From: a virus
Length of the DNA stretch: 64,000 bases
Strand: one strand, 5' to 3'
IMG/VR virus record: IMGVR_UViG_3300000553_000005
Location: 64,001-128,000 of that record
Part shown: positions 1-64,000 of the stretch, piece by piece
Numbering within the stretch: position 1 is the stretch's first letter
Layout: each line of letters opens with the position of its first letter
Notes under the pieces: generated by a model
Seen by the model: only the letters and a program-made list of their open reading frames with translations
Databases searched by the model: none
Told to the model about the DNA's origin: nothing
Program-made: the position numbers and the translations under genes

Positions 1-530
1 AGGAGCCTTCGCAAAGCCACCTGGAGCAACTCGTAAAACTCCAAAAAGTATCTTGGTGCTACACTGAGGGAGGCACGTTGTAAGCTCCCGGTCACAGGAA
101 CTACGCTGCAAAATCCAAGACTCACCCTGGACAGGCATGAAGACCAGGGATGTAAATCAGGGTGCCATAACTCGTAAGGGCTGGCGATGAGAAAGGAAGT
201 TGATAGATCGGCAACCACCCAAAAAAATCTAAGGTCGGATGTTTCAGTTGAGAGGCTGAAATGAGCAAAATGACAGTGGGGGAGAGGTCAACAAGACTCA
301 AACGAGAACTCACCATCCGACTAACACGTTTCTTACTGGTCCCATTCACGGTAAGCTGGAGAAAACGGCTACTTGTTCCTGAAACGATAGGGAACTAACA
401 ATCCAGAACCAAGCTGATTGATGCAAAGAAGTTGAATGGGTAATCGTAACGGATACTTGGGACGGAGAAAATGGGGGACCGTGATTACATGAAGCCCATA
501 ACAGAGAAACCCAAGACAAATCTTTCCGCT
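1..530 (+). ncRNA. 3' part of a large, highly structured ncRNA (GOLLD/ROOL-class candidate), truncated by the window start
   Basis: No credible ORF. Dense helices: 234-241 GTCGGATG/314-321 CATCCGAC, 341-348 CCCATTCA/433-440 TGAATGGG, hairpin 242-261 with GAGA loop, CCCTGG/CCAGGG, GTAATC/GATTAC, CTTGGG/CCCAAG. Lies just upstream of a phage tRNA cluster. Confidence 0.6.
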
Positions 531-630
531 ACGTTTATTTTTCTAAAAATTGGGTATTAACACACATAGGAGCAATACATGAGTCGTTTCACCTGAATAA
601 CCTCCAACGCTTAACGTTTGGAGGTGCCTT

Positions 631-768
631 ATGGCCCAATCAGCAAAGCACAGCAAGTCTGTGCAAAAGATGTCCGATGAGCAGTTGCAGTCGGTCATCA
701 GTAGTGGCTCTCTTCTTCACGCTGCGGCTCGTTTTGAGTTGCAGAGAAGGGGGGCTAGCAGGAAGTAA
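631..768 (+). CDS. small basic hypothetical protein, 45 aa (MAQSAKHSKSVQKMSDEQLQ...RRGASRK)
   Basis: GGAGGT SD 5 nt upstream of ATG; open to TAA; below the ORF-track length cutoff. Confidence 0.6.
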   Translation: MAQSAKHSKSVQKMSDEQLQSVISSGSLLHAAARFELQRRGASRK

Positions 769-774
769 CACAAG

Positions 775-848
775 TGGGGTGTAGGCTAATGGTAAACCAG
801 AACCCTTTGAAGGTTCCCTTACAGGTTCAAGTCCTGTCGCCCTAACCA
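775..848 (+). tRNA. tRNA-Gln(TTG)
   Basis: Cloverleaf; anticodon arm GAACC-CTTTGAA-GGTTC; T arm ACAGG-TTCAAGT-CCTGT; encoded CCA. Confidence 0.93.
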
Positions 849-856
849 TCAATGTC

Positions 857-979
857 GCTGAGTTGTTGAATCCTGAAGGATTTGTATCTGCATCGCCTCA
901 GTGGGATGAATGCTGTGAAAACATGATAAAAGGCATTGTGCATTCTCCCAATCGGTATATCCGATTCTCAGCAGCTCCA
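857..979 (+). ncRNA. small structured RNA, unassigned
   Basis: Closing stem GCTGAG/CTCAGC with internal hairpins AATCC-TGAA-GGATT, TGGGA..GAATGC/GCATTC.TCCCA and AATCGG-TATAT-CCGATT; ends ...CTCCA; inside the tRNA cluster. Confidence 0.4.
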
Positions 980-1085
980 TTTCTACCAAGATACCACCCC
1001 AAGTCTTACTAGACTGTTATAATGAAGGGGTTGGAACACGTTAATGGTGAACAGTTTCCAGCTTCCTGCTAAAAAGCTGGCTTAT

Positions 1086-1176
1086 GGCCCCATGGTGAAA
1101 TTGGTAGACACGTTGGCTTCAAATTCCAATGCGAAATAACAGTAGCGTCCCGGTTCGATTCCGGGTGGGGCTACCA
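1086..1176 (+). tRNA. tRNA-Leu(CAA), long variable arm
   Basis: Acceptor GGCCCCA/TGGGGCT, Leu-type D arm, loop TT-CAA-AT (31:39 mismatch), GGTTCGATTCC, A73+CCA. Confidence 0.88.
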
Positions 1177-1180
1177 ACAA

Positions 1181-1876
1181 TCATCTTTTCAAGTATTTTC
1201 TGATAGCATTATCAGACACCCCAAGCTCTTTGGCTAATGCTGTGAAGTTAGAAATTTTTAGTTTATTCAATATCTCTTCTTTTGAGGGCCATTGAATTTT
1301 TGGGGAAGTTGCTCTTGAACACAAAACGCAATTATTAGCTCTTGGGCTAATAATTTTTCCACAGACACACACTTTATGCACCTTTTGCTCTTTTGTCATT
1401 TTTATCATTTTTGGTGTCTTACGTTTATTTCTTCCAGCATGATTCACAGTTTGAGCATGACAGTTAGGGCAAATAATTCTGAGATTAGAAATAAGATTAT
1501 TCTGAGGGTTGCCATCTATATGATCTAATTCAAGGGGGGCCTCTTCTCCGTTCCATTCTGTAAGGTTACAAACAGAACACTCTCTTCTAAATATACCTTC
1601 CTGGAACAATCTATTTTTTAGTTTAAACGATTGAATGGTGAATTTATTAGATAAATAGTCTTGAATATCTCTTTTTGGTTCAAATTTTCTTCCCTTGCTC
1701 CAAAGTTGACCAGTGAAATGAGAGGTATCCACATTCCACTCTTCCACGGCTCTTTTGAATCCTAAGTAAGCTCCCCCGCTTCCTGCTAAATTTAAAGTTA
1801 GCAGCACTTGACGGATACTTAATGAGTTTGCTACAACTTCTTTAAATTGTTCTTCTGTATAGCTTCTTATTTTCAT
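1181..1876 (-). CDS. free-standing HNH homing endonuclease within the tRNA cluster
   Basis: CSVC...LELDHIDGNPQNNLISNLRIICPNCH motif; C-terminal Zn ribbon/HTH; antisense between two Leu tRNAs. Confidence 0.9.
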   Translation of the reverse strand: MKIRSYTEEQFKEVVANSLSIRQVLLTLNLAGSGGAYLGFKRAVEEWNVDTSHFTGQLWSKGRKFEPKRDIQDYLSNKFTIQSFKLKNRLFQEGIFRRECSVCNLTEWNGEEAPLELDHIDGNPQNNLISNLRIICPNCHAQTVNHAGRNKRKTPKMIKMTKEQKVHKVCVCGKIISPRANNCVLCSRATSPKIQWPSKEEILNKLKISNFTALAKELGVSDNAIRKYLKR

Positions 1877-1928
1877 GGTAAACCCTCCATATTACATTGG
1901 AAAGTTTGTTTACCTTTTCTTTTACAAC

Positions 1929-2046
1929 GCCCGAATAGCAGAATTGGCATATGCAATGGACTTATCGACTCCTCTAATGTAGGTGGATGGAGGTAGTCAC
2001 ACCCAAAATCCATGGTTTGCGGGTTCGACTCCCGCTTCGGGCACCA
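1929..2046 (+). tRNA. tRNA-Leu(TAA), short variable arm, with a 41-nt insertion (putative intron ~1964-2004) in the anticodon
   Basis: Perfect acceptor GCCCGAA/TTCGGGC, anticodon stem ATGGA/TCCAT, T arm GCGGG-TTCGACT-CCCGC, ACCA end; removing 41 nt gives loop CT-TAA-AA. Confidence 0.8.
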
Positions 2047-2053
2047 ATTTCAA

Positions 2054-2138
2054 GGGTGAGTAGCTCAGAGAAAGAGCATCTAGTGGTGATTGAGTTCATC
2101 TTAGAAGGTCGGTGGTTCAAGTCCACCCTCATCCACCA
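2054..2138 (+). tRNA. tRNA-like RNA with Ala identity elements (G1-C72, G2-C71, G3.U70, A73) and an extended anticodon arm; anticodon not assignable
   Basis: Acceptor GGGTGAG/CTCATCC, D arm GCTC/GAGC, T arm GGTGG-TTCAAGT-CCACC, ACCA; 17 nt between anticodon-stem strands TCTAG/TTAGA. Confidence 0.75.
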
Positions 2139-2186
2139 ATTTTTGATATTTTCGACTTCTGATCTACTAGTAGAGGTCACTTTAAA

Positions 2187-2381
2187 ATGACTCAGATAAG
2201 AAGGTCAGTCGAAGAAAAAATGATAGCAAAAGCTCACTTAGAGTTTGAAAAAAGAATCACGTTTGCTGCTAAAGAAGCTATTCGTGTGCGTAGAGCTATG
2301 AAATTATGGGGAATCTTAACTACGATAGGTTCTCTTTGCAGCATTCTTCTTTTATTCTTGTATATTTTTAGTAAAAAATAA
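2187..2381 (+). CDS. small membrane protein
   Basis: GAGG SD; C-terminal hydrophobic helix. Confidence 0.6.
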   Translation: MTQIRRSVEEKMIAKAHLEFEKRITFAAKEAIRVRRAMKLWGILTTIGSLCSILLLFLYIFSKK

Positions 2382-2535
2382 ACAAATTTGCGGGTCTTAA
2401 CTCAGAAATGAACAGAGACAGTCGTAACGTGTGGGCCAAGAGGGAAGCACCCTCTCCATCCCGGCAAAATTAGAAAGTCTAGCTAGCTTATCTAAACCCG
2501 CAAACTTTTCAGTATTAACGCTTATAGGAGAAGGA

Positions 2536-3051
2536 ATGCCAACCAAGGATTTCATTCAAGCAGTGAATACTGAATATGCTAAGAGACAATCTTTCTCTCG
2601 TAAAAAATTGGAGAAACCATACAGTTACAGATTCTGGTACCCAATTTTCCCATCTAGCTGGCGTTTGTTTTGCTCTCGCTGGTGGTTACATTGGTTCACT
2701 CTTCATAATTATACACAGTTCTTCTCTATCAAATGGCAGAGAATGACCAGAGGCTACGCCGATGTGGATCTCTGGAACATGAACGACACATTGGCCTATC
2801 TTCTTCATGAGATGGCTGCTGATTTTACGGAAACCCATCACGGTTGTCCTTTCGGAACTACTTCTGAAGAATACCAGGAGCAACTGATTGTTATGGTTAG
2901 TGGTTTTGAAGCCATGTATGAGATGCTTTCAGAAGAAGGGATGCCTGACTACAACACTCCTGAATACAAAGTATGGATAGCTGACAAAGAGACTCGTTGG
3001 GAAGTTGGGATGAAGATCTTCAAAGAAGAATTTTCAGGACTGTGGGACTGA
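2536..3051 (+). CDS. hypothetical phage protein (start revised to MPTKDF)
   Basis: AGGAG SD and AGTATTAA motif upstream of ATG 2536. Confidence 0.7.
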   Translation: MPTKDFIQAVNTEYAKRQSFSRKKLEKPYSYRFWYPIFPSSWRLFCSRWWLHWFTLHNYTQFFSIKWQRMTRGYADVDLWNMNDTLAYLLHEMAADFTETHHGCPFGTTSEEYQEQLIVMVSGFEAMYEMLSEEGMPDYNTPEYKVWIADKETRWEVGMKIFKEEFSGLWD

Positions 3052-3069
3052 AAAATTTCTGAAAATAAG

Positions 3070-3100
3070 TTGCCACAAAACTCTTAGAACACGGTATAAT
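3070..3100 (+). promoter_or_regulatory. sigma70-like (probably early) promoter TTGCCA-N19-TATAAT; representative of about 9 copies
   Basis: Same AAAATAA-TTRCC-N19-(GG)TATAAT layout at ~20575, 28848, 32033, 40682, 53269, 57306 and 59473. Confidence 0.75.
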
Positions 3101-3146
3101 AAAGTATGACAACGAGGCCGATGCCTCTAACTTAAAGGAGCCAACA

Positions 3147-3527
3147 ATGGCGAAGCGTTTTCTTATCAACGGTGTGGAAGTCCTGGCTGAAGATCTTGGC
3201 AGTGGGAAGTGGTGTGCGGTCCCGGTGGATCTCCCTGGCACTATTCTCAAGGTGCTGAGTGGGAAGATCAACATCAATGATTTCCTCAACCCCAGCAATC
3301 TCAACATCCAGCCTCTTGGGGACAAGGAAGAGGCCCAGGATGAGTGTGAGGGTTGCGCGTGTGAACAGGAGGCCCCGGCTCGTAGCAAGTCTAGCAAGAC
3401 CGTGCGCGAGTATCGCAAGGCCGAAGGTATGAACAAGACCGAGATGGCTGATTATCTGGGTGTCAGTCGCCGCACTCTTGGCCGCTGGGAAGATGCTGGC
3501 AAGCTGGCCTCTGAGGTCGGTCTGTAA
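3147..3527 (+). CDS. protein with C-terminal XRE-like helix-turn-helix
   Basis: MNKTEMADYLGVSRRTLGRWE; AGGAG SD. Confidence 0.8.
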   Translation: MAKRFLINGVEVLAEDLGSGKWCAVPVDLPGTILKVLSGKININDFLNPSNLNIQPLGDKEEAQDECEGCACEQEAPARSKSSKTVREYRKAEGMNKTEMADYLGVSRRTLGRWEDAGKLASEVGL

Positions 3528-3621
3528 GTAGAACTTCAGTGCTAGGGGCAAGAGGGACGCAAGAGTAGCGCTTGGCTGCGTCCTTCTGGAACGGCAAGTG
3601 CAAATCCGTCAACTGAACTTC

Positions 3622-3648
3622 AAGACCCCAGGAAACTGGGGTCTTTTT
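3622..3648 (+). terminator. rho-independent terminator
   Basis: AAGACCCCAG-GAAA-CTGGGGTCTT followed by T run. Confidence 0.85.
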
Positions 3649-3650
3649 GT

Positions 3651-3658
3651 AGTATTAA
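3651..3658 (+). promoter_or_regulatory. AGTA(T/A)TA(A) phage promoter-like motif; representative of about 17 copies
   Basis: Recurs a short distance upstream of SD sites or ncRNAs: 553, 2511, 3651, 5221, 8342, 12673, 22030, 24339, 25401, 40722, 43270, 47242, 49719, 50632, 59753, 63563, 63871. Confidence 0.7.
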
Positions 3659-3684
3659 GCATAGAGGCTAATATGGAGGAGAGT

Positions 3685-3867
3685 ATGGAGATTATTAAAA
3701 AAGGAAAATTGCCAGATGACATCGCCTATAAGGGTGAATGCCACTACTGCGGCACCATAGTTCGCTTCAAACGTTCTGAGGGTCATGTGGTATATGACCA
3801 AAGAGATGGTAACTCTGTCTCTGTCTGCTGCCCCCTCTGCCACAACAATATTTACGTAAGCCTTTAA
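3685..3867 (+). CDS. small Zn-ribbon protein
   Basis: CHYC...CPLC; GGAGG SD. Confidence 0.7.
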   Translation: MEIIKKGKLPDDIAYKGECHYCGTIVRFKRSEGHVVYDQRDGNSVSVCCPLCHNNIYVSL

Positions 3868-3877
3868 AGGAGAGAAA

Positions 3878-4108
3878 ATGTTAAGTCTTGAATCAGTCAT
3901 GAAACGAACCGAAATTGAGTATGAAAAGGTCACTGGGGTAAAAGGAGTTCATTCTGAGCAAATAAAGGCCCTTGCTGCCGCTCTGGTAGGTGAAATCAAC
4001 ATAGAGCTTCAAGGTATTCACGATAGTCTTACCGGGGCTTACAAGCTAGCCAGGAAGCTAGATGGTGAGATAGCTGGTTCTGTTAGAATCATAGGGGGAA
4101 GACATTAA
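3878..4108 (+). CDS. hypothetical protein
   Basis: AGGAG SD; operon packing. Confidence 0.65.
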   Translation: MLSLESVMKRTEIEYEKVTGVKGVHSEQIKALAAALVGEINIELQGIHDSLTGAYKLARKLDGEIAGSVRIIGGRH

Positions 4109-4389
4109 TGTTAGATGGAACTGAATACTTTGAATGTGCTTGCGGGGGTGATGAACACACTCTCCGTTTCATTATTGATAAAGAAGATAAAAGACTATAC
4201 ACTTCTGTATTCCTTAATGATTACCAATCTATTTGGAAGCGTGTTTGGATCGCCATTAAATATATTTTTGGCTATAAGTGCCAGTATGGTCATTGGGATT
4301 ACTGGATCATGCGTTACGAAGATATTCCTAGAATGAGAGAGATGCTAGACAAAATGGATGGGGCAGACCCAACTAAGGAGAAATCGTGA
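4108..4389 (+). CDS. hypothetical phage protein
   Basis: TAATG overlap; CxC..EH and RVWIAIKYIFG..YGHW motifs typical of a phage family. Confidence 0.7.
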   Translation: MLDGTEYFECACGGDEHTLRFIIDKEDKRLYTSVFLNDYQSIWKRVWIAIKYIFGYKCQYGHWDYWIMRYEDIPRMREMLDKMDGADPTKEKS

Positions 4390-4751
4390 TAGGTTCAATC
4401 TTAGCTTTAATCTGGCTCCATTTCATTGCTGATTTTGTGCTTCAGACTGATAAGATGGCTATCAATAAGAGTTCCAACAATCTGTGGCTCGGTTTTCATG
4501 TTCTGGTTTACACAACGGTCCTTCTTCTTTTTGGTTGGCAGTTTGCCCTGTTGAATGGAGTTGCTCACTTCTTAACAGATTGGATAACTTCTAGGGTAAC
4601 TTCCTATCTTTGGAAAAAAGAAAAGCGTCATTGGTTTTTTACAGTTATAGGCTTGGATCAGGCCATTCACATGACCACTCTTATCCTTATATTTAACTAC
4701 TTTTTTAAGAATTTCATCCATATGCCTCTAGTCAGTTGGATAATGAAGTAA
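4386..4751 (+). CDS. DUF3307-like membrane protein
   Basis: HFIADFVLQ, H..VY, HFLTD and DQAIH motifs. Confidence 0.8.
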   Translation: MIGSILALIWLHFIADFVLQTDKMAINKSSNNLWLGFHVLVYTTVLLLFGWQFALLNGVAHFLTDWITSRVTSYLWKKEKRHWFFTVIGLDQAIHMTTLILIFNYFFKNFIHMPLVSWIMK

Positions 4752-4787
4752 GTATACAACTTTTCTCTCCTTTTATTGGAGGGAAAA

Positions 4788-5180
4788 ATGTTGAGTCATA
4801 TAATTAATGTAGTTTATAGTGTTTTTAGGGAAAAATTAGTAAAAAAGGTAACAAGAAGTCCTGAATGGCCGAAAGTCGAGAAAGAACATCTTGAGTCTCA
4901 ACCATTTTGTGCAGCGTGTGGGGGAAAGGACCGACTTCAAGTTCATCATCAGCAGCCTTTCCACTCTGATCCAGCTTTGGAACTTGATCCTCATAATCTT
5001 ATAACTCTTTGTATGTCTACATTAGAGTGCCACCTCCGAATCGGCCACGGTGGCTCATTTAAGCAATATAACCCAAACGTTGTAGCTGATTGTATAACTC
5101 TCACCCTTCACCCCGATCAGAGATCTGTTATTGAAAAGAAAGCTTTTGACTCAAGAAAACCGAATGAACCTGGAGATTAA
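4788..5180 (+). CDS. HNH endonuclease
   Basis: CAACG...LQVHH...NLITLC...CHLRIGH. Confidence 0.85.
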   Translation: MLSHIINVVYSVFREKLVKKVTRSPEWPKVEKEHLESQPFCAACGGKDRLQVHHQQPFHSDPALELDPHNLITLCMSTLECHLRIGHGGSFKQYNPNVVADCITLTLHPDQRSVIEKKAFDSRKPNEPGD

Positions 5181-5269
5181 GGCTTAAAATTTGCGTATCG
5201 TTTTTTCTTCTCGGTAATTGAGTATTAACACAAGAGGGACGAGTTCCCCCCATTTTAAAGGAGCATTAC

Positions 5270-5482
5270 ATGGCAAGACATACTGGTAACCGCTGGACTA
5301 ATTACAGCACTGCTACACTCGTTGATATGGCTGCGGCTGGCTACACTCGCTCTGAGATCGCCACCCGCCTTCAGCGCACTCCCATCGCTATCAAGCGTAA
5401 GATGCATTCCTTGAAGTATCATTTTGTTCGTAATTTGAATTTCGGTCAGTTTGCAAATATTGTCCTTAATTCTAATGAGTAA
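5270..5482 (+). CDS. small HTH protein resembling a GcrA N-terminal domain
   Basis: WTNYSTATLVDMAAAGYTRSEIATRLQRTPIAIKRKMHSL; AGGAG SD. Confidence 0.6.
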   Translation: MARHTGNRWTNYSTATLVDMAAAGYTRSEIATRLQRTPIAIKRKMHSLKYHFVRNLNFGQFANIVLNSNE

Positions 5483-5490
5483 ATTTTTTG

Positions 5491-5587
5491 CCTTGGGCGG
5501 CGTGGACAGATCAGCCTTCAAGCACAGTAAGGCCAGCCTTGTGCTGGTTACGGACTAACGCTGGTGTAAACGAAACCCGCTCCAAGG
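5491..5587 (+). ncRNA. small structured RNA, unassigned
   Basis: Closing stem CCTTGG-GCGG/CCGC-T-CCAAGG; internal AGCACA/TGTGCT; immediately 5' of tRNA-Lys. Confidence 0.4.
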
Positions 5588-5601
5588 TAAAAGACTACTA
5601 T

Positions 5602-5679
5602 GGTCCCATAACTCAGGCCGGATAGAGTACCGCCCTTTTAAGGCGAAAGTCACAGGTTCAAATCCTGTTGGGATCACCA
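5602..5679 (+). tRNA. tRNA-Lys(TTT)
   Basis: Acceptor GGTCCCA/TGGGATC, anticodon CGCC-CTTTTAA-GGCG, GGTTCAAATCC, ACCA. Confidence 0.92.
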
Positions 5680-5698
5680 TTTTTCTTATGGGGAAGTC

Positions 5699-7123
5699 AT
5701 GAAGCTGAATTTGGGTTGCGGATTTAACCATTTAGAAGGATTTGTCAATGTAGATCAGCACCCTTCAACCGGTGCTGATTTCATTTGGAATCTTGAAACT
5801 CTCCCTTGGCCGTGGGAGGATAGCTCTGTAGAAGAAATTCAATTAACTCATGTTCTTGAGCATATTGGACAGCAAACAAATAAATACTTGGCTATCATTA
5901 AAGAAATCTATAGAGTTTGTGCCCCGGATGCTAGGGTTACTATTGAAGTCCCTCATCCTTTGCACCCCGATTACTTAGGTGATCCTACTCATTGTAGACC
6001 AGTGACTTATGAAAGTCTTCGTCTGTTTGATTTAGATTTTGCTGATATGCTTATTGCTCATCATAGCCCTGGAACCCCCTTAGCTAGGTTTATGAAAGTT
6101 GATCTTCAAGTAGTAGACCATTTACAATTTTTTGATTCAGACAGAGGGATTCTTCAAGTAAGCAGAATGATTTTGAGAGTTAAGAAGCCATTTAGGGAAT
6201 TACCAGAAGAAATTTCTATCTGTGAAATGAGTATGGGCCTAGGGGATATTTGCATGGCTTTGTGTGTAGCTAAAGCTCTGGCTCATAAAAATTACAAGAT
6301 ACATTTTGTTACGATACCTAAATGGCACGATCTTATCAAGGCTTGCCCACACGTTAGTTCCGTTAGTTCTAAACAGACTGCTAAGGATATTTATCTTTCC
6401 CCTGCTTGGTTCCAACTTCAAGCTGCCCATCAGGTAGACACTTTATTAAAAGCTTGCGGAGTGACTGATGTTTCTAACCATTTTAAATCTTTAGATTTAA
6501 ATATTTCCCCTTCTGTTCTTGAAAATATTCAAACAAGATTTCCTGGAAATAAAAGAATAGCCATTAATCCTGCTTGTAATACAGAGAATCGTAGGTGGCC
6601 TATTGAATATTGGAAAGAATTAGTTCGTTTACTTCAAACTTCAGGAATAGAAGTATGTTCTTTAGGGATGACATCTTGGTATGGAGTTAATAATTCTCAT
6701 CAATTTGAAGGAGTCACTAATGTTTTTGATCTCTCTACTTTTGAAGCTATAGCTTTTTTACGACAATGTAAAGTATTAGTTTCGGGAGATTCAGGTCCAA
6801 TTCAACTGGCCGGGGCTACTGATTGCGGTATTGTAGGATTATACTCAGTTGTCTCGTCCCAATGGAGGCTACCTTTCCGTCATGGAGAATTAGGATGGAA
6901 CGCTATTGGATTAAATTCTACCTGTCCTCATGCTCCCTGCTTCCCTAAATTAGTGAAGGATACAAATTTTTTATGGTCCAATGAAGCTCAAGCTTCTCTC
7001 AATTCTGGGGTATCTATGGGTGATCTTGTTAGAAATTGGTGCCCCAACGGTGCTATCACTTGTATGCAAGAAATTCCGGTATCTATGGTATATGATTCGG
7101 TTATGAAATTATGGAATACTTAA
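5699..7123 (+). CDS. class I SAM methyltransferase-like domain fused to a GT9 (heptosyltransferase-like) glycosyltransferase
   Basis: LNLGCG..VNVD..HVLEH..DPTH in the N-terminus; GLGD, RRWPIEYW and SGDSGPIQLA in the C-terminus. Confidence 0.8.
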   Translation: MKLNLGCGFNHLEGFVNVDQHPSTGADFIWNLETLPWPWEDSSVEEIQLTHVLEHIGQQTNKYLAIIKEIYRVCAPDARVTIEVPHPLHPDYLGDPTHCRPVTYESLRLFDLDFADMLIAHHSPGTPLARFMKVDLQVVDHLQFFDSDRGILQVSRMILRVKKPFRELPEEISICEMSMGLGDICMALCVAKALAHKNYKIHFVTIPKWHDLIKACPHVSSVSSKQTAKDIYLSPAWFQLQAAHQVDTLLKACGVTDVSNHFKSLDLNISPSVLENIQTRFPGNKRIAINPACNTENRRWPIEYWKELVRLLQTSGIEVCSLGMTSWYGVNNSHQFEGVTNVFDLSTFEAIAFLRQCKVLVSGDSGPIQLAGATDCGIVGLYSVVSSQWRLPFRHGELGWNAIGLNSTCPHAPCFPKLVKDTNFLWSNEAQASLNSGVSMGDLVRNWCPNGAITCMQEIPVSMVYDSVMKLWNT

Positions 7124-7152
7124 TTTCCACCTCTTTATAAGAGAGGTGAACT

Positions 7153-7425
7153 ATGACCGATCAAACTAAATTTACTTGGGTCTGTCAGAAGATTTTGGCT
7201 GATGACCCTGGATCTGTGGTTGTGGAGTGGGACACTTTTAACGTGGGTCTTCTAGAGGATGGCTCTTTTAGAACGGTTTATTCCTGTTGGTCCCAGGAAG
7301 ATGCAGATTTTCTTTTAGCTTCCCTCCGCTGGTACTCCGATTTTCAAGAACAGGGAATTATGTCTTCCTTGCCTAAAACTATTAGACCAAAAAGAGTAAT
7401 ATCTAAAAGAGTGAGGAAAACTTAA
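7153..7425 (+). CDS. hypothetical protein
   Basis: GAGGTG SD. Confidence 0.6.
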   Translation: MTDQTKFTWVCQKILADDPGSVVVEWDTFNVGLLEDGSFRTVYSCWSQEDADFLLASLRWYSDFQEQGIMSSLPKTIRPKRVISKRVRKT

Positions 7426-7435
7426 AGGAGTTTTT

Positions 7436-7657
7436 ATGCCAATGGAACACTATTATATTCAAGTAGACTCGGAAACTAAAGAAGGGAGACTTGAATTACG
7501 TTTTGGCACTAAAGTTGAATGTCAGCCAATTAGAAATTTCAAATTAATTGAAAGTCGGGAGATTACTTACCACACTACTGAAGGTGATGTGATCTGTACG
7601 GATTCCGGCCCCAAGAATATTAGTCTCTCAATGATGGGAGTAGACCTAGAGGAGTAA
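7436..7657 (+). CDS. hypothetical protein
   Basis: AGGAG SD. Confidence 0.55.
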   Translation: MPMEHYYIQVDSETKEGRLELRFGTKVECQPIRNFKLIESREITYHTTEGDVICTDSGPKNISLSMMGVDLEE

Positions 7658-7659
7658 CT

Positions 7660-8058
7660 ATGAAAGTAGCTATTATTGGTTCAAGGAATTTCATTGATAA
7701 AATGCTACTAGAACAAGCTATTCAAGAATCAGGTTTTAATATTACTGAAGAATGTTGTGGCGAAGCTCCAGGTGCAGATACTTTGGGTAGAGTATGGGCT
7801 GAAGAAAAAGGAATCCCAGTAGTCTCTTTCCCTGCTGATTGGGATAATCTAGATGTTCCAGGTGCAATAATTAGAGTTAACGCATGGGGTAAAAAATATA
7901 ATGTTAGAGCGGGAAAAGATCGAAATACTAAGATGATCACGTACGCCGATGCTATCATAGCCTTCTGGGATGGATCTTCTCCTGGGACACGCCATAGTAT
8001 TAGAGAGGCTGAACGTTTGAAGAAACCTATTTTTATAAAACAATTTCATACGGATTAA
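7660..8058 (+). CDS. SLOG superfamily (DUF2493/YspA-like) protein
   Basis: IIGSR, GEAPGAD, AG..RN..M and FWDGSSPGT motifs. Confidence 0.85.
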   Translation: MKVAIIGSRNFIDKMLLEQAIQESGFNITEECCGEAPGADTLGRVWAEEKGIPVVSFPADWDNLDVPGAIIRVNAWGKKYNVRAGKDRNTKMITYADAIIAFWDGSSPGTRHSIREAERLKKPIFIKQFHTD

Positions 8059-8117
8059 TTTTCGATAAGAAATGGATTGAAACTAGTTTTTTATTATAAT
8101 AGAGAAGAGGAAATTAT

Positions 8118-8342
8118 ATGATTCATCAACATGAAAAACGCACTATCGAAATTCTAAGGATGATTCAAAGAGGAAATGGTCTGATTCGTGAGGCGGCTCT
8201 TCCCCATAAAGATGATTTAATTATGTTTCGTTTGACCAGTAAGGGGTTTATAAAAGCTATTGGATCTAACGTTGATACCGGAGAATCCCTTTTTAGCATT
8301 ACTAAAGAGGGTGAAAAAGAAGCCGGAAGAAACGAAAATTGA
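8118..8342 (+). CDS. small winged-helix-like protein
   Basis: L.SKGFI...FSITKEG pattern. Confidence 0.5.
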   Translation: MIHQHEKRTIEILRMIQRGNGLIREAALPHKDDLIMFRLTSKGFIKAIGSNVDTGESLFSITKEGEKEAGRNEN

Positions 8343-8367
8343 GTATTAACTAGGTAGAAGGAAGTCT

Positions 8368-10323
8368 ATGGACCCGCTTGAAGAAGAGGTATGCCCTCTG
8401 ATTACTCCCTATACTGAAAAATTAAATGTCCCCCATAAGACATTAGAACTTCTGTATAGTATCAGAACCCATGATCCTGAAACTGGTCCTATCCCCATTA
8501 CTTACCCTCCAACTGTTCGCACCATTATGAAGAATGGTAAAGAACTCAAAATTCGTAACTATCAAACTCAGTCCATTGCTCATTTCATCAAAATGCCTCG
8601 ACATATTGATGGTCACGGAGTCGGGCTAGGGAAGTCACTTATGGCGATTGTGGCATCAGCTTACAAAATATCTAAAAACCCTAATTTAAAAGTTATAGTT
8701 ATGGGAACCAAATCCACCACTTATCAGTGGAAGGGAGAATACGAAAATTTCACCACTTTAAACGTTGAAGTTCTTCAGGATACCTATAACAAAATGAAGG
8801 GGTCTGAAGCTCGACTGGCTCAGATAGAAAATTTTCTAAAATCTAAAACTCAGAACATTTTGATTTGCAAATACACCTCCTTAGTTGGTCGAAGGCGCAC
8901 TATTGAAGGGGAGTTTGATCAAGATGGCAATCCGCTTACTAAAGGTGCTAAAGAGGAGATTTCTCCAGAGGTCCAAGCTCTCATTGATCTCATGAAAAGT
9001 TATGGTGAGAATGTCATTTTAGTGTGTGATGAGGCCCAAAAATTTAAATCCACTACTTCTCAAATTAGGCGTATGATTCTTAAATTGCAGCCGCATATTG
9101 GCGTGATATGGGCCATGACCGCTACTATCATTCAAAATTCTCTTGAAGAAATGTATTCAATCGCCTGTGCCATAGGGATTCGTCCCTTTGGTGCCATGAC
9201 TCTATTTCGTGATCGTTTCTGTATATATAAGCAAGTTCATGTGGGTAGAGGGGTAATGAAGGATGTTTTGGTCGGTTATAAAAATGTAAAAGAATTTAAG
9301 ATTGGGATGAGGCCATTTTATTATGGACGTTCACAGGCACAAGTAAAAGAACCTTTACCGAAATTAACTACTATTTATCACCCTGTTGATTTGGATAAGA
9401 AGCAATCTAAATTGCTCCTTGAAGACATCCCTAATGGTAATTTTATTTTACCTCCATCCATTCGTAAAAAAGGGGGCGAACTCTACGAAAAAGAGCGTGA
9501 CCCCAATAATATGATGACTCAACTCTCTGTTTATCAGTTAGTTGCTAATCACCCTGCACTCCTTGATCCAGGTAACAAAGCTGAATTTTACACAAAGAAG
9601 TTATCTCCCAAGGAAGAAATGCTTCTGGACCTTCTGGACGGTGATCTTGAGGGAGAGAAGGTCATTGTCTTTACCAAAAGTAGATCCTGGATTGACCGTT
9701 TTGAAAAACTTTTTGAAATGGGTGAATTTGGAGATAGAAAATTTCTTCGCATTACCGGGGCTGAAAATGAAAAAGAACGAGATGTTGTTAAGAAACTATT
9801 CCAAGAAAATCCAAACCATACCCTTTTATTTATCAATAGCGCAGCCTCAGAGGGGGTCAATCTCCAACAGGCGGCTCATATGGTCATGCTGGACGCTCCC
9901 TGGTCCTGGGGTCAATTGCTGCAAACTGTGGGCCGTATGGTGAGAATGGCTAGTCCTCACTCAGCTTGCTCCCTTCATATTATCCCGGCCAGAGGTACTA
10001 TTGACGAATATGCCATTGAAGCTCTCAAAGGGAAGGGTCAGTTATTTGAAATTATCCTTGGGGAATCCTATTCGGCGGGAGTATTATCAGAAGATGGTAA
10101 TGATCTTGATCTTGCCTCCGGAATGGAAAAATTGAATGACGATGAAGAATTTAAAAAATTATTGAAGGTTCATGTTAAGACAACTAAAATGGGGGATTTC
10201 TTGAATGGCTCTATGTTAGAAGAAGCTCAAGATCAGGAAGGTTACAAAATGGCCTTTGAAAAGGGTAAGAAGAAGTCAGTAATAATAAAGGAAGAGCTAG
10301 ATTTCTCTAAATGGAACTTCTAA
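8368..10323 (+). CDS. SNF2-family helicase
   Basis: GVGLGKS, DEAQ, TAT, EGVNLQ, Q..GR..R motifs. Confidence 0.9.
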   Translation: MDPLEEEVCPLITPYTEKLNVPHKTLELLYSIRTHDPETGPIPITYPPTVRTIMKNGKELKIRNYQTQSIAHFIKMPRHIDGHGVGLGKSLMAIVASAYKISKNPNLKVIVMGTKSTTYQWKGEYENFTTLNVEVLQDTYNKMKGSEARLAQIENFLKSKTQNILICKYTSLVGRRRTIEGEFDQDGNPLTKGAKEEISPEVQALIDLMKSYGENVILVCDEAQKFKSTTSQIRRMILKLQPHIGVIWAMTATIIQNSLEEMYSIACAIGIRPFGAMTLFRDRFCIYKQVHVGRGVMKDVLVGYKNVKEFKIGMRPFYYGRSQAQVKEPLPKLTTIYHPVDLDKKQSKLLLEDIPNGNFILPPSIRKKGGELYEKERDPNNMMTQLSVYQLVANHPALLDPGNKAEFYTKKLSPKEEMLLDLLDGDLEGEKVIVFTKSRSWIDRFEKLFEMGEFGDRKFLRITGAENEKERDVVKKLFQENPNHTLLFINSAASEGVNLQQAAHMVMLDAPWSWGQLLQTVGRMVRMASPHSACSLHIIPARGTIDEYAIEALKGKGQLFEIILGESYSAGVLSEDGNDLDLASGMEKLNDDEEFKKLLKVHVKTTKMGDFLNGSMLEEAQDQEGYKMAFEKGKKKSVIIKEELDFSKWNF

Positions 10324-11018
10324 TGGAAACAAAATTTGGTGTCTGCCCAATTTGTAATGGAACTGGGTTAAAAATTACCAACAAAGAATTTAGTATGGAA
10401 GAGTGCGAATGTATTCAAATTGAAAAAATTCGTAATCATGTAAAAGAATTAAAAGCATCTAAATTCTTAACTAGCACTCCTCTTTTACACTATTTGAATG
10501 AAGGAAGGGATATAATTATAGAGTCTGACGATTTTGAAGCAGTTCGATGTCATTTAAAAACCGCTTTAGTTCTAAATAGAGGATTTAAATCTTTTAAGAT
10601 TGTAAACCCCGGCCATTTGGTAGCTCTCTCTATTGAAAATCCTACTCTTATTGAAAATATCGACTTACTTGTTATTGAATGTTCTGTATTTCCTCATTAT
10701 GATAATGCCGCAAAACGACACGAATTTACTATGGCAACTAGAAATTCTCTTGGGAAGCCTACTTGGTTCGTCATTAAAGGAAATTTCCCTGCATTTAAAT
10801 GTGTAAAAAACAACATTTATACACCTGGATTTCTGGACGTTTTAAACAAATATGCTGTAGTGAGAATTAGCAGAGAAAAAACTAATAGCTTGATTAAATC
10901 TCCTAATGTAAAAGATGAAATTAAAACCAATAGGGGTGCAGGAATAATGGGAGTAACAAGTCGATTGTTAGACTTTAATCCTGAGATTGACAAACGATTA
11001 CATGATATCAAGGAGTAA
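10311..11018 (+). CDS. Zn-finger protein, possibly a degenerate DnaC-like loader
   Basis: CPICNGTG...CEC N-terminus; RNSLGKPTW resembles the DnaC/IstB region; no intact Walker A. Confidence 0.45.
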   Translation: MELLMETKFGVCPICNGTGLKITNKEFSMEECECIQIEKIRNHVKELKASKFLTSTPLLHYLNEGRDIIIESDDFEAVRCHLKTALVLNRGFKSFKIVNPGHLVALSIENPTLIENIDLLVIECSVFPHYDNAAKRHEFTMATRNSLGKPTWFVIKGNFPAFKCVKNNIYTPGFLDVLNKYAVVRISREKTNSLIKSPNVKDEIKTNRGAGIMGVTSRLLDFNPEIDKRLHDIKE

Positions 11019-11020
11019 CA

Positions 11021-11368
11021 ATGCCAGAGAAACGTTTACTGGTGACAGGAATGACTCTTAGCCTAGATTTGAAAGACCTTAATTATGGCGCTGGGCAGAG
11101 TCGGTTTATAAACATTAAGAGTGAGGTTCCTGAAGGGGCAGAAGGTGTCCCCATTGAGGAAATGGACTATCTAGTTGATCAAAGTCTAGATATGCATTTG
11201 ATCATGTGGGAAAGCATTCAAATCGCCAAATATAGTGCAGGAGAACTAACTGGAAAAGATGCTTTGGCCTCTATTGACAAAGCTAAATCTAGAATTAGGA
11301 AAATCAGAGAATTTATGAAATCTGAATCCAAAGAAAAACAGAGTATTGATGAATCAGGGGAGAAATAA
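11021..11368 (+). CDS. hypothetical protein
   Basis: AGGAG SD; operon packing. Confidence 0.7.
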   Translation: MPEKRLLVTGMTLSLDLKDLNYGAGQSRFINIKSEVPEGAEGVPIEEMDYLVDQSLDMHLIMWESIQIAKYSAGELTGKDALASIDKAKSRIRKIREFMKSESKEKQSIDESGEK

Positions 11369-12670
11369 ATGAGTACGGAAATTTTAAATGCACTTAAAGC
11401 TGAAACCATTCTAAATGGAACTACTATCTTAGGTCAAACTCAGAATTTGAATAGCACTCTAAAGTATAAGACTGACAAAAATTCTTATAGTTTTGAGGAT
11501 TACTTCCATATCTTAAACGCTGAATTACAGGGGATAGAGCGAATCGAACTCTCTCCCGTAATCCCTCCAGGGGGCGCACAGTCTTATCTCGCAGAGCTTT
11601 CCACCGCTCTCCAACTTATAACAGACAAAATCGAATCTGCTCATACTAAGGCTATTTATTTTGAGGGGAAATTAAAATCTGCGGCTCATTTACGTGATAA
11701 TCTTCAAGCTACTTTCTCCGCTTGGTACCTTATTGCTATCTCTGAAAGACTAAAATTTTATGATATAAAACTCCCAGCCTCTACTCAAAGGGCTTTAGCT
11801 GAATCCGAATTTTCAAGGTTGGTGGGAGATGAAGATTTAAATATAGACGGTCTTATTTCGGCAGTTGAAGTTATGATTGTTCACCTAAAAGAAATGAAGA
11901 AGATCGCTAACGAAAAATATAAGCTTGGGGCGGATCAAGCTAATGCCTCTATTACTAATCTTCCGTTTAATGGGGTATCCGAAGGTAGTCAATTCTCCCT
12001 TCTTAAGCAACGTTGGGATATGAAATCAGAAATTAAATCAGATCCGGAATATGATGATATTATAACCGAAGAAGAACCAGCATATATTCAAAAACAGGAA
12101 CGCCAACATACGGAAATTCCAGAAGGTATTCACAAGATTATCAGTTCTCCTTCAGTGTTATTTGATGATGAAGTAACTGCTGAAGACCTAGAAACCAAAG
12201 CTCAAGAATGGCGCGAACAAGTAGAAAGAACTGCTGAAGGTGCCTATAGTAAGGCTGAGGATATGTTTCGTAGTTTATCCGAAGAAGAGTTAGCTAAGGT
12301 TAAGCCTATCACAGAGGAACAAGTTCATCAAGCTTTAGAAGAAGGAGCTAGGGATGTTGCTATAGCGACAGGAAAGACAGTGATTATAGAAGATTCTTTT
12401 GCAGGAACTGTCAAAATTACTGATACTAAAGCTGAATTAGTCCCATTAAAGAAGCGCACCATTAGTTTTGATGATGAAGATGACATGGAAGTTATTTCTG
12501 AATCAAAGCCAGCGAAAAAACCAGTAATAGAAGAAGTAATCTCTCCCAAAAAGAAGAAAGTAATTTCTTTTGATGATGAGGATATAGATTTTGGAATGGC
12601 TATTCCTGAACCAAAGTCGCCAGTAAGTAGGAAGAAAATTGATTTTGATGCGGAAGAATCCCCTTTTTAA
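11369..12670 (+). CDS. hypothetical protein with acidic C-terminus bearing repeated K-rich-ISFDDED motifs
   Basis: Long ORF; KKRTISFDDED, KKKVISFDDED, KKIDFDAEE. Confidence 0.75.
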   Translation: MSTEILNALKAETILNGTTILGQTQNLNSTLKYKTDKNSYSFEDYFHILNAELQGIERIELSPVIPPGGAQSYLAELSTALQLITDKIESAHTKAIYFEGKLKSAAHLRDNLQATFSAWYLIAISERLKFYDIKLPASTQRALAESEFSRLVGDEDLNIDGLISAVEVMIVHLKEMKKIANEKYKLGADQANASITNLPFNGVSEGSQFSLLKQRWDMKSEIKSDPEYDDIITEEEPAYIQKQERQHTEIPEGIHKIISSPSVLFDDEVTAEDLETKAQEWREQVERTAEGAYSKAEDMFRSLSEEELAKVKPITEEQVHQALEEGARDVAIATGKTVIIEDSFAGTVKITDTKAELVPLKKRTISFDDEDDMEVISESKPAKKPVIEEVISPKKKKVISFDDEDIDFGMAIPEPKSPVSRKKIDFDAEESPF

Positions 12671-12698
12671 TTAGTAATAACCTAACAGGAGGCCACTA

Positions 12699-13460
12699 AT
12701 GGCAAAGCATTTTGAAGATGAGGATGAACTACCTAAGAAGTCCAGCAAGAAGGCGGCTGTGATGGATGATGAGGATGAAGTTACAGATAAGAAGACATCG
12801 ACTCCTGCTATTGTAGTTTCAGAAGACGATGATTGCGAGTTCGGTGATCAGAAGTTGATGCGCCGTGGGGACGGTCTTGATCGTGTTCGTCCTGCTAAGG
12901 GAGATGCGGTTCGTTTCGCCATCTATCCTGGAATCAAACCTAAGAAGGCCATGAACCATTACATTGACAAGAAGGGCACCTATCGTTGCCTCACTACTGA
13001 AGAAGCAGAGGGTATTTGTTGTAAACAACTTGGTCAACCCAACCTTCAAATCGTGGCTATCGTGGTGCATTATACTAATGCTAATACCAAGACCGGAAAG
13101 TACGCTCCAGACAATCACGATACAGAGTTTGAAATCAAATATGTGAACCTTTCCAGAACCAACTTTGCAGACATTTCTGCTTTGGTTCAGGAAGATGAGA
13201 AAGCCGATGATTTTGATATCGTCATGACTCATCGTGAGAACGGTATTGGTTATAAGATGGCGAGAGTAAGTAAGGAAGCTCGTTGGAAGAAAGATAAGAC
13301 CGTGACTAAAGCGGTTATTGAAGCTGTGGCTAAGTTTGAAGATGGGGCCTTGCTCACTAAGAAGCTTGGTAAGTACCTTAATCCTATTGAATGGAAGCAA
13401 TTCCTCTCTACTCTGGATACCACCTCTGAAGATGAGGATGGTGATAACAGCGATCTGTAA
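12699..13460 (+). CDS. probable single-stranded DNA-binding protein
   Basis: Acidic termini, H/C cluster, strong SD and own promoter motif, position in recombination module. Confidence 0.55.
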   Translation: MAKHFEDEDELPKKSSKKAAVMDDEDEVTDKKTSTPAIVVSEDDDCEFGDQKLMRRGDGLDRVRPAKGDAVRFAIYPGIKPKKAMNHYIDKKGTYRCLTTEEAEGICCKQLGQPNLQIVAIVVHYTNANTKTGKYAPDNHDTEFEIKYVNLSRTNFADISALVQEDEKADDFDIVMTHRENGIGYKMARVSKEARWKKDKTVTKAVIEAVAKFEDGALLTKKLGKYLNPIEWKQFLSTLDTTSEDEDGDNSDL

Positions 13461-13575
13461 AAATTTAAAAAGACGCAATCAGCAATCTACCTCCTTAATA
13501 ATGGTAAAAGCGTCTTGAATTATCTAAACCGTGTCATCTGAGAAGGCCAGCCCGGTTTCTTCATTTGGAGTCAAA

Positions 13576-14148
13576 GTGGATTGGCAAGATCGAATTGAAA
13601 ATTATAAGAAGGAAACTGGTTTTCCTGAAGCTCTTTTTATTGGAGCAGATGGCCGTGTTGTTGGAACGTGGATAATGGGCAATAATTACGCTGTTAAATC
13701 CACTTTTTATGGTGGATATCCCCACGGTTATTTAAAACGTATTAAGTCCTTATTTCCTGATAAACAAAATGTTCTCCATCTGTTTTCAGGTAAAGTGGAC
13801 ACTGTTCTTTTCCCAGGTAAAACTGTGGACATAAACGCTGAAAATAAACCTGACTATGTGGATGACGCTCAAACTTTAGTTAATGTTCCATTGGAGGAAT
13901 TTGATTTAGTTCTGGCTGATCCTCCTTATAGTATAGAAGACTGTGACCACTACCAGACTTCCATGGTAAAAAGAACAGTAGTTATGAGAACTCTTGGAAA
14001 AAGATTGACTTCAGGAACTCATGTAATTTGGCTCGACCAAGTACTTCCTCAATATCGTAAAGACCAATTTTCTATGGAAGCGGTTATTGGTATGGTTAAA
14101 TCGACTAATCATCGTTTTAGAGTTATTACCATTTTTAGAAAGTTATAA
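13576..14148 (+). CDS. N6-adenine/N4-cytosine methyltransferase-like protein
   Basis: LHLFSG (motif I) and ADPPY; GTG start with GGAG SD (ORF track starts at 13531). Confidence 0.75.
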   Translation: MDWQDRIENYKKETGFPEALFIGADGRVVGTWIMGNNYAVKSTFYGGYPHGYLKRIKSLFPDKQNVLHLFSGKVDTVLFPGKTVDINAENKPDYVDDAQTLVNVPLEEFDLVLADPPYSIEDCDHYQTSMVKRTVVMRTLGKRLTSGTHVIWLDQVLPQYRKDQFSMEAVIGMVKSTNHRFRVITIFRKL

Positions 14149-14149
14149 T

Positions 14150-14977
14150 ATGGTTAGAGCAAAGAAAATTAAACCAACTTTGGCAGAATTAATTAAAATC
14201 CCCCCTATTCATGATATAGAGGAATGGGTAGTGGTGGGGATTGATCCTTCATTATCCCGCACTGGCCTTTGTCTTCTTAATAATTTAGGGGATCATTGGC
14301 GTTGGAGCCACATTGCATCTCTGAAACCTTTTGATGCCTCCTATCCGACTTGGGTTCGTGCAATCATGATGGCAGAGTATATTCTTGCTTCAGTAAATAA
14401 ACTAGATGGCTGTATTCCTGATATTCTTGGGGATTTTACTCCAACTAAAGGTTTAATTATAACTCTGGAAGCTCCAACCCCCATGAATGACCATCTCAAT
14501 ATTGTGAATAAAATCCTTCATACTATTATTGTTCCTGGTTTGAATATACATTTTAAAGAGGTGTATATTCAACACGTTAATGCCATGACTATGAGATCTT
14601 GTTTTGGCCTTAAAGCTACCGGCAATAACAAATATGAGAACATTCAGAAGGCTCAAGAATTTGCCCCTGCTGCTATCTATCCTGGCATTGATTCTGATTC
14701 CTGTGATGCTATTCTTTTATCTCAGTTTGGGCGTTATACGGCTGACTTCTTTTTGGGTAAAGAGTTATCAGAAATCCCCGATAGGATAGCCTTAGCCCTT
14801 TGCGACTTCACTGATGTAGAGAAAGGTAAGGGGAGAAATGCTTATGTAGTCAAAAAAGGAATTCTTTATAACCCTGCTTACTGGTTTAAATATGAACCCA
14901 CAGAATACAGTATTAGTATAAAGGACGCACGAATCCCGCCTAAGAAAAGGCTGGAAGTTATCAAGACCATCATATAG
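14150..14977 (+). CDS. RuvC-like Holliday junction resolvase
   Basis: VGIDPSLSRTG, TLE, DSCDAILL catalytic pattern. Confidence 0.8.
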   Translation: MVRAKKIKPTLAELIKIPPIHDIEEWVVVGIDPSLSRTGLCLLNNLGDHWRWSHIASLKPFDASYPTWVRAIMMAEYILASVNKLDGCIPDILGDFTPTKGLIITLEAPTPMNDHLNIVNKILHTIIVPGLNIHFKEVYIQHVNAMTMRSCFGLKATGNNKYENIQKAQEFAPAAIYPGIDSDSCDAILLSQFGRYTADFFLGKELSEIPDRIALALCDFTDVEKGKGRNAYVVKKGILYNPAYWFKYEPTEYSISIKDARIPPKKRLEVIKTII

Positions 14978-14985
14978 GAGAAAAA

Positions 14986-16233
14986 ATGGCAAGGAAGACA
15001 CTAAAGACAGCGACATTCAGTTCTGGGGATAAAAAGGCCGCATTTCTTGAAGCTATGGGAATGATGGATGATTCTGATGCGACTACCTTAAAGATGGATA
15101 TTGAAGAGAAATTCACCCCCACTCGTTCCATTGTCCTGGATAACGTCTTACGCCTTAGAGGACTTCCTCGCGGTGGAAGAATGATTCATATTCATGGTAA
15201 AGAGCATGGTGGTAAGTCCACCCTCTGCTACTCTATGGTCAAGGCTTATCAGCAACAAGAAGACGAGCCTGTTGTTATCTTTGATTTTGAAGGTACTGCA
15301 ACTCCCGGCTATCTCCGTGGTCTAGGTGTAGATTGTTCCCGCGATGCTTTGGCTGTCATGAAGCCAACTTGCGTAGAAGATGCTATCAAGCAGACCATTA
15401 CTTTCATGAAGGCAGGAGTTAAACTGTTTATTTATGACTCTATTCCTCGTATGAAATCCATGGTTGACGAAAAAGAAATTTTCAATGGTGGAGCCTTCAA
15501 GCAATCTATTGGTGATCATCCTAAGGTCATGCAAAAATTTTTTGATATCTTACTTCCTTACGCCATTAAGTACGATTGCTTATTTATTATGGTTAATCAG
15601 ATTCGTGCAAGAATTGAAATGACCCAAGAGGCATTACAGGCTCAAAAATATGCTTCAATCACCAATGTGAATTACTCCCTTCCTGGTGGTTACTCAGTTC
15701 GTTTCACTTCTTCGCTTTCTATTGAAGTTAACGTAGCTAAAGCTTTTCGTGCGGGAGGTTACGCTAATGACCCATTTGTTCTTGAACCAGGAGATAACAA
15801 GGGGGACTATGTAGCCACCAAAATTAAAATTCGTATCATCAAGAACAAAGCCACCACCGGAGGTTATCGTGAATTCCATCTCTGGCTTCGTCCTGGTTTG
15901 GGTCTTGATGATTGGATTTCAGTCCGTGAGTTGGCCCGTAATTATGGCCTTATCACCAATAAGGGGAAGAAATATATTGTTGGGAACGAAGATAATCCAA
16001 TCAAGGTATACGATTCAAAAGACGATGCTATTGAAGGTCTAGTTGTTAACCCTGATTATGAAGTTCTAAGCCGTTTGAAAGTAATTGTCGCTGCCGCGAT
16101 TGAAAGCGACCATGGCGCGTATACTACTGAACTTACTGATGGAGATAAATATGCCGCTGGTGAGAAGGATATTGAAACTTCTACAGTTACAGTAGCCTCT
16201 TTTGAAGAGGATGATGATGACTCATTTAGCTAA
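14986..16233 (+). CDS. recA: RecA/UvsX recombinase
   Basis: GLPRGGR..GKEHGGKST, FDFE, YDSI, NQIR, PGG and KNK motifs. Confidence 0.92.
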   Translation: MARKTLKTATFSSGDKKAAFLEAMGMMDDSDATTLKMDIEEKFTPTRSIVLDNVLRLRGLPRGGRMIHIHGKEHGGKSTLCYSMVKAYQQQEDEPVVIFDFEGTATPGYLRGLGVDCSRDALAVMKPTCVEDAIKQTITFMKAGVKLFIYDSIPRMKSMVDEKEIFNGGAFKQSIGDHPKVMQKFFDILLPYAIKYDCLFIMVNQIRARIEMTQEALQAQKYASITNVNYSLPGGYSVRFTSSLSIEVNVAKAFRAGGYANDPFVLEPGDNKGDYVATKIKIRIIKNKATTGGYREFHLWLRPGLGLDDWISVRELARNYGLITNKGKKYIVGNEDNPIKVYDSKDDAIEGLVVNPDYEVLSRLKVIVAAAIESDHGAYTTELTDGDKYAAGEKDIETSTVTVASFEEDDDDSFS

Positions 16234-16405
16234 TAGCACTCATATTTATTACGATCCAAAGTTCAAGCCCCAAGATGATCAAGGCTGTATGCACAAGGCT
16301 TGTCCTGAGTGTCATGGAACAGGTAGAAAAACGGACGGTTCTATGTGTATCCACTTTATCTCTTGTCCGTGTCCCAAATGCACCCCATATTGTTAAGGAG
16401 AACAG

Positions 16406-17041
16406 ATGAAAGATGCAACTGATATCGCAGTAGTACTAGACCGTTCCGGCTCCATGCAAAATATTCAACATGATACGGAAGGGGGATTTAACACTTTTGT
16501 TAAAGAACAGAAGGAGCAACCGGGTGAGGCTAAATTAAGTCTTTACCAATTTGATGATAAGTATGAGGTAGTTTACGAGAATATGGATCTGAATAATGTT
16601 CCTGCTCTTTCTCTTATTCCTCGCGGCTACACCGCCCTTCTGGATGCTGTTGGTAAAACCATTCAGAGCCGTGGAGAGTATTATGCTTCTCTGGCTGAAG
16701 AAGATCGCCCTGAACGAATTGTTTTCGTTATCATCACTGATGGAGAAGAGAATCATTCAACTGAGTATACTCTGGATGCCGTTAAGAGCCTGATTACACT
16801 CCAGAAAGAGACTTACAAATGGCAATTTGTGTTCCTTGGGGCCGATATCAATTCTGTCGCTGTCGGAAGCTCCATGGGTATTTCCAAAGGATCTACAATG
16901 GATTTTGCTAAATCTCCTGTTGGAGTGGCTAACACTTACTCCAATCTATCGAAGAATATTTCCAGCTATCGTTCTTGTGCTAGTAGAGAGGTGTCCTTCT
17001 CTGATGCTGATCGTATTGATTCCATGAAGACTGATAATTAA
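16406..17041 (+). CDS. von Willebrand factor A domain protein
   Basis: VLDRSGSM (MIDAS), TALLDA, ITDGEEN. Confidence 0.9.
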   Translation: MKDATDIAVVLDRSGSMQNIQHDTEGGFNTFVKEQKEQPGEAKLSLYQFDDKYEVVYENMDLNNVPALSLIPRGYTALLDAVGKTIQSRGEYYASLAEEDRPERIVFVIITDGEENHSTEYTLDAVKSLITLQKETYKWQFVFLGADINSVAVGSSMGISKGSTMDFAKSPVGVANTYSNLSKNISSYRSCASREVSFSDADRIDSMKTDN

Positions 17042-17052
17042 GGTGCCTTTGA

Positions 17053-18204
17053 ATGGCTAAGATTTACACGTTGTCAGCAAGAAATTTCCAGTCATGGCGA
17101 GAATTTAATCTCCCCATGACTGGATTTACGGTTATTATTGGTCCCTCTGATCGGGGTAAATCAGCTATCATTCGTTCCTTGCGTGGAATTTTACGTAATC
17201 AAGTAGGGGCCAACCATATTACCTACGGAGAAAAAGAAGTATCTGTAAAGTTGTCTTCGATTGATGGAGATGTAAAACTTTCTCGTAATGCTAAAACCAC
17301 TGCTTATACTGTAAACGATGAAGAATATAGTAAGCTAGCGGGTGCGGTCCCCCCTATTGTAGAGGCAATGAAGTTTAATGAGGTAGAAGTTAATGGAGTT
17401 AAGCTTGATCCTATTTTTGCTGGGCAGTTTGATTCTCAATTTATGCTTGATCTTAGTCCAGCCGAGTTAAACTCCATTTTTGGGTTATTTTCTTCTACAG
17501 AGAAATTGAATTCCGGAAAGAAAAATGCCGCTTCTAAGAATCTAGAATTTAATGCTACGGCTAAATTTCTAGCTTCTGAAATCCAAGAAGCTGAAGCTAA
17601 GAGTGGCCTACTAGAAACCTTAAATGATGAAATGGAACAGCAGAGCCAAGAAATTTTTAAATTAGAAGATTCTTACAACTCTGCATTGACCTCTCTAAAT
17701 CTTTTAGATCTGTTAAACGCTGGTCAAAAGAGAAAAAGACTCTTGAAAAAGGCAGTCGGCTTTCCCCTACCATTTACTGAAGTATTAGTTAACACTTTAA
17801 ATTCTGGTAGAAAATTGGTTCAATATACTAGAAGGAAGCAAAATCTCGAAACGATCAAAAAAGCTGCTTTAATAGACATTCCTTTTGGAAAAATTTTAGA
17901 ACAGCAGTTTTTGATCATCACTAAATTAATAAAAACTAAAAAACTTATCCAAAGAGTAGCGGCTTACAAACAGCTACCTATGGATCCAATTCAGAACGAA
18001 CTTAATCCTCTTTTCTCTCTTGTCAGCAAATTGACTACTTTTTCCAAATTGAATAAAAGTGTCATCAATAGGAAATTGGAATTGGATCTAAGTATTAAAC
18101 AAATAACCGAAATCACCAAACAGCTTGATGATTTACAAGGTAAGAGTATTCAGTGTCCTAAGTGTGGGCACTTTTTCACTGGAGTCACCCATGGGCATGA
18201 ATGA
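17053..18204 (+). CDS. SbcC/Rad50-like ATPase, N-terminal half ending at the Zn hook
   Basis: NFQS, GPSDRGKS, Q-loop GQFD, coiled coil, terminal CPKC; no signature or Walker B motif. Confidence 0.8.
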   Translation: MAKIYTLSARNFQSWREFNLPMTGFTVIIGPSDRGKSAIIRSLRGILRNQVGANHITYGEKEVSVKLSSIDGDVKLSRNAKTTAYTVNDEEYSKLAGAVPPIVEAMKFNEVEVNGVKLDPIFAGQFDSQFMLDLSPAELNSIFGLFSSTEKLNSGKKNAASKNLEFNATAKFLASEIQEAEAKSGLLETLNDEMEQQSQEIFKLEDSYNSALTSLNLLDLLNAGQKRKRLLKKAVGFPLPFTEVLVNTLNSGRKLVQYTRRKQNLETIKKAALIDIPFGKILEQQFLIITKLIKTKKLIQRVAAYKQLPMDPIQNELNPLFSLVSKLTTFSKLNKSVINRKLELDLSIKQITEITKQLDDLQGKSIQCPKCGHFFTGVTHGHE

Positions 18205-18481
18205 AGATATTGCTGAATTGAATAAGAGGCTTTCCTCCTTGGCTAAGACCCAAGATGAAGCTAAGAAAATGTTAGCCGTAGAGGAACACAAGCTTGGAGA
18301 GCTTACTACCTCTTTGGAAGCTGAGGGTTATGATGTGGCAAATATGACAGAGGAACAGATCGCTGCCTTGGTTGTAGAATTAACTGATAAGTTTCATTCA
18401 ACTAAGGAAACGATTGAAGATAAACTTTCTGAAGTGGAAAAGCTATTCGCCAAGTTAGAAGAAATTAATCAGAAATCCTAA
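18191..18481 (+). CDS. small coiled-coil protein
   Basis: GGAG SD; heptad-rich; lies between SbcC and SbcD. Confidence 0.65.
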   Translation: MGMNEDIAELNKRLSSLAKTQDEAKKMLAVEEHKLGELTTSLEAEGYDVANMTEEQIAALVVELTDKFHSTKETIEDKLSEVEKLFAKLEEINQKS

Positions 18482-19491
18482 TGAAACCGAAAATTGTCAA
18501 ACTACCTTGGGAGAAAGTGACCTTTACTTGGATCACTGATATCCATCTATCTGCCATTCCTCCTGGTAAGCGTTCCCCTGATTACGAAGATCAGATGTTC
18601 AGCAAACTAGAATTTGTTAAAAATTTAACCACCAGTAGAGAAGCGGTGTGTTTGTGCGGTGGAGATATTTTTCATGTAAAGGGACCAAAAAGTTCTGCGA
18701 ATCCTCTTCGTATGATCAATCGACTCATTGGCTTAATTAAAACTTATCCTCTAGGCAAATGGTTTTCTTGTATTGGTAACCACGATATTCAATATGATCG
18801 AATGGACACAGTGACAAATCAACCTATCGGAGTGCTAATTGAATCTAATGTTCTCCATCCGATTAATTGGGAGCCTGTAATTTTTACCAATAAAAATGAA
18901 TCAGTTAAAGTTCTAGTGGAATCTTTTGACTATGCGGAGGGAGCAGAAACTTGTGCCGCTATTAAGGCGGCTGGGATGCGCCCAGAGGGTATCGATTATC
19001 GTATTGCTATAGTTCATGCCAGTGGAAGTCCAGGCGACTCTAGGGACAGTTTTGGTTCATGGATGATCGGCTACAATCAATTGAAGAACGAGGATTTTGA
19101 TCTCATCCTGTGGGGTCATGACCATTCTAGATTGGAAACTATGAGAGTCGGCAACGTCACCCATATTCATCTAGGAGCTTTGTCTAGAGCCGCTCTGACT
19201 GAAACTGAAATTACTCGTAAGATCACCGTCCCGATCTTAACCTTTACTCCAGAAAAAGCCAGTATCAAAGAGATAGATGTTCCTGTTCTCCCTGCTGAAC
19301 AAATTTTTAGGAAAGAGGATAAAGTCATTGAGAAAATTGATGAAGATAATGCCGAAGTTAAGAAATTTTTCAACGCTATGAACGATTCTGTGGATGGCAT
19401 TACCAGCGAGAATCCGATTGAAATCATTGAAGTTTTGTGTGAAAAAGACAGTAAGCTGTCTTCTCTTATAAAGGATTTGTGTGAATACTGA
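18481..19491 (+). CDS. SbcD/Mre11-like nuclease
   Basis: TDIH, GGDIF, GNHD, GHDH motifs. Confidence 0.88.
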   Translation: MKPKIVKLPWEKVTFTWITDIHLSAIPPGKRSPDYEDQMFSKLEFVKNLTTSREAVCLCGGDIFHVKGPKSSANPLRMINRLIGLIKTYPLGKWFSCIGNHDIQYDRMDTVTNQPIGVLIESNVLHPINWEPVIFTNKNESVKVLVESFDYAEGAETCAAIKAAGMRPEGIDYRIAIVHASGSPGDSRDSFGSWMIGYNQLKNEDFDLILWGHDHSRLETMRVGNVTHIHLGALSRAALTETEITRKITVPILTFTPEKASIKEIDVPVLPAEQIFRKEDKVIEKIDEDNAEVKKFFNAMNDSVDGITSENPIEIIEVLCEKDSKLSSLIKDLCEY

Positions 19492-20365
19492 TTCCGTTTA
19501 TTCCAGGGCGAGTAGCAATCTATTGACTTTGATCAATCATGTATGGATTTCTGAAGAAGCTATGGTAGATTGGACTAAATCTCATATTTTTATTGAGTTG
19601 GATCGAACTACTAGAGCTTTTCTTATGGTTGGTAAATTGATAGATACTTCTCTTGTTGACTCAGGAATGAATAGTGGGTCAATTATGCCTCACGATAGAC
19701 TTATGACAGTTCTGGCTCTTGCTCCCAAGCTTAATGATTTTAATATTATAACTCAATTGCTTTTAAATTTAAAGACAGGAACTCCAGGAGTTGATGATGC
19801 TAAAATGTATTCGGATTTAACAGCGGCGGAAGAAAAATATAAAGATTCTGAGGATTCTCCATTTTCTAAAAAAGCAAAATTCAAAACTGGAGAGAATGTA
19901 ACTGATTACAATAACACTCTTGCTCTCGCCAAGAACTACAAAATTCTTTCAAATATACAAAAAGGAGTTAATTCGTACCGCATAACCCCTATTGGAAAAA
20001 CTCCAGCTTTAGCCGACCTCAATAATTTATCCAACTTATCTATTAATTCTCTTCTCCCTTACTTGAAAGGTTCTGAGCTTTATTTATTTGATACAACGGC
20101 TGTGTTGTTACATATTAGAGCAAAAGAGACAACCGATGGGATAATCGCTGATGGTCTTCAGTATTATATTAAGAGTGAGAGTGGAGGGGATATTGTAAAA
20201 AAGGCAATTGCCTCTAGATATTTAACTTGGGAGATTTTAAAGGAAAAAGGTGTTATGAATATTGTTCCTCGTTATGAATCATTATTAGTAACTGGAATGT
20301 CAGATGGGCTAAAAAATCTTTTGGATATCGGATTATTGGTGAAACTAAATGGACCTGAAAAATGA
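19481..20365 (+). CDS. hypothetical protein
   Basis: Long ORF overlapping both neighbours. Confidence 0.7.
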   Translation: MNTDSVYSRASSNLLTLINHVWISEEAMVDWTKSHIFIELDRTTRAFLMVGKLIDTSLVDSGMNSGSIMPHDRLMTVLALAPKLNDFNIITQLLLNLKTGTPGVDDAKMYSDLTAAEEKYKDSEDSPFSKKAKFKTGENVTDYNNTLALAKNYKILSNIQKGVNSYRITPIGKTPALADLNNLSNLSINSLLPYLKGSELYLFDTTAVLLHIRAKETTDGIIADGLQYYIKSESGGDIVKKAIASRYLTWEILKEKGVMNIVPRYESLLVTGMSDGLKNLLDIGLLVKLNGPEK

Positions 20366-20615
20366 AGTTAAGGCTAAAATTCTTGCCAGAGATAACTCCT
20401 GGAAAGAATTTGTCAAAGAAAATGGCTCTGAGAAAATTAAAGACGCTTTCGTTGAATTAGTCGTTTCCTCCTTGAGAGAGGGTAAGTCCCCTATTTCTAA
20501 AGAAGTTCTAAAATCCATTATATTCGATGGAGCGACTATTACGGAAGCTGATATATTTATGAGATTAAAATAATTCACCTCACTTCTGCCAATATCCGGT
20601 ATAATATAGACAGAG

Positions 20616-21341
20616 GTGTATATGAACGAACTGATCAAACTCGCCAACGCCAAGCTTGATTCTGAAGAGAAGGCTTGTGCTAGGGAGCGAGAAGAAGTGC
20701 TTAAGGAACAAAGTATTATGGCCGAAGCCATGTATACAGATTACCAATCTACCTTAAGTTCTATTCTGACTGCTACTTTGAAAAATGAGCTTCAGTTAAA
20801 CAGAGTGTATCGTTCTGACCAAGCTCCAGATGAATGTCCTTATATGGATTGGAGATTGAAAAATGAAATTATCCCAGGTTCTTTAGTTTGTTTTGGAGAA
20901 TTTAAGTATGAAAGAGAAGCCGATGGGAAGATTTATGTATTTCCAGTGAGGCTTATTCTGACTAAAGAATATGGGGACTTTAAAATTCTTTTCTGGCTCT
21001 ACAATTCCTATACAGGTGTGCGAAGAGAAGAATTAAATATAAAAAATAATTTGGAAGAGCAAATCGGTCTGATTCTTTTGGAACGGGCGGGGTGTGTTAA
21101 TAATCAATTTATTAAAAATCCTGGAACTCCTTTTAGAACAACTGTTGAGTTCCTTGCTTGGGCTTGTTGGACCGCTATGTTGGTTGGTGCAAGCATGGCT
21201 TTCTACGCTGTTTGGGGAAGGAATATAATAGAGAATACGTTGAATACCGGGAAGATTATCGCTGAGTACGGATTTTTTGGGAATTTGGTAGTCCTCCCTC
21301 TCAGTGTCATTGCATCTCTCATTGAACGAAAAAAGGAGTAA
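20616..21341 (+). CDS. hypothetical membrane protein
   Basis: Early-type promoter and GAGG SD; two C-terminal hydrophobic helices. Confidence 0.7.
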   Translation: MYMNELIKLANAKLDSEEKACAREREEVLKEQSIMAEAMYTDYQSTLSSILTATLKNELQLNRVYRSDQAPDECPYMDWRLKNEIIPGSLVCFGEFKYEREADGKIYVFPVRLILTKEYGDFKILFWLYNSYTGVRREELNIKNNLEEQIGLILLERAGCVNNQFIKNPGTPFRTTVEFLAWACWTAMLVGASMAFYAVWGRNIIENTLNTGKIIAEYGFFGNLVVLPLSVIASLIERKKE

Positions 21342-21598
21342 ATATATGAAAAGCTGCCTGTTGTCTATCCTTTATACTTTTCTAGCTATGTTCCTGCTAG
21401 TTGATTTGGCCCTAGCTATTAAGATAGGTCTGACTGAAGGATGGAAGGCTGGTATTCTAATCGGTATACCAGCCTATATTGGACTCAGCCTCACTGCCCC
21501 TTTTATTCTTTTGTTTGCCATTCTTATTCCATTGATGCTTTTAAACAAAATAGAAGAAAAGATCAAACGAAGTAAGAAATATCAATACTAGGAGTCTC

Positions 21599-22030
21599 AT
21601 GAAAAAATTTAAGAAGCCTAAGCCAGTAAAGAAAATCCGTAGGTCAGGACGTTGGATCAAGTGGAATAATAAACTTGATCAGTATGGCATTTTGATTGAA
21701 TTGGCTGATGTGTCTCACCTCAGTAAGAGAGCTTTTTCCACAGGCTATCTCTCTCCAAAAGTCCTTAAAAAATGGCGGAATAAGAGCAAGAAAAGGCTGG
21801 ATTCTGGCTATTGTAAACGTCCCAATAAATGTGTTTGGTTACCCGCGACTATTTTTAAGAAAGAGATTTTTAGTAAATATTCCCCTCCTAAATTTTGGTG
21901 GAGATGTCTGAAATGTGGTTGTGTTACTAATTATGTATGGGAACACGAACTATCTGAGCCTATGCTCAATGCTTATCGAAAACACACTAGAGTTTTTGGT
22001 GAAGAGGCAGAGGAACTCATTGAGGAATGA
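21599..22030 (+). CDS. basic hypothetical protein
   Basis: AGGAG SD; Cys motif. Confidence 0.6.
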   Translation: MKKFKKPKPVKKIRRSGRWIKWNNKLDQYGILIELADVSHLSKRAFSTGYLSPKVLKKWRNKSKKRLDSGYCKRPNKCVWLPATIFKKEIFSKYSPPKFWWRCLKCGCVTNYVWEHELSEPMLNAYRKHTRVFGEEAEELIEE

Positions 22031-22061
22031 GTATTAGATATATAGGTTCTAAGGAGATTAC

Positions 22062-22181
22062 ATGAAGGCGATTTGGGAGTTTGTTATCAGTGGGTTGACT
22101 CTCATTGGGGGCGCAATCTTAGCTGGTGCTATTGTTCATACAGTAGTTAAATGTTTTATGCTCGGATGGGGTATTTTATGA
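22062..22181 (+). CDS. 39-aa hydrophobic peptide translationally coupled to ligA
   Basis: AGGAG SD; ATGA overlap with the ligase start. Confidence 0.55.
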   Translation: MKAIWEFVISGLTLIGGAILAGAIVHTVVKCFMLGWGIL

Positions 22182-24331
22182 AAACTACAGAGAAAGTTGG
22201 AAAAGAATTAATCATTCAAATTAATAATGAGTTAATTGCAGCAAGACATAGCTATTATGCTGACGCTAACCCGATCATGGCCGATGTGGAATATGATTCT
22301 TTAGAGAAGCAGCTTCGCGGGATGGTTACTGCTATGCCTGAGTTTGTCACTCTAGCTACAGTGCTGACCTCTGTAGGATCTGATTTAACTAATGAGTCCG
22401 GTCGCATGAAGCACATCTCCCCAATGCTATCTTTGGAAAATCTTTACTCATTTGATGATGTTAAACTATGGTGCGCTCAGTTTCCAGAAGGGACAGCTTT
22501 TGTTGTAGAGCCAAAGATTGATGGTGCCTCCCTGTCTTGCCATTACATTAATCGCCAATTGGTTAAGGCAGTTACTCGCGGTGATGGTCAATATGGAGAA
22601 GATGTTACTAAAGTTATGTTGGCCTCTGGAGCCATCCCCGCTACCCTCCCCCAAGAATTCTATCCTGAATCTTTAGTGGAAGTTAGAGGGGAGGTCTTTA
22701 TGTCTCAAGCTCAATTTGAAAAGATTAATGCTTCGTCAGAAAAGAAATTTGCCTCCCCTCGTAATTTGGCCGCTGGTACTATGAAACTCCAAGATCTTGA
22801 ACTAGTTAAGTCTAGAGGGTTACAATTTTATCCTTGGCAAGTGGAGGGTATTTCCGATGAATTTTTGACCAAGAAAAATTTATCGGGAGATTTTGCACAC
22901 CATTCTATTGAGTATTTTTGTCTAACTTCAGGGACTTTCCCTAAACCTTTTGACGCTACTTTCTATACTGCTGACACTTTGATTACAGCGATTGATGGCT
23001 ATCTTAAAACTTATCGGGATACAGTTCTTCACAAAGGTTGCGGAATTGGGACAGATGGTTATGTGATTAAGCTAGCTTCCGTAAAACTTCGTAAGGAAGC
23101 TGGTCTAAAGACAACTACCCCTCGTTGGGCCTTTGCTTGGAAATATCCTTCTCAATTAGTGGAAACTACTTTGGAGGCGGTGACTTGGTATGTTGGTCGC
23201 TCTGGAGGGTTAACCCCTGTTGCTTCGGTAACTCCCGTTAATGTTTCGGGAGCTACGGTTAGTAAGATTAATTTGAATAATTTTTCATGGATTACTCAAA
23301 AGGGGGTAAAGATTGGAGATAAGGTTGCCATCTCGCGTGGTGGTGAGGTTATTCCTTATCTTAATGAAGTTGTAGCTACTTATCAAACTTCAATTCCTAT
23401 TTTAGAGCCGACTTCTTGCCCTGCTTGTGGGGAAAACATTACAGTGGAAGCAGATGTTAAATCGGGTATTCTAACTCATTCTTGCACTAATGATAAATGT
23501 CCAGGTCGCCTCGCTGCTTACTTAGAATATGTAGCGGGTAGAGATATGTTGGAGATAGACGAACTTGGTCCTGAAACTATCACCCAATTGATTAAAGATG
23601 GTTACATTACCAGTCTTCCTGATTTATTCGATTTTTCTAATAGGACTTTAGAAGGAATTCAAGCTAAGGGCGAAGAAATAATTTTGAATAGACTTACAAG
23701 AATGGGTTACTCAGGAGTCCTACTTATTAAAATGTGCAAATCTCTAGAAAAAGTTAAGACTAGAGATTGGGATCGTTGGCTAGCTGCATTAGGTATTCCA
23801 GGAATTGCTAAATCTCTCTCTAAGTTGCTCTCTACCCACTTCAGACTCGGAGAGAAGGACATGGATATTCTTCCTTCCATTCTTTCAAAAGGAGATTACT
23901 CTTTGATTGAAGGAATTGGAGATAAGAAAGAAGCTGAGATTCGTAAAGCACTTCCTCGTATTACAGAAACTTGCAAAGCTCTTTATGAATATGGAGTTCG
24001 TCCTAAATCTATTTTAGCACCACAGGCTGATCCATCTAAGTTGCTCCCTCTTGCTGGCTATGCTATATGCATTACAGGAGAGTTCCCTACTGAACGAGAT
24101 CCTCTTTCCAAGATGCTCACTTCTTTAGGCGCACAGATGAAGAGTGGGGTTAGTAAAAAACTTACTCATTTGTTAGTTGGAGAGGGAGCGGGGCAATCAA
24201 AATTAGCTAAGGCCAGAGAGTTGAATATACCACTTCTTCATCAAGATTGGCTGGAAAAAATATTGACTGCTAATGGTATGGTTATGGAAAAAACCGAAGG
24301 GAAGTTTGAAACAGAATGGGATGATTTATAA
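22178..24331 (+). CDS. ligA: NAD-dependent DNA ligase
   Basis: PMLSL, EPKIDG, TRGDG, EVRGE, PRNLAAG, C4 Zn finger, HhH and C-terminal BRCT. Confidence 0.96.
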   Translation: MKTTEKVGKELIIQINNELIAARHSYYADANPIMADVEYDSLEKQLRGMVTAMPEFVTLATVLTSVGSDLTNESGRMKHISPMLSLENLYSFDDVKLWCAQFPEGTAFVVEPKIDGASLSCHYINRQLVKAVTRGDGQYGEDVTKVMLASGAIPATLPQEFYPESLVEVRGEVFMSQAQFEKINASSEKKFASPRNLAAGTMKLQDLELVKSRGLQFYPWQVEGISDEFLTKKNLSGDFAHHSIEYFCLTSGTFPKPFDATFYTADTLITAIDGYLKTYRDTVLHKGCGIGTDGYVIKLASVKLRKEAGLKTTTPRWAFAWKYPSQLVETTLEAVTWYVGRSGGLTPVASVTPVNVSGATVSKINLNNFSWITQKGVKIGDKVAISRGGEVIPYLNEVVATYQTSIPILEPTSCPACGENITVEADVKSGILTHSCTNDKCPGRLAAYLEYVAGRDMLEIDELGPETITQLIKDGYITSLPDLFDFSNRTLEGIQAKGEEIILNRLTRMGYSGVLLIKMCKSLEKVKTRDWDRWLAALGIPGIAKSLSKLLSTHFRLGEKDMDILPSILSKGDYSLIEGIGDKKEAEIRKALPRITETCKALYEYGVRPKSILAPQADPSKLLPLAGYAICITGEFPTERDPLSKMLTSLGAQMKSGVSKKLTHLLVGEGAGQSKLAKARELNIPLLHQDWLEKILTANGMVMEKTEGKFETEWDDL

Positions 24332-24792
24332 TTTTAACAGTAATAACATTTATAGGAGGCCAATGATGGCACTTACGGAAGAAATGAAGCAACGCCTTAA
24401 AAATAACATTCTTTTTAGGGATGACAAGGAAGCGGTGGGGGCCATTACGCTACTTGTCAAAAATGAGCCAAATAAAGAAGCCGCAGAGGAATTAGTTTTG
24501 GCTCTTGAAGATTTACTTAAGGAATTATAATATGGCGACATTACATTTAGCTCAATCTGCCTCGACTTCTCTCAGAGGATGGTTCTGCCCAAAAGGCACT
24601 GTGGGTGTTAGAGCCGAACATATTACTTCTGTAAAGGTTGCTCCAACTTCTGCTCATTTTATTCTTACGGTTGAATCATTAGGAGGAAAACAAGAATTTC
24701 GTTTTACGACTTTAGAACTCTTGAATGAAGCCCTTTCCCTTCTTCACCTAGAAATGACGGATTTGGATTAAGGATAACTCAGGAGTCTACAA

Positions 24793-25323
24793 ATGGCTGT
24801 TACTATTACGTCTTTTACTGCTGGCTCATCTAGCATATCTATTGGTTCTTCTACCACTATTACTCCAGTTTTTTCAGGCGGTGTTGGTTGTATTTTGATT
24901 GGAGTCACTGGATCTCGTCAAGTTCAGCAAACTCTACCTGTTTCCAGCGGGGAAGTTATCTCTATTACTCCAACAATTTCAACCACTTATGTCTTGACTG
25001 TCACAGATCCTGATGGGTCAGGAACTCTAACTGCTTCCCTTCCTATAACTGTAGTGATCCCAACTGCTAGGAAATTAAGTGTAACTACTGGCTCTGGCGT
25101 TGTTGATTCAGGCTCCAGCACTTATTTCTGTAATGGCCCTGTTTTCTCAATTAATGTTTCAGTTGATCCAGCGTCCTTAGCTAATAATATTGCTCAAGTT
25201 AATGAGAGTACAATTAGATACCAAATAATTTTTAACAATAATTTAGCCGATGGCCCTATATACATTGTAGGTATAACTAATTTGAACTTGGTTCTCGCTA
25301 CTTTTGGGTTAACTTGGTCCTAA
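24793..25323 (+). CDS. Ser/Thr-rich beta-sandwich (Ig-like) protein, possibly virion-associated
   Basis: ITSFTA..ISIG.S.T and TTYVLTVT..G patterns. Confidence 0.5.
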   Translation: MAVTITSFTAGSSSISIGSSTTITPVFSGGVGCILIGVTGSRQVQQTLPVSSGEVISITPTISTTYVLTVTDPDGSGTLTASLPITVVIPTARKLSVTTGSGVVDSGSSTYFCNGPVFSINVSVDPASLANNIAQVNESTIRYQIIFNNNLADGPIYIVGITNLNLVLATFGLTWS

Positions 25324-25430
25324 GTTCTTTCTTTTCATACTCCTTAAAATTAATAAATTTAAGGTAGGAGTAATTCTAGTTTAAATTTGTCCATTTTACG
25401 AGTAATAAAGATTAAAGGAGTTAAATTAAG

Positions 25431-26657
25431 ATGAGTTCTATCGAAATTAGAAATTTTTTAGGCTTACACGATAGCGAAAAACGTATTTATTATATTGATA
25501 GCACCCACGTTTCTCAAGAAGAATTTGAGTTTTGTGTGGTGCTTCATAATATTCTATGGGGTGATAAGGGAATGGTTCAAACTCTTGGTCCCACATGGAA
25601 TATGATTATGGACCCACGTTTTGAAACTCTTGAAAATTATTTTATTGAAAATAGGCAAGCAGTTTTTGGAGGGGATGCCAGATTAGGCAAACAATACATT
25701 GACGGATCTTCTATTCTTAGTTCCTCTATGTCAGAACTAGAGACTTATTCTGAAATTTTAGGGGAAGGTCGCTATTTTCATGGAATTGTCTCTGATGCTG
25801 GATTAGACCCAAAAAGCTTTAAAGACCAATCGGAAGAAGTTATTTGGAAGTTCATTCGTCAAGAATGTCCTAATTATTTTGATAATAAAGAAGGGCTACC
25901 TAATAAGAGAGCGCAACGACTGTTTTATCTTTTCAAAGCAGATCTTCTTGGATTAATCGATGATTTTGCCGAAATAGCTTTGGTTCAAGAGTGGATACAC
26001 CTTGAAACAGGGGAAAAAGCCGATCCTACTAATATGACAAATATTGAAACTGCCCCTATTGTTTATGCTGAAGTTGATATGCTAGAAAGAGCCTTAACTT
26101 TCCGCTCTTCATTGAAAGTGACTGCGGCTAAAATTTTAGAAAAGACTGGATTAAAAGATCAATTAGAAAGAAATTATCAATTGACTGATTGGGAGGTTGA
26201 CCATATCCTTAAACTCCTTTATTCAACACCTTTTGATAAACTCTATACCGCAACAACAAGTATAATGAATTATGCGAGACAGCAATGTCAGATTCCTTTT
26301 GAAAAGAGATTAGAGAAAGAGCTTAATATTCTCTCTACAGCATCTAAGGCTACTATTTCACTTTTAAAAGATGGCTCTCTATTACCCTTAACAGTAACAG
26401 AAGAAGAAGAAGTTGACAGAGAACTCACCATAGAAGAAAAACAAATTGTAGCTTTAAAGCGCAACCCATTTCGTCTAGAATTATTTACTATCTATGTGGA
26501 AGCTGAACAGCATAACGATCAAGCCACCATGGAACTTATCCAACCTTATTTGGATGATCTTGACAATGAAATAACCGAAGAAATAGTAGTTCGTATAAAA
26601 AATGCTACTCGTTTTAATCGCACCGGCTCTATTGCTAGAGATATCCTGAATACCTGA
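25431..26657 (+). CDS. hypothetical protein
   Basis: 408-aa ORF with AGTAATAA motif and AGGAG SD. Confidence 0.75.
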   Translation: MSSIEIRNFLGLHDSEKRIYYIDSTHVSQEEFEFCVVLHNILWGDKGMVQTLGPTWNMIMDPRFETLENYFIENRQAVFGGDARLGKQYIDGSSILSSSMSELETYSEILGEGRYFHGIVSDAGLDPKSFKDQSEEVIWKFIRQECPNYFDNKEGLPNKRAQRLFYLFKADLLGLIDDFAEIALVQEWIHLETGEKADPTNMTNIETAPIVYAEVDMLERALTFRSSLKVTAAKILEKTGLKDQLERNYQLTDWEVDHILKLLYSTPFDKLYTATTSIMNYARQQCQIPFEKRLEKELNILSTASKATISLLKDGSLLPLTVTEEEEVDRELTIEEKQIVALKRNPFRLELFTIYVEAEQHNDQATMELIQPYLDDLDNEITEEIVVRIKNATRFNRTGSIARDILNT

Positions 26658-26687
26658 AATTTTTTTTAAAAAAGGAAGGAATGCCTT

Positions 26688-27071
26688 ATGACAAATATAT
26701 TTACTTTTGGATCTAACGAGATAGGACGCCACGGAGCGGGTGCCGCTAAGTATGCTGTGGACCATCATGGTGCTATTTTTGGGAAGGGAAACGGGATGCA
26801 AGGCTCTAGTTATGGTATCCCAACTAAAGATGGGAATCTAAAACCCCTTCCTCTCAATTCTATTAAAGAGTATGTTAGGCAGTTTATTCAATTTGCCCGA
26901 AGAAGTCAAAATCTTACATTTGATGTAACTAGAATCGGGTGTGGACTTGCGGGTTACACTGATGAACAAATAGCCCCGATGTTCCTCAATGCACCTAAAA
27001 ATTGCCACTTTCCCCTGGAGTGGAAGTCAATTTTGGGTGAGGATTTTCAGTATCATGAATTAAGAGGGTAA
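26688..27071 (+). CDS. macro-domain-like phage protein (A1S_2505-like)
   Basis: IFTFGSN..GRHGAGAA, SYGIPTK, VTRIGCGLAG. Confidence 0.8.
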   Translation: MTNIFTFGSNEIGRHGAGAAKYAVDHHGAIFGKGNGMQGSSYGIPTKDGNLKPLPLNSIKEYVRQFIQFARRSQNLTFDVTRIGCGLAGYTDEQIAPMFLNAPKNCHFPLEWKSILGEDFQYHELRG

Positions 27072-27144
27072 AGTCATATCTTCACTTTTTGACTTTTAAG
27101 TTCTTATGTGGGCGTAGGTGTGCCCACTTTCACCGGGAGTGTAG

Positions 27145-28290
27145 ATGACAGATCCTAAGGAAAAGAAGTTAGCCATGAGCGAAGTGGCGTTATTATCAGA
27201 AAAAGCCAAGAAGTATGACCCCTTGGCTACGGAAGCAGAGGTAGTAGCAGATATTCGCAGAGTGCAGGAAGATTACCCGACTAAGCATATTACTCGTAAT
27301 TTCTATCGTATTTATGGTAAGTACTCTGATGGCACTTGGAACAAATATTTTGGTACATGGTTAGAGGCGAGAAGGCAAGCAGGGCTGGAACTCAATCGCT
27401 TCCAGCATGGAGTTGAACGTGATGTGGCTAAACATGCCCATCTAGATTTATATCGTCAATTTCAAAAAGATGAAATTGATCCTTGGGTTGGTAACTATAC
27501 GCTTCCCCCCGAAAACGGGGAGCGTTTTAAGAAAATCTTAATTTGCTCAGACCTTCATGATAAGCAGCTAGATCCCTTCTGTTGGTCAGTTTTTCTTGAT
27601 ACCGCCGCCAGAGTCCAGCCAGATGTTATTGTTTTAGCAGGGGATGTTTATGATGAGGCAGAGTTCTCCAGATTTGATCAAGATCCTCGTCAATATAGCA
27701 TCAAGGAAGCCTCTGATTTTGTTAAAGAAAAGATTTTTAAGCCCTTGAGAGAAGTTTGCCCAACTACTCAAATTGACTTTATTATTGGCAACCATGATCT
27801 CCGCATCCTTAAATATCTAGCTAATAAATGTGCTAATATGAGGGTATTGCTATCTGATGTTATGGATCTTACTCTAGAAGATCTCCTTGGGTTGAAGGAA
27901 TTCAACATCAAGCTAGTTTCTAGATTTGATCTAAGTGCCTTTACCCCTGCTGAAAAGAGGTCTGAGATCAAGACCAACTATAAAATTTACTACAATTCAC
28001 TAGTAGTAGACCACCATGGCCTCCAAACTTTTGGCCTCTCAGTTTGCTACGGGCATACTCACAGGACTAAGATGGACTCCAGTGCCAATCTAATCGTTGG
28101 CCCCATTCATGCGGTGAATATGGGTTGCATGGCAAAGATTGACTTTGAGTATCAAGAACGTATGAACAAGTCTCACCAATCTTTCTGTCTTTGGCATATT
28201 GATACTAAAACCAAACAATGCCAACCCGAACATTTCATTTTCACTGATGAAATGATCTGTGTGGCAGGTAAATTCTATACTAGAGGCTGA
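27145..28290 (+). CDS. calcineurin-like metallophosphoesterase with N-terminal DNA-binding-type repeat
   Basis: SDLH, AGD, GNHD, GHTH; N-terminal FGTWLEARRQAGL. Confidence 0.8.
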   Translation: MTDPKEKKLAMSEVALLSEKAKKYDPLATEAEVVADIRRVQEDYPTKHITRNFYRIYGKYSDGTWNKYFGTWLEARRQAGLELNRFQHGVERDVAKHAHLDLYRQFQKDEIDPWVGNYTLPPENGERFKKILICSDLHDKQLDPFCWSVFLDTAARVQPDVIVLAGDVYDEAEFSRFDQDPRQYSIKEASDFVKEKIFKPLREVCPTTQIDFIIGNHDLRILKYLANKCANMRVLLSDVMDLTLEDLLGLKEFNIKLVSRFDLSAFTPAEKRSEIKTNYKIYYNSLVVDHHGLQTFGLSVCYGHTHRTKMDSSANLIVGPIHAVNMGCMAKIDFEYQERMNKSHQSFCLWHIDTKTKQCQPEHFIFTDEMICVAGKFYTRG

Positions 28291-28291
28291 C

Positions 28292-28840
28292 ATGACTTGC
28301 GTTGTAGGAATAGCTCTTAATGGTAAAATATATATGGGGGCAGATTCTTGCTCCTCTGATGTGTCTGAAAAATATGGAAGAAAAGATGCTAAAGTGTTTG
28401 AATCCCATGATATGCTTTTAGGGTATAGCGGCTCATGGAGATTTGGTAACCTTTTTCGTTTTAAATTTGATCCTCCCGCTCAAAGATCTGACAAAGAAGA
28501 TTTTGAGTTTTTAGTCACAGATTGGGTGGATGCTCTCAGAACTGTATGTAAGAGTGAGGGGTACACTAAAATAGAAGATAATGAAGAATCTTTCGATGGA
28601 AGTGCTTTAATCGGCTATAAAGGTAAGCTGTACGTTTTAGAGGGCGATTGGAATATTGGAGAACCCAATATGGACTACGCTGCTATTGGTTCCGGTTCCG
28701 CTGTGGCATTAGGGGCCTTATATGCTTCTGTTAAAGCATCAAAGTCTATGACTCCCAAGGCTAGAATCGAAGCCGCTCTTGAAGCCGCCTCAGAATATGC
28801 TGTAGGAGTAGCCCCTCCTTTTGTTTTTTTAAGCAAGTGA
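28292..28840 (+). CDS. HslV/proteasome-beta-like Ntn hydrolase
   Basis: M-T-C N-terminal Thr, MGADS, AIGSGS..ALGAL. Confidence 0.85.
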   Translation: MTCVVGIALNGKIYMGADSCSSDVSEKYGRKDAKVFESHDMLLGYSGSWRFGNLFRFKFDPPAQRSDKEDFEFLVTDWVDALRTVCKSEGYTKIEDNEESFDGSALIGYKGKLYVLEGDWNIGEPNMDYAAIGSGSAVALGALYASVKASKSMTPKARIEAALEAASEYAVGVAPPFVFLSK

Positions 28841-28898
28841 AAATAGTTTACTACAAACTCCTTCATTTTCGGTATAATACCTATGAGGGAGTTTATAT

Positions 28899-29522
28899 AT
28901 GAGTGTTTTTCTAACATCAGATCTCCATTTCGGCCATGAACGCATAATTGAGATGTGTGATCGTCCTTTTGGCTCCGTGGATGAAATGAACGAAGCTCTG
29001 ATTGCCAATCATAATAATCTCGTTAATCCTATGGATACCGTATATTTCCTGGGTGATGTAGCTATGGGTAAGATTGCTGATTCCCTTCCTTTAGTTGATA
29101 GGATGAATGGGGTTAAGATCCTTATCGCTGGTAATCATGATCGCTGCTCTCCTTACTATAAGCATAAGCGAGAGGATATTCGGGAGACTTGGTATCAAGA
29201 GTACCGTAAGTATTTCTCTCTAATTATACCTAGTATTGAGCTTATGCTTGGTCCTCATGGGCAATCGATTCTTTTACACCATTTCCCTTATGCCGATCCT
29301 TCCTACAAAGATCATTCTTATGAAGGGCGTTATCAAGAGTTTCAGCCTGAGAACAATAATCTTTGGTTACTTCATGGTCATGTTCATACTGGTTGGAAGA
29401 TTAAGGGAAAACAAATCAATTGTGGAGTTGATGTTTGGAACTTCTGTCCGGTAGAGATTGCAGCCGTTCAGCAGCTTATGCTAGAGCAATCACAGGAGGT
29501 TCAAAATGAGCAAGAAAGCTAA
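28899..29522 (+). CDS. metallophosphoesterase
   Basis: SDLHFGH, LGD, GNHD, HGHVH, NCGVD. Confidence 0.9.
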   Translation: MSVFLTSDLHFGHERIIEMCDRPFGSVDEMNEALIANHNNLVNPMDTVYFLGDVAMGKIADSLPLVDRMNGVKILIAGNHDRCSPYYKHKREDIRETWYQEYRKYFSLIIPSIELMLGPHGQSILLHHFPYADPSYKDHSYEGRYQEFQPENNNLWLLHGHVHTGWKIKGKQINCGVDVWNFCPVEIAAVQQLMLEQSQEVQNEQES

Positions 29523-30153
29523 GAAGGAAGTCAAACCAGTTGAAACATTTGTTAAGCCAGATGCGCGAGATGAGTATGATGATTCTGGCAGTAAGCGAAA
29601 GAAGTCAGAGTATCGTTCAGGTTGCGTGAATTTCCCAGTAGAAGGTGAAGTCTTTCTTGGTGGGATTGATTACAAGAATGAAGCCACAGGTGGAATGTAT
29701 GTCCAGCTTGTAGCGATTGAGAAACGTTCTTCCATTGAAAATTGGTGGGAAGACATGTTTGTAGTTTGTTTTGGTGGTGGTAATACTTCTCTTGAATATC
29801 AGGAGGGAATGGCTGGAACAGATACTTTGAAGGATGAATGGGTTCCCTATTACCCCCAACTTGATGCTGAATGGGAAGAGATGACCGCTGATAAGGCTTT
29901 TGCCACCAAGTATTTTTTCCCAAATTTTTATGACAAGGGGAAGCCTCGTAATGTGCGAGAACGTAGCGTTCCTCTGCTGGCTTCTGTGATTTTAGGCTCA
30001 TCTGGTGGGACATGGTGTAAGGGTGAACGAGATTACTTCCGTTGCACTTATGATGACCTCACAGATGAAGGTAAGGCCATTTATGACTCTTTCAAAAAGT
30101 TATATGGTGAGAAGGCTGAACTTCATCTAATTACTTGGATCGATGAGGGTTAA
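29506..30153 (+). CDS. hypothetical protein
   Basis: AGGAGG SD; operon packing. Confidence 0.7.
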   Translation: MSKKAKKEVKPVETFVKPDARDEYDDSGSKRKKSEYRSGCVNFPVEGEVFLGGIDYKNEATGGMYVQLVAIEKRSSIENWWEDMFVVCFGGGNTSLEYQEGMAGTDTLKDEWVPYYPQLDAEWEEMTADKAFATKYFFPNFYDKGKPRNVRERSVPLLASVILGSSGGTWCKGERDYFRCTYDDLTDEGKAIYDSFKKLYGEKAELHLITWIDEG

Positions 30154-30794
30154 TGATGAATGTCTGTTTTAAGCTTATTGAAGTTGGGGGTTTCATTGCC
30201 TCTATTGAAGGAATGAGATTTCCCACTAAATCTATTGGTGATTCTCAACTTTCGCATGAACGACTTCCTAAAGAGCCGGGTATTTTTCTTGGACCTAAGG
30301 ATATTAAGCTGGCTACTAGTCTGATTAAGCAAGGACCAGTTCATGCCAAGTTTCAACGTGGTATTACAGCTTGGTTCAACATCAATATGCCAAGAAGTAT
30401 ATGGTCTGAATTAGACACTTATTCAGTGGGTGTTGATATGATTTCATCCGAATCCACTATGTATACTTTAGTTAAAGAATGCAAACAAATTAAGTCCACT
30501 ATGTTCGTGGACTATACTCCTAGTTTTGTGGTGGATCAGTTTGAGGATGCTGTGAATTCTTTAACGACTGAGTATGGTTCTCGACAGGCCATTCCAATTG
30601 AAGTTCTTAAATCTTGCCTTCCTGAAGGTTGGCTCCAGGCTCGTAATCGCGGATTCAGCTATCAAGCTTTAGCCTCAATGTACAATTATCGAAAAGATCA
30701 TAGAATGCCTGAGTGGCGAGAAGTCATTTGCCCCGCCATTGAAAAACTTCCTTATTTTAAAGAATTAATTCTTGGTATTTATCCAGAAAATTAG
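30153..30794 (+). CDS. divergent ThyX-fold-like phage protein
   Basis: G..HAKF.R, P..W.E.DTY, S.STM, LPEG and R..H..PEW motifs. Confidence 0.55.
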   Translation: MMNVCFKLIEVGGFIASIEGMRFPTKSIGDSQLSHERLPKEPGIFLGPKDIKLATSLIKQGPVHAKFQRGITAWFNINMPRSIWSELDTYSVGVDMISSESTMYTLVKECKQIKSTMFVDYTPSFVVDQFEDAVNSLTTEYGSRQAIPIEVLKSCLPEGWLQARNRGFSYQALASMYNYRKDHRMPEWREVICPAIEKLPYFKELILGIYPEN

Positions 30795-31113
30795 TATAAT
30801 ATGAATAGAGTGATACTCTCATCTGCTAAAGGAGCAACAACGATGTCACACCCCTTTCTGGTTTCTTCTCAATCATGGGGGACCAGATACCAAACCGCCC
30901 TTAATAATTTACTGGCAACCTGGGCCGAAGCTTTAAAGTCTTTTGAGGGGAATAGAATTGATATGGATCTATTCACTCAGGAGTTCATGAAGAAACCGTG
31001 TAACCGTCCCCTCATTAGAACCTTCATCTATAACATCAAAAATGATATGGAAGAGGTGGATGTGGAGGATATGCTAATTGAAATTGGCAAAAAGGAAAAG
31101 GGAGTGAAGGATC

Positions 31114-31623
31114 ATGACTAAAACCGTAGTCATCTCTGCCTTCCCCGGCATTGGAAAAACTTATTACCAGCAACATTCTGATTTAAAAGTCCTGGATTCT
31201 GACTCAAGTGGCTATTCTTGGGCTATTATTGATGGAGTAAAATCTAGGAACCCCGATTTTCCAATGAATTATGTTGAACATATCAAGGAAAATATCGGGA
31301 AAGTAGATGTGATTTTGGTGTCTTCTCACAAGGAAGTCCGTAAGGCTCTGGTGAAAGCCAATATTCCTTATGTTATAGTATATCCAGCATCCTCATTAAA
31401 AAATGAATATCTCAATCGCTATAAGAAACGTGGTAATGACGAAGGCTTCATTGATATGATGAAGAAAAATTACAGTTCCTTTATCTCTGAAATTGAAAAA
31501 GAAAATGGATATAGCAAGGTCAGGCTTCATGATGATGAAGCTTATCTTACGGATATTATTGATACTATCTTCGCTAAAGAAACAGAGGCGACTAAACCTT
31601 ACTCTCTTGCTATTTTAGCTTAA
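31114..31623 (+). CDS. P-loop kinase-like protein
   Basis: ISAFPGIGKT, DSDS, RY..RG. Confidence 0.75.
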   Translation: MTKTVVISAFPGIGKTYYQQHSDLKVLDSDSSGYSWAIIDGVKSRNPDFPMNYVEHIKENIGKVDVILVSSHKEVRKALVKANIPYVIVYPASSLKNEYLNRYKKRGNDEGFIDMMKKNYSSFISEIEKENGYSKVRLHDDEAYLTDIIDTIFAKETEATKPYSLAILA

Positions 31624-31994
31624 GCTTTGATGATTCTGTATTTGGAAATGTGGATTTCCCCAACGGCTGACCCTTTGGGTTTAGACAGATCCCCAGCCTT
31701 TCCTAAGACAACTTTAACTCCTGCCTGTCCCTTTGCCTTGGAGTTTTCTACAGCGGCTCTTACGGCCTCCTGTAGCACTTCAGAGGGTATTTCAGATAAG
31801 TTCTCAGGGTTCCTAATGACAATATGGCTACCTGGGCAATCTGCGGTATGAAGCCACCAATCATTTGGTTGTGCAATCTCCATAGACAAAATATCATTAT
31901 CAGCGGCTGATCTTCCAATTAGGATAGTGAAGCCGTTGAATTCTTTAGTTTTGTATGGGGCTTTAGCTGTGAGAAAGTGGGAATGAAAATTCAT
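31620..31994 (-). CDS. stand-alone NFACT-R (DUF814) RNA-binding domain protein
   Basis: IGRSAADND.LS...A..NDWWLH...PGSH.VIR...A...SK and V.K.KG..G.I pattern. Confidence 0.85.
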   Translation of the reverse strand: MNFHSHFLTAKAPYKTKEFNGFTILIGRSAADNDILSMEIAQPNDWWLHTADCPGSHIVIRNPENLSEIPSEVLQEAVRAAVENSKAKGQAGVKVVLGKAGDLSKPKGSAVGEIHISKYRIIKA

Positions 31995-32080
31995 ATAACC
32001 CTCAATAGAATAGTTAGAAAGTCAAAATAAAGTTGCCTCAAATTGTGACCATATTGGTATAATAGTATAGGAGGTTAGAA

Positions 32081-33103
32081 ATGAACAAGACAATTTCTAT
32101 CCATCCGGTGCCAGAGCTTATTTCTCAACCCGATGGATATTCGTGCGGAGCAACAGCCGCTAAGATGATGCTTAATGTATATGCTCCAGCTAATGACCTT
32201 ACGTTAGAAGAGGTCAAGCAGCTTTTCCTTACTAATCCTGCCACTGGGACAACCCATGAGGGTATGATTAACGGTTTGACTGCTTTGGAGATTCCTTACA
32301 CCCGTACCTTCCAGGCTGAAAAGCCGTTTGAACTGGTGGATGAAGCCCTTAAGCAAAACAAGCTCTTTCTCATGAGAACAGCTATTCATGGATGTAAGCA
32401 TTGGCTCCTAGTCTATGGTAAGGACAAGGAGAACTATCTTATTGCTGACCCCATGGGCCGCTATTGGGTTTGTTCCAAAGCTTTCATGGATGAGATTTGG
32501 GGCTGTCGAGAATATGATGGTTTCATCATTGAAAAGTCTTTTAACGATGAAACCGTTGAAATTCGCAAGATTGAACCCCATGAAGTTGATGAAGCTCTCC
32601 TTGATGCTGGTTTTGGTAGTTTCAAGGACAAGATTGGTGGCACTGCAAATGGGTTTTATAACTCTGTTATGTGGGCCATGGAAAGCCTTGATAATGCTTA
32701 TGTGGCTGTTTACAGGAACAGAATCATCGGTGGCTACTTCCTTGAATTCAACAAGATTGGTAGTTTCTATTTGAATGATTCAGGAGAAAACTACAAGGAT
32801 AAGGTTGGCATTCAAGGTGTCGCTCTTTTCCTTCTTCCAGAGTTTAGGGGCCAGGGAATCGGGGCGGCTCTAAGAGCTATTCCGGTTGAAATGGAGGGGG
32901 TGGATTATGTTTGGGGTATGCATCTCGCCAGTCTCAAGAATGTCAAGAATTGGGTCAAGTATGGCCGAAAGGTAATTTCCGGTAGTGAAGATGGGTTTGC
33001 TGTTACCCTGATGGACTTGAATGAACAAAGGAGAAAGAATGGCACCAAGACTGAAGAAAAATTGGAAAATAGTTTGCATAGCGGATACTCACACACAGCA
33101 TAA
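32081..33103 (+). CDS. C39-like cysteine peptidase fused to a GNAT acetyltransferase
   Basis: Q..YSCGATA, HW and IADP triad; PEFRGQGIG acetyl-CoA motif. Confidence 0.8.
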   Translation: MNKTISIHPVPELISQPDGYSCGATAAKMMLNVYAPANDLTLEEVKQLFLTNPATGTTHEGMINGLTALEIPYTRTFQAEKPFELVDEALKQNKLFLMRTAIHGCKHWLLVYGKDKENYLIADPMGRYWVCSKAFMDEIWGCREYDGFIIEKSFNDETVEIRKIEPHEVDEALLDAGFGSFKDKIGGTANGFYNSVMWAMESLDNAYVAVYRNRIIGGYFLEFNKIGSFYLNDSGENYKDKVGIQGVALFLLPEFRGQGIGAALRAIPVEMEGVDYVWGMHLASLKNVKNWVKYGRKVISGSEDGFAVTLMDLNEQRRKNGTKTEEKLENSLHSGYSHTA

Positions 33104-33713
33104 TACCATTAAGCTTCCCAAGGGAGATATGATTATCCATGCAGGGGATGCCACCTATCGTGGAAGCATTGTAGAAATTGAAAATTTTGCTAAGTGGTTT
33201 GGTAAAACCCCATATCGTCATAGGATTTTTTGCGCCGGAAACCACGATTTTCTATTCCAAGATCAACCACATTTGGCTAGAACCATCATGCAAGATAACG
33301 GAATCATCTATCTTCAAGATGAGGCTAGAATTTTTTATGATCCTAAAATTGCCAAAACTATCACTATCTATGCGACACCCCACACTCCGTTTTTTCATGC
33401 GTGGGCGTTCAACGAATACGAGGACAAGCTCAAAGATATTTATGGCATGATTCCTGAGGGTCTGGATGTCTTGGTTACTCATGGCCCTCCACTTGGTATT
33501 CTGGATGAAGTCTGTCAAGATTTTAAGCAGAAGTGGCTGGGGAGCGCAGCACTGAGAGACAGGATTCACGAAGTCAAACCCCGCTTCCATGTCTTCGGTC
33601 ATATTCATGAAGGCTACGGTCAGAAGTTTCAGGGAGAGACTCAATTTGTGAACGCTGCTACTTGCAATCGGCAGTATCGTCCTGTGAATCCCCCGATTGT
33701 AATCAAAGTTTAA
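33039..33713 (+). CDS. metallophosphoesterase (MPPED-like)
   Basis: ADTH, HAGD, AGNHD, THGPP, FGHIHEG. Confidence 0.9.
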   Translation: MAPRLKKNWKIVCIADTHTQHNTIKLPKGDMIIHAGDATYRGSIVEIENFAKWFGKTPYRHRIFCAGNHDFLFQDQPHLARTIMQDNGIIYLQDEARIFYDPKIAKTITIYATPHTPFFHAWAFNEYEDKLKDIYGMIPEGLDVLVTHGPPLGILDEVCQDFKQKWLGSAALRDRIHEVKPRFHVFGHIHEGYGQKFQGETQFVNAATCNRQYRPVNPPIVIKV

Positions 33714-33755
33714 AAAACTTGACTTAACGCTTCTTCTATTAGGAGCCTTCGTAAC

Positions 33756-34337
33756 ATGTGTTATCCCGTAAGGAAGTATAAGAAGAAAGTAAAATTTCTC
33801 AGAAAGACTTTCTATAGCTGTGTTCAGAAATGGTTAGAAGACCATGACCCCATACAATTTGTGGTTAATCATGACCCCAAATCGTGTGGGGTCAACCCTG
33901 TTTGGAGAGAGAACGGAGGTATTATTAATGTCTCTAAATTTAAGGCTAGATTTACCGAAGAACAAATAGCTAAAAATGGACGATACTCATATTTTTATGC
34001 TCGTTTAACAGGTAGACACTTTGAGCTTGGGGAACCTATGATAGCCACAGACGTAGAGAGTTCCTATCTTTATGCTCGTTATATCCTACGTCACCCCTTT
34101 CCTCAGGCTGAAGAAAGAATCTCTCGTTTTGCAGATTGGAGCTACTATTACGCTAGAGATGTCATTAGAGGTCCATTTGAATTAGGAGAGTATGCGATAG
34201 CTAAAGAGCATCGTTGGGCTTTCTTATATGCTTTAAATGTCCTTTTATTATCATATGCTGAAGCATTGGTATGGGGCAAAGAGCATTTAAAGAAGTATGG
34301 TATTGAACTTGATGAAGATAATGAAGTTATTTTATGA
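33756..34337 (+). CDS. alpha-helical repeat protein (YxYA...F..GE..IA repeats)
   Basis: About four tandem ~25-aa repeats. Confidence 0.7.
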   Translation: MCYPVRKYKKKVKFLRKTFYSCVQKWLEDHDPIQFVVNHDPKSCGVNPVWRENGGIINVSKFKARFTEEQIAKNGRYSYFYARLTGRHFELGEPMIATDVESSYLYARYILRHPFPQAEERISRFADWSYYYARDVIRGPFELGEYAIAKEHRWAFLYALNVLLLSYAEALVWGKEHLKKYGIELDEDNEVIL

Positions 34338-35470
34338 AAATTGTAGATAGGAACATATTTCGCTCCTTACAGCAATATAAATTCCTAAAAGGGGAATTCA
34401 AGAAGCGTTTATCTGAAAAGAACCCTATTGGCTTCATTGGTTACACCGTTCCTTATGAAGAATTGGCAGAATACGGGATGCAGAATTATAGTTTTGCTGA
34501 GTATGACCCTGTTACAAGACAAAGGATTATGCCAGTCATTCTCACTCCTTCTGGACCCTTGAAAAAATTTTTAGAACATTTCTCTGAGGAGGACATTATT
34601 AAATCTCCTCAATGGGCTTATTCCTACGCTTATAATAGACCTGAACGTTGTTACACCCCAGGAAAAGGGTTTGATAGAGATGCTTGTGGCTGGCCCCCTG
34701 GTGAACCTATCATAGCTAGTGACCCTAGAATTGCTTACGCTTACGCATTTAATTGTTTAGGAGGAAGACCGTTTCCACTAGGGGAACCCGCTATAGCAAA
34801 AGCAGGGGGAGAGCTAGCTGAAAGATATGCCTCAAAGATACTAAAACTTCCTCATCCTCTTTGTGATGAATGGGCTGAAAAATACCTTAAAGGAGATTTC
34901 ATGGAGAAACAAGCATCAGGGGAAATGAGCCGTGGTAAGCTCATGGAAGCCCTTCAAGCTTTGAATGATGCCTTAGGTGAATGTGATATGAAGGCGCAGG
35001 TAACGGCTCTTGGTGGGGCCGCTATTCTTTTATCTTATGACGATTTCTCCCGCCCTGTAAAGGATGTGGATGTGTTCTATGATTATAAATCTTCAAGTCC
35101 AGATTTGGATGAGGAGATTATGAATGAGTTGATTAAGGAAGTTGGAGATAGAGTTCATGTTCATCACGAATGGATGAATAATGGAGTTCAACCTTACATC
35201 TGGCTTCCTAGCAATGTGACATATGATACCCCTGTAACCCTTCCAAATTTAACAGTTAGAGTTCCAAATCCTGAATATTTATTTGCTAATAAGTTAGATT
35301 CAGGTCGGAAAGAGGAGAAGGGAAACGACACTAAGGATGTTCGGTTCTTAATGTCTAAGCTAGGCTTTAAATCTCCAAAAGAAATTTTAGCAATGTATAA
35401 ACAATACTACCCGGATAAAAATCCTGGAACTTTTACCTTTGAAGAAGCGTGTCAGGCTATCCGTCAGTAA
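34334..35470 (+). CDS. repeat protein fused to a DUF6036-like nucleotidyltransferase
   Basis: Same repeats as the upstream gene; C-terminal LGGAA..., KDVDV, WMNN.V, YLFANKL, D..D. Confidence 0.7.
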   Translation: MKIVDRNIFRSLQQYKFLKGEFKKRLSEKNPIGFIGYTVPYEELAEYGMQNYSFAEYDPVTRQRIMPVILTPSGPLKKFLEHFSEEDIIKSPQWAYSYAYNRPERCYTPGKGFDRDACGWPPGEPIIASDPRIAYAYAFNCLGGRPFPLGEPAIAKAGGELAERYASKILKLPHPLCDEWAEKYLKGDFMEKQASGEMSRGKLMEALQALNDALGECDMKAQVTALGGAAILLSYDDFSRPVKDVDVFYDYKSSSPDLDEEIMNELIKEVGDRVHVHHEWMNNGVQPYIWLPSNVTYDTPVTLPNLTVRVPNPEYLFANKLDSGRKEEKGNDTKDVRFLMSKLGFKSPKEILAMYKQYYPDKNPGTFTFEEACQAIRQ

Positions 35471-35607
35471 TATAGTGGTATGGAGCCTAAAATGAACAAT
35501 ATTGAAGAAGAACGTGATCGCTATAAACTAGCTCTGGAATATATCATTAGACATATGAATATGACTCAGCCAGGGGCCAGTGCTTTCTCCACCGTTTGTC
35601 ATATTGC

Positions 35608-35916
35608 TCACAAAGCATTAGAACCAGATTGGGATCCTTCTAAACCGGTTCGACTCTGATTACAAATATGATCACCAATTTGAACCACTCTACAAATTGT
35701 GGGGCGATTAGGATAAATAGAGCATCTCACTTCGGCTCCAAGAATTCCTTCAAGAGCGCAACAAATTCCATCAGTCATCTTCATAGCATAAGGAAGAATA
35801 TCTCCTTGTTGAAGCATATCTGGAGATATATGTTCGGCATCACTATTGGTAACTTCTACCCATTTAGGGTCAGGATTGGTGCAGCAAGCTCCACAGGAAG
35901 TACATGATAATGACAT
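35608..35916 (-). CDS. YkgJ/CxxCxxCC family Zn/Fe-S protein
   Basis: CTSCGACC...CCAL...CSIYPNRPTICR. Confidence 0.85.
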   Translation of the reverse strand: MSLSCTSCGACCTNPDPKWVEVTNSDAEHISPDMLQQGDILPYAMKMTDGICCALEGILGAEVRCSIYPNRPTICRVVQIGDHICNQSRTGLEGSQSGSNAL

Positions 35917-35919
35917 TTC

Positions 35920-36933
35920 TTATCCTAAAATAACGGTTTTATATGATACCCCGGCATTCATACACATTATGAGTCCCGCAGCTTCTAAATAATTTTCTAC
36001 AAAGACGACTTTCTTGTTCCCTCTGATCCCTTCAGGATAAGAGAAATTACTCTGACAAGTAGTGTTCTCCATTACGACTATGATAGGGATACCGTGATTT
36101 AGACAAGAGATATGAGGACTTCCCCAACAGTTATGGGGGGTTAGGAGGAAATCTATATCTTCATTAGATATATTCTTGGGATTTTTAATCAGATCAATCA
36201 GAGGACTTTGATGTAATCCCTTTAAAACACAAAAAAGATAAGTATTGGATATAATCTCTGGAGATTGAGAGGGTTTAACCACTACCTTGTTATAAAGATT
36301 ATCTTGAAGAAAATCCATTGGAGCATGAGCGACTGGTTTATCAATGGCTGAAGCAATATATTTACTAATTTGAGCTTCAATCGCTCCCCAAGGATTAACT
36401 GTAATATCTCCCTCCCAATAACTATTAGCAAGTTCTTCGTCACAATCAATAGTGGTGTGAATAGCCAAAGCATCAAAATCTTTATCTTTAATTTGTTCAA
36501 TAAGGGCTATTAAACCACTGGCAGATCCCCCCGCAGTTCCATCGTCATTTAGATGAGCTTTCATGATCAGGGGGGTAGTTAGTTCTAAAAGTTCAATCTC
36601 AGCCCCAAGGCCCCATATACCGGCATTAACCGCATTGATGCTACCTGGAGTAATAGGGGAATTTACTACACAGAGAATTTTGTTATGAGTTTTTACTGGT
36701 TTCAGATTGATTGAACCAGCTAAGAACCTATCAATGATGGAACCTTCGACATAAAGGCAATTGGGAGTTTGTTCGTTAATGTCCGAAGCATTACATAAAT
36801 TTGGATTCACCACTAATTTTTTACAGCATCCAGCTATAAGTTTCAATCCTGGATTAAAGGCTGCGTCACCACCTAAAGAACAGCCAAGGCCAGTGGGGAT
36901 AATCATCACACCGTTGATACTAGGTATAGGCAT
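35920..36933 (-). CDS. DUF3326-like protein
   Basis: IIPTGLGCSLGGDA, NPN..NA, LYVEG..IDRF, NPWG.IEA, PVAHAP, ENYLEAAG. Confidence 0.75.
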   Translation of the reverse strand: MPIPSINGVMIIPTGLGCSLGGDAAFNPGLKLIAGCCKKLVVNPNLCNASDINEQTPNCLYVEGSIIDRFLAGSINLKPVKTHNKILCVVNSPITPGSINAVNAGIWGLGAEIELLELTTPLIMKAHLNDDGTAGGSASGLIALIEQIKDKDFDALAIHTTIDCDEELANSYWEGDITVNPWGAIEAQISKYIASAIDKPVAHAPMDFLQDNLYNKVVVKPSQSPEIISNTYLFCVLKGLHQSPLIDLIKNPKNISNEDIDFLLTPHNCWGSPHISCLNHGIPIIVVMENTTCQSNFSYPEGIRGNKKVVFVENYLEAAGLIMCMNAGVSYKTVILG

Positions 36934-36935
36934 TG

Positions 36936-39900
36936 TTAATTTCTCACTATGTTATGTTCTGTTACTAAATTTCCACCCAAAGTTTTCAAAGCAAATGCCT
37001 TGGCTTTTTCTGGATCAAAATCCTTGCAAGAGAAGACGTTAATGAAAATTTTCTGAAGTTCATCCAAGGCATGAATAGTTATAGAAGATTCGTAAAGGAA
37101 CTGAACTACGCTGATTCCATCTTTCTTGGGATGGGTTTTGTAAGTTCCTTCAAACTTATCCTGGCCCCAACTGTAAATTGGTCCTCGCTGCATATCAATT
37201 TCATCACAGAGGTCTTCGGCAAACTTTTTCAAGATGTGGGTCTGGAATTTATCTGGGTCAACATCATGAAGATCCATAATAACCTCTTGGCCGTAATGCT
37301 CTTTCTTAGTTTCTTCAATAATTTCATCGCTATCATCGGCTACCTTTTTAATATAAGTAATGTAGCCCTGCTTGACACTGGCGGCTTTTGAATAGGGAGT
37401 GATGGCCGTAACCACTTCTACTTGCTTCTTACTACGAAGGCCCTGCATAGCCTTATCCCACAAATCTTTGTCCAGTTTGAAAGTTGTGCCTAAGTGGTAA
37501 ACTTGACCAAATTGGTCTTCTATATGTTTCTTAAAGCTTCTTAGTGGAGTCATCCCTGAGAGATTTTCTAAGATAAACTCTTGAAGTTCTTCGATGAACT
37601 GCTCTCTCGGATAGTATTTTTCCATGCCACCATAGGCTTGTTTGATTAGCAGACTCGCTTTTTTAACTGATAATTCTCTCAATTGTTGCTCCGTAATTTG
37701 CCTCGTGTCTAAAAGAACTTGAAGTGTTGCCTGATAGAATCCAGAGTCAATTCCCATAGTTTCATTTCTTATGGCTCTCTCGGCTATCTTTTCATCGTAC
37801 ATCTGGAAATGAGAATCTTCATCCATTCCTAATTTTTTCTGAATATAAGCCATGGTATCATCCATATCCTGCATATAGTAGGAAATGAAGCAGGATACAG
37901 CACAAAAAGAGCCTTTTTTATAATTAATTTCATTTCCCGCTGGTATAGCTTCATGGCAATCTTCACATTTTTGACAGAACCCACCCCTTACCAAAATTTT
38001 CTCACGTTCTGCCTCAAGATCATCATAACCATTGATGTTTAGTTGTTCCTCAATATAGGTTCTAGCTCTCCTCTTTTTATTTTCATCAGCATTCGGCAGA
38101 AACTTATCTATTAAACGATTTATCGCTGGTCGGAAATACTCCCTTACACAATAACTGCAACAATAGGGATTGCCAGATAAATAGATGGCATCTTCTTCTG
38201 CCACAGGCTCATCACAATTAGCACAATTGGTTAGCTCCTGATCTTCATGATCTTCATAGAGATCATTATCATTGTTAATATCCCAAGCACCAGGGAAGAT
38301 AATTTTTTGCTCCATCGATTCTTTAATCTTCGGATCAAATTCTGCAAGTGTTTCAAAAATCCACCAGTAATTTGAATCTACATCATATTTTTGCCCAACA
38401 TCAGCACTATCACTAAACGGATCCCTACTAAATATCTGATCTCCAATATTTCTACCATCTACATCTTGGCATTCAATAGCACCAACTCCTTGACCTTGAA
38501 TATTTTTGGTCGGGACTCGGATGAGTGCATAGCGATCAGAACCATAATGCTCATTGGTGCCACTGTCCTGAGTAATAACATAGAGAGGACCACGTTCCAG
38601 ATAGGCTTCAGCGGTCCCCTCCCCCTGTGTACACCAATGGGAACCTGTTGACATAAGCACCAAGGCTTCTGGAGTGGTACAACGATAGAAGGAGTAACCT
38701 CTGGTCTTAGCTAAAGGCTCACAACCATCTCTGAGATACTTATCCTTCTCTCTAATTAATTCTCTACCCTGCTCATTTTTGGATAGGTCGGCTCTAGTAG
38801 CCGTGTCATATATTTCTTTAAGATCTGAAAGACCTAACTTCATGATATCTTTTTCACCAGTAAAATTAGCACTACGTTTTAGCATAGCATAACGTTCAAG
38901 CATAATTTTAATATCATCTCGTTTCATTGTTCCGGCTAGCGAAGATCTACCTTCTGGATCATCCATAGCTTTTCTAGTCTCTCTACATAACCATTCTAAA
39001 TATTCTCCATTTTGAGAAGGGTCAACTAAAGATAGAGTATCTACCCCATGAGGAGGGAGATGATATTTAGAAGCAAGAGCTTTTTTCTTAGCTTCCGAAG
39101 CGGCGGCAAATTTCAATAGAGCAGATTTAAAGTTAGAAAGTGAAGATTTCTTCAGTTTTTCAGAAGGTTCAGAGGTAGGTTCCAGTTCATCTGTTGCTAT
39201 TTCACCCTCTATTTCTGGTGCTGATTCCTCTTGCACTTTGCCCATTCCACTATTTTCAATAATATCATCAATATCTGTACTCGTAGGGGTGAATTGGTCC
39301 TTAACATATTCTAGTATGTCATCGTAAAGCGTATCATAAGTCATCAGTTCATCATAAACCGGCTGAAGGACTTTCAAGGCCCATTTATAATCCCCTAGAG
39401 TTAATCCGGGGGTCACTTTTTCTACTCTGTCACTCTGCCCATTTTCAAAAGCTCTAATACCTGATGTCAGATTAGCTAAATACCAATCAAGAGCATAGTG
39501 ATGGTTAACAGTATTGGGGAGACCCATTCGGATAGCTGCTTCATGCATTGCTCTAAATACTTTGGTGGCCTTTGGATCCCAGCCTGTCCCATAAATGAGT
39601 TCCTCGGCATCATCCATAGCTTTTTGATTTCTTTCTTCTTTTCCTGGAATAGTTGCAACAAATGCCTTTACTTTTTTCTCAATTATATCATTATAAAACT
39701 CTTTAAAACATCCCTCGCAACAAAAATTATGGCTTTCTTTATCAGGGGAGTCATCATTATTCACATAAATAGTATCGTAGCTGTCTGTTTCCATATATGC
39801 ATCACATTGATCACATTTTTCAAAATGAGCCATATCATTAATATCATTAAAAATAAATCCTTCTCGGATATATCTTTCCAAATCCCTATCATAATTAGAC

Positions 39901-40646
39901 AACCATTGAACTATTCCCCACCATTCATCATTGACTTGATAACATTTATCTTCAATTTCCCAGTTTCCTATATCCTCACCATCTGCATCTTGAGCTTCAA
40001 ATCCTGTGACAGAATCATCCGGAACATGAATCTGAAGATAGCGATCTGATTCATAAGAACTTTCTTTTTCTTCTGTAGTAAAGACATAAATGGCTCCCCT
40101 ACTTAAATAACGTTGGGCATAGCCTGGGTTCTTAGTACACCAATGAGAACCTTCCCCCATCAATTGCACGGCTCTTACAGTAGTCGGCTCATAACATACG
40201 ACACCTTCACCTGGACTGCCGATCTCTTCACAGCCTTCTGCTAAATATTGTTTCCTTCTTCTCTGTAAATCTCTCTCTCGCTCTTTCTTAGAATAGTCAT
40301 CAGGAGAAGATTCTTGTATAACACTGATAAGATCGTTAAAATTGGCATAGGAAAGAATATTATTTTTGGGTTTACCATTAATCAAACCTGTAGCCCAGGC
40401 AGCACTATTTTTTAAACGTCCAAACTCCTCCAGAGCATCTTTTAATTCATCTTGAAGTGCTGGCCCCACATTTTCGTCATGTCTCAAGACTTTTACTAGC
40501 CATTCGGTATATTGACCGTTTGGAGTTGGATCTATATTCGCACAGATCTCTACGAATCCTTGGGAAACCAAATATTTTTTCTCCAGTGCCTCCTTCTTTG
40601 CCTGTGAAGCTGCGGCTAGAAGACTCAATAAAGTTGACTTGAACAT
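36936..40646 (-). CDS. 1236-aa polyprotein: two tandem PcfJ-like (HWCT) plus Zn-finger modules and a C-terminal S-adenosylmethionine decarboxylase-like domain
   Basis: Internal duplication (DP..NGxY.EWL, GSHWCT, SDRY, CxxC..CCxxC); C-terminal YGQEVIMDL..GISVVQFLYESSITIH..INVFSCKDFD. Confidence 0.8.
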   Translation of the reverse strand: MFKSTLLSLLAAASQAKKEALEKKYLVSQGFVEICANIDPTPNGQYTEWLVKVLRHDENVGPALQDELKDALEEFGRLKNSAAWATGLINGKPKNNILSYANFNDLISVIQESSPDDYSKKERERDLQRRRKQYLAEGCEEIGSPGEGVVCYEPTTVRAVQLMGEGSHWCTKNPGYAQRYLSRGAIYVFTTEEKESSYESDRYLQIHVPDDSVTGFEAQDADGEDIGNWEIEDKCYQVNDEWWGIVQWLSNYDRDLERYIREGFIFNDINDMAHFEKCDQCDAYMETDSYDTIYVNNDDSPDKESHNFCCEGCFKEFYNDIIEKKVKAFVATIPGKEERNQKAMDDAEELIYGTGWDPKATKVFRAMHEAAIRMGLPNTVNHHYALDWYLANLTSGIRAFENGQSDRVEKVTPGLTLGDYKWALKVLQPVYDELMTYDTLYDDILEYVKDQFTPTSTDIDDIIENSGMGKVQEESAPEIEGEIATDELEPTSEPSEKLKKSSLSNFKSALLKFAAASEAKKKALASKYHLPPHGVDTLSLVDPSQNGEYLEWLCRETRKAMDDPEGRSSLAGTMKRDDIKIMLERYAMLKRSANFTGEKDIMKLGLSDLKEIYDTATRADLSKNEQGRELIREKDKYLRDGCEPLAKTRGYSFYRCTTPEALVLMSTGSHWCTQGEGTAEAYLERGPLYVITQDSGTNEHYGSDRYALIRVPTKNIQGQGVGAIECQDVDGRNIGDQIFSRDPFSDSADVGQKYDVDSNYWWIFETLAEFDPKIKESMEQKIIFPGAWDINNDNDLYEDHEDQELTNCANCDEPVAEEDAIYLSGNPYCCSYCVREYFRPAINRLIDKFLPNADENKKRRARTYIEEQLNINGYDDLEAEREKILVRGGFCQKCEDCHEAIPAGNEINYKKGSFCAVSCFISYYMQDMDDTMAYIQKKLGMDEDSHFQMYDEKIAERAIRNETMGIDSGFYQATLQVLLDTRQITEQQLRELSVKKASLLIKQAYGGMEKYYPREQFIEELQEFILENLSGMTPLRSFKKHIEDQFGQVYHLGTTFKLDKDLWDKAMQGLRSKKQVEVVTAITPYSKAASVKQGYITYIKKVADDSDEIIEETKKEHYGQEVIMDLHDVDPDKFQTHILKKFAEDLCDEIDMQRGPIYSWGQDKFEGTYKTHPKKDGISVVQFLYESSITIHALDELQKIFINVFSCKDFDPEKAKAFALKTLGGNLVTEHNIVRN

Positions 40647-40749
40647 GGCTACCTCTACTCAAGGATCAGAAAATTAAAAAGTTGCCATACTTTTGTCCTT
40701 TTTAGGTATAATAGGATTGTGAGTATTAGTCATACAAGGGAGTAACTGA

Positions 40750-40983
40750 ATGTCATCTATCAATTCATTGCTGTACACCTATGGAGTCATTTCATTAGCC
40801 ACTACTTTATTTTTTTGGGGATTTACTATTTTAGGATTTCTTTCCCAGGATTTACGAGAAGAGGCTAGAAAACAAGGTTTAGGCTTGATCCCAGCCTTGT
40901 TCATGGGGATTCTTCTTGGTGTAACATGGCCCAAATCAATGTTTAATCTATTTAAATTTATCCACAATGGAGGAAAAGTATGA
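40750..40983 (+). CDS. small membrane protein
   Basis: Two hydrophobic helices; promoter upstream. Confidence 0.6.
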   Translation: MSSINSLLYTYGVISLATTLFFWGFTILGFLSQDLREEARKQGLGLIPALFMGILLGVTWPKSMFNLFKFIHNGGKV

Positions 40984-41030
40984 CCGATACTAAGAAAGTT
41001 ATTCTCATGGTGGGGCCTTCGGGCTGTGGT
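40980..41030 (+). pseudogene. orphaned original 5' end of the kinase gene (MTDTKKVILMVGPSGCG)
   Basis: GGAGG SD; P-loop start matches the 42464 gene but breaks off just before Lys-Ser. Confidence 0.75.
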
Positions 41031-41303
41031 GATCCTGCTCCCACTCAGCATCTACGTCTACGGGTTCACCTGTGTGACCCTGATGCGGTGGTTCCTGCTC
41101 CCCGTCTTCCCCGCCTTTCACATCCCCTCCTATCCGGTGGTCGTTGGCCTGGGGCTGCTGATCCGCTACGCCACCTACTCCCCCACCGACTGTGAACCGG
41201 CTGTGGAGTCGAAGATAAAGAAGGCGGTTATGGGCCTCCTCAATCCGTTCTTTATTTCCGAGCGGCCCTGCTGTTCGGCTGGATCCTTCTGAAGTTCATG
41301 TAA
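41026..41303 (+). pseudogene. GC-rich, 5'-truncated, frameshifted membrane-protein fragment
   Basis: High GC3; no SD; hydrophobic C-terminus AALLFGWILLKFM continues in another frame. Confidence 0.5.
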
Positions 41304-41312
41304 GGAGTTCCG

Positions 41313-41501
41313 ATGTCTCGTCTGATCAATGATGGCCCCGACCCTAGTGTGGTAAAGCGGGTAATCTGTAAGAACTGTGGGGCCACAATGGAGTACGTCC
41401 CCGCTGATGTGATGTCCAAGACAGTTCACGATTACGGTGGGGGCTCTGATGACTACCGCTACATCATCTGTCTGAAGTGCCTCGACCCAATTTACCTATA
41501 A
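41313..41501 (+). CDS. small Zn-ribbon protein
   Basis: CKNC...CLKC; AGGAG SD; similar type to 3685-3867. Confidence 0.7.
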   Translation: MSRLINDGPDPSVVKRVICKNCGATMEYVPADVMSKTVHDYGGGSDDYRYIICLKCLDPIYL

Positions 41502-42441
41502 TTTTCTGAAGCTGGAGTTCTAAAAACTCTTCAGCATTTTTTTCATCAAATTTCACTTCTATCACAGAATAGTTTGATCGTAACCAAATGTCCCTCGCTA
41601 TTTGGGATTCAAAATGCTTTTTTGTCTTATGGAAATAGTTTGGAAATATATAGTGCTGCACTCCATTATACTCAACAACCACCCTTAATTCCGGCAACCA
41701 ATAGTCAACCCTCACCCTCCCACTCTTACTTACGTCTTTTGGGCATACTAGAGGAAACTGAGGGATAGCTTCAATCCCCAGTTCACTAATTACCTTTCCT
41801 AGGCGTTTCTCATTCTTCCCCTTCGCACACTCTGGACAGCCCTTACCTCTAGAAAAATTTGCCCAAGAAATCCTCCACAAAAACCCGCAAGAAACACACT
41901 TTACCCTAAGCAATGAATGAGCAGTTTGATAATCGTCAACACATCTTATTTCAATCCCCATCTCCCTCATTTTGTCGGCAACACTGATTTTCGTTTTCCA
42001 TGACTTCTCCTCATTCCTTTTTCGCAACCTCTCTGCTAGTAGTAGTTGATTGCATTTTGGACATGTTTTAGCACGAAATAGGGTTTCATACCTTGCTTGA
42101 AAGATATGTCCACACCCCAGTCCTAACCAGTTATGTTTGTATTTTTGCCCAAGAAATTGTGAATCAAGAAGTTTGTATTTCGATTCGTTGCACACTCGTT
42201 TACCTTTATTATATCTAACTAGTCTCGTCGTGTGCCCATTTCTACTACAAATAGGGCAGGGATTCCCAGGGCTATCCATTACGAATCCCCAAGCCGTGGT
42301 CCAGATATGTCCGCACTCCCCCATCCAGGTCAGATTTTTGTCTCTGATGCCAGAATATACCCCATCAACCAGCTTAACATTTTTCTTGTTTTCTTCCAGC
42401 CAATCGAGTATCATTTCATTAGTCCATTTTGTTCCTTTCAC
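41464..42441 (-). mobile_element. putative homing endonuclease: Zn-ribbon repeats plus C-terminal Vsr/DUF559-like nuclease
   Basis: Three CGH..W/CP.C units; RVDYWLPELRVVVEYNGVQHY. Confidence 0.8.
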
Positions 42442-42463
42442 TCTTCACCCCCTAGGAGTAGCC

Positions 42464-42877
42464 ATGCAGATGATAATTGCCGTTGGACCATCAGGCTGTG
42501 GGAAATCTCACTTCTTTATTAATTACTTGAAGCCCCAAGGATTTATAGAGGCCAGTGCGGATCATTTCTTTGAAAAATCTGGAGCTTACCAATTTAATCC
42601 TCGTGAACTTGACAAAGCCCATGAATTTTCTCAGGAAGAAGCCCGAGAGGCCATATCTAAGGGTTTGAAAGTTTATATTTCAAACACCAACACCCGCGAA
42701 TGGGAACGCAAGCCATATGTAGATTTGGCGAATAAGGTAGGTTACGAGGTTTGGTTGAAGGTGTTTGATGTGGATGCTGAAACTTGTGCCGCTCGTAATA
42801 CCCATGGTGTTCCTCTGGAAGCCGTGAAGAAGATGAAGGAAAGGATTGACGTTCCGGCAGGTTTTTTCAAGGTGTAG
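42464..42877 (+). CDS. polynucleotide-kinase-like P-loop kinase (AAA_33)
   Basis: AVGPSGCGKS, SADHFF, SNTN, RNTHGVP; AGGAG SD before ATG 42464. Confidence 0.85.
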   Translation: MQMIIAVGPSGCGKSHFFINYLKPQGFIEASADHFFEKSGAYQFNPRELDKAHEFSQEEAREAISKGLKVYISNTNTREWERKPYVDLANKVGYEVWLKVFDVDAETCAARNTHGVPLEAVKKMKERIDVPAGFFKV

Positions 42878-42879
42878 TA

Positions 42880-43242
42880 ATGACCAGAATTTTATTTGTA
42901 GATGATGAGGAAGTGCGTTTCACCCTCCTCAAAATGAGGGATTTCTTCCCCGAAGAGGCAGAAGTCTGTTCTGTCAATAATGCCATAGATGCCATCACGG
43001 CTGTCAGAGATGAGCTTTGGGACACCATTTTTCTGGACCATGACCTCAATACTTTTGTTGATGGTCAGGAGATTACCGGATTGGATGTCGCTAAATCCAT
43101 TATTCAATTTGCCGTTGGTGCCCCCGATTGTATTATCCATAGTATGAATCAGTCGGCGGCGTGGCGAATGGAGAAAACTCTCCAAGAAGAAGGGTTTTTC
43201 ACTCAAGTCATTCCTTTCCACAAACTTCCGGAAAGGATGTAA
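42880..43242 (+). CDS. cyclic-phosphate-processing receiver domain protein
   Basis: ILFVDD..R, FLDHDL, TGLDVA, IHSMN..AA.RM; adjacent to the kinase. Confidence 0.8.
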   Translation: MTRILFVDDEEVRFTLLKMRDFFPEEAEVCSVNNAIDAITAVRDELWDTIFLDHDLNTFVDGQEITGLDVAKSIIQFAVGAPDCIIHSMNQSAAWRMEKTLQEEGFFTQVIPFHKLPERM

Positions 43243-43732
43243 CCGGGTGTAGAAATGGGTAGGATTAATAGTATTAATTATAGGAGCCGTGTCTCTTTCA
43301 GGGATGTGGCTCCTTTTAAAAGACGAAAAAGGAGTCTAAATATGCCACTTGTTCTTAGCTATACGGATACCAGGGAGACAGATAATGAGATCCTATGTGA
43401 AATAACGACAATCGGGAATACTTCTGGATTACAATTTACATTTCCCGATAGAACTCAATTTTATCCTTATCCTTTATCTACTACATATCCAAGTGGGATT
43501 TTAAGTTTTGCTGTGAATAAAATGGGGCAATTGAAAATGGATACGGTTTCTTTGGTCATTCCTCCCGAATGGTGCAACGATCATCTAACTGACGTTCTAG
43601 GCCATCTTTTTAGAGAAACTCATTGGGATTCTCATCCAACTCATGTAATCACACTTGTATGTGAACCTCCTGAATTATTTGATCTCATTAATAAATATTT
43701 TCAGGGAACTTGGCATTTATAGGAGTTTATTA

Positions 43733-44365
43733 ATGAACTACTCCCCCTTTTACTCCCTTCTTCGTCAATTAAAGGAGGGAGATAAAAAATTTGATTCTAA
43801 GCAACTTAAGAAATTGGAATATGGTGATTTAGATTTAGCTGCGATGGGGAATGCCGGATCTTGCCGCTGTCCAGTCGAAATGGTCATTGAAGAGAAAAGA
43901 AAACGAAGAGTTAAATATGTTTCATCCAAATCGTTAAACCGAGAACTTCTGAATGAATTGGGTATGTTGGACGATGTGTTAGCTGATCGTATAAAACTTA
44001 GTGAATTTCCAACATGGGACAGTCTCTCTATTGTTGCAAAACTCTGGTTTAAACTTTCCTGCCTGGAAATGCACACAGATTATCCAGGCCCCCGTATTGA
44101 AGAAGTCATTTTTCTTTTCCAGGAATGTTTAAAAGAAGTTCATCCTCCATTACCTTTTCAGATCGCCAAAAATTTTCAAACTGAATTTCAATCCATTTAT
44201 CTTCGATTAGGAAAGTTACCGGATGAAGTGATCAGAGATTGTTGTACCCAATGTGCCAATGTCATTTACGGTTTTATTGACGGTGACGAACTAGAAATTT
44301 GTGATAATATGGCATTGAAAGATTATTCTTGTAGTGGTGGGTGTTTCTTTCCGATTGGAGCTTAA
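43733..44365 (+). CDS. hypothetical protein
   Basis: AGGAG SD before MNYSPF. Confidence 0.6.
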   Translation: MNYSPFYSLLRQLKEGDKKFDSKQLKKLEYGDLDLAAMGNAGSCRCPVEMVIEEKRKRRVKYVSSKSLNRELLNELGMLDDVLADRIKLSEFPTWDSLSIVAKLWFKLSCLEMHTDYPGPRIEEVIFLFQECLKEVHPPLPFQIAKNFQTEFQSIYLRLGKLPDEVIRDCCTQCANVIYGFIDGDELEICDNMALKDYSCSGGCFFPIGA

Positions 44366-46957
44366 GTGGATTTGGCACAGTTGAAATCACATTTCCCTTT
44401 TCCTGAGATTCGACCATCTCAGGAAAAAGCTCTGGAAAAATTTGTAGTGGATGAAGAGAAGGGTAAGAAGTTTTCTATTTTTGAACTACCTACTGGTATT
44501 GGAAAGTGTTTCGCAAAAGGCACTCCCATCCTTATGTTTGATGGGGTAATCAAACCTGTAGAAGAAATTAAGGAAGGAGAGCTTGTAATGGGGCCTGACT
44601 CCACTCCTCGTAAGGTGATCAGTTTATCTCAAGGCAGAGATGAATTATTTAGGGTGACTCCAGTGAAAGGCGACTCTTTTGTAGTCAATTCCTCCCACAT
44701 TCTTTCTGTAAAAATGACCGAAAACCATAAACAAATTATTAACCTAACTTTGTCGGATTATTTGGCTAGAAGCAACAATTTTAAGCATCATGCTAAACTT
44801 TATCGAACTGGCGTAGATTTTGAGAGTGTATTAACACACGATTTAAAAGAACTTGCTTATTATATTGGATTATGGTTGGGGGATGGTTCTTCAAAAAGGT
44901 TGACTGAAGTTACTACTGCGGATAAAGAAATTCAAACCTATTTAAGCAATCTAGCTTCAAATTTTGGCCTTAGTTTGACTGCATATAACAATGGATCTAA
45001 GGCTACTTCTTGGAATATAACTACACAGGCTATGGGAGGTAGAAAAGATAGAAATATTTTATTAAACGAATTAAAGAAACTAGATATTTCTTCTAACAAG
45101 TCCATCCCTTTGTCTTTCAAAACCGCATCTAGAATTTCCAGACTTAAGTTACTCGCAGGTTATTTAGATGCTGATGGGAGTTTAGCCTCTAATACATTTG
45201 AATTTTCATCAGTTAATAAAAATTTAGCAGATGATATTTCATTTATAGCCCGTTCTCTTGGGTTCAGTGTGTATGTTAAACCTTGCCATAAAACTTGTCA
45301 AACAGGAAATGGGGGGGTTTACTATCGCGGGAATATAAGTGGGGATATCCATTTGATCCCAACTCTCCTCCCAAGAAAACAAGCAAAAATGAGACAGCAA
45401 AAAAAGAGTGTGCTTGTTACTGGTTTTAAAGTGGAACCTGTTGGACTAGGGGATTATTATGGTTTTGGTGTTGATGGGGACCACTTATTTCTTTTGGGGG
45501 ATTTTACAGTAGTTCACAATTCCGGTCTTTCTATTGCAGCTTTAGGGTGGGCTGCGGATTGTCCTGTTGAACCCCCCTTGAAACCTGGAGGAACGATCCT
45601 CACTTCTCAAAAGATTCTACAGGATCAATATGCGTCTGAATTTGGAAGTATTGGTCTAGCTGATCTTCGTGGTGCCTCTAACTACCGATGTGGGGAGCAG
45701 GAATCTAACTGTGAAATCGGCAGTGTTATGAATAAACTGGCTGGAACTATCTGTGAACATTGCCCTTACAGAAGTGCCAAGGCAGCTTTTATGGCTTCTC
45801 CCAGGGGTATTACTAATTTTGCCTATTATCTTACAGACTCAATGTTCAAGCGGCAACTACCGAAGCGTAAGCTCATAATTATTGATGAAGCGCATAATAC
45901 TGAAAATGTTTTGATCGCTTTTTCTGAAATTGGTATTTCAGCTAATCGTCTAGAAGAATTTGATATTAAACTTCCCACTAAACCACTTACTACTATTCCT
46001 GAAACTAAATATTGGGTAGAGCATACAGTTATTCAAGCCGCTGACATTTATGGAATTAAGTTAAAGGAAGAAATCGCTGCGGCTCTACAAGGACATGGAA
46101 GTTTGATGGCTTTGCTTAAGAAGGAAATGAATCTCTCCTCTTTCAAGAGTAACCTTGGTAAATTTCTAGAATCAGAGTCAGAGATGTGGTTTATTCATCA
46201 GACTGACGGTTTGGGTATCAAGCCGCTTCGTGGGGATGTTTTCTCTGAGGAACTTCTTTTTAGTCGGGCTGAAAAAATCATGTTCATGTCTGCTACCATT
46301 CTGGACCCTCGCACTTTTGTTCGCAATCTAGGAATTTCAGTCAAGGATTGTGGCTACATGAGTCTGCCTTCAGAATTTGCTCAAGATAACAGGAAAATCA
46401 TTTTCACCCCCGCTGGCTCTATGTCTTACAAAAATTATGACACCACTCTACCCAAGCTCCTCAACAAGATTGAGCGTATTTTGGAGAAGCATAAGAATGA
46501 AAAGGGAATTATTCATTGCCAATCGTTCAAGTTGATGAATCATATTCAACAGGGTTTAAGGAGAAGTCCTCATTACTCCAGATTGGTCGCACATGACTCC
46601 CAATCTCGCGCCTATGCAGTGGATAGGCACTTGACCTCAACAGAGCCTACGGTGCTTCTCAGCCCCTCTATGACCGAAGGTTTGGACCTTCGTGGGGATC
46701 TATCCAGGTTTCAGGTGGTAGCGAAAATGCCTTTCAATAACTTGGCAGACCCTTATGTAAAAAGAAGAATGGAGTTAGATAAAGCGTGGTATTCTTGGAC
46801 AACAGCCCTTACTCTCATTCAGGGTTTAGGTCGTTCCATCCGTTCTAAGGAAGACTATGCCAGGAGCTATATTATAGATCAGGATTTTAATATGTTTTTG
46901 AAAACCTGTAATGATATACTACCTGAATGGTGGCTAGAGTCAATTGAATTTCGCTAA
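44366..46957 (+). CDS. DinG/XPD-family helicase containing an intein
   Basis: R..Q, ELPTGIGK|S, Fe-S Cys cluster, DEAH, SAT, EGLD, QGLGR.IR. Confidence 0.92.
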   Translation: MDLAQLKSHFPFPEIRPSQEKALEKFVVDEEKGKKFSIFELPTGIGKCFAKGTPILMFDGVIKPVEEIKEGELVMGPDSTPRKVISLSQGRDELFRVTPVKGDSFVVNSSHILSVKMTENHKQIINLTLSDYLARSNNFKHHAKLYRTGVDFESVLTHDLKELAYYIGLWLGDGSSKRLTEVTTADKEIQTYLSNLASNFGLSLTAYNNGSKATSWNITTQAMGGRKDRNILLNELKKLDISSNKSIPLSFKTASRISRLKLLAGYLDADGSLASNTFEFSSVNKNLADDISFIARSLGFSVYVKPCHKTCQTGNGGVYYRGNISGDIHLIPTLLPRKQAKMRQQKKSVLVTGFKVEPVGLGDYYGFGVDGDHLFLLGDFTVVHNSGLSIAALGWAADCPVEPPLKPGGTILTSQKILQDQYASEFGSIGLADLRGASNYRCGEQESNCEIGSVMNKLAGTICEHCPYRSAKAAFMASPRGITNFAYYLTDSMFKRQLPKRKLIIIDEAHNTENVLIAFSEIGISANRLEEFDIKLPTKPLTTIPETKYWVEHTVIQAADIYGIKLKEEIAAALQGHGSLMALLKKEMNLSSFKSNLGKFLESESEMWFIHQTDGLGIKPLRGDVFSEELLFSRAEKIMFMSATILDPRTFVRNLGISVKDCGYMSLPSEFAQDNRKIIFTPAGSMSYKNYDTTLPKLLNKIERILEKHKNEKGIIHCQSFKLMNHIQQGLRRSPHYSRLVAHDSQSRAYAVDRHLTSTEPTVLLSPSMTEGLDLRGDLSRFQVVAKMPFNNLADPYVKRRMELDKAWYSWTTALTLIQGLGRSIRSKEDYARSYIIDQDFNMFLKTCNDILPEWWLESIEFR
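44507..45520 (+). mobile_element. 338-aa intein with LAGLIDADG homing endonuclease, inserted in Walker A
   Basis: N-terminal CFAKGT, C-terminal VVHN followed by Ser; GLWLGDG and LAGYLDADG blocks. Confidence 0.95.
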
Positions 46958-47267
46958 AGGAGTAATATAATGGATGTAATTTTAATTGAAGATTATAAAT
47001 TGGATAATATTCCAGAAAATTCTGTTATCCTGGATGTAATTCAAGATGGACGATTTTATATCGGAATGTGGTGTAAGGGGAACGGTTCTTATAAGGTTGC
47101 AGTTCCAGTTAGTCTATGTCAAGAAATCATTGTTCCTCGACTCTCCTTCTCCCTTGAGAAATTTCTAGAATCCTATACCTCTGATGCTTTTGCGGATATG
47201 GATAAGATTTCAAAAAGAATGGACGAAGGGGAGTAAACTCAAGTATTAACATCTAAGAGGACTTGTA

Positions 47268-48725
47268 GTGAGCAATTTCGATAGACTGTTTTTCAATCTT
47301 ATTCGACAGGGAGACACACCGGGAGAGATCAAACGCTCCACCGATGCTTGTACTTGGTTTGTCGAAAATATGACAACAGTACGTAGAGTGAGTTCTCCCA
47401 CCGATCTTGAGCTTTATGGTTATATTTATACCTATTGGTCGGATCACCGTAAGGCTCCGAGTCTCACTATTCTCAAAGAAATTATTGAAAAGAAAGCTAC
47501 TTCTCCAGGGGTTTCTGAGCAATTTACTCAATTTGAAGAAAATGAAGATCTAACAATTTACAGTGTGGAGGATCTTCCCCAAGTTTTAGCTGATTTGGTA
47601 AAAGAGTTTGAAACAGAACGTCTAAATGACATTCTGAAGGTAGCGAGAGGTATCAATACTACCCAATTTACAGATCCAAAAACCAAAGAAATATTAAGTG
47701 GCCCAACCGATGCCATTAAATATTTCTTTAGAACTATGGAGCATGGAGGGATTCAAACCAATCGTCTGAATTCCTCAGGGTCATTGAATGAAGATGCTGG
47801 TGATATTGAAGAAATTTATTTGAAATCAAAGGCTGATCACTTAGCGGGAAGACTTCGGTTCTTTACAAAAATTAAAGGCATTGATGACAATCTAACCATT
47901 AAGAGGGGGGATTTCGTTGGTATTTTAGGCTACACTGGCAATTGTAAATCCACCCTCTGCCGCTCTATTTGTTATAATGCTGCACTCCAGGGGTTCAACG
48001 TTCTTCATGTGACTCTGGAACAAACGTATGATGAGGAAATGACTATTTATGCTCTCATGCATTCGGCTCATCCCAAATTTGGTAGGACTACTGCCATTTG
48101 TAAAAAAGAATTTGATGAGGGTCGATTGACAGAAGAAGATGAGCATTTTCTTTTTAAGGTGGTTCTTCCTGATCTTAATAAACTCCCCGGTAAACTCATT
48201 ATTCGTCAGCCGCAAGAAAGTTCAAGTTGGGGAGCTATCAAGACGATTGCAGAAATTACGCATCAAGTCACTCCTGGGGGATTAGATTTGTTCTTTCTAG
48301 ATTATCTGGCTCTTTGCCAAACCTCTTCTAAAAATGTTAAAGAAGAGATCGAAGCCAACATTAAAGATATGAAACAATTCGCCCTTCACTTTAATGATAA
48401 TAAGGGAATTGTGGCGATGACCCCAGTACAAGGTAAGCGAGAGGGGTGGACCGATGCTGGAGAAAACGATGGAAAATGGGAAGCTACAGGGGTCTACATG
48501 TATTCGGAATTTGAACGTTCTTTAGATAGTTTGATTTCAGTCTATTTGGGTGAGATTGTCCCTAAGAATCAGCTTATTATTTCTTCAGCCAAGCTCAGAC
48601 GTTCCGGCGGTATTCCCCCATTTTTTGCCGGGGTTAATTTCGATGTCGGATTGGTGACCAATCTAGTTAATATTAATGTAAAGGATGAGGAAGTATTCAA
48701 GAAACTTGTGGAAGATGCATTCTGA
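47268..48725 (+). CDS. DnaB-like replicative helicase
   Basis: GYTGNCKST, TLE, FLDY, Q and K.R motifs. Confidence 0.85.
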   Translation: MSNFDRLFFNLIRQGDTPGEIKRSTDACTWFVENMTTVRRVSSPTDLELYGYIYTYWSDHRKAPSLTILKEIIEKKATSPGVSEQFTQFEENEDLTIYSVEDLPQVLADLVKEFETERLNDILKVARGINTTQFTDPKTKEILSGPTDAIKYFFRTMEHGGIQTNRLNSSGSLNEDAGDIEEIYLKSKADHLAGRLRFFTKIKGIDDNLTIKRGDFVGILGYTGNCKSTLCRSICYNAALQGFNVLHVTLEQTYDEEMTIYALMHSAHPKFGRTTAICKKEFDEGRLTEEDEHFLFKVVLPDLNKLPGKLIIRQPQESSSWGAIKTIAEITHQVTPGGLDLFFLDYLALCQTSSKNVKEEIEANIKDMKQFALHFNDNKGIVAMTPVQGKREGWTDAGENDGKWEATGVYMYSEFERSLDSLISVYLGEIVPKNQLIISSAKLRRSGGIPPFFAGVNFDVGLVTNLVNINVKDEEVFKKLVEDAF

Positions 48726-48989
48726 TGTTGAATGAACGTGATGCCTTCTACCTATTTTCCACACTGGAGCTTTTTATCCCATTAGATGCTCCAGCAAAGG
48801 TTTCTCTTCGTAGCAATATGAGAGGTAAAAAATGTTTTAGATATGAGGCATATACTAATGGAAGACAATGGACAGTGGACTTTTATAATTTAACATTTTT
48901 ATACTGTCTGGTTCCACCATATTCACATCAAGTAAATAATTCAGTATTATCACTTATATCGTATCTCTATAAGAGTCTGGGGTTAAATT

Positions 48990-49730
48990 ATGAGCAACTT
49001 GCTAAAACTAAACGCATTTGAAGATTTGCAGAAAATTCTCATTCGTCAACGAGAATGCTCTGATAAGGCGCGAAGAGAATTAAACCGTGTAACTGATTCA
49101 ACTATTATATTGTATGCTCCGGATGGGTCATTTGCTGAAACTACCACAAAAGAAATTACTAGAAAAGTGGTTAATCTTCTCACAGCCTATGCAACCCTAC
49201 CGACCCTATCCGAATTTTCAGAAAAACCTTCTCTTTTAAAATCTGCGGCCTGGGGTGGTTCATTTGGAGTCGCCACTGTAGTAGGGACAGTAATTCTGAA
49301 AAGTCTTGCCGAATTTTCTCAATTTCCCCCCAGCGTGGTTAAGCCCGTATTCATTAAAGTTCTTGGAGAATTACATGATGTGGCGAATGGGGCTGGTAAT
49401 GAAATATCAATTATGGAACGAGTTATGGAGAATCTAAATTTCTCTATTAAAGATGCTCAAGGTAACGAGATTCTAGGAGACAAACGAGAGAGGATAATTA
49501 GAGGAAAGGTTTCGCTTCTCTTAGAATTAATGGCAAAATTGATGAGCGATTATCAGATGATTGAAACAGAGATTGATAATGGAGAGGATGCTAGTGCTAT
49601 CACAAATCTTGGGAGTCGCGTTTATTTTCATCTGAGGGATATTGAACTATATATATTAGAGATTGAAGTTTCCTATAAAGAATTATCCGAGAAGAAAAAA
49701 GCAGAACCTCTAATTACCAGTATTAAGTAA
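48990..49730 (+). CDS. hypothetical protein
   Basis: 246-aa ORF in operon. Confidence 0.65.
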   Translation: MSNLLKLNAFEDLQKILIRQRECSDKARRELNRVTDSTIILYAPDGSFAETTTKEITRKVVNLLTAYATLPTLSEFSEKPSLLKSAAWGGSFGVATVVGTVILKSLAEFSQFPPSVVKPVFIKVLGELHDVANGAGNEISIMERVMENLNFSIKDAQGNEILGDKRERIIRGKVSLLLELMAKLMSDYQMIETEIDNGEDASAITNLGSRVYFHLRDIELYILEIEVSYKELSEKKKAEPLITSIK

Positions 49731-49750
49731 TAGAGAGTAAAGGAGATTGA

Positions 49751-50632
49751 ATGTTTCGATCAACAAAGGTAGCGGCAATTTTTGATTTTGATAAAACCCT
49801 ATCACCTCAATATATGCAGAAAGTTATCTTTGATGCCTATCAAGTAGATGAAGATTCATTCTGGGTTGATTGCCGTAAACGCTCAAAAGAAAATGAAATG
49901 TTATTTGGTGGCACTCACCATGAAGTAGATTATATGGCTACTATGCTTTCCTATGTTAAAAATGGCAAATTTTTGGGTTTGACTAATGAGAAGTTAAAAA
50001 GTTTGGGAGAAACCATTCCACTCTATCCAGGTGTAGCTTGGATGTTTAATGAGATTTGGAAAACCGGAGCAGAAATTTATATTATCTCTTCTGGTATTAA
50101 AACTATGTTGGGAACTCTGGAAGGGCGTATTCAAAGGGAAATAAATAATGCAGATTTCCGCATTTCTGGAATTTATGGTGGAGATTTCAGAGAAGATGAG
50201 AATGGCCTCTGTAGTATTGCCAACTGTATTAGTGCTATGGATAAGACTCGCTTCATTTACGAGATCAGTAAAGGCTGCAATATTTATAATTTTGATGTAA
50301 CCACTTCTGTCCCTATCGGTGGAAGGCGTGTTCCCTTAGAAAACATTATCTATGTCGGAGATGGTCCCTCAGACGTTTGGGTATGGAACCTTATTAAAGA
50401 CTCTGGAGGATATACTATGGGAGTTTTTAATCCAGAATTCCCCTCTCAATTTGAATTGGTAGAAAATATCCGCAAGGGTAACAGGCTAGATACAGTAGCC
50501 GTAGCCGATTATCGTGAAGGATCGACAGCCGCTTCCTGGATTCTTGGTAAAATCAAAGAAATGATAAAATTAAGTTCAGAAGAATATATGATTAAACAAA
50601 GGGTTACAACCATTAAACGCCCTGGATACTGA
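49751..50632 (+). CDS. HAD-family hydrolase
   Basis: DFDKTL, ISSG, K, YVGDGPSD. Confidence 0.9.
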   Translation: MFRSTKVAAIFDFDKTLSPQYMQKVIFDAYQVDEDSFWVDCRKRSKENEMLFGGTHHEVDYMATMLSYVKNGKFLGLTNEKLKSLGETIPLYPGVAWMFNEIWKTGAEIYIISSGIKTMLGTLEGRIQREINNADFRISGIYGGDFREDENGLCSIANCISAMDKTRFIYEISKGCNIYNFDVTTSVPIGGRRVPLENIIYVGDGPSDVWVWNLIKDSGGYTMGVFNPEFPSQFELVENIRKGNRLDTVAVADYREGSTAASWILGKIKEMIKLSSEEYMIKQRVTTIKRPGY

Positions 50633-50891
50633 GTAATAACATTCATAGGAGGCCAATGATGGCACTTTCAAAGCACCGTAAGACCCACTCTGCAAAGGTG
50701 GCTGAACGTTACAAGGAACTGGTGGAGATGCGCCTAGCCGCTGGAATGACCAGTAATGGGAACAGTCCTAAATCTAAGAACAAGGTTAAGAATACCCCTA
50801 TCCGAAATCCCAATCGTGTGAATATGACTAAAGGACAGAAGAGAGTAGCTAAGGCTATTCGCCATATGGCTAAGGCCAACGAGATTTAATA

Positions 50892-51584
50892 GTGAAACGA
50901 ATTCCCTTCGCCGTTGCTCTTCTCTTAGAAAAGAGAAAGCCTAAAGGCACCAATATTGTTATTGGGAGCGATAGCGTAGTTATTAAGGCTTTGGAGAAGA
51001 AATTTCAGACTGCTATAGCACCTTTTGACAAAGACAATCCAACTTTGTTTTCTTATTTGGAATCTGAGTTGGATGTCCCTGCTGCATTAAGGGACAGTGT
51101 TTCCATTTGGTTGAATCCACCATTATCTAAAAATCCAGATGTTCTACGTTACTTAGTATCCTCTCTTCATCCAGAATTTAAAAAAGAACAATGTGATAGT
51201 TTTGTTAAATGTTTAAGCTATGATTCTAATGGGTTTCGTAATTTTAATACCTTATATTGGGTAATTCTTTCAGGTAGATATGAAGAAATTCCTTGGGTAA
51301 AAGATCCTTGGGAAAATCCTAATAACTGGCTTGGGCAAATGAACATAGGTTTAAGACTGAATTGGTTGCATACTAATGTTGTTGGTTACGTTTATGCCAA
51401 GGATGATAACAAGCAGGGATTAGAGAAATTAGGTATATCTTTTAAAAAGGCTAATCACTTAAAAGGTCTAAATCTCAGTAATAATAAAATGTTCCGTACT
51501 TTATTGGAATTGTCCAAATGGCGCAGCAACCGTCAAAATGAGTTGCAAACAGCATTGCTTATTACAAACATATGGGAGTCATAA
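50892..51584 (+). CDS. hypothetical protein
   Basis: Long ORF in operon. Confidence 0.65.
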   Translation: MKRIPFAVALLLEKRKPKGTNIVIGSDSVVIKALEKKFQTAIAPFDKDNPTLFSYLESELDVPAALRDSVSIWLNPPLSKNPDVLRYLVSSLHPEFKKEQCDSFVKCLSYDSNGFRNFNTLYWVILSGRYEEIPWVKDPWENPNNWLGQMNIGLRLNWLHTNVVGYVYAKDDNKQGLEKLGISFKKANHLKGLNLSNNKMFRTLLELSKWRSNRQNELQTALLITNIWES

Positions 51585-52307
51585 ATGGTAAAAACTAATA
51601 TTAAACGTCTAACAGATGGAGCAGAGCCTACAATTAAGACCAGTCCTTTTGTAGAAAATATTTTGGGAGATGTCCAGGAAGAGCCAGCGGCCATCCCTTC
51701 TGGTATAGGAAAAGGTCGAGGGGGAAAGATGCCAGTCAGAAATAAGAAGGTTAAGGTGGTTGAAACTCCTATTGAGATTCAAGGTTCTCATGGAGAACCT
51801 TTTGGAGAACCCATCCTACCTGCAACAGTACAAGGTCCACCACCCCCTCAAACTATAGTCGGAGGTAACGGTCCTTCTGCTCCTCCGATGACTACTCCCC
51901 CTACTTTAGTCACTCCTTCCTCCTCCTCTGTCTCTAAAGTAACAATTCCCAAGATTGATGTATCTTCTAAAGTCTATCCCTGCCCTCTTTTTGCTTCCAG
52001 TAGAATTTCAAAGATGCAGACTATTAAGTTAGGAAATGCTGTAGGAGATGTTAGTGCTGCGTGGGGTTCTCGTTTTGACCCTAAACAGTGTAGCATTTTC
52101 CTTCACAGAGTATCTGTTACTAGTAATCCTACAGGTCATCTTTCCGCTCCAATTTTTGAGAGTTCTGGACCTCAAAATGTGAAATTTCGTATCATTCGTG
52201 ATAATAATTTAACTCCTCTTCCGGAAGGGAGTATTTATCTTGGATCATACTCTGATGTTCATGTGGGGCCAGCCATGCAAACCCTTCATGTATTTTTACT
52301 TCCATGA
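51585..52307 (+). CDS. Pro-rich hypothetical protein
   Basis: GGAG SD; low-complexity linker plus C-terminal YLGS...LHVF domain. Confidence 0.65.
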   Translation: MVKTNIKRLTDGAEPTIKTSPFVENILGDVQEEPAAIPSGIGKGRGGKMPVRNKKVKVVETPIEIQGSHGEPFGEPILPATVQGPPPPQTIVGGNGPSAPPMTTPPTLVTPSSSSVSKVTIPKIDVSSKVYPCPLFASSRISKMQTIKLGNAVGDVSAAWGSRFDPKQCSIFLHRVSVTSNPTGHLSAPIFESSGPQNVKFRIIRDNNLTPLPEGSIYLGSYSDVHVGPAMQTLHVFLLP

Positions 52308-53315
52308 AAGGGCACAACATGCAGCAAGAACGACCCGTAGACATCACCAAGATCCTTCAAGAAATTCAAGGACCAAGCAACGAAGAAAAAACTTTCCGTA
52401 AAGAAAATTTAGAAAAAGCTGATGAAAAATATTTTGACGAGCAGAATAAAAAGAAATACCCAGCTATTTCCTCTTTAACTGAAGGAGTAGTCAGTAAGAA
52501 GAAAAAGAAGAAGTAAAATGTGGCGATTCTGCTTAAAGGTGTTGAACCCATTCATCTTCATTTTTAATATTGCTAGGTATCTAGGTTATGTTCAACAATA
52601 TAGATATCGTGATCCAGAAGATTGGCCTCCTTATTATACTAAGGATGATGTGAAATATTTTTAAAGGAGTGAAGTGTGAATAGAGCGGAGACAATTGCTA
52701 ATTTGACCGTTGCTAAGAAGAGATTTGTAAAACTTCAAGAAGAGCAAGAGGATATTTATCAAACCCTATTGAAGAATCTGAACAGAACTGATGAACCTCA
52801 TATGTGGATATGGGATTTTATTGCTAATGATGGTTCTAGTATAGAAAATGTTATGAGACATTTAGATGGATGAATTTATAAATCCTCAAATGTTAATAGC
52901 CAGAGCCATCAGAGACAAAGATATTCCCATGTTGGGTATAATAGAGCAGTATCTAAAGAATGCTGTGTTCCATGATTCTTTTGATGAAGAAGCTGAACGT
53001 GTTCAAAAAATTTTATTGGAAGTTATTGACGATTTCAGAAATGCTATGGAGAAATGAAATGGTTGCAAATATCATAACAGAGACAGTTACTAATAAAGAT
53101 GGGGACGTTCTTTGGTTCTCTAATTATCCGTTTACTCGTTTAAATAAAAAAGGAGAGTGCTTTATTCACGATAGCCATCGCTATGAAGTGATTTCATCCA
53201 TTCTTGATGGAAGAAATATCAGAACTGTGGTTATTAAACTCTCATAACTGTAGTGACCTAAAATAAATTTACCAGAATTCTTCTCATCCCTGGTATAATA
53301 TGAAGAGGGGTTCTT

Positions 53316-53714
53316 ATGGTTCACAGAGGAAAGCGTTGGATTCGTGGTTTTGAAGCTGCTCAAGCTGCCTCTGCTCATTCTGATGGTAAAATTATCGGCT
53401 CTCGTCTGGGGGCCGCTCTCTATTCTGGAAATAATCTCCTTGCTGTGGGGTTCAGTATCTATACAAAAACCCATCCTGAAGGTAAGCAGAGAACTTATGA
53501 TATTACTATTCACGCAGAACAAATGGCCTTGCTGCGTAGAAGGCATTACGAAAACGATTCCAATCTCATAATGTATGTATGGAGAGAGACTGTAGGAGGA
53601 ATTCCTGCATTGAGTAAACCATGTGTCAATTGCCAGGAGAGAATGCGCTTGGCTGGAGTTCGCAAGGTTCGCTATATTAACGTCAAGGGGGAGACAGAAG
53701 AGATGCGTTTCTGA
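53316..53714 (+). CDS. Zn-dependent (cytidine/dCMP-type) deaminase
   Basis: HAE...SKPCVNC; early-type promoter. Confidence 0.85.
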   Translation: MVHRGKRWIRGFEAAQAASAHSDGKIIGSRLGAALYSGNNLLAVGFSIYTKTHPEGKQRTYDITIHAEQMALLRRRHYENDSNLIMYVWRETVGGIPALSKPCVNCQERMRLAGVRKVRYINVKGETEEMRF

Positions 53715-54317
53715 AACGTTAAAAAATCAGAATTTCTATTCCTTTGTTAGAGGTGGCTATGCTTCCAATGATGAAGTCTTTGAAATGAACTGTTTAATTT
53801 GTGATCAAAAAATAGAATGCCAATCTACTTTTGCTAAATCCTTATGTAGTAAATGTCAAGGAAAAATAACTGAAGAAGGGATGCTGAGTTACCGATTACT
53901 TTTACAAATTGAACGAGAATCCCTTCTTTCCGAGTAATTAATTAATAAGGAGGGGATCTTGCTAGCATGGATTAAAGGAATTTTTAAGGGTAAACTTGTC
54001 TTAGATGAGAATGACATAGTAATCTCCCCATCTTTAGCGAGGGCTATCCTTTTAAATAGAACTGTTTTAAATAGTGAATTGGATGTGTGGGGGAAAAAGA
54101 ACTTCCCTCGTTGGGCTGACTTCTTTGATCCTAACAACAAGAACTATTCTGTGCCACTATACAGAACAGAAACTAGTGTTTGGCAAGCTAAAGAAGAAAC
54201 TCTAAAAATTCTTATGGGGTATTTAATTAGATATTCGGATCATGATGTATGGGTAATCCGATCAAGAACTCGCAATGCCCAACCCATATGGGACACATTT
54301 CAGAAATTAGGAATGAC

Positions 54318-54791
54318 ATGGTAGATAAAATATACATAGATCTGGATGGAGTACTTGCCGATTTTGACAAGTGGAAGAACGAAGCAGCGAAATATCACCC
54401 CCAAATTTTAACTGATAAAAGTGAACTATGGATAGATGCCGCTGCGACCGACAGACTCTATTACCATTTAGATTTGATGCCGGATGCTGCCACTCTCATG
54501 CTCTACTTGGAATCATTGGGAATACCTTTAGCCATCCTGACTGCTATTCCTCGCCGCAAAACCGTCCCAACGGCTGAAGCGGATAAAAGAGAATGGGTAA
54601 AAGAGAATATAGGGGATATTGAATTCCATATCGGCCCCTTCTCTCAAGATAAGCAACGATTCTCTGGTCCTGGAAAAGTTCTGATTGATGATAAAAAGTT
54701 GAACATAGATCAATGGAATGCCAAGGGTGGTGATGGTATTTTGTTTACCAGCGCAAATCAGGCTATTCGGGCCGTTGAGAGGTTATTGTGA
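54318..54791 (+). CDS. 5'(3')-deoxyribonucleotidase (NT5C-like HAD)
   Basis: IDLDGVLADF, ILTA, K, LIDD...W...GG. Confidence 0.88.
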   Translation: MVDKIYIDLDGVLADFDKWKNEAAKYHPQILTDKSELWIDAAATDRLYYHLDLMPDAATLMLYLESLGIPLAILTAIPRRKTVPTAEADKREWVKENIGDIEFHIGPFSQDKQRFSGPGKVLIDDKKLNIDQWNAKGGDGILFTSANQAIRAVERLL

Positions 54792-55287
54792 AAGATGAAG
54801 ATAAGTGTTGGAAACCTAAGATCTTATGCTCTAAATGTAATTCCGAAAAAATAGTAGTCATGAAGCACAATTTAAAATTTATAGAAAAATGTGCCAATTG
54901 TGGGCATACTTTCATCCTGGATTTTTTGGACCGTGAAATAAAATAATCTACTTCATTTTTTAGATTTTCCAGTATAATGAGGTATGGAGAATCTTATGGA
55001 ACGGCTACAGGTCAAAGCTATCAAGAAGGCTGGTCGAGAACTGACCCGAAGCTTTGCTATGGCTCCAAAGGTCATTCAGCATAAGCATAGGATTGAGGTT
55101 AAGAAGACCACGAAACAGTGGTTAAAGGAGATTTAATGATGAATTTTGGATGGTTCAACCCTAATTCAGATGGACTTCCAGGTTTGGGAATTACTAATGA
55201 AGGAGAGAATATCTTCAATGATATCCCCGACCAGATTGTATTTCTAGAGCATGAGGATCTTGAATTCCTCGCCACCGTAGGGATGAA

Positions 55288-56208
55288 GTGGTGAAAAACA
55301 TCTTCACAACTTTGTATGGGAGTCATTTGTTCGGCTGTAATGTGGCCGGTTCAGATGAGGACTATAAATCGGTTCATCTGGAAGATCTATCTGATCTTCT
55401 CTTTAAGGACACCCACGCACTCAATAGCAAGGATGAAACTGGCCCAACCAAAATTGAAACCGAAACCTTCAGTCTTCGCTTCTACCTGAAGATGCTTGCT
55501 GGGGGACAGGTTATTGCCACTGATATGTTCTTTGCTCCCCCACAGTTCTGGAGGGGAGAAGTGTCTCCTCTCTGGAAGGAGATTCAAGCACTAAAGCCTT
55601 ACGCTATTACTAGAAGGCTTCATGCCTTCGCTTCCTATGCCAAGAATCAAGCATTTAAGTATGGGAACAAAGGGCTTAAGATCCTGACTGTGCAGAAGGC
55701 TATCAAACTTTTGGAGTCTAACACTAGCTTTGAGAAACTGTGTGAAGAGCTAAAGGGTATGGAAGGTATCAAGTACACCACTGAACATGCGGCTGTGCAG
55801 GATATCCGTCACATTGAAATTTGTGGTAAGGATTGGGGTGAGACTACGGCTTATCATCTGTGGCTCCCGGTTCTCAAAGACCTAGAGGCCCAGTATGGTG
55901 AAAGGGCACGTTTGAGTACCAGGGGTGTTGACCTCAAGGCCCAGTATCAGACCGTCCGTATCACTTCTGAAGCCATTGAGCTACTCTCTACTGGTCATCT
56001 GACTTTCCCCAGGGGCGAGGCCCCTTTGCTGCTCTCTATCCGCAATAATGAGCTTGGGGAAGAGGCTTTGCGTGATTTGGTGGAAAACAAGCTGGCTGAA
56101 CTTAAGGAGACTGTTCCCACTGATTCCCTCCCTGAAAAGGCTGATTGGGACAAGCTAAACGATTTTATTTTGTCTGCTGAAAAAGATTTTCTGAAGAAAA
56201 CTCTGTAA
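55288..56208 (+). CDS. Pol-beta-superfamily nucleotidyltransferase (T4 NrdC.11/RlaP-like)
   Basis: YGSHLFG...SDED; ELL.TG.LTFPR..A..LL.IR. Confidence 0.8.
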   Translation: MVKNIFTTLYGSHLFGCNVAGSDEDYKSVHLEDLSDLLFKDTHALNSKDETGPTKIETETFSLRFYLKMLAGGQVIATDMFFAPPQFWRGEVSPLWKEIQALKPYAITRRLHAFASYAKNQAFKYGNKGLKILTVQKAIKLLESNTSFEKLCEELKGMEGIKYTTEHAAVQDIRHIEICGKDWGETTAYHLWLPVLKDLEAQYGERARLSTRGVDLKAQYQTVRITSEAIELLSTGHLTFPRGEAPLLLSIRNNELGEEALRDLVENKLAELKETVPTDSLPEKADWDKLNDFILSAEKDFLKKTL

Positions 56209-56256
56209 ATTAGGTATAATACCACTAGGGCCACACGGATAAAAGGAGAATTACTG

Positions 56257-56919
56257 ATGGCGAGAACTACTGTAGAGAAGCGTACAGCGGAGCGAATGTC
56301 CACAGAGAAGCAGTTCAAGAAGGTGAAGATCCGTCTTACAGAAAGGCGCAAGCGAGAACGAGAGGCTATTAAGAACCAGGACAACGCTTTGTCATGGCTA
56401 CCTGCGTTTACTCAAGCTACTTTTCCAGATGGGATTCTCCCTCGTATTCGTGCCTTTGAACATATTTGTCGCTCTGCTAAATACCTCTCTTCCGATTTTT
56501 CTCAGACAGATGTGAAGCAGTGGCTCAAAATGAGTGGCTATGTCCCTGATGGCCCTGGGTTTATTCTGAAGAGTGTAAAGTCTGCTGGAATTAGTAAGAT
56601 TAACCCCAGCAAACCTAAAAAGGATGTTGCCAGTTCTCGCAAAAAGAAGGAAACAATCGCCAAAATTAATTATGATGAGCATGAATTGATGTTCAGCTAT
56701 GATTGCATTGCCAATCTCAATTTGGGGAAAAAGATTACTAGGCGAAAAAGTACCATGGTAGAAGGACGAGCCATTTTTGGTAAAGCTGATGACGAAAGGA
56801 CCACTCCCACTTTTGGAGGTAATGGTAACCAGTATCATCATACCTACAGCAACCATCTTCAGCCCTTTATCATCACTTACAATAATGATGGTATCTATAT
56901 TAGTCACCGATTGCTTTAA
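56257..56919 (+). CDS. basic hypothetical protein
   Basis: GGTATAAT and AGGAG SD upstream. Confidence 0.7.
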   Translation: MARTTVEKRTAERMSTEKQFKKVKIRLTERRKREREAIKNQDNALSWLPAFTQATFPDGILPRIRAFEHICRSAKYLSSDFSQTDVKQWLKMSGYVPDGPGFILKSVKSAGISKINPSKPKKDVASSRKKKETIAKINYDEHELMFSYDCIANLNLGKKITRRKSTMVEGRAIFGKADDERTTPTFGGNGNQYHHTYSNHLQPFIITYNNDGIYISHRLL

Positions 56920-56930
56920 AGGAGAACCAA

Positions 56931-57098
56931 ATGAGTAGTTTTGAAACCAAGATTGTCATGACCCTGAAGAAGTCCACTAAGGGGACTCATGTGTATGCTA
57001 ACGAGGACAAGGGGGTTAGTGGAGTTTACATCCCTAAGGAATTTCTTCCCGATGAAGCCCCTAAGACTATTCTCCTCACTCTTTCGGAGGACAAATGA
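56931..57098 (+). CDS. small hypothetical protein, 55 aa (MSSFETKIVMTLKKSTKGTHVY...)
   Basis: AGGAG SD; below the ORF-track cutoff. Confidence 0.65.
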   Translation: MSSFETKIVMTLKKSTKGTHVYANEDKGVSGVYIPKEFLPDEAPKTILLTLSEDK

Positions 57099-57566
57099 GC
57101 AGCAAAGGTGTTTGTATAAATTGTAGATTCTGTTATGTATTAGATAGTACCCCCTACTCTTCAACTGCTGTTTGCCATAGGTTACATGAGTCTACTGGTC
57201 TTCCCCTTAACCGAAAATGTGAGGAAGAACGTCTAATTTCAATTCTTGGTAGCCCTTCTTGTGGGCCTGATGGGTACTTCTTTGAATCTAAGAGTTTTAA
57301 ATAATACACCAAAAATAGTCTAGAATTAGGTATAATAGGGTAAGGAGGACTACAGCTAGCGCAATCGGATGTTTTATGGTTTACAAAGGAATTTTCGGGA
57401 GGTAAACATGCTAGATCAAGAATGGCTGGTAATCCCCTGTATGATGGTGTCGTTTCTTATTCGCGTTCCAATCTTTATCATAACCTTTATGATTGGGAGT
57501 GTGGTGGATGCGGTTCGCTACGGTTGGGATTTGTCGAACTTTCATCAATGTGAATAGAGGTTAAAA

Positions 57567-58148
57567 ATGGAGCAAGGGAGTATCTTGAGAAAAATTAAAA
57601 GTCTAGCTGTTTCCAAGTTCTTCAGGGAGAGTCGTAAACCTGTGGGCTATGATGAGAGCTACAATGAAAAGACCCTTATTGAGATGGTTAGCAATAACTC
57701 CATCCTCTCCACTCCTGGGTATCGGGATGGCGTGGTTCTGGTTCCTGTGCTGCCCCGTTTCATGCGTTGCCCCGTTGTTCCTCTGACCCCTAATCTAGAG
57801 TTCAAGACCACCTACGAGAGCCGTATTCCGGGTGAAACGCCTCGTAAGCGCACGGTGGCTGTCGTTGATCAACTTCCCATCGCTGGTTATGTCTCTGCTG
57901 TTCTCTACCGCCATGATGTGCTGGTAGAGGATGGGGATGCCTCTGGTGATTCGGAATGGGAAGTGGTGGCTCTCCTGGCGCATCCTGAGTCCAAACCGGA
58001 ACCTATGAATGTGGGTACGTTAATGGCTAACCACTTCAAGGCAGCAGGGGGAACCGCTACCAACATGACCCCTGAGGAGTTTGAAAAGGCTCTGCGTGAA
58101 AGCTACAATTTCTGGAAGAATCATACCATGGCAGAGGTACGTTCATGA
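57567..58148 (+). CDS. DUF3228-like protein
   Basis: GY.DG, YESR..GE.P, VLY, WEVV, EPM..TLMAN...GG, SY.FW. Confidence 0.55.
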   Translation: MEQGSILRKIKSLAVSKFFRESRKPVGYDESYNEKTLIEMVSNNSILSTPGYRDGVVLVPVLPRFMRCPVVPLTPNLEFKTTYESRIPGETPRKRTVAVVDQLPIAGYVSAVLYRHDVLVEDGDASGDSEWEVVALLAHPESKPEPMNVGTLMANHFKAAGGTATNMTPEEFEKALRESYNFWKNHTMAEVRS

Positions 58149-59764
58149 AATATATTAAATTCACCATCCTATATCCTATCCTAGCTATTTCTTACTGCTT
58201 AGGATGTCCTGGTATTTTCCTGGCTACTTCTGAAACTCTCAATCGTATTAAGGGAATTCACAATGAACAACGATGAACTAGGTAAATATCTTCAAGCTTA
58301 CAGGGCGGGGCATAGTTGGGAAGACCGTTTCCTAGCCCAGCAGATTGAGTTATTTCAAAAAGATCTCAAACATGGAGTTGGAGTTCTTGGCTTGGAATCC
58401 TCCACTTCTGAGGATGTTTACTTCGCTTCTCTTATGGGAATTAAACTCTAATGGATAATCGTATTATGGATATCAAACAATCCAGACCTTACGAACACTC
58501 TATTCTTAGTATTTCACTAGATACTTCAGGCTTTGACAATGAAGAGGTCGAAGCCGTTCTTTTTTATAAAGAGTATGAGGATCATCCAGATCATCATCAT
58601 ATTTGCCTAAACCGTGTCGAGGCTTACAAACTATTTGTATGGTTAGAGGATAATATGGATAAATTGACATAAAATAAACTAACAAAATGTTATAATGGAG
58701 GAACGTTATGCGTAAATTCATTATAACTTGCTTGGCAGTTCCATTTATTATATTTAAAGTAGCTTTTTTATATAAAGATGACTCTCATATTAAACATACT
58801 ATTGCTATATCACAGGCAGTTGAACCTACCTATCGAATTTCAGCGCAACTTAATCCTGATTTACGAATTAAAATTTCCGCTGCTCTTTCAGAAATAAACA
58901 GAGATGGAACTGTCACTCCCATATTTATTTTAAAGACCCCAACTTTTTGAGTATTGATTGTTTTAAAGGAGGGTATCAAATGACTGTCTGGAAATATTGT
59001 GAATGTGGTTGTCATGGCTACGAATGCGGCAAGTATTGGGCCTTTCATGATCTAAGAGGAGATAATCTTTTTCATCTCCATAGAGGACACGGCTGGATTA
59101 GTCCAAAATTGGGGGTTTTTCAAACTGTGGAAGATTGCACAAGACAAATCAGGATTATGGAAGGTCATGATGAAATTGATTTTGAATTGGCAACGATTGA
59201 ATATGACTATGCAATCCATCCCGAGGCCATGAAACGTATTCGCTTAATTGTCGATCAACTTAAGGAGAGGTCTATTGCATCCTGAAACCACTCATATCCA
59301 GCAAAATCTGAACTTAGAAGTGGCTCATGGGACTCTCACTAAGACTTATAATCTATGGATCAAGAATCGTTTTTTTCAACTAACTCAACGTGAACTTGAC
59401 ACGTTACACGATGTTCTTGATAAACATCGAACAAATGAGTCAATTGGCTAAATAAAACGCCTCAAAAATAATTTGCCCAACTTTTGAAAAAGTCCGGTAT
59501 ACTACAGTATCGGAGGCGTCACCCATGCTTTTCACCTATTCAAGCGTTGAACGGATGAATGAACTGGTCGAGAAGGCCAATAAATCGCTTCGCAAGATTG
59601 GAATTTCTGAAATCGTGATTGATAGTGTAAAGACTCGTAAGGTGCAGGTTGGCGAGAACGCTTTTCTGGAACCCATCTACAAGGGTGAAGGCTTCAGTGA
59701 GGCTGAACTTCGTGATCTTAGAAATTATTTTGATTTAGTCATCCAATGAATCAGTATTATCCAA

Positions 59765-60052
59765 AGAAGGCGGTTCTTAAGTCCTGAGAACCTGGAATCG
59801 CCAGTTGTGTGTGGGCCTCAGGAGTCCTATCACGAAAGAGCTTGGACAGGCAATGCTCTTGCACTACTGGCCCCGAAAGGGGCCTTTGGTGGTGATGACA
59901 GGTAGGCCAACAACTTCGGTTGTGAAATCCTGACAGTGGCGAAGAATTGACTGTCCAGAGCCAGTTCAGTCTTCCGGTGGTGGGAGGGTGCGCAACCGAC
60001 TGCCATTTACGAGCCGGGAGGGGGAAGGCGAAAGCTCTCCCCCTTCTTTTTT
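59765..60052 (+). ncRNA. ~280-nt multi-helix ncRNA with its own promoter motif and terminator
   Basis: GC-rich and non-coding; GGCCCC-GAAA-GGGGCC, ACAAC-TTCG-GTTGT, AAGAGC/GCTCTT, GGCCT/AGGCC; AGTATTA at 59753; terminal hairpin plus T run. Confidence 0.75.
60016..60052 (+). terminator. rho-independent terminator
   Basis: GGAGGGGGA..GC-GAAA-GC..TCCCCCTTC followed by T run. Confidence 0.8.
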
Positions 60053-61383
60053 AACTTTCTAACCCTATCTTTGAGGGATGCTATGTTTGAATTTGAGGCT
60101 GGGTTATTAAAACAAGGCTACACCATTTGGGGTAAGAGAATATCTCAAAATATTCATTTTCTTCAGCCTGTAATCGACAAGATTGAAGGAAGATTAATTA
60201 AACATGGAGTCCCTTATCATCATAGTCACGGAGATCTCCCTATAAGTGTAGTAACAGGAAGTTTAGATGGAACCATAACTATCATCCCGTCTGAGGCAAC
60301 GTCAGATATTAATATTCTTTCCATTGGAAAGGCTATACCAGGAATGAAAGATGGCCCTCCCAATGACCCGAAAGCTAGATCTATACCGGAAGGGAGTGAC
60401 GTATATATTCTTACGGGGGTTAAAATGCTCACGGCCAAAGAATTTGTTGCCACTACTTCCTACGCTATTCTTTGGGGTAAATATAATGATTTGAAGCTTG
60501 GAGAACTATCTTTAGAGGATTGGTCAAAATTGTACAAGACCAAAACTAAGCTTGATTGGGAATTGAGTGAGAAGGAACTAAAAAAACAAACAAAATCTAA
60601 AAATTCTTGCTTCAAAAATTCAAAAATTGGGTATAATAGTGTATCGGAGGAAGACATGGAATGCATTCTTGGTGGGACTTACGAGGATTTGGCCGAAAAG
60701 CTTCGGGAAGATGGAATGGAAGAAGTTGAAATCAGCAAGCTCATCGCTGAATTGGAAATGGCTGTTGAAGCTGCATAACAAGAATTAATTTTAAAGGAAT
60801 TAGACATGATGGATAAGGCTCTAAAGACGTTTTTCGTTGCGGCTACGCTTCCTGGGGCCTTGCTGCTCCCCTATATGAATGGTCTGGTGAATGGGATAGC
60901 TGCTGCGGCTGGCTTCATCCTGTATCATCATGGTCATCCTGCTATTGGTATAGGTTTGATGGTATACGCTGCTGTCTCCAGTACCTTTACAGTGGCTTTG
61001 GCTAACCGAAGAGGATGATATTTAAAATGAGTCTTTTTGATAAGAAATCCTGCTTGGCTATTGGCGGTGGGGCTTTCCTTCTAGGTTATTTAGGATTGGG
61101 GTTATTTCAGTGTGGCATCTTACTCATCCCTGGCCTTGCTATTCTGGCAGTCATTAAGGACTATTCAGAAAAAAATTAAAGGAGTTAGTTGTGTTTCTCG
61201 CAGTGAGAAGCCCATAGAAGAGGAGGAGTGAGATGAGCCTGGAAAAAGACTTGAAGAGTGTTAAGCAGATATGGTGGGAAGGTGAGGATCTATTTATTTC
61301 TACTGAAGATGGAGCCACTATTCGTCTAGAGAAAGCCTACTTTATGTCTCACAGTGTTAAGCCCATAGAAGAAGAGAAGTAAC

Positions 61384-61590
61384 ATGCCTTGCCCTTGCCT
61401 CCTTGCTGATGAACCTTGCAGACCTGACTGCTCTTGTGTTAACCCTCTTATGTCTTGCGGCTGTCTTTGTTGCTGCACTTATGGTAGTCCTGAACAACAG
61501 AAACGTCAGGCTAATAGACTGGTCACTAACCAAAAAAGAACTCATGTCTTATGTGTGGGAAAACATGGAGAAGATAATTACTGGGGTTGA
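61384..61590 (+). CDS. Cys-rich small protein
   Basis: MPCPC...CRPDCSC...SCGCLCCCTYGS. Confidence 0.55.
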   Translation: MPCPCLLADEPCRPDCSCVNPLMSCGCLCCCTYGSPEQQKRQANRLVTNQKRTHVLCVGKHGEDNYWG

Positions 61591-61835
61591 GATTTAGCCT
61601 TTTTAGTTTCAGATATTTTCTTCTTGGTTTCTTCAGAACAACTTACCCCTTTATTCCAAGATGGTTTACCCATTTTAGCCTCAGATATTTTCCTTTTGGT
61701 TTCTTCAGTCATTACATGCCCTTGAAGACTGTCACTGATATGTTTCTTTTGCTCATCAGTTCTTTTCTTTCCTGTGTTAGCTTTTCCAACTTTCTCTGCA
61801 TGTTCTTTGGTAATTATTTGTTTACTCCTGAAAGG
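61578..61835 (-). pseudogene. relic homing endonuclease: NUMOD3 DNA-binding repeats only
   Basis: Minus frame reads ...RTDEQKKHISDSLQG, TEETKRKISEAKMG and SEETKKKISETKK; no nuclease domain. Confidence 0.75.
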
Positions 61836-61844
61836 TAGGTTGCT

Positions 61845-62960
61845 ATGCTAGAGGTACAGAAATTTCTTTTGTCCAATACTTTATCGGACCTTAAGGAAAA
61901 GTATGCCATCAATTATAGGGTGGGTGATATAGAAAGTTTGGTTAGTTTAAATTACAACCAGATTGAGTCTCCTATGGGAGAGAAGATTGTGCAGGAATGC
62001 CGACAGCTAATTCTGGAACTTGATACTTGGAGGGTAGTGTCTATAGCCCTAGACAAATTTTTCAATTACGCAGAACAGAAGTCCCCTGAGTTTGATTGGT
62101 CTAGCTTTAAGACTTATGAAAAGATTGATGGTTCTCTGATCTCGTTTTTTCACTATAATGGTCAGTGGTATTGTGCTACTCGCTCTGTCCCTGGAGCTAA
62201 CACTCCAGTTGATGAGACTGGTATGACTTTTAAGGATCTGGTCCTTCTTACTTTGAAGGACATGGGGACTTCCTGGGAGGGATTAACCTCTTACATGGAG
62301 CCTGGATACACTTATATTTGTGAGCTTACTTCTGAAGAGAATAGAGTTGTTTGCCAGTATAATGAGCGTAAATTAACTCTCCTAGCTATTCGTTCTATTC
62401 ATGAACCTTTTTTCAAAGAAAATAATTTGGAAATTTGGGAAGGCTATAATCAAGATTTTCCTCTGCCTCTTGTTACTCGTTATGATGGGTTTTCCAAGGA
62501 AGCTATCCTGGCTGAAGTGCAGGAGCGTAACCCCACTGAGCATGAAGGTTATGTGCTGGTGGATAAGAACTTCAATCGGGTTAAGATAAAGAGTAATGCT
62601 TACTGCTTAATGAGTTATCAACGTGACGGTTTGGGTAAGTCTAACCGTGCCCGACTGGAACTGATCTTCTCTGACAAGGTGGATGACGTTATTGGTCTTC
62701 TGCCTAAGTTCGTGCAGGAGAAGATTCTTTCTCTCCAGACCGCTCTAAATAACCTCGTTCAGAGTATTAATCAGACGTACGCTGAAATAAAGAATATTGA
62801 ATCACAGAAGGGCTTCGCTGCCGAAGCTATCAAGTATCGCTATTCGGCTGCACTATTCGCTCTCAGAGGTGGTCGTATCACGGACGCTCTGGAGTGGCTC
62901 AAGAGGGCTTCGGTCAAGAGTGTGCTGGGTTGGTTGCAGGTTGATGAGGAGGAAGAATAA
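61845..62960 (+). CDS. T4 Rnl1-family RNA ligase
   Basis: ECR.LI, KFFN, EKIDGS, CEL...NRVV, EGYV, RVKIK. Confidence 0.92.
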   Translation: MLEVQKFLLSNTLSDLKEKYAINYRVGDIESLVSLNYNQIESPMGEKIVQECRQLILELDTWRVVSIALDKFFNYAEQKSPEFDWSSFKTYEKIDGSLISFFHYNGQWYCATRSVPGANTPVDETGMTFKDLVLLTLKDMGTSWEGLTSYMEPGYTYICELTSEENRVVCQYNERKLTLLAIRSIHEPFFKENNLEIWEGYNQDFPLPLVTRYDGFSKEAILAEVQERNPTEHEGYVLVDKNFNRVKIKSNAYCLMSYQRDGLGKSNRARLELIFSDKVDDVIGLLPKFVQEKILSLQTALNNLVQSINQTYAEIKNIESQKGFAAEAIKYRYSAALFALRGGRITDALEWLKRASVKSVLGWLQVDEEEE

Positions 62961-63224
62961 TGAGTAATCGTGAAGCTGAACTTGAAGGCCAAGTCTACCG
63001 AATGGGTAATCAAATCAAAGAACTGACTGAAGATTTGTTAGCGGCTCACAATGCTCATGAAGGTACTATGCGTGACTTGATTGAAGCCTATGAGAGAATA
63101 GCTGTGCTGGAGCAGGGTCTAAAGGAAATCACTGAGGGTTATCGCTTCGGTCGTTATCCTGATGGCGTGGGTATGGCTGAAAAGTTGCTGGCCGGGGAAA
63201 AACTAGAATACAAGGGAGAATAAG

Positions 63225-63557
63225 ATGTATGCTGGCATGGAAAGTCATCAGAAGGGTTTTAATTTCTGGCTCCCCCTCGCTCTTCTTGGGGCAATCTTTG
63301 CCATCATGATTGGTGCTGCTGCTTGTGGGATAGCTTCAGCTTCAACAGAACAACGTTCTGATCGTGTCTGGAAGGCCCAGCAAGACCTTATGCCCCATGA
63401 GAGTTTCTATGTCTGCCCTAAGTGTGGGAGCCACGACACCAAAATCCAGTATCATCGTAAGGATCAGGTTTGCAGTTGTCTTGGTCGTCCCTGTGATATA
63501 GACCATCTTGCTGTTGAATGCAAACGTTGTGGTTTTGAAGGCTACGATCCTAAGTAA
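63225..63557 (+). CDS. membrane-anchored Zn-ribbon protein
   Basis: N-terminal TM helix; CPKCG...CKRCG. Confidence 0.65.
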   Translation: MYAGMESHQKGFNFWLPLALLGAIFAIMIGAAACGIASASTEQRSDRVWKAQQDLMPHESFYVCPKCGSHDTKIQYHRKDQVCSCLGRPCDIDHLAVECKRCGFEGYDPK

Positions 63558-63588
63558 AGCTCAGTATTGAACAAGAGGAGAACGAAAC

Positions 63589-63837
63589 ATGAAATACTTC
63601 CTAGCTATCGCCGCTGTTCTAGCTCTTACAGCTTGCACAGACGCTCAACGTGCCAAGATTACTTCCGTTGGTTCAGCCCATCATGTCCAGCTTTACTCAG
63701 GTGGTAAGCTAATTGGCGAATGGGATTCTACTGGTGCTGTGACCAATGAAGAACATTCTGATGGTTTTGTCTTTGTGGACGCGAAGACCCATAAGAATAT
63801 TGAGGTTGCGGGTCAGATTATCATCACTCAAGAATAA
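63589..63837 (+). CDS. lipoprotein
   Basis: Signal peptide with LTAC lipobox. Confidence 0.75.
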   Translation: MKYFLAIAAVLALTACTDAQRAKITSVGSAHHVQLYSGGKLIGEWDSTGAVTNEEHSDGFVFVDAKTHKNIEVAGQIIITQE

Positions 63838-63886
63838 ATTTTTTGCAAGTGAACAAATTTTTGAAATTTCAGTATTAAGATAGAGT

Positions 63887-63997
63887 AGGGCCAAGGATAA
63901 CAAAAGAACACGCAGTTGTTGTTACCTCCTTAAAGCAGTACGAAGTTGCAGTTGTCATTTTCAAGCGAAGCACATTAAGATTAAACTTCTTGGCCCT
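63887..63997 (+). ncRNA. small RNA closed by a 9-bp stem, unassigned
   Basis: AGGGCCAAG/CTTGGCCCT; AGTATTAA motif at 63871; no ORF. Confidence 0.4.
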
Positions 63998-64000
63998 TCT

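Follow-up and report, generated by a model that had tools for sequence, protein, structure and literature searches.

The interrupted tRNA gene and its neighbours

The DNA analysed here (64,000 nt, hereafter the window) makes up the latter half of a 139.8-kb IMG/VR virus record with a G+C content of 40% (G000; estimated completeness 49%, CheckV), and its source is an uncultured freshwater jumbo-type phage. No cultured phage matched the window at the DNA level, and the nearest protein match was the UvsX of an Acidobacteria jumbo phage (45% identical). A cluster of tRNA and tRNA-like genes occupies positions 63–70 kb of the genome. Within this cluster, ARAGORN with introns enabled, a check that an earlier sequence-only reading of the locus had proposed, returned a 77-nt tRNA(UAA) gene with a 41-nt insert in its anticodon (positions 1929–2046; Table 1). 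The gene was reported neither by ARAGORN at default settings nor by Rfam at the gathering threshold. A free-standing HNH gene lies between the interrupted gene and an ordinary tRNA-Leu(CAA) gene.

Table 1. Positions of the interrupted tRNA gene, its parts, neighbouring genes and candidate RNA-processing genes in the window
Feature	Position	Strand	Evidence
Class II tRNA-Leu(CAA), ordinary; context gene	1086–1176	+	ARAGORN, Rfam
Free-standing HNH homing-endonuclease gene	1181–1876	−	Pfam HNH_3; phrog_10822, E 5e-52
5′ exon, tRNA-Leu(UAA)-like	1929–1963	+	ARAGORN intron mode; 34/35 identical to the L188 orthologue
41-nt insert, mini-intron candidate	1964–2004	+	ARAGORN intron mode; RNAfold; covariance model R1, 52 bits
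Insert stem, 5′ strand	1967–1975	+	RNAfold; compensatory changes over three copies
Apical octaloop GUAGGUGG (family consensus GUWGSUGG)	1979–1986	+	Comparison of three copies
Insert stem, 3′ strand, bulged U at 1994	1989–1998	+	RNAfold; compensatory changes over three copies
3′ exon	2005–2046	+	ARAGORN intron mode; 40/42 identical to L188
P-loop kinase (AAA_33), candidate 5′-OH polynucleotide kinase	42137–42877	+	PF13671, E 4e-17
cREC domain protein, predicted 2′,3′-cyclic phosphate processing	42880–43242	+	PF20274, E 9e-13
T4 Rnl1-type RNA ligase, candidate sealing enzyme	61845–62960	+	PF09511, E 1e-20; phrog_562

The 5′ exon contains the 5′ strand of the acceptor stem, the D arm, the 5′ strand of the anticodon stem and the loop bases C32, U33 and U34, and the 3′ exon contains A35, A36, A37 and A38, the 3′ strand of the anticodon stem, the variable loop, the T arm, the 3′ strand of the acceptor stem, A73 and CCA. 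Once the insert is removed, these parts form a 7-bp acceptor stem, a D arm with a 3-bp stem and an 11-nt loop with GG, a 5-bp anticodon stem (1956–1960/2009–2013) with a 7-nt loop holding U33 and a purine at position 37, a 5-nt variable loop, and a 5-bp T stem with the loop UUCGACU (UUCRA type), followed by A73 and the encoded CCA. The sequence-only reading had described the tRNA elements as all intact, and the intron-mode call agrees. Cloverleaf folds were obtained for the spliced sequences of all three copies described below. The long variable arm of class II bacterial tRNA-Leu is absent, the variable loop being only 5 nt. In its D arm (3 bp + 11 nt) and A73, the gene matches the neighbouring class II tRNA-Leu(CAA), and its acceptor stem resembles that of the class II tRNA-Leu(UAA) in a distant relative (G004, see below). 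The interrupted gene and an uninterrupted gene of another relative (L001:8650–8726) both have Leu-type bodies that have lost the long arm.

Excision of 1964–2004 and of 1965–2005 gives the identical product loop, CUUAAAA, as the sequence-only reading had noted. A cut at 1963–2003 would yield CUCAAAA and thus the anticodon CAA; this option was rejected, because the orthologous copy in L188 can give only CUUAAAA, and the anticodon of the window gene is therefore UAA. The insert itself consists of a 5′ AUC, an irregular stem, the apical octaloop and a 6-nt 3′ tail. Its hairpin has approximately 11 bp with one bulged U, and the order of 4 bp, bulged U and 5 bp was found exactly as it had been drawn from the letters alone. 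The octaloop is closed by A-U and U-A pairs at 1977–1978/1987–1988.

Several other tRNA-like genes of these phages depart from the usual form. A conserved family (window 2054–2138; L001:9498–9660; L047:8053–8136; L234:1928–2011) has normal acceptor, D and T arms and CCA, with an extra stem (15–17 nt) in place of the anticodon loop; in L001:9498–9660, an insert of ~90 nt replaces the loop. The G3.U70 "alanine" pair of the window member is lost in the G004 homologue (U1-A72, C3-G70), so alanine identity is not the conserved feature of this family. The clade also gives long variable arms to tRNAs that normally belong to class I (Lys, Ile, Arg, Thr, Cys, Gln and Asn; 84–103 nt). Examples lie just upstream of the window (genome 63047–63132 and 63139–63241), in L188, at L048 c[6654-6754] and at L001:5973–6065, and many occur in L047/L048. 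Four lineages share a conserved tRNA-Ile(UAU)-like gene whose variable region forms two hairpins.

The hairpin family in two different tRNA genes

Uncultured relatives were reached via neighbouring proteins. L188, a scaffold from an ENA lake metagenome with an HNH protein 66% identical to that of the window, carries the orthologous tRNA gene with a 41-nt insert. G004, a 313.6-kb IMG/VR genome rated 100% complete, encodes an SNF2 helicase 62% identical to that of the window and ~55 tRNA genes, one of which is 116 nt long and also includes a 41-nt insert. The body of this interrupted gene has Asn features (U1-A72, G73 and the variable loop AUGUC), and removal of the insert produces the loop CUGUUAA of a tRNA-Asn(GUU). 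Only one cut restores GUU in G004, and its boundaries relative to the hairpin are the same as those of 1964–2004 in the window. The insert lies between anticodon bases 34 and 35 in the Leu gene and between 35 and 36 in the Asn gene, and the Leu copies give the same product when cut at 35/36. The distances from the hairpin base to the two junctions are constant in the three copies, at 3 nt upstream and 6 nt downstream.

The family comprises three inserts (window, L188:376–416(−) and L047:9985–10025 in G004), all of 41 nt and alignable end to end. They have in common a 5′ AUCG, the G of which opens the stem, a GUWGSUGG loop with six of its eight positions invariant, the invariant A-U and U-A closing pairs, and a closing C followed by the 6-nt tail, which has an A at its centre. 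Hardly any of the stem sequence is shared, yet its pairing is kept; the L188 insert contains 1-nt indels that compensate each other, leaving the length at 41 nt. In a model-based alignment of only these three sequences, which was fitted to the structure, 23 of 23 cells were standard pairs and four of eight pairs had changed on both sides, compared with 24%–48% of cells paired and zero compensatory pairs in a control in which the 3′ partners were slid by 1–3 columns. The sequence-only reading had suggested looking for covariation in related phages, and this was borne out: the insert is conserved, and its stem covaries in the L188 and G004 copies.

Covariance model R1 matched once in G000, once in G004 and not at all in G001–G003. 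With one copy per genome, the insert is thus not a dispersed repeat. Strict and relaxed patterns applied to IMG/VR, JGI metagenomes and GTDB genomes returned G004 plus chance matches only, a loose insert pattern in IMG/VR gave none in a tRNA among the matches listed (at least 116), and a pattern of D loop and T loop with a long gap gave doubtful ARAGORN calls only. Four IMG/VR loci (L205, L206, L210 and L213) have tRNA-like genes with 12–50 extra nt between the D loop and T loop; their ARAGORN intron calls are doubtful, and the 41-nt insert occurs in none of them. Several samples yielded near-identical contigs with the same interrupted gene and its 41-nt insert. This recurrence, together with the presence of the insert in the diverged L188 lineage and in a different tRNA of the distant G004, indicates that it is more than a chance insertion.

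The exons of the window and L188 are identical at 74 of 77 positions (95%–97%), whereas their inserts are 46% identical when ungapped and ~60% identical when aligned by structure. In the neighbourhood, the corresponding values are 75% for tRNA-Leu(CAA), 67% for the HNH gene and 69% for the spacer. A dead gene would decay, and the exons are far better conserved than the insert and the flanking DNA, which argues that they are under selection. Of the three differences between the exons, two compensate each other as a base pair of the anticodon stem, and this change arose with the insert present in both lineages. The apical region of the L188 insert is nearer to that of G004 than to that of the window, which suggests that the insert moves independently of its host gene, as a mobile element would.

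Uninterrupted counterparts were found in other relatives. In L001/L002 (neighbouring protein 66% identical), a 77-nt gene at L001:8650–8726 has a Leu-type D arm, a short variable loop and the anticodon loop CUCAAAA, and a LAGLIDADG gene adjoins this intron-less orthologue. The G004 locus lies between tRNA-Ala(GGC) and tRNA-Pro(UGG). At this syntenic position, G001 has uninterrupted tRNA-Asn(GUU) genes, as do ten more loci from metagenomes; in some of the latter, the neighbouring gene shares 99% identity with that of G004. The uninterrupted counterpart of the G004 exons is a 77-nt type (L236:1679–1755). The insert is optional among close relatives. The possibility that the interrupted gene is the sole tRNA-Asn of G004 was rejected, as immediately upstream there is another tRNA-Asn(GUU)-like gene (L047:9858–9946), which scores low and has a long variable arm; with this second gene next to it, the interrupted gene is not one on which G004 demonstrably depends. 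Within the G004 group, the tRNA-Asn locus changes greatly from phage to phage, its variants being a 94-nt type with a 77-nt type, a 94-nt type with the last ~30 nt of the 77-nt type (L234:3828–3860), an 84-nt type followed by an HNH gene, and, in G004, the low-scoring long type with the interrupted 77-nt type and an HNH gene.

These findings identify the 41-nt hairpin as a real, conserved and mobile mini-intron-like element, structurally new within a kind of element that has hardly been described. Homing-endonuclease genes stand close to it. In G004, an HNH gene (L047:10123–10593) lies beside the interrupted tRNA gene and is missing at that spot in G001, and the HNH proteins flanking the interrupted genes of the window and G004 belong to different families. 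The HNH gene of the window was considered as a partner of the insert and rejected, given that its homologues adjoin class II tRNA-Leu genes in many insert-free phages. A helicase gene in the window (44366–46957) contains a Hint/LAGLIDADG intein, and further HNH genes lie at 4776–5180 and 27145–28290; with the intein and the HNH genes at these positions and at 1181–1876, the genome is rich in homing elements. The SNF2 helicase of L001 (L001:14875–17883) has 1002 aa compared with 651 aa in the window, and its greater length and a LAGLIDADG match make it likely that this protein, too, carries an intein.

Comparison with known RNA elements and candidate enzymes

Group I introns of bacterial and plastid tRNA-Leu(UAA) genes are ~200 nt or longer, with a P1–P9 core and a terminal G. 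The insert resembles them in interrupting the same tRNA species between anticodon bases 34 and 35, in following a 5′ exon that ends in U (all three copies) and in being mobile, group I introns often being accompanied by homing endonucleases. However, it has only 41 nt folded into one hairpin, it lacks the P1–P9 core, the three copies end in C, U and C and not in G, and neither RF00028 nor any other Rfam family matched the two copies scanned at E ≤ 10. A group I intron was therefore rejected, and the earlier view that the insert is far too small for such a ribozyme holds. In the same scan (E ≤ 10, two copies), the hammerhead, twister, pistol, hatchet, HDV and hairpin ribozyme models gave no match.

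Protein-spliced tRNA introns of archaea and eukaryotes involve a bulge-helix-bulge, the EndA/Sen endonuclease and RtcB or Trl1; in the archaeal type, two 3-nt bulges hold the splice sites and are separated by a 4-bp helix. Like the insert, these introns are short, non-catalytic and located in or near the anticodon loop, and their removal by an endonuclease and a ligase is the mechanism that we propose for the insert. In contrast to them, the insert has no bulge-helix-bulge at its junctions: every helix-bulge-helix-bulge-helix arrangement was enumerated exhaustively in the three pre-tRNAs and none coincided with the junctions, so that an intron of this type was rejected and the sequence-only reading, which had seen no such motif, is confirmed. 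In the RNAfold structures, the two splice sites pair across from each other in L188 and in neither of the other two copies. Neither EndA (PF01974) nor the RtcB family occurs in G000 (completeness 49%), in G001 or in G004, whose genome is complete. Bacteria are the presumed hosts, and we know of no EndA/Sen-type tRNA splicing pathway in them.

Three further identities were considered and rejected. A tRNA-shaped mini-intron, or a minihelix for RNase P/Z, does not fit, as the stem begins at base 4 of the insert and not at its first base, the loop is GUWGSUGG and not UUCRANY, and the 6-nt tail has no CCA. A DNA hairpin element of the IS200/IS605 or REP type would call for a Y1 transposase (PF01797), which had no match in the genome, and the insert is present in a single copy per genome. 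The octaloop was also compared with Chi (GCTGGTGG), which two of the three loops do not fit; a strand-biased excess of the Chi octamer GCTGGTGG in the genome is due to a Gly-rich coding repeat (genome 1520–4409).

Standard annotation misses short tRNA inserts in phages, and the literature contains one mention of them, as "enigmatic". That study described "enigmatic" introns in tRNA genes of Lak megaphages, gave no mechanism for them and stated that phage tRNA introns were previously unreported (Devoto et al. 2019; PMC6784885). In the literature searched, we found no published precedent besides the Lak megaphages and no later paper resolving the Lak introns. Like the insert, the Lak introns add a short stretch to the anticodon region of phage tRNA genes that are otherwise normal; they are optional among relatives, conserved where present and without an Rfam class (PMC6784885). 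However, the Lak phages infect gut Prevotella and the illustrated example is tRNA-shaped (PMC6784885), whereas the present family, from freshwater phages, forms a plain hairpin with a conserved octaloop rich in G and U. The present family also interrupts two different tRNAs and shows covariation; the Lak paper (PMC6784885) contains neither a structural family nor boundaries of this kind. The insert, lying in the anticodon region of a canonical tRNA, optional and outside known RNA classes, can be placed among the "enigmatic" phage tRNA introns.

The surroundings of the insert recall another known arrangement. In collaborative homing, an intron without an ORF lies beside a free-standing homing endonuclease gene, as for cyanophage psbA and F-CphI. 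The insert is likewise ORF-less, situated in a conserved gene, adjoined by a free-standing endonuclease gene and optional in relatives. However, the introns known from collaborative homing are self-splicing group I introns, whereas the HNH genes flanking the present inserts come from two unrelated families and their targets are putative.

A known model for a protein-dependent removal is the repair of anticodon loops in T4, in which PrrC cuts, Pnkp heals and Rnl1 seals. The proposed route shares with it the kind of ligase, a nick in the anticodon loop held by the cloverleaf, and kinase and phosphoesterase partners. The T4 pathway, however, mends a single cut inflicted by the host and excises nothing, whereas two cuts and the loss of 41 nt would be required here. 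The sequence-only reading had proposed that a protein nuclease, together with healing and sealing enzymes encoded in the window, removes the insert. The healing and sealing half of this proposal is plausible: the window encodes a candidate ligase of the Rnl1 type and, at 42137–43242, a candidate kinase with the cREC gene directly 3′ of it. The cREC domain is predicted to open 2′,3′-cyclic phosphates and has been linked to RNA ligases in jumbo phages (PMC7824862). The cutting half fared less well, as no cutting enzyme was found. The repair genes, moreover, are not specific to insert-bearing genomes, because they are present in G001, which has no insert; Rnl1 was found in both G001 and G004. The RNA-repair toolkit of the window also includes an RlaP-type nucleotidyltransferase (55288–56208), and Metallophos (calcineurin-like phosphoesterase) proteins are encoded at 27145–28290, 28899–29522 and 33021–33713. 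A HAD-like ORF (49751–50632) was considered as a counterpart of T4 Pnkp, and no tie was established.

Removal of the insert and alternative readings

RNA from the locus was sought in the assembled contigs of three lake metatranscriptome runs, which cannot show a rare or small product. The spliced junction that the sequence-only reading had suggested seeking in such data did not occur among these contigs, a result that neither shows nor excludes splicing. One contig spans 1479–2039 with the insert retained and is compatible with a precursor, contaminating DNA or RNA that is never spliced. Gaps in depth across the tRNA region in these data carry no meaning. Another contig (run X2) departs from the reference at ~1161, in the 3′ end of tRNA-Leu(CAA), into unrelated sequence, and may come from a co-occurring strain without the HNH gene there.

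The reading that we favour, tentatively and at somewhat less than an even chance, is that the 41 nt constitute a mobile, structured mini-intron in a working tRNA-Leu(UAA) gene, cut out by a hairpin-guided nuclease and resealed by Rnl1. After transcription, a protein endonuclease of the phage or host would recognise the insert hairpin via its conserved octaloop and would cut at the fixed spacing of 3 nt upstream and 6 nt downstream from the hairpin base. The cloverleaf would keep the two tRNA halves together, and the phage Rnl1 would reseal the anticodon loop, after end healing if needed. Rnl1 is a ligase specialised for nicks in anticodon loops. At the DNA level, the insert probably spread alongside the free-standing homing endonucleases that crowd the tRNA clusters. 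As the same hairpin splits a tRNA-Asn gene in a distant relative, some tRNA inserts are probably removed in bacterial viruses by a route not described before. A tRNA-splicing pathway of the phages' own, with mobile 41-nt introns recognised by their octaloop, a nuclease cutting at a fixed distance and Rnl1 joining the halves, is a candidate for this route that we regard as possible and advance with reserve. That the insert might also hide the anticodon from host nucleases, as the sequence-only reading had proposed, is speculation.

The insert might instead never be spliced. The cloverleaf, processed by RNase P, provided with CCA and perhaps charged by LeuRS, would then serve as a scaffold displaying the hairpin as a protein-binding site, decoy or regulator. 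This is a real alternative, since the clade keeps tRNA-like RNAs in which an extra stem or a long insert takes the place of the anticodon loop, and the conserved octaloop resembles a recognition site. The RNA seen is unspliced only, and no splicing nuclease was found. LeuRS requires neither the anticodon arm nor the variable arm, so the unspliced form could still be leucylated. Nevertheless, we consider it rather unlikely. The seven loop bases flanking the insert are exactly canonical in two different tRNAs (C32 and U33, a purine at position 37, and an anticodon in keeping with the tRNA body), and a display function needs none of them. AsnRS reads the anticodon, and the Asn body of G004 would therefore stay uncharged if it remained unspliced. 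The optional occurrence of the insert in close relatives also fits a tolerated parasite better than a needed RNA.

The sites of insertion raise another explanation, namely that the hairpin is a selfish or protective DNA insertion that blocks a homing-endonuclease site or moves as a DNA hairpin, leaving a tRNA without a decoding function. The interrupted genes of the window and G004 are both flanked by free-standing homing endonuclease genes, a LAGLIDADG gene lies beside the intron-less L001 orthologue, and presence or absence of the insert varies among near-identical phages. However, exons that are 95%–97% conserved, with a compensatory change, against flanks at 67%–75% are not expected of such an insertion, and a mere disrupter of a site needs neither a covarying stem nor a conserved loop. 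The lack of a Y1 (IS200/REP-type) transposase and the single copy per genome also speak against it, as do the HNH genes, which differ in family and of which that of the window tracks class II tRNA-Leu rather than the insert. We regard this explanation as improbable.

Very improbable is a new minimal self-cleaving or self-splicing RNA, perhaps including the anticodon stem, whose exons would be joined by a host or phage ligase: its strongly conserved unpaired nucleotides (octaloop, 5′ AUCG and tail A), its constant length of 41 nt and the failure to find a protein nuclease could be explained in this way, but no Rfam ribozyme matched at E ≤ 10, neither the terminal G of group I introns nor a hammerhead core can be read from the sequence, and a single hairpin of ~11 bp can hardly accommodate an active site that cuts twice.

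To our knowledge, protein-dependent tRNA splicing is regarded as archaeal and eukaryal, and for bacteria and their viruses, self-splicing introns are the only established kind. If the favoured reading, a mini-intron excised by a nuclease and sealed by Rnl1, is true, the classic "RNA repair" enzymes of large phages might double as splicing machinery or have evolved from it. The hairpins form a defined and testable family, with a fixed length, a conserved loop, a covarying stem, two host tRNAs, intron-less alleles and candidate enzymes in the same genome. They raise the questions of whether bacterial viruses splice tRNA and whether repair systems of the Rnl1/PNK type have a housekeeping substrate.

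Two further features of these genomes were recorded. G004 encodes a tmRNA (L048 c[4027-4430]) and a tRNA with the anticodon CUA, of the amber suppressor type (L051:1128–1201). In the window, a 1236-aa protein (36936–40646, minus strand) with a C-terminal S-adenosylmethionine decarboxylase domain adjoins a DUF3326 protein (35920–36933, minus strand), an unusual architecture for a phage.

Follow-up and report, generated by a model that had tools for sequence, protein, structure and literature searches.

A predicted AdoMetDC-fold decarboxylase as the C-terminal domain of a duplicated-module jumbo-phage protein, encoded beside its DUF3326 partner

Phages are known to carry small pyruvoyl enzymes of the AdoMetDC fold with a Ser/His/Cys set, among them the SpeDC ornithine and SpeDA arginine decarboxylases, class 1b AdoMetDC homologues (PMC9992855, PMC10407285). 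SpeDC and SpeDA have neither a spermidine synthase partner nor the Pro of AdoMetDC, a residue that the domain described here also appears to lack, and a pairing with DUF3326 is not mentioned in these two papers. Unlike SpeDC and SpeDA, the present domain forms the C-terminal end of a protein of 1236 aa, and phage AdoMetDC homologues, searched in 50,697 phage records, are less than 29% identical to it. A precedent for an AdoMetDC-fold domain that self-processes and functions inside a larger polypeptide is given by the SpeD1-SpeD2 fusions (PMC10407285); there, however, two homologous decarboxylases (~270–320 aa) are joined, whereas here the partner is an unrelated repeat protein of 1100 aa.

Three further systems are relevant. 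In the pathway of pavettamine, a hydroxylated polyamine of Burkholderia s.l., a decarboxylase is encoded beside DUF3326, and both PavA, having a Lys/Orn-decarboxylase-like domain, and PavB (DUF3326) are required for the triamine intermediate (bioRxiv 10.64898/2026.06.12.731819). The decarboxylase of PavA, however, requires PLP and is joined to Rieske and racemase-like domains, and the JmjC hydroxylase PavC completes the pathway; none of these is present here. Polyvalent proteins of phages and conjugative elements (Iyer et al. 2017, PMC5512222) are likewise large multidomain proteins in which unrelated domains are joined, but their hallmark effector or DNA-binding domains (zincin MPTase, ArdC-N, ART-PolyVal and others) were absent from the 1236-aa protein by Pfam search, and PMC5512222 does not mention decarboxylases, polyamines or PcfJ. 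Finally, EST35_0205 of phage PA5oct (QCG76086.1), a virion protein annotated as "structural protein, ESI-MS/MS" (PMC7318152), has the core domain of the module described below, although it is a single-module protein of 482 aa without decarboxylase, from a distant jumbo phage.

The window, i.e., the whole stretch of 64,000 nt analysed here (positions 64,001 to 128,000 of IMG/VR record IMGVR_UViG_3300000553_000005), derives from a jumbo phage. The large protein is encoded by one ORF, as the sequence-only reading had observed with coordinates correct to within a few bases, and its ATG is preceded by a GAGG-type ribosome-binding site. The gene lies in a minus-strand islet amid non-structural genes. 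A promoter and terminator scan returned a number of sites not above chance, and PADLOC gave no match on the window proteins. The layout of the locus is reported in the table.

Table. Features of the 1236-aa ORF and of the genes downstream (positions in the window)
Feature	Position	Strand	Remarks
Whole ORF (P0001), 1236 aa	36936..40646	-	Stop codon counted in
Module 1, aa 1–327	39666..40646	-	Three-helix N-terminal part, alpha/beta core with GSHWCT (Cys170), FCS-type zinc ribbon
GSHWCT motif of module 1	40131..40151	-	From module comparison
Zinc ribbon 1, CxxC...FCCxxC, aa 278–318	39693..39815	-	FCS/MYM-like type
Linker between halves, aa 466–502	39141..39251	-	Acidic, poorly conserved
Module 2, aa 503–847	38106..39140	-	Paralogue of module 1
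GSHWCT motif of module 2	38625..38645	-	
Zinc ribbon 2, within module 2	38127..38225	-	
Third zinc ribbon, isolated, aa 860–931	37854..38069	-	Cys-rich ribbon without the rest of the module
Tail region, aa 932–1105	37332..37853	-	Conserved in the relatives P0002 and P0003, partly in P0004
Acidic pre-segment, aa 1106–1116, and AdoMetDC-fold pyruvoyl decarboxylase domain, aa 1117–1236	36939..37331	-	
Ser1187 codon	37086..37088	-	Predicted pyruvoyl precursor, from alignment and family invariance
DUF3326 gene	35920..36933	-	Begins 2 nt beyond the large ORF; partner conserved beside the decarboxylase
CxxCxxCC (YkgJ-like) gene	35608..35916	-	3 nt downstream of DUF3326

Two paralogous modules of ~330 aa had been recognized in the sequence-only reading, and the comparison of module 1 with module 2 bore this out (29% identity, E 7e-40, alignment of ~390 columns), all of the motifs then listed, FKSxLL..AAASxAKKxAL, DPxxNGxYxEWL, GSHWCT, SDRY and CxxC...CCxxC, being found in both. 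Residues W169, C170 and T171 were invariant in the seven modules compared, with the Trp-Cys pair near-invariant family-wide, and the AF2 model of module 1 reached a pLDDT of 81.6. The isolated third ribbon was retrieved as domain 3 (i-E 0.0012), as well as by a second alignment in the module self-comparison, and zf-FCS matches were obtained on relatives. No Pfam family matched the tail region. In the linker, identity to the homologue P0002 drops to 32%.

With 3619 representatives, the phage-specific family of the N-terminal module is large, and several copies are often present within one protein and within one jumbo-phage genome. Other module-bearing proteins also carry ART-PolyVal (5 of 35), PARP, GNAT, NT5C and ParB_N domains. 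In viral and metagenome contigs, relatives that bear the module had neither a decarboxylase nor DUF3326 nearby, indicating that the module unit and the decarboxylase unit are not generally linked. Fold searches against PDB returned weak GNAT-like (Z ~5) and UBA-like matches only, none of which was deemed reliable. PcfJ was considered as a candidate identity, as the nearest named Atlas cluster carries this name (on 33% of its members, score 0.89) and several PcfJ-like-named proteins were found by Foldseek against BFVD (E 7e-5 to 1e-2, but with TM ~0.2). It was confirmed neither by the Pfam model PF14284, which gave no match at E <= 1 on the 1236-aa protein or its own genome, nor by hhalign against a single true PcfJ protein (probability 6.5%). 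The domain family of the W-C-T module, still without a name, deserves curation for its thousands of phage representatives and its near-invariant Trp-Cys.

At the opposite end of the protein, aa 1122–1235 matched Pfam AdoMet_dc (PF02675, 50.7 bits, E 2.7e-13, gathering cut-off 25; 53.6 bits in a second run), the sole Pfam match on the whole 1236-aa protein, and the domain also matches PHROG 3125. Alignment with the AdoMetDC of Thermotoga maritima (1TLU) placed Ser55, Glu62|Ser63, His68 and Cys83 on Ser1179, Glu1186|Ser1187, His1192 and Cys1207, respectively, thus agreeing with the earlier proposal of an AdoMetDC domain with E|SS at the autocleavage position. The Ser, His and Cys of the Ser1187/His1192/Cys1207 set are invariant in all 57 decarboxylases of the cassette family described below, although the residue before the processing Ser, usually Thr in the family, is Glu in the window protein. 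Judged from its residues, the domain appears to retain everything required for pyruvoyl self-processing.

Its class is a different matter. With the SpeD equivalog of NCBIfam (TIGR03330) the domain scored 34.5 bits, below the cut-off of 75.65. PMC10407285 describes a Pro as completely conserved in bona fide AdoMetDC; equating it with the Pro of H-T-W-P-E, a mapping of our own, the position is occupied here by Asp1195 (I-H-A-L-D-E) and in the family by Asp (42/57), Glu (7/57) or Pro (5/57). The same source gives Gln, Thr, Phe and Tyr around the processing site as diagnostic of SpeDC, the pyruvoyl L-ornithine decarboxylase. With positions mapped from the text of its Fig. S5, the DUF3326-linked family resembles SpeDC in having Gln (55/57), Thr (46/57) and partly Tyr (27/57), whereas the window domain has one of the four, Gln1182, with Glu for Thr, Ala for Phe and Phe for Tyr. 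Spermidine synthase gave no match in the 139.8-kb record itself, which is only 49% complete, and none over cut-off in five viral genomes with the cassette, of which three are at least 96% complete; in either case a host SpeE could serve. Neither the whole protein nor its decarboxylase domain had a match among INPHARED phages at the DNA or protein level, and only homologues less than 29% identical were retrieved with a free-standing cassette decarboxylase as query.

The DUF3326 gene (PF11805, E 7.5e-54) is co-directional with the decarboxylase. Single-sequence scans of viral contigs with either DUF3326 or the decarboxylase domain as query gave no match, but 72 viral DUF3326 loci were collected by an alignment-based scan. 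The AdoMetDC-like decarboxylase was present in 65 of them, directly upstream of DUF3326 in 52, within 2 kb upstream in 11 and otherwise arranged in two, nearly always as a free gene of 120–150 aa. Among the neighbours in the 72 loci these two genes were the only conserved ones; the CxxCxxCC gene was considered as a third member and ruled out, since homologues occur in none of the 72. The AdoMetDC-like decarboxylase and DUF3326 hence form a mobile two-gene cassette, decarboxylase first. Cellular DUF3326 genes, unlike the viral ones, come after a PLP-dependent decarboxylase of the Orn/Lys/Arg type, and three of four Bdellovibrionota genomes have a PLP decarboxylase of the Orn/Arg/DAP type that overlaps DUF3326 or directly adjoins it. 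In one viral locus (L075), a gene of the PS_Dcarbxylase (phosphatidylserine-decarboxylase-like) family overlaps DUF3326 by 4 nt. Three unrelated decarboxylase folds therefore fill one slot beside DUF3326. The fold of DUF3326 itself returned generic Rossmann-like matches only, with glycosyltransferase, epimerase, saccharopine dehydrogenase and racemase tied at Z 8–9.4. The cassette is unpublished as such, its analogue being PavA/PavB.

This context bears on what the domain would make. Of the two options in the sequence-only reading, a SAM-depleting or a polyamine-making enzyme, the second fits the evidence. That a true AdoMetDC is delivered to destroy SAM and so disarm SAM-dependent defences, as in anti-restriction, agrees with the fold, with the catalytic set and with the occurrence of bona fide AdoMetDCs in phages (PMC9992855), but we consider it quite improbable. 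The score lies under the SpeD equivalog cut-off, the AdoMetDC-specific Pro (PMC10407285) is replaced, and the pairing with DUF3326 is near-obligate, the other partners of DUF3326, PLP-dependent and PS-decarboxylase-like, being enzymes that do not use SAM. Moreover, by our own reasoning, decarboxylation is stoichiometric and would deplete SAM slowly when compared with a SAM lyase. Amine making is thus likelier than SAM depletion, and the domain is probably not destroying SAM.

Whether the fusion is real had been made dependent, in the sequence-only reading, on relatives having a stop before the decarboxylase domain. In part they do: free decarboxylases are the majority, and in the P0003 lineage (10 contigs) the large protein, of 1113 aa, ends before the domain. 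The fused form, however, recurs in two diverged lineages, thus speaking against an artefact. A false long ORF created by assembly or sequencing is conceivable, the record being a metagenomic contig, but its probability is close to nil, since a protein identical to that of the window occurs on two contigs and fused homologues (P0002/P0276), 66% identical, occur on four contigs from other assemblies. In addition, the reading frame is continuous across the junction, with no in-frame start ahead of the domain except a Met inside its first strand. All this shows that the in-frame join of two unrelated units is genuine.

The P0002-type fused lineage shows 62% identity to the window protein in the first 1100 aa and 95% in the last 130 aa, a difference suggesting either selection on the fused product or a recent exchange of the 3' end. 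Alternatively, two neighbouring genes may have lost the stop and start that separated them, the result being tolerated through the free N-terminus of the beta chain, with a tether that brings no benefit. Free-standing decarboxylases are the rule, and the sister lineage P0003 lacks the domain, so the fusion is possibly selectively neutral; other cassette decarboxylases also bear N-terminal extensions of unrelated sequence (617 aa in L017, 252 aa in L080, ~185 aa in L016, L026 and L037). Since the join is nonetheless kept in two lineages that are 62% identical elsewhere, with the domain 95% identical, we regard such a neutral origin as a serious but rather unlikely alternative.

The link with the virion comes from the module. 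PA5oct EST35_0205 matched the module profile with E 1.9e-29 (Foldseek E 5e-8), and the earlier suggestion of a possibly injected protein thereby gains indirect support; by analogy, the 1236-aa protein may be packaged in the virion or injected. The argument for packaging uses one homologue in a distant phage, and the window gene lies among non-structural genes.

The sequence-only reading had further proposed late expression, which is conjectural, and a proteolytically processed polyprotein. In one version of the latter, a phage protease would cut at AAASxAKK "leaders", and the products would be two separate module proteins plus the decarboxylase on its own. Head proteins of jumbo phages are often processed, the motif opens each module as well as the N-terminus of single-module relatives, and an acidic linker precedes module 2. 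On the contrary, in the AF2 model AAASxAKKxAL forms the first helix of the module fold (pLDDT 85–93), which makes it a structural element rather than an obviously exposed site, and in single-module relatives it is the extreme N-terminus of the protein. No such motif stands ahead of the decarboxylase domain, and neither a cleavage consensus nor a link to a protease was found. Processing of this kind thus appears doubtful, with little probability left to it.

The explanation that we favour, with some reserve, is that of a duplicated phage module protein having captured a cassette decarboxylase, self-cleaving, amine-making together with DUF3326 and perhaps particle-borne. The first unit (aa 1–1105) is a tandem duplication of the phage module, with the third ribbon and the conserved tail behind it, and the second (aa 1117–1236) is the first gene of the cassette, which would have been captured by the upstream gene after loss of its own start. 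After translation the domain is predicted to self-cleave at Glu1186|Ser1187, with Ser1187 converted to the pyruvoyl cofactor, giving a beta chain of 1186 aa and an alpha chain of 50 aa held together non-covalently. DUF3326, translated from the start codon just downstream, would act together with the decarboxylase, whose substrate is most likely either a basic amino acid or an amine intermediate that is carboxylated, the product being a polyamine-like amine and not decarboxylated SAM. Tethered by the fusion to a member of a virion-associated family, the enzyme may end up in the particle and already be available as infection begins.

A bolder proposal, which we consider a long shot, is that the fusion serves as a delivery device. 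Bacterial Septu-type operons have the order PtuA-PtuB-decarboxylase-DUF3326, and the packaged enzyme might, with DUF3326, make an amine of the same kind as such an operon, as a counter-defence or a mimic of a defence signal from the first minute of infection. If this were true, a small-molecule-making enzyme would enter the cell with the phage DNA.

Phage AdoMetDC homologues have so far been known as free auxiliary metabolic enzymes. What is new here is that the decarboxylase of a DUF3326 pair is fused to a member of a virion-associated protein family, and that the window copy can be produced only as the tail of this 1236-aa protein; such a copy would give the first hint of a particle protein carrying a small-molecule biosynthetic enzyme. 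The locus is also a clean phage case of the pairing between decarboxylase and DUF3326, a pair found in bacterial Septu defence operons and carried by many phages, and the shared DUF3326 slot outlines a route of two enzymes to an amine, one that lends itself to testing.

The parent IMG/VR record of the window is 139.8 kb long and was estimated to be 49% complete, thus indicating a jumbo phage as its source. A large ORF (encoding protein P0001), a DUF3326 gene and a CxxCxxCC/YkgJ-like gene form here a minus-strand islet, surrounded by plus-strand, non-structural genes.

Islet genes and selected plus-strand genes of the window
Feature	Position (nt)	Strand	Remarks
Large ORF, 1236 aa	36936-40646	-	Single ORF; GAGG-type ribosome-binding site 5' of ATG
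DUF3326 gene	35920-36933	-	PF11805, E 7.5e-54; 2 nt after large ORF
CxxCxxCC/YkgJ-like gene	35608-35916	-	3 nt after DUF3326 gene
C39-peptidase-like protein	32081-33103	+	Just downstream of islet; weak GNAT match
Protein with AbiEii-type nucleotidyltransferase region	34334-35470	+	Just downstream of islet
DEAD_2/Helicase_C_2 helicase	44366-46957	+	Split by intein (Hint + LAGLIDADG homing endonuclease)

The sequence-only reading had described duplicated modules and a C-terminal AdoMetDC-fold domain in the large protein, and both were confirmed. The duplication is real: aa 1-504 align with aa 505-1115 over ~390 columns (29% identity, E 7e-40), and a profile made from the modules locates them at aa 2-327 and aa 503-847. 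The Cys-rich ribbon occurs a third time, without the rest of the module, at aa 860-931. Both modules start with AAASxAKKxAL..KY followed by DPxxNGxYxEWL, share an alpha/beta core in which W-C-T is invariant (Cys170 and Cys672) and are closed by a CxxC...(F/Y)CCxxC ribbon, of the type matched by Pfam zf-FCS in relatives. In the AlphaFold2 model of module 1 (pLDDT 81.6) the N-terminal part consists of three helices and the "leader" motif is part of helix 1. No support was obtained for the proposals that the protein is proteolytically processed and expressed late. Comparison of module 1 with solved structures gave no convincing match (GNAT-like core, Z ~5; UBA-like N-terminus, Z 5-6).

The C-terminal domain (aa 1122-1235) matches AdoMet_dc (E 2.7e-13) and PHROG 3125. 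Alignment with T. maritima AdoMetDC pairs Ser55 with Ser1179, the Glu62-Ser63 cleavage site with Glu1186-Ser1187, His68 with His1192 and Cys83 with Cys1207; self-cleavage between Glu1186 and Ser1187 would be predicted to yield two chains, a beta chain of 1186 aa and an alpha chain of 50 aa bearing the pyruvoyl group. The domain is atypical: it scores 34.5 bits with the SpeD equivalog model (cut-off 75.65 bits), an Asp occupies the position of the proline described as completely conserved among true AdoMetDCs (Li et al.) and, of the pyruvoyl ornithine decarboxylase diagnostics Gln, Thr, Phe and Tyr (positions mapped from the Fig. S5 text of Li et al.), only the Gln is present.

The fusion of the module protein to the decarboxylase domain is genuine. 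At the junction (...EETKKEHYGQEVIMDL...) no in-frame ATG, GTG or TTG was found 5' of the domain, with the exception of a Met inside its first strand. The exact protein occurs in two contigs, and the in-frame join was also found in the 1233-aa homologues P0002 and P0276 (4 contigs, up to 227 kb), a lineage whose identity to P0001 is 62% in the first 1100 residues and 95% in the final 130. In a third lineage, comprising P0003 with two cluster mates and found in 10 contigs, the protein has 1113 aa and stops 11 residues past the pre-domain acidic segment, and the whole decarboxylase domain is absent from P0004, representing a fourth lineage.

Over 2000 close homologues of DUF3326 are present in metagenomes, and an alignment-based scan of IMG/VR retrieved 72 loci. 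An ORF matching the window's decarboxylase domain (E <= 1e-3) was present in 65 of these, being directly upstream on the same strand in 52 (typical junctions -4 to +3 nt), at most 2 kb upstream in 11, some with a GIY-YIG endonuclease in between, and otherwise arranged in two; no matching ORF was found in the other seven. Clustering of all neighbour genes left only the decarboxylase and DUF3326 as conserved, indicating that they constitute a mobile two-gene cassette. In the related viral contigs L021, L022 and L086, a GIY-YIG homing-endonuclease gene separates the two (~6298-6993), and portal or large-terminase genes directly adjoin the cassette in some of the smaller viral contigs (L056:5191-7007; L036:6399-8813; L057:3648-5003).

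The cassette decarboxylase is nearly always a free gene of 120-150 aa. Ser, His and Cys are invariant among 57 unique sequences, with Gln1182 found in 55 and a Thr preceding the Ser in 46. Forms with an N-terminal extension exist, among them L017:5140-6993, where a decarboxylase 57% identical to the window's is the C-terminus of a 617-aa protein. Its first 480 residues showed no Pfam match and no relation to the window's modules; it is an independent fusion to an unrelated region.

The nearest cellular DUF3326 proteins (35-36% identity) belong to Bdellovibrionales MAGs, where the gene follows a PLP-dependent Orn/Arg/DAP-type decarboxylase, the two either overlapping by 4 nt or lying 3-28 nt apart; this order was found in three of the four Bdellovibrionota genomes having the family. 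A four-gene operon of PtuA, PtuB, PLP Orn/Arg-type decarboxylase and DUF3326 was observed in the Bdellovibrionota MAGs L009, L010 and L014. At L009:2543-7047 its first two genes match Septu PtuA and PtuB (E 1e-55 and E 2e-52, respectively), and DUF3326 of this operon type carries an ~88-aa N-terminal extension. In the viral locus L075:5967-8041 a phosphatidylserine-decarboxylase-family pyruvoyl enzyme (PF02666, E 2.9e-26), overlapping DUF3326 by 4 nt, replaces the AdoMetDC-like one, a third decarboxylase fold at that position. At L085:5164-6414 a long-form DUF3326 is preceded, at a distance of ~340 nt, by a Glu/Leu/Phe/Val-type amino-acid dehydrogenase instead of a decarboxylase.

That three unrelated decarboxylase folds share the position argues for decarboxylation of a carboxylated amine or of an amino acid, rather than of SAM, as the required chemistry. 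Formation of the triamine intermediate of pavettamine in Burkholderia requires both PavA, which has a Lys/Orn-decarboxylase-like domain, and the DUF3326 protein PavB (bioRxiv 10.64898/2026.06.12.731819). No spermidine synthase over the cut-off was found in the phage's own 139.8-kb, 49% complete record, nor in five viral genomes with the cassette, of which three have a completeness of at least 96%. Between the two roles previously proposed, polyamine-making is thus favoured over SAM depletion. The DUF3326 model (pLDDT 87.9) matched Rossmann-like folds, generically only.

When 1.84 billion representatives were searched with a module profile, 3619 proteins of the family were retrieved at E <= 1e-3, with 767 reaching E <= 1e-10. 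Their conserved core of ~190 residues (D-P-T, W-C-T, then Y-L..G-P-L-Y), for which no Pfam model exists, occurs singly or as two or three tandem copies (as in the 1562-aa L004 protein) and several times per jumbo-phage genome. Further paralogues of the module's N-terminal part lie outside the window in its parent record (G000:C1:54820-58056, 58612-59796 and 139346-139807), namely a 1078-aa ORF, a 394-aa ORF and an ORF truncated where the contig ends, with no Pfam families. Pfam families alongside the module in 35 diverse members include ART-PolyVal (5), PARP, GNAT, NT5C, cREC_REC and ParB_N, an architecture of polyvalent-protein style (cf. PMC5512222). No cassette was found near module-bearing relatives.

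Foldseek against viral models matched the module to uncharacterised phage proteins (E 1e-8 to 1e-4) and gave weaker matches to proteins named PcfJ-like, with the Atlas pointing the same way; the PcfJ profile and hhalign did not confirm this identity, and the relation is a lead only. A PA5oct "structural protein" was also among the matches; the module profile found this protein, EST35_0205 (482 aa, E 1.9e-29), in the PA5oct genome, where it is annotated as virion-detected by ESI-MS/MS (PMC7318152). EST35_0205 sits within a run of ~480-530-aa virion proteins detected by mass spectrometry (MK797984.1:123795-137728), being the only profile match in that run. This homologue lends one indirect support to the suggestion that the large protein may be injected.

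In the literature, no paper was found on the decarboxylase-DUF3326 pairing in phages or on the decarboxylase-module fusion. The locus is new in that its decarboxylase has been captured by a repeat protein of a virion family, an arrangement kept in two diverged phage lineages.

What the first reader, a model, noticed from the sequence alone, without database searches (positions are those of the whole stretch)
40980..42502. Endonuclease cassette split the kinase gene at its P-loop and supplied a recoded replacement start
Seen: 40980-41030 encodes MTDTKKVILMVGPSGCG (gtg ggg cct tcg ggc tgt ggt) and breaks off before Lys-Ser. About 1.4 kb later a new SD+ATG encodes MQMIIAVGPSGCG (gtt gga cca tca ggc tgt ggg), which continues in frame into KSHFF.... 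Five of the seven motif codons differ synonymously. Between the two lie a GC-rich foreign fragment and a divergent endonuclease whose start is only 22 nt from the new kinase start, with back-to-back SD sites (CCCCTAGGAG). Inference: intron-less homing in which the element repairs its target with a cleavage-resistant 5' end and leaves the old one as a fossil.
Basis: partly seen in the sequence, partly recalled or inferred. Interest (0 to 1): 0.7.

Follow-up and report, generated by a model that had tools for sequence, protein, structure and literature searches.

The report
Homing endonuclease import left kinase fossil
A selfish nuclease gene, copied almost letter for letter from a distantly related phage together with its neighbouring DNA, overwrote the front of this phage's kinase gene and left the old 17-codon start stranded upstream; this is a clear natural example of a repair accident previously known mainly from phage T4 experiments.

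Summary
Position 40980 starts a 17-codon kinase beginning that ends inside its P-loop. A full 137-aa AAA_33 kinase starts at 42464. A 325-aa nuclease gene on the minus strand starts 22 nt from it.

I found a donor-type sequence, metagenome contig L023 (GC 0.50; window 0.40). Window 41022-42690 differs from it at only 4 of 1669 positions. Identity falls to about 70% after 42690. Other genes shared by the two phage lineages are only 50-58% identical as protein.

The imported tract holds four things:
- the 3' two-thirds of a donor membrane gene, now also frameshifted;
- an intact 62-aa zinc-ribbon gene;
- the nuclease gene;
- kinase codons 1-76.

The left junction is a 9-nt microhomology (GGCTGTGGT) between the old P-loop codons and the donor membrane gene. 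The right junction is homologous, at the NTNTR codons.

The nuclease has three zinc-finger repeats plus a Vsr-like catalytic domain. Its closest solved structure is the homing endonuclease I-Bth0305I (Z 10.4).

My best reading is one-sided intronless homing, finished on the left by illegitimate repair. Cleavage, its site and resistance of the new allele remain untested. This is a new member of a known kind, of moderate interest.

The parts
40750..40983 (+). Native 77-aa two-TM ORF upstream of the kinase locus. Its stop overlaps the fossil's ATG (ATGA).
   Evidence: GC 0.36. The exact protein is on record on 7 contigs.
40980..41021 (+). Fossil of the recipient's own kinase 5' end (SD, ATG, codons 1-14). 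It belongs to the M-x-K-[KR]-V-I-I-L-V-G-P-S-G-C-G-K-S-T allele class of HEG-less relatives.
   Evidence: The chimeric 71-aa ORF that starts here (40980-41195) is on record with this exact sequence on 5 contigs from JGI, Logan and ENA.
41022..41030 (.). Left recombination junction: 9-nt exact microhomology GGCTGTGGT. It is shared by the old P-loop codons (G-C-G) and by codons about 39-41 of the donor's membrane gene. With the flanks, 13 of 15 positions match.
   Evidence: Global alignment of the window against L023.
41031..41303 (+). 3' two-thirds of the donor's 132-aa membrane-protein gene. It lacks its first ~40 codons and start, and carries a 1-nt deletion at 41259/41260 that shifts the frame. 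A pseudogene.
   Evidence: Intact copy at L023 5067-5465. Residues 38-119 and 118-132 map in two different frames. The deletion is seen. GC 0.59.
41313..41501 (+). Intact 62-aa CxxC...CxxC zinc-ribbon gene, imported with the cassette. In HEG-less relatives it lies directly upstream of the kinase.
   Evidence: phrog_2834 at 5e-9. 81% nucleotide identity to L008 5735-5957. One amino-acid difference from L023. The exact protein is on 33 contigs.
41464..42441 (-). Free-standing homing endonuclease gene (325 aa): three DUF4379/CapR-type treble-clef zinc-finger repeats plus a C-terminal Vsr-like (EDxHD-type) nuclease domain. Its last 12 codons overlap the zinc-ribbon gene's 3' end.
   Evidence: Pfam DUF4379 at 1.2e-9. 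phrog_559 at 7e-39. AF2 model with pLDDT 83.7. 3r3p I-Bth0305I: Foldseek prob 1.0, TMt 0.70; Z 10.4, rmsd 2.7, 92 of 97 residues aligned. Conserved E211, D246, E257, H263, D284. Single copy in the genome.
42442..42463 (.). 22-nt divergent intergenic spacer carrying both ribosome-binding sites (AGGAG for the kinase; a G-run for the nuclease on the other strand).
   Evidence: Identical in L023.
42464..42690 (+). Donor-derived kinase codons 1-76 (MQMII... allele, including Walker A). This is the right-hand co-conversion tract.
   Evidence: Identical to L023 6626-6852. GC 0.40, GC3 0.36. Protein residues 1-80 are identical to P0002.
42691..42877 (+). Recipient's own kinase 3' part, from the NTNTR motif to the stop. 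Homologous crossover lies just upstream, in 42683-42690.
   Evidence: 52 differences in 172 nt against L023 from 42691 onward (Fisher p 3e-52). The C-terminus resembles P0004.

Best explanation
This large phage (GC 0.40) originally carried a kinase gene directly after the 77-aa ORF, beginning MTDTKKVILMVGPSGCG-KS... During a mixed infection with a distantly related, GC-richer phage of the L023 type, that gene suffered a double-strand break. The donor's order is membrane gene, zinc-ribbon gene, endonuclease gene on the opposite strand, then the MQMII-type kinase. The break was most probably made by the donor's free-standing Vsr-like homing endonuclease.

The right-hand end found homology only from the conserved NTNTR codons onward and primed copying of the donor leftwards. 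This copied kinase codons 76-1, the endonuclease gene, the zinc-ribbon gene and part of the membrane gene. The recipient had no counterpart of the donor's upstream genes. The left end was therefore sealed illegitimately, at a 9-nt microhomology between its P-loop codons and the membrane gene.

The result is a working chimeric kinase (donor codons 1-76, native codons 77-137) and a newly acquired endonuclease and zinc-ribbon gene. A dead membrane-gene fragment and the old 14-17-codon kinase start were left behind as a fossil.

Shown here: donor-type and HEG-less arrangements, both junctions to the nucleotide, direction of transfer, nuclease fold and conserved residues, and presence of the junction in independent assemblies.

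Inferred: that the endonuclease itself made the break, that the break lay between codons ~14 and 76 of the old allele, and that the new allele is resistant.
For: 1. Donor found. Window 41022-42690 against L023 5183-6852 shows 4 differences in 1669 nt: one 1-nt deletion, two substitutions in the nuclease tail and one synonymous change. There are then 52 differences in the next 172 nt.

2. The two phage lineages are only distant relatives. Other shared genes are 50-58% identical by tblastx, with almost no nucleotide-level similarity. The tract's membrane and zinc-ribbon part has donor-like GC (0.51-0.59) in a 0.40 genome.

3. Direction. L023 holds the membrane gene intact and is syntenic with HEG-less L008 (84% over 5 kb). 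The window holds the gene truncated, fused to the kinase fossil and frameshifted.

4. HEG-less alleles exist. L008 and L009 have the zinc-ribbon gene followed by an M-E-K-R-V... kinase. L007 has a small membrane ORF followed by the kinase. Their N-termini match the fossil's class.

5. Mosaic kinases. P0001 (window) and P0002 (L023 type) are identical over residues 1-80 and then diverge. P0002's C-terminus equals P0006's, and the window's resembles P0004's. In L023, homology to L008 also resumes at the same NTNTR region.

6. The ORF is a credible homing endonuclease.
- Fold: nearest to the I-Bth0305I catalytic domain.
- Residues: conserved acidic and His residues, with the same 17-residue D-to-H spacing as D196/H213 of I-Bth0305I (PMC3239194).
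- DNA-binding part: zinc-finger repeats of a type known from phage HEGs (PMC10448857).
- Relatives: free-standing in phages, for example between TerS and TerL.
- Copies: on 8 gene records the protein is identical except in the tail that overlaps flanking DNA.

7. The left junction is real. The chimeric 71-aa ORF occurs on 5 contigs from three data sources.

8. One-sided homing resolved at microhomologies is an experimentally known outcome in T4 (review PMC2988022 citing Parker et al. 1999).
Against: No cleavage assay exists, so the nuclease's target, and even its activity, are unknown.

No uninterrupted sibling of this particular phage was recovered. The ancestral allele beyond codon 17 is therefore inferred from relatives that are 55-59% identical.

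The endonuclease could be a passenger in an ordinary illegitimate recombination event.

HEG plus kinase 5' have GC 0.40, the same as the window genome, so composition alone does not mark that part as foreign here. Its foreignness rests on the fossil and on the continuous 99.8% tract.

Confidence: 0.75

Rival explanations
1. Endonuclease-independent illegitimate recombination. Two co-infecting phages recombined by chance, with one homologous crossover in the kinase 3' part and one microhomology join. The endonuclease gene was only a passenger in the transferred 1.67 kb.
For: Both junction types can arise from any break or template switch. No nuclease activity has been shown. Phage genomes are mosaics in general.
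Against: The transferred tract is centred on the nuclease gene, with 442 nt to its left and 249 nt to its right. The same HEG plus kinase-5' module sits in at least two different kinase backgrounds with its right boundary in the same NTNTR region. The HEG protein is identical (outside its overlapping C-terminal tail) across records from several assemblies, while everything else between the lineages is far diverged.
Confidence: 0.17
2. Assembly chimera. The contig joins reads from two phages that were present in one metagenome.
For: The window comes from a metagenome-derived viral record. Donor-type sequence exists in public metagenomes.
Against: The left junction shares only 9 nt, which is far below assembler k-mer sizes. 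The exact chimeric 71-aa ORF spanning that junction is on 5 contigs from JGI, Logan and ENA. The mosaic kinase is on 4 contigs.
Confidence: 0.03
3. Split gene rejoined at the RNA or protein level. A group I/II intron or split intein would join 41030 to 42503, so that the fossil is the real first exon.
For: The fossil stops in frame exactly before Lys-Ser, and the downstream copy continues with Lys-Ser.
Against: No intron family matches at E<=1 in 40500-43300. The intervening DNA consists of the donor's ordinary genes, which stand intact and unsplit in L023. The downstream kinase has its own SD and ATG. Its full N-terminus is the natural start of homologues P0002 and P0003. No Hint or intein residues flank the break.
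Confidence: 0.01
4. Remnant of a second, tandem kinase paralogue that was deleted, unrelated to the cassette.
For: There are two P-loop starts on the same strand, 1.5 kb apart.
Against: All relatives examined carry one kinase at this locus. The fossil ends exactly where the 99.8% donor tract begins.
Confidence: 0.02

Closest known systems
Intronless homing by free-standing phage endonucleases (T4 SegF, SegG, SegB, mobE; Hef of phage U5)
   Same: A free-standing nuclease gene lies next to a conserved gene. HEG-plus and HEG-minus alleles exist in related phages. Flanking donor sequence is co-converted on both sides, so the neighbouring gene becomes a mosaic (review PMC2988022; PMC2790892).
   Different: Here one side had no homology and was closed at a microhomology, leaving a duplicated gene start. 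The nuclease is Vsr-like with zinc-finger repeats, not GIY-YIG or HNH. Activity has not been assayed.
One-sided homing with illegitimate double-strand-break repair (td intron in T4; Parker, Belisle and Belfort 1999, as summarised in PMC2988022)
   Same: There is extensive homology on one side only, and the recombination junction on the other side lies at a microhomology. That mechanism was proposed as the route by which homing elements reach ectopic sites.
   Different: That was an engineered plasmid/phage system with an intron-encoded nuclease. This is a natural event between two uncultured phages with a free-standing gene. I could not read the original paper (not held).
I-Bth0305I and the EDxHD (Vsr-like) homing endonuclease family
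   Same: The catalytic domain fold matches (Z 10.4, 92 of 97 residues aligned). Conserved E, D, H, D residues are present, with the same D-to-H spacing. The family includes free-standing phage members.
   Different: I-Bth0305I is intron-encoded in recA and binds DNA through NUMOD/HTH modules. This protein uses three DUF4379/CapR-type zinc-finger repeats. Sequence similarity is marginal (profile E 0.089).
HEG-bounded exchange tracts ('HEG islands') in phages (Barth, Dunham and Seed 2023, PMC10448857)
   Same: High-identity DNA tracts between otherwise diverged phages are associated with nuclease genes next to conserved genes. The nucleases carry modular zinc-finger DNA-binding repeats.
   Different: Those tracts exceed 10 kb and involve T5orf172/HNH genes. 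Here a 1.67-kb tract has both junctions resolved to the base.
Mitochondrial mobile ORFs that bring a replacement gene end and displace the resident one (e.g. Allomyces atp6 hybrid gene)
   Same: An endonuclease ORF travels with a foreign copy of the adjoining gene terminus. The resident terminus survives as a non-functional remnant.
   Different: That case concerns the 3' end, in an organelle.

Membership tests
EDxHD / Vsr-like homing endonucleases | Catalytic domain with the Vsr-type nuclease fold | tested here: met
   AF2 model, pLDDT 83.7 overall and >90 over most of residues 210-320. Top matches: 3r3p with Foldseek prob 1.0 and TMt 0.70, and Z 10.4, rmsd 2.7, 92 of 97 residues. Vsr itself gives Z 8.0.
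EDxHD / Vsr-like homing endonucleases | Composite catalytic motif E...D...x...H...D conserved | tested here: met
   In the 30-sequence alignment A1, D246, E257 and D284 are invariant and E211 and H263 are >=90% conserved. E211 falls at the position of E170 by the alignment ranges. The D246-H263 spacing is 17, as for D196-H213. Residue-by-residue superposition was not inspected.
EDxHD / Vsr-like homing endonucleases | Site-specific double-strand cleavage of the HEG-less allele | not testable with these tools
   Needs protein expression and a cleavage assay.
Intronless homing (free-standing HEG) | The nuclease gene is not inside an intron or intein | tested here: met
   No Rfam intron in 40500-43300. 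The gene has its own start, lies on the opposite strand and sits between two complete genes in L023.
Intronless homing (free-standing HEG) | HEG-plus and HEG-minus versions of the same locus in related genomes | tested here: met
   L023 (plus) against L008/L009 (minus) are syntenic at 84% identity. The only non-homologous stretch is L023 5663-6844, which is the HEG plus the kinase 5' end.
Intronless homing (free-standing HEG) | Co-conversion of donor flanks around the HEG in the recipient | tested here: met
   442 nt to the left and 249 nt to the right of the HEG are near-identical to the donor. Identity drops sharply at 42691.
Intronless homing (free-standing HEG) | Preferential inheritance in mixed infection, and an own allele that is resistant to cleavage | not testable with these tools
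   The phages are uncultured. The P-loop codons do differ at 5 third positions between the old and new alleles, but resistance is untested.
One-sided (illegitimate) double-strand-break repair | Homology available on one side only | tested here: met
   On the right, the kinase 3' part is 70-72% identical to donor-type alleles. On the left, the membrane and zinc-ribbon genes occur only once in the 139.8-kb record, as the imported copies. The record is estimated to be 49% complete.
One-sided (illegitimate) double-strand-break repair | Junction at a short microhomology, with duplication of target sequence | tested here: met
   There is a 9-nt exact overlap at 41022-41030. Two P-loop copies flank the insert.
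Group I/II intron or intein-mediated split gene | Ribozyme or Hint domain able to rejoin the two kinase parts | tested here: not met
   There is no RNA family match. The intervening ORFs are a membrane-gene fragment, a zinc-ribbon gene and an antisense nuclease gene.
HNH endonucleases (label of phrog_559) | HNH/beta-beta-alpha-metal catalytic motif | tested here: inconclusive
   No HNH Pfam family was reported at E<=0.1. The catalytic domain instead folds like Vsr/I-Bth0305I. The PHROG label appears to be a naming convention rather than a fold assignment.

The most novel reading that the evidence does not exclude
The endonuclease may specifically target the P-loop coding stretch of this kinase family and always travel welded to a divergent, uncuttable 76-codon kinase front end. 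That would make it a natural 'cut-and-rescue' cassette, which overwrites the target gene's 5' third in any related phage it meets, even phages that lack the left-hand homology. If so, the module boundary at NTNTR and the near-identical cassette in several kinase backgrounds would reflect an evolved unit rather than incidental co-conversion.
Probability: 0.3. Interest if true: 0.6.

Novelty: new member of a known kind. Interest (0 to 1): 0.42.

Why it matters
This is a rare natural snapshot in which the donor, the HEG-less relatives and the recipient of one homing event can all be laid side by side with both junctions resolved to the base.

It shows that a free-standing endonuclease gene can jump between phages that share only 50-58% protein identity. 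It also shows that the gene can enter a genome lacking homology on one side, by microhomology-mediated repair. That is the route proposed from T4 experiments for how homing elements colonise new sites.

The case explains three things at once:
- how mosaic genes arise (a chimeric kinase);
- how small cargo genes are gained (the zinc-ribbon gene);
- how pseudogene debris accumulates in large phages.

It also gives a bounded, testable prediction for the target of an uncharacterised branch of Vsr-like homing endonucleases: codons ~14-76 of HEG-less kinase alleles.

Tried and rejected
Searches that gave nothing useful:
- Nucleotide search of the phage collection with 40000-44000 found nothing.
- Protein search there found only kinases of 39% identity or less.
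- IMG/VR scans with the window kinase, the cREC_REC gene and a degenerate MQMII pattern found no close relative. The donor appeared only in the single metagenome scan.
- The word-based protein search with the nuclease found only its own cluster. The exhaustive HMMER search was needed to find relatives.
- A sequence search of the PDB with the nuclease gave only spurious RING-finger hits.

Tools and papers not available:
The contexts of P0002, P0003, P0004, P0180 (55.5-kb contig) and P0185 could not be seen.
- Parker et al. 1999 is not held.

Ideas dropped:
- I first took the GC-rich ORF for a homologue of L008's 96-aa membrane protein. That was wrong. It is the 132-aa gene present in L023 and absent from L008.
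- The 77-aa upstream ORF is not detectably homologous to the small membrane ORF upstream of the kinase in L007, so upstream synteny could not be used.
- The promoter/terminator scan gave nothing above chance.
- No palindromic target candidate could be singled out from the three HEG-less alleles.
Full report
**Setting**

The window is bases 64001-128000 of a 139,816-bp IMG/VR virus record that CheckV rates 49% complete. It is therefore probably a very large phage. Window GC is 0.40.

**Observation**

- ATG 40980, with GGAGGA upstream, overlaps the stop of a 77-aa ORF. It encodes MTDTKKVILMVGPSGCG, after which the frame runs into GC-rich sequence.
- ATG 42464 encodes a complete 137-aa kinase (Pfam AAA_33 5.9e-18; phrog_2071 and phrog_505 'polynucleotide kinase').
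- A cREC_REC receiver-domain gene follows the kinase.
- Between the two kinase starts lie a block of GC 0.52-0.62 and a 325-aa ORF on the minus strand. That ORF's GTG start is 22 nt from the kinase ATG.
- The degenerate V-G-P-S-G-C-G coding motif occurs only at these two places in 64 kb, with none expected by chance.

**What the fossil is**

A protein search with the kinase returned two N-terminal allele classes.
- P0002 and P0003 begin MQMII..., like the live gene.
- P0004 to P0010 begin M-x-K-[KR]-V-I-I-L-V-G-P-S-G-C-G-K-S-T, which is the fossil's pattern.

The family is also mosaic.
- The window kinase and P0002 are identical for residues 1-80 and then diverge.
- P0002's C-terminus equals P0006's.
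- The window's C-terminus resembles P0004's.

**Relatives without the nuclease**

IMG/VR loci L007, L008 and L009 (GC 0.49-0.51) carry the second allele class and no nuclease gene. In L008 and L009 a 62-aa zinc-ribbon gene sits directly upstream of the kinase. It is 81% identical in DNA to window 41278-41500. The 'foreign' GC-rich block is therefore the normal upstream neighbourhood of the kinase in a GC-richer lineage.

**The donor type**

A degenerate pattern for the MQMII start found one JGI metagenome contig, L023 (7,024 bp, GC 0.50). Its gene order is:
- phosphoesterase;
- a 72-aa gene and a 96-aa gene;
- an intact 132-aa membrane gene;
- the 62-aa zinc-ribbon gene;
- the 325-aa nuclease gene on the opposite strand;
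- the MQMII kinase (P0002 type).

A global alignment shows that window 41022-42690 differs from L023 5183-6852 at 4 of 1669 positions. The four differences are:
- a 1-nt deletion at 41259/41260, which frameshifts the membrane gene;
- two substitutions in the 38-nt overlap of the zinc-ribbon and nuclease genes;
- one synonymous change in the nuclease gene.

From 42691 onward there are 52 differences in 172 nt (Fisher p 3e-52).

To the left, identity ends within GGCTGTGGT (41022-41030). This 9-mer is both the G-C-G codons of the old P-loop and part of the donor membrane gene. With the flanks, 13 of 15 positions match.

The membrane gene in the window therefore lacks about 40 codons and its start. 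It maps in two frames.

**Direction and reality of the event**

L023 is syntenic with HEG-less L008 at 84% identity over 5 kb. The two lose homology only over L023 5663-6844 (nuclease gene plus kinase 5' part) and regain it at the NTNTR codons. L023 has the intact upstream genes and the window has a truncated copy fused to a kinase stub, so the transfer ran from an L023-like phage into this one.

Other genes shared by the two lineages are only 50-58% identical by tblastx. The 99.8% tract is therefore a recent import.

The GC-rich block is single-copy in the record.

The 71-aa chimeric ORF that spans the left junction is on record, letter for letter, on 5 contigs from JGI, Logan and ENA. The mosaic kinase is on 4 contigs. 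Together with a junction overlap of only 9 nt, this rules out an assembly chimera.

The nuclease gene and kinase codons 1-76 have GC 0.40-0.41 even inside L023. The cassette was therefore foreign to the L023 lineage too, and has moved at least twice.

**The nuclease**

- Pfam finds DUF4379 treble-clef zinc fingers and a CapR-like domain.
- PHROGs place the protein in phrog_559, phrog_681 and phrog_9084, all labelled endonucleases.
- The exhaustive search finds 10,730 relatives at E<=1e-3.
- An alignment of 30 relatives shows three ~65-residue zinc-finger repeats, followed by a domain with invariant D246, E257 and D284 and nearly invariant E211, G260 and H263.
- The AlphaFold model (pLDDT 83.7) matches the I-Bth0305I catalytic domain best: Foldseek prob 1.0 and TMt 0.70; Z 10.4, rmsd 2.7, 92 of 97 residues. 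Vsr itself scores Z 8.0.
- I-Bth0305I is the prototype of the EDxHD homing endonuclease family, which includes free-standing phage genes such as Hef (PMC3239194).
- Repeated zinc-finger modules of this kind are the DNA-binding parts of many phage HEGs (PMC10448857).
- Distant relatives in cultured phages are free-standing genes next to conserved genes, for example between TerS and TerL. The nearest IMG/VR relative is also free-standing.
- The eight gene records in the >=90% cluster are identical except in the C-terminal tail encoded by flanking DNA. One record is N-terminally cut, and some were called from a later ATG. That pattern fits a recently spreading element.

**Mechanism**

The anatomy fits one-sided homing. 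A break arose in the recipient's kinase between the two junctions. The right end invaded the donor at the first available homology (NTNTR onward), and synthesis then ran leftward through the cassette. Because the recipient lacked the donor's upstream genes, the left end was closed at a microhomology.

This outcome, with junctions at microhomologies when one exon lacks homology, was seen experimentally in T4 and was proposed as the way homing elements reach ectopic sites (PMC2988022).

That the nuclease made the break is inferred from three things: its central position in the tract, its recurrence with the same kinase module in different kinase backgrounds, and its family. It has not been shown.

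The P-loop is where repair ended, not necessarily where the cut was made.

**Alternatives**

- Splicing is rejected: no intron model matches, the intervening DNA consists of ordinary donor genes, and the downstream gene has a natural start.
- A deleted tandem paralogue is rejected, because all relatives have a single kinase.
- A passenger role for the nuclease remains possible, at about 0.17.

**Verdict**

This is a clean natural instance of known processes (intronless homing plus illegitimate one-sided repair) involving an unassayed Vsr-like nuclease. It is a new member of a known kind, of moderate interest.

Noticed in passing
window 44366-46957 (+): An 863-aa DinG/XPD-type helicase (DEAD_2, Helicase_C_2) is interrupted by an intein carrying a LAGLIDADG homing endonuclease (Hom_end_hint 2.6e-20, LAGLIDADG_3 6.9e-10). 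The intein appears to sit inside the helicase's Walker A motif (…GIGK | C…HN | S…). This is a second homing element at a P-loop, 1.9 kb from the first.
   Followed up: partly
window 42880-43242 (+); L007/L008/L023 upstream genes; window 33021-33713: In the window the kinase is followed, 2 nt after its stop, by a cREC_REC (cyclic-phosphate-processing receiver) gene (9.3e-13). In relatives a calcineurin-like phosphoesterase lies just upstream of the kinase. Together these hint at an RNA end-healing module. In this phage the phosphoesterase orthologue lies about 7 kb upstream, separated by the minus-strand block 35608-40646.
   Followed up: partly
L023 5032-5474 versus L008 5724-5770: L023 has an extra 132-aa membrane gene with very high GC3 (0.78) that L008 and L009 lack. 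This is a further indel in the same hot spot, between the 96-aa gene and the zinc-ribbon gene.
   Followed up: no
window 41464-41501: The nuclease gene's last 12 codons overlap the 3' end of the zinc-ribbon gene on the opposite strand. The only amino-acid differences among the nuclease copies (GRGTSDR, VQGTSDR, VQGILDR) fall in this overlap, as if the reading frame simply runs on into whatever flank it lands next to.
   Followed up: partly
window 41313-41501: The exact 62-aa zinc-ribbon protein is on record on 33 contigs, far more than the fossil ORF (5 contigs). One source names a cluster member 'RNase P subunit RPR2'. Its function is unknown.
   Followed up: no
window 41022-41029 and 42494-42501: The two P-loop copies share an exact GGCTGTGG. 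A deletion between them would yield an in-frame hybrid kinase without the cassette, which is a possible natural route to loss of the element.
   Followed up: no
phrog_559 / phage records: Members of this nuclease family are widely annotated as 'HNH endonuclease' or 'intron-encoded protein'. The catalytic domain modelled here is Vsr-like, so the label looks like a misnomer.
   Followed up: partly

What the first reader, a model, noticed from the sequence alone, without database searches (positions are those of the whole stretch)
59753..60052. ~280-nt ornate non-coding RNA with its own promoter motif and terminator
Seen: an ORF-free GC-rich island in an AT-rich genome, starting just after the phage AGTATTA motif and ending in a terminator. 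It has nested helices (GGCG/CGCC, GGTTCT/AGAACC, GGCCT/AGGCC, ATCAC/GTGAT, AAGAGC/GCTCTT, CACTAC/GTGGTG, GAAGA/TCTTC) and GNRA/UUCG tetraloops. Loop sequence TGGACAG (59843-59849) is complementary to CTGTCCA (59951-59957), suggesting a pseudoknot or kissing loop. I do not recognise tmRNA, RNase P, SRP, 6S or group I/II intron signatures. Inference: possibly a new structured RNA class (ribozyme or protein scaffold).
Basis: partly seen in the sequence, partly recalled or inferred. Interest (0 to 1): 0.78.

Follow-up and report, generated by a model that had tools for sequence, protein, structure and literature searches.

The report
New structured phage RNA before RNase-like gene
An uncultured freshwater jumbo phage carries a roughly 290-base folded non-coding RNA that matches no known RNA family, is conserved with matching base-pair changes in one related phage, and sits between its own promoter-like signal and a terminator just ahead of a gene for an RNase-toxin-like protein.

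Summary
Window 59750-60082 is an ORF-free, GC-rich gap (0.53, against about 0.40 for the genome). It starts at a phage promoter-like motif and ends in a strong intrinsic terminator. The + strand folds better than shuffles (z -3.5); the - strand does not (z -1.3).

No Rfam 15 family matches it or its homologue.

I found one homologue, in a related metagenomic phage (L032:2453-2752; about 70% identity, E 1.7e-30). It has the same flanking genes, its own z of -3.9, and 10-11 compensatory base-pair changes. Indels are not multiples of three. A GNRA loop changes from GAAA to GUAA.

The promoter-like motif changes with the phage lineage, AGTATTA versus AGTAATA, at this RNA and at other sites alike.

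The RNA is a string of hairpins around a three-way junction. The gene after the terminator encodes a protein whose N-terminal domain resembles RelE/BrnT/BECR RNase toxins (weak but convergent fold matches).

Best reading: a real, new, narrowly distributed phage ncRNA. Its terminator gates that gene, and the RNA may partner it, as in type III toxin-antitoxin or AbiF-RCd22 systems. Function is unproven. No expression data could be obtained, and only two lineages are known.

The parts
59525..59749 (+). Upstream 74-aa ORF. It is an in-frame deletion chimera: the first ~51 aa of a 393-aa protein family joined to the last 23 aa of a 125-aa L7/L12-CTD-like protein. It is not part of the RNA.
59753..59759 (+). 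Phage promoter-like motif AGTATTA, 3 nt after the upstream stop codon. The transcription start is inferred to lie a few nt downstream.
   Evidence: Sense-strand hits: 35 against 21 expected, and 10 of 35 are intergenic against 3.4 expected. Antisense: 1 of 20 intergenic. L032 has AGTAATA at the same place and at 3 other pre-gene or pre-RNA sites. L034 has AGTATTA.
59769..59802 (+). H1: 5' hairpin of 6-9 bp with a 16-nt loop.
   Evidence: 3 compensatory and 3 one-sided changes
59804..59813 (+). Invariant GUUGUGUGUG. It is either single-stranded or the 5' strand of a small alternative hairpin (59805-59835).
59814..59908 (+). Core domain. The long-range helix P2 (GGCCU 59814-59818 / AGGCC 59904-59908) and P3 (UAUCAC 59828-59833 / GUGAUG 59892-59897) close a three-way junction.
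   Evidence: Predicted independently in both sequences. P3 is invariant. P2 is present in both but in a shifted register. P2 competes with the base of H6.
59836..59860 (+). P4 hairpin with the conserved loop/3' strand ACAGGCAAUGC.
   Evidence: one compensatory pair (G-C to U-A). L032 has a 7-nt insertion that lengthens the stem.
59862..59891 (+). P5 hairpin: CACUA/UGGUG plus GGCCCC-GAAA-GGGGCC.
   Evidence: one compensatory pair (A-U to U-A). The GNRA loop changes from GAAA to GUAA.
59906..59940 (+). H6: GCC/GGC-closed hairpin. Its interior is variable, and the UUCG hairpin 59909-59924 occurs only in this phage.
59942..59973 (+). H7 hairpin with the conserved apical AGAGCC (59957-59962). The stem sequence is almost wholly different in L032 but still pairs.
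   Evidence: 3 compensatory pairs. The SNP 59965 T>A in strain L012 falls in a bulge or loop.
59976..60004 (+). H8 hairpin GGUGGU.GG / CC.GACUGCC. The stem is invariant and the loop varies in length.
60007..60015 (+). Conserved linker UUACGAGCC.
   Evidence: Strain L012 has 60009 A>G.
60016..60052 (+). Intrinsic terminator: 13-bp G/C-rich stem with a GAAA loop, then a U-run.
   Evidence: 1 compensatory and 2 one-sided changes. An orthologous terminator is also present in L034.
60053..60082 (+). Highly conserved 5'UTR with SD GAGGGA of the downstream gene. It contains no promoter motif.
   Evidence: Nearly identical between the window and L032. Similar in L034.
60083..60778 (+). Downstream 231-aa gene. 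The N-terminal domain (about residues 18-143) has a BECR/RelE/BrnT-like fold, followed by a C-terminal helical domain.
   Evidence: AF2 pLDDT 78.9. VIA: BrnT-type toxins at Z 6.7 and 5.6, then CdiA-CT, colicin D and RelE. ESM Atlas: DUF4258 TM 0.71, PBECR2 0.63, BrnT 0.66 by target. No Pfam, PHROG or PADLOC family.

Best explanation
SHOWN. Window ~59766-60052 (+) encodes a real, conserved, highly structured non-coding RNA of about 285 nt that belongs to no described family. It is built from:
- a 5' hairpin;
- a three-way-junction domain, with one arm capped by a GNRA loop and one carrying the conserved ACAGGCAAU;
- three further hairpins, one with a conserved AGAGCC loop;
- a conserved UUACGAGCC linker;
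- an intrinsic terminator.

INFERRED. Transcription starts at the phage's own promoter-like motif (AGTATTA) and mostly stops at the terminator, releasing the RNA as a stable species. The gene that follows has a conserved RBS but no promoter motif, so it is transcribed only by read-through, and the element throttles it in cis. That gene encodes a BECR/RelE/BrnT-like RNase-fold protein.

MOST LIKELY FUNCTION (inference, about 1 in 3). The RNA is the partner of that protein. It keeps the RNase-like protein's dose low in cis, and binds, neutralises or guides it in trans. This is how type III toxin-antitoxin RNAs and the AbiF-RCd22 pair work.

CONFIDENCE. About 0.85 that this is a real structured RNA of a new family. 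About 0.6 that the terminator gates the downstream gene. [quoted passage not shown]
For: No Rfam 15 match for the RNA or its homologue.

Strand-specific excess stability: z -3.49 on + against -1.32 on -. The homologue has z -3.9.

An orthologous RNA lies in L032/L033 between homologous flanking genes, at about 70% identity and E 1.7e-30.

Covariation:
- Consensus structure: 72 pairs, 100% paired in both sequences, 11 compensatory pairs; 0 of 500 shuffles reach this, and slid controls give 0-4.
- Structure predicted from the window sequence alone: 10 compensatory pairs against 0-6 when slid, and 88% paired against 41-52%.
- The domain folds of the two sequences agree.

Non-triplet indels and no called ORF on 10 assemblies.

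The promoter motif is enriched in sense intergenic positions and switches to AGTAATA in L032 at this RNA and three other sites.

The terminator plus conserved UTR and RBS, with no promoter motif, occurs in three lineages: the window, L032 and L034.

The fold of the downstream protein is BECR-like: BrnT/RelE/CdiA-CT/colicin D in PDB and DUF4258/PBECR2/BrnT in the ESM Atlas.

Precedent for a structured, non-repeat ncRNA with a terminator acting in cis and in trans on a toxic RNase-like protein: RCd22-AbiF, PMC12373285.
Against: Only two lineages are known, so the covariation rests on one sequence pair.

Homologues of the downstream protein exist with no RNA. P0124 and P0125 have gaps of about 30 nt upstream, and L034 has only an ~80-nt leader with a terminator. 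The protein therefore does not need this RNA.

The fold matches are weak (best Z 6.7, below the usual noise ceiling named). No catalytic residues were identified.

The RNA has no tandem repeats.

No toxin family is detected by Pfam or PADLOC.

No conserved antiterminator was found.
Confidence: 0.35

Rival explanations
1. It is a stand-alone, trans-acting phage ncRNA: a protein sponge or scaffold, or a decoy for a host RNA-binding or defence factor. Its position before the RNase-like gene is incidental. The terminator simply defines its 3' end, and the downstream gene is served by leaky read-through, as is common in phage operons.
For: It has its own lineage-matched promoter motif and a strong terminator.

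Several hairpins present conserved loop or linker sequences (ACAGGCAAU, AGAGCC, UUACGAGCC, GUUGUGUGUG) while their stems covary. This is typical of protein-binding RNAs.

The RNA was kept intact in the window phage although a ~1.9-kb deletion removed the genes just upstream.

The same promoter type drives a second ncRNA array next to a Ro60-like DUF2828/DUF7788 gene 3.8 kb downstream. It lies in an RNA-repair and translation-related gene island: RlaP, Rnl1, and PTH2 in L032.

Homologues of the downstream protein occur without the RNA.
Against: No partner or target was identified. Complements of the conserved single strands occur in the phage genome only at chance level and without extension.

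The conserved absence of a promoter motif between the terminator and the next gene argues for at least a cis link.
Confidence: 0.3
2. It is a cis-acting riboswitch-like or protein-dependent transcription attenuator. The three-way-junction domain senses a ligand or factor and controls the terminator, and so the downstream gene. The terminated RNA is only a by-product.
For: The order is promoter, folded leader, intrinsic terminator, conserved RBS, gene, and it is kept in two lineages. A shorter leader with the terminator is present in a third. A three-way junction with a GNRA-capped arm is a common aptamer layout.
Against: No known aptamer class matches.

Three hairpins (about 100 nt) separate the junction domain from the terminator. 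No conserved alternative pairing that would disrupt the terminator's 5' arm was found. The only strong alternative pairs the 3' arm with the G-rich H8, which is not a usual switch geometry.

L034 keeps the terminator without the large RNA.
Confidence: 0.12
3. It is a ribozyme or a degenerate or self-splicing intron-like element. Group I-like core motifs are suggested by UCAGGA/UCCUGA and CAGAGCC.
For: Only loose resemblance, from my own reading of the sequence, of short motifs to group I P/Q/R elements. Homing endonuclease genes are common in this phage.
Against: No hit to Rfam group I, group II or any ribozyme family, even at E<=10.

The flanks are separate genes with their own SD sequences, and the upstream ORF ends in a stop. 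The putative P4 (UCAGGA/UCCUGA) is not kept in L032. The element ends in a terminator.
Confidence: 0.03
4. It is not a functional RNA. It is a GC-rich remnant of foreign or decayed coding DNA that happens to fold, conserved only because the two phages diverged recently.
For: Overall identity (about 64-70%) is no higher than that of neighbouring coding DNA. Only two lineages are known. GC-rich islands of probable foreign origin exist elsewhere in the window.
Against: Substitutions are not random. Stems change while pairing is kept: 11 compensatory and 12 one-sided changes, and no broken pair in the consensus. Blocks of 10-32 nt are nearly invariant. Both sequences have z below -3.4 on the + strand only. 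The promoter motif and terminator are maintained.
Confidence: 0.07

Closest known systems
Type III toxin-antitoxin loci (ToxIN, CptIN, TenpIN)
   Same: The order is promoter, structured antitoxin RNA, Rho-independent terminator that limits read-through, then a gene for an endoribonuclease-like protein. These loci are phage-associated.
   Different: The RNA is one complex ~285-nt molecule, not tandem 34-47-nt repeats. The protein is not of the ToxN, AbiQ, CptN or TenpN families and has a BECR/RelE-like rather than a Kid/ToxN-like fold. Homologues of the protein occur without the RNA. Toxicity and binding are untested.
RCd22 ncRNA - AbiF (Abi_2) system of a Clostridioides difficile prophage (PMC12373285)
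   Same: A non-repeat, structured ncRNA upstream of a toxic RNA-targeting protein gene. It reduces expression of that gene at the transcriptional level and neutralises the protein in trans. It is encoded by a phage.
   Different: There is no abiF RNA motif (no Rfam hit) and no Abi_2/HEPN protein. The RNA architecture and protein fold are different.
Large or 'ornate' phage-associated ncRNAs and Ro60-associated Y RNAs (GOLLD, ROOL, YrlA)
   Same: It is a structured ncRNA in a phage region rich in tRNA and RNA-repair genes. A Ro60-like DUF2828/DUF7788 gene with its own ncRNA array lies 3.8-4.5 kb downstream.
   Different: No Rfam match to GOLLD, ROOL, Y_RNA or any other family. It is much smaller than GOLLD or ROOL (from my own knowledge, roughly 600-800 nt), and it is not adjacent to the Ro60-like gene.
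Riboswitch and T-box leaders
   Same: A leader of about 250-300 nt that ends in an intrinsic terminator before the regulated gene.
   Different: No aptamer or T-box family match. No conserved antiterminator.

Membership tests
Any Rfam 15 family (4227 models) | Covariance-model match at or near the gathering score | tested here: not met
   Searches gave only junk hits: Histone3 on the - strand at 21 bits against a cutoff of 34, mir-1249, and IRES_Kv1_4 at E~9.
Group I intron | Match to RF00028, or a conserved P3-P9 core | tested here: not met
   No hit at E<=10 in either homologue. The candidate P4 pairing is not conserved in L032.
Group I intron | Interrupts a gene whose exons join in frame | tested here: not met
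   The flanks are separate ORFs, each with its own SD. The upstream ORF is a deletion chimera. The element ends in a terminator.
Type III toxin-antitoxin | Antitoxin made of tandem direct RNA repeats | tested here: not met
   TRF finds no repeats in 59700-60100.
Type III toxin-antitoxin | Toxin of the ToxN/AbiQ, CptN or TenpN families | tested here: not met
   No Pfam, PHROG or PADLOC family for P0001, P0123 or P0122.
Type III toxin-antitoxin | Intrinsic terminator between the RNA and the toxin gene, with no separate promoter | tested here: met
   Terminator at 60016-60052. The UTR 60053-60082 is conserved and has no motif. Promoter activity itself was not tested.
Type III toxin-antitoxin | The protein is an endoribonuclease that binds and is inhibited by the RNA | not testable with these tools
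   Only fold resemblance to BECR/RelE/BrnT RNases is available.
AbiF-RCd22-type system | abiF RNA motif and an Abi_2 family protein | tested here: not met
   No Rfam hit and no Pfam Abi_2 hit.
BECR-fold RNases (RelE/BrnT/DUF4258/PBECR), for the downstream protein | Fold similarity of the N-terminal domain | tested here: inconclusive
   VIA: Z 6.7 (7vd7_A, 87 of 94 residues, rmsd 3.0) and 5.6 (BrnT 3u97). The top 30 hits are dominated by RelE, ParE, CdiA-CT and colicin D. Atlas TM by target is 0.63-0.71. Foldseek PDB gave nothing at E<=0.001.
Bacterial/phage Y RNA (YrlA-like) | Rfam match, and a position next to the Ro60 gene | tested here: not met
   No Rfam hit. The Ro60-like DUF2828 gene lies about 4.5 kb downstream and has its own adjacent RNA array.
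Riboswitch | Conserved mutually exclusive terminator and antiterminator pairing | tested here: inconclusive
   The duplex scan found no conserved partner for the terminator's 5' arm. The G-rich H8 can pair with the 3' arm in both sequences.

The most novel reading that the evidence does not exclude
The RNA is the antitoxin-like partner of a BECR/RelE-fold RNase. That would make this a new class of RNA-protein (type III-like) pair, in which a single ornate ~285-nt RNA rather than short repeats both attenuates and neutralises or guides the nuclease. A jumbo phage carries it inside an RNA-repair island, perhaps to control an RNase it uses against host RNA.
Probability: 0.2. Interest if true: 0.75.

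Novelty: new variant of a known kind. Interest (0 to 1): 0.55.

Why it matters
Structured RNAs of this size that match no known family are rare. Here the candidate comes with comparative support, a defined promoter-like signal, a terminator and a plausible protein partner, so it can be tested directly.

If the RNA controls or binds the RelE/BrnT-like protein, RNA-antitoxin logic would extend to the BECR nuclease superfamily and to phage-borne systems.

If it acts on its own, it adds a new phage ncRNA to a gene island that also holds an RNA ligase, an RlaP-type nucleotidyltransferase and a Ro60-like protein with its own RNA array. Together these point to a rich, unexplored RNA biology in freshwater jumbo phages, which are distantly related to Acidobacteriota phage Tunturi_5.

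Its narrow distribution (two lineages) limits its generality.

Tried and rejected
1. Rfam at gathering and at E<=10 on both homologues: nothing. tRNA/tmRNA scan: only four tRNAs elsewhere.
2. BLAST of the RNA and of 7.9 kb around it against GenBank phages: no match.
3. Flanking proteins and the RNA ligase as single queries in IMG/VR: no relatives.
4. Exact and gapped DNA patterns from the RNA and from the conserved UTR, in IMG/VR, JGI metagenomes and GTDB genomes: only chance hits, checked by BLAST.
5. Covariance model R1 of the junction core against the whole phage record, Tunturi_5 and 12 relatives' loci: only self and L032.
6. Apparent similarity to window 41200-41450: chance.
7. Ten other assemblies of the same phage: identical apart from two SNPs, so uninformative. 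The 90% clusters of the flanking proteins have single members.
8. Other relatives of the RNA ligase (58-59% identity: L034, L036, L038/39; 51%: L035) lack the RNA. P0003's contig has no DNA on hand.
10. Search for trans targets of the conserved single strands in the phage genome: chance level.
11. SD-sequestering hairpin in the UTR: weak and not consistent.
12. Box C/D-like GUGAUGA...CUGA in the window RNA: not conserved in L032 (my reading).
13. Foldseek against PDB for the downstream protein: no match at E<=0.001. Atlas search by features: no usable hit.
Full report
WHAT IS THERE

The window is part of an IMG/VR virus record of 139,816 bases (CheckV 49% complete). It is a large phage. Its closest cultured relative is the 309-kb Acidobacteriota phage Tunturi_5 (UvsX 45% identical; PMC11924767).

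Between a 74-aa ORF (59525-59749) and a 231-aa ORF (ATG 60083) lies a 333-nt gap. No gene was called in it on any of ten independent assemblies of this phage. Its GC is 0.53, the highest of all gaps of 200 nt or more in the record.

The gap opens with AGTATTA (59753-59759) and closes with a 13-bp G/C-rich hairpin and a U-run (60016-60052). The + strand folds at -123.1 kcal/mol with z -3.49, and none of 200 shuffles does as well. The - strand has z -1.32.

IS IT KNOWN?

Rfam 15 gives nothing at gathering thresholds or at E<=10. ARAGORN finds only four tRNAs far away. GenBank phages hold no similar DNA.

FINDING A HOMOLOGUE

- The flanking ORFs have no detectable relatives in IMG/VR.
- The downstream protein at first matched only itself among 5.8 billion proteins.
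- Ten other contigs carry the same phage. Their RNA region is identical except for two SNPs in one strain, 59965 T>A and 60009 A>G.
- The Rnl1-type RNA ligase 1.8 kb downstream gave a graded series of relatives.
- The 75%-identical ligase lies on ENA scaffolds L032/L033. There, a 329-nt ORF-free gap sits between homologues of the same two flanking genes.
- That gap aligns with the window RNA at about 70% identity (E 1.7e-30).
- Ligase relatives at 51-59% identity (L034-L039) lack the RNA.
- All further pattern scans of IMG/VR, JGI metagenomes and GTDB genomes gave only chance hits (checked).
- A covariance model of the core found only the two known copies.

The family therefore has two known lineages.

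COMPARATIVE EVIDENCE FOR STRUCTURE

The L032 RNA has its own excess stability (z -3.9). Folding each conserved-anchor-delimited segment separately gives the same architecture in both sequences:
- H1 is a 5' hairpin with a 16-nt loop.
- The long-range helix P2 and the invariant P3 (UAUCAC/GUGAUG) close a three-way junction.
- The junction arms are P4 (conserved ACAGGCAAU) and P5 (GGCCCC-GNRA-GGGGCC).
- H6 is a hairpin closed by GCC/GGC, with a variable interior.
- H7 has a conserved AGAGCC loop, and its stem is almost entirely different in sequence yet still pairs.
- H8 is GGUGGUGG/CCGACUGCC, with a loop of variable length.
- Then come the conserved linker UUACGAGCC and the terminator.

RNAalifold on the pair gives 72 pairs, all canonical in both sequences. 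Eleven have compensatory double changes and twelve have one-sided changes. None of 500 shuffles reaches this, and sliding the partners gives 0-4 double changes and 42-62% pairing.

That consensus is biased towards covariation. I therefore also projected the MFE structure of the window sequence alone onto the sequence-only alignment. It still gives 10 double changes against 0-6 when slid, and 88% against 41-52% pairing, with 5 of 500 shuffles as high.

The GNRA loop changes from GAAA to GUAA. Indels are 1, 2, 3 and 7 nt long, which a coding region would not tolerate.

The pseudoknot TGGACAG:CTGTCCA is not kept: L032 has a 7-nt insertion in the loop and TAGGTTA in place of CTGTCCA, which is a strand of H7. 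The UUCG hairpin is absent from L032.

Two points remain unresolved. P2 and the base of H6 use the same GCC. The small hairpin 59805-59835 competes with P3.

PROMOTER AND TERMINATOR

AGTATTA occurs 35 times in the sense orientation (21 expected), and 10 of those lie in the 10% of the genome that is intergenic (3.4 expected). In the antisense orientation only 1 of 20 is intergenic. Many sense copies sit 10-25 nt before an SD and ATG.

In L032 the motif at the head of the RNA is AGTAATA. The same variant precedes two genes and the Ro60-associated RNA array of that phage. L034 uses AGTATTA. A signal that changes in concert across sites within a lineage is most simply a promoter for that phage's transcription apparatus, and this RNA has one.

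CONTEXT

The 30 nt after the terminator (UTR with SD GAGGGA) are nearly identical between the window and L032. This is the most conserved stretch of the locus, and it holds no promoter motif.

L034 has, at the same place, the motif, an ~80-nt leader, an orthologous terminator and the same UTR before its homologue of the downstream gene. The downstream gene is therefore reached only through this terminator in three lineages.

A profile search found seven more homologues of that protein. An AlphaFold model from ten sequences (pLDDT 78.9) has an N-terminal alpha/beta domain. Its best matches are:
- In PDB: BrnT-type toxins (Z 6.7 and 5.6, covering nearly the whole toxin), followed by CdiA-CT tRNases, colicin D, RelE, ParE, YoeB and HigB.
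- In the ESM Atlas: DUF4258, PBECR2 and BrnT clusters (TM by target 0.63-0.71).

Each score alone is weak, and Foldseek against PDB found nothing significant. The two independent libraries nevertheless converge on the BECR/RelE nuclease fold.

The wider neighbourhood is RNA-centred:
- an RlaP-type nucleotidyltransferase;
- DUF3228;
- an Rnl1 ligase;
- an ncRNA array followed by a DUF2828/DUF7788 (Ro60-like) gene;
- in L032, PTH2 and an L7/L12-CTD-like protein just upstream of the RNA.

INTERPRETATION

The RNA is real and new (about 0.85).

The arrangement is promoter, folded RNA, terminator, then an RNase-fold gene. This is the layout of type III toxin-antitoxin loci. It is also the layout of the RCd22-AbiF pair, where a non-repeat structured RNA lowers transcription of the toxin gene and neutralises the protein in trans (PMC12373285). 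I take this as the most likely mechanism (about 0.3 for a direct RNA-protein partnership, and about 0.6 for cis gating by the terminator).

It is not a member of those families. It has no repeats, no ToxN or Abi_2 protein and no abiF motif.

The main counter-evidence is that homologues of the protein occur with only ~30-nt upstream gaps.

The chief rival is a stand-alone trans-acting RNA unrelated to its neighbour (0.3). It is favoured by the conserved loops on covarying stems, and by the RNA's survival of a 1.9-kb deletion that created the chimeric 74-aa ORF. A ligand-sensing attenuator (0.12), a ribozyme or intron (0.03) and a non-functional remnant (0.07) are less likely, for the reasons listed under rival explanations.

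PRIOR NOTES OF THIS SCAN

The same stretch was noted once before in an overlapping window of the same genome (e1-5762824). It has not been seen on other DNA.

Noticed in passing
window 63871-64000 and beyond (G000:C1:127871-130069; L002:871-3067): A ~640-nt ORF-free stretch starts at an AGTATTA motif and is followed by a 518-aa DUF2828/DUF7788 (Ro60/TROVE-like plus vWA) gene. The same arrangement is conserved in L032 (7835-9952, about 81-82% nt identity), L034 and L038/39. No Rfam hit. It looks like a phage Ro60-like protein with its own Y-RNA-like array.
   Followed up: partly
window 59525-59749: The 74-aa ORF is an in-frame deletion chimera. Residues 1-51 match the N-terminus of a 390-393-aa protein in L032 and L034. 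The last 23 match the C-terminus of a 125-aa protein in L032. About 1.9 kb (five genes or parts of genes) is missing from the window phage.
   Followed up: yes
L032:2074-2451: The 125-aa protein just upstream of the RNA in the related phage carries a ribosomal L7/L12 C-terminal-domain-like segment (Pfam PF00542, 25.7 bits against a cutoff of 25.9).
   Followed up: partly
G000 whole record; L032; L034: The promoter-like heptamer is lineage-specific: AGTATTA in the window phage and L034, AGTAATA in L032. It sits at orthologous sites before genes and ncRNAs.
   Followed up: partly
L036:2601-3214; L038:1073-1625; L039:781-1333: More distant relatives have 550-610-nt ORF-free gaps after a DUF6515 gene. 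These hold hairpins closed by TAGACGC...GCGTCTA and terminators, and are probably further ncRNAs of the Ro60-array type.
   Followed up: no
window 2054-2138: The tRNA-Thr(GGU) is 85 nt long, with a 19-nt insertion at the anticodon arm in the Rfam alignment. This is possibly an intron or a long variable feature.
   Followed up: no
window 57567-58148: The DUF3228 gene is a GC-rich island (about 0.55) in a 0.40-GC genome, suggesting recent horizontal acquisition.
   Followed up: no
window 40980-42520: A P-loop kinase-like gene appears to be interrupted by GC-rich DNA and a 325-aa endonuclease-like ORF on the - strand. I looked at this only because of a chance similarity to the RNA.
   Followed up: no
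L011:1-80 (equivalent to window 59500-59555): One assembly of the same phage diverges completely upstream of 59556. This is either a rearrangement or a chimeric contig end.
   Followed up: no
L032:5168-5992; window ~61357-61545 (-): A LAGLIDADG-like gene precedes the RNA ligase in L032. A 44-aa NUMOD3 ORF is called on the - strand in some assemblies of the window phage. Homing-endonuclease traffic around the ligase appears common.
   Followed up: no
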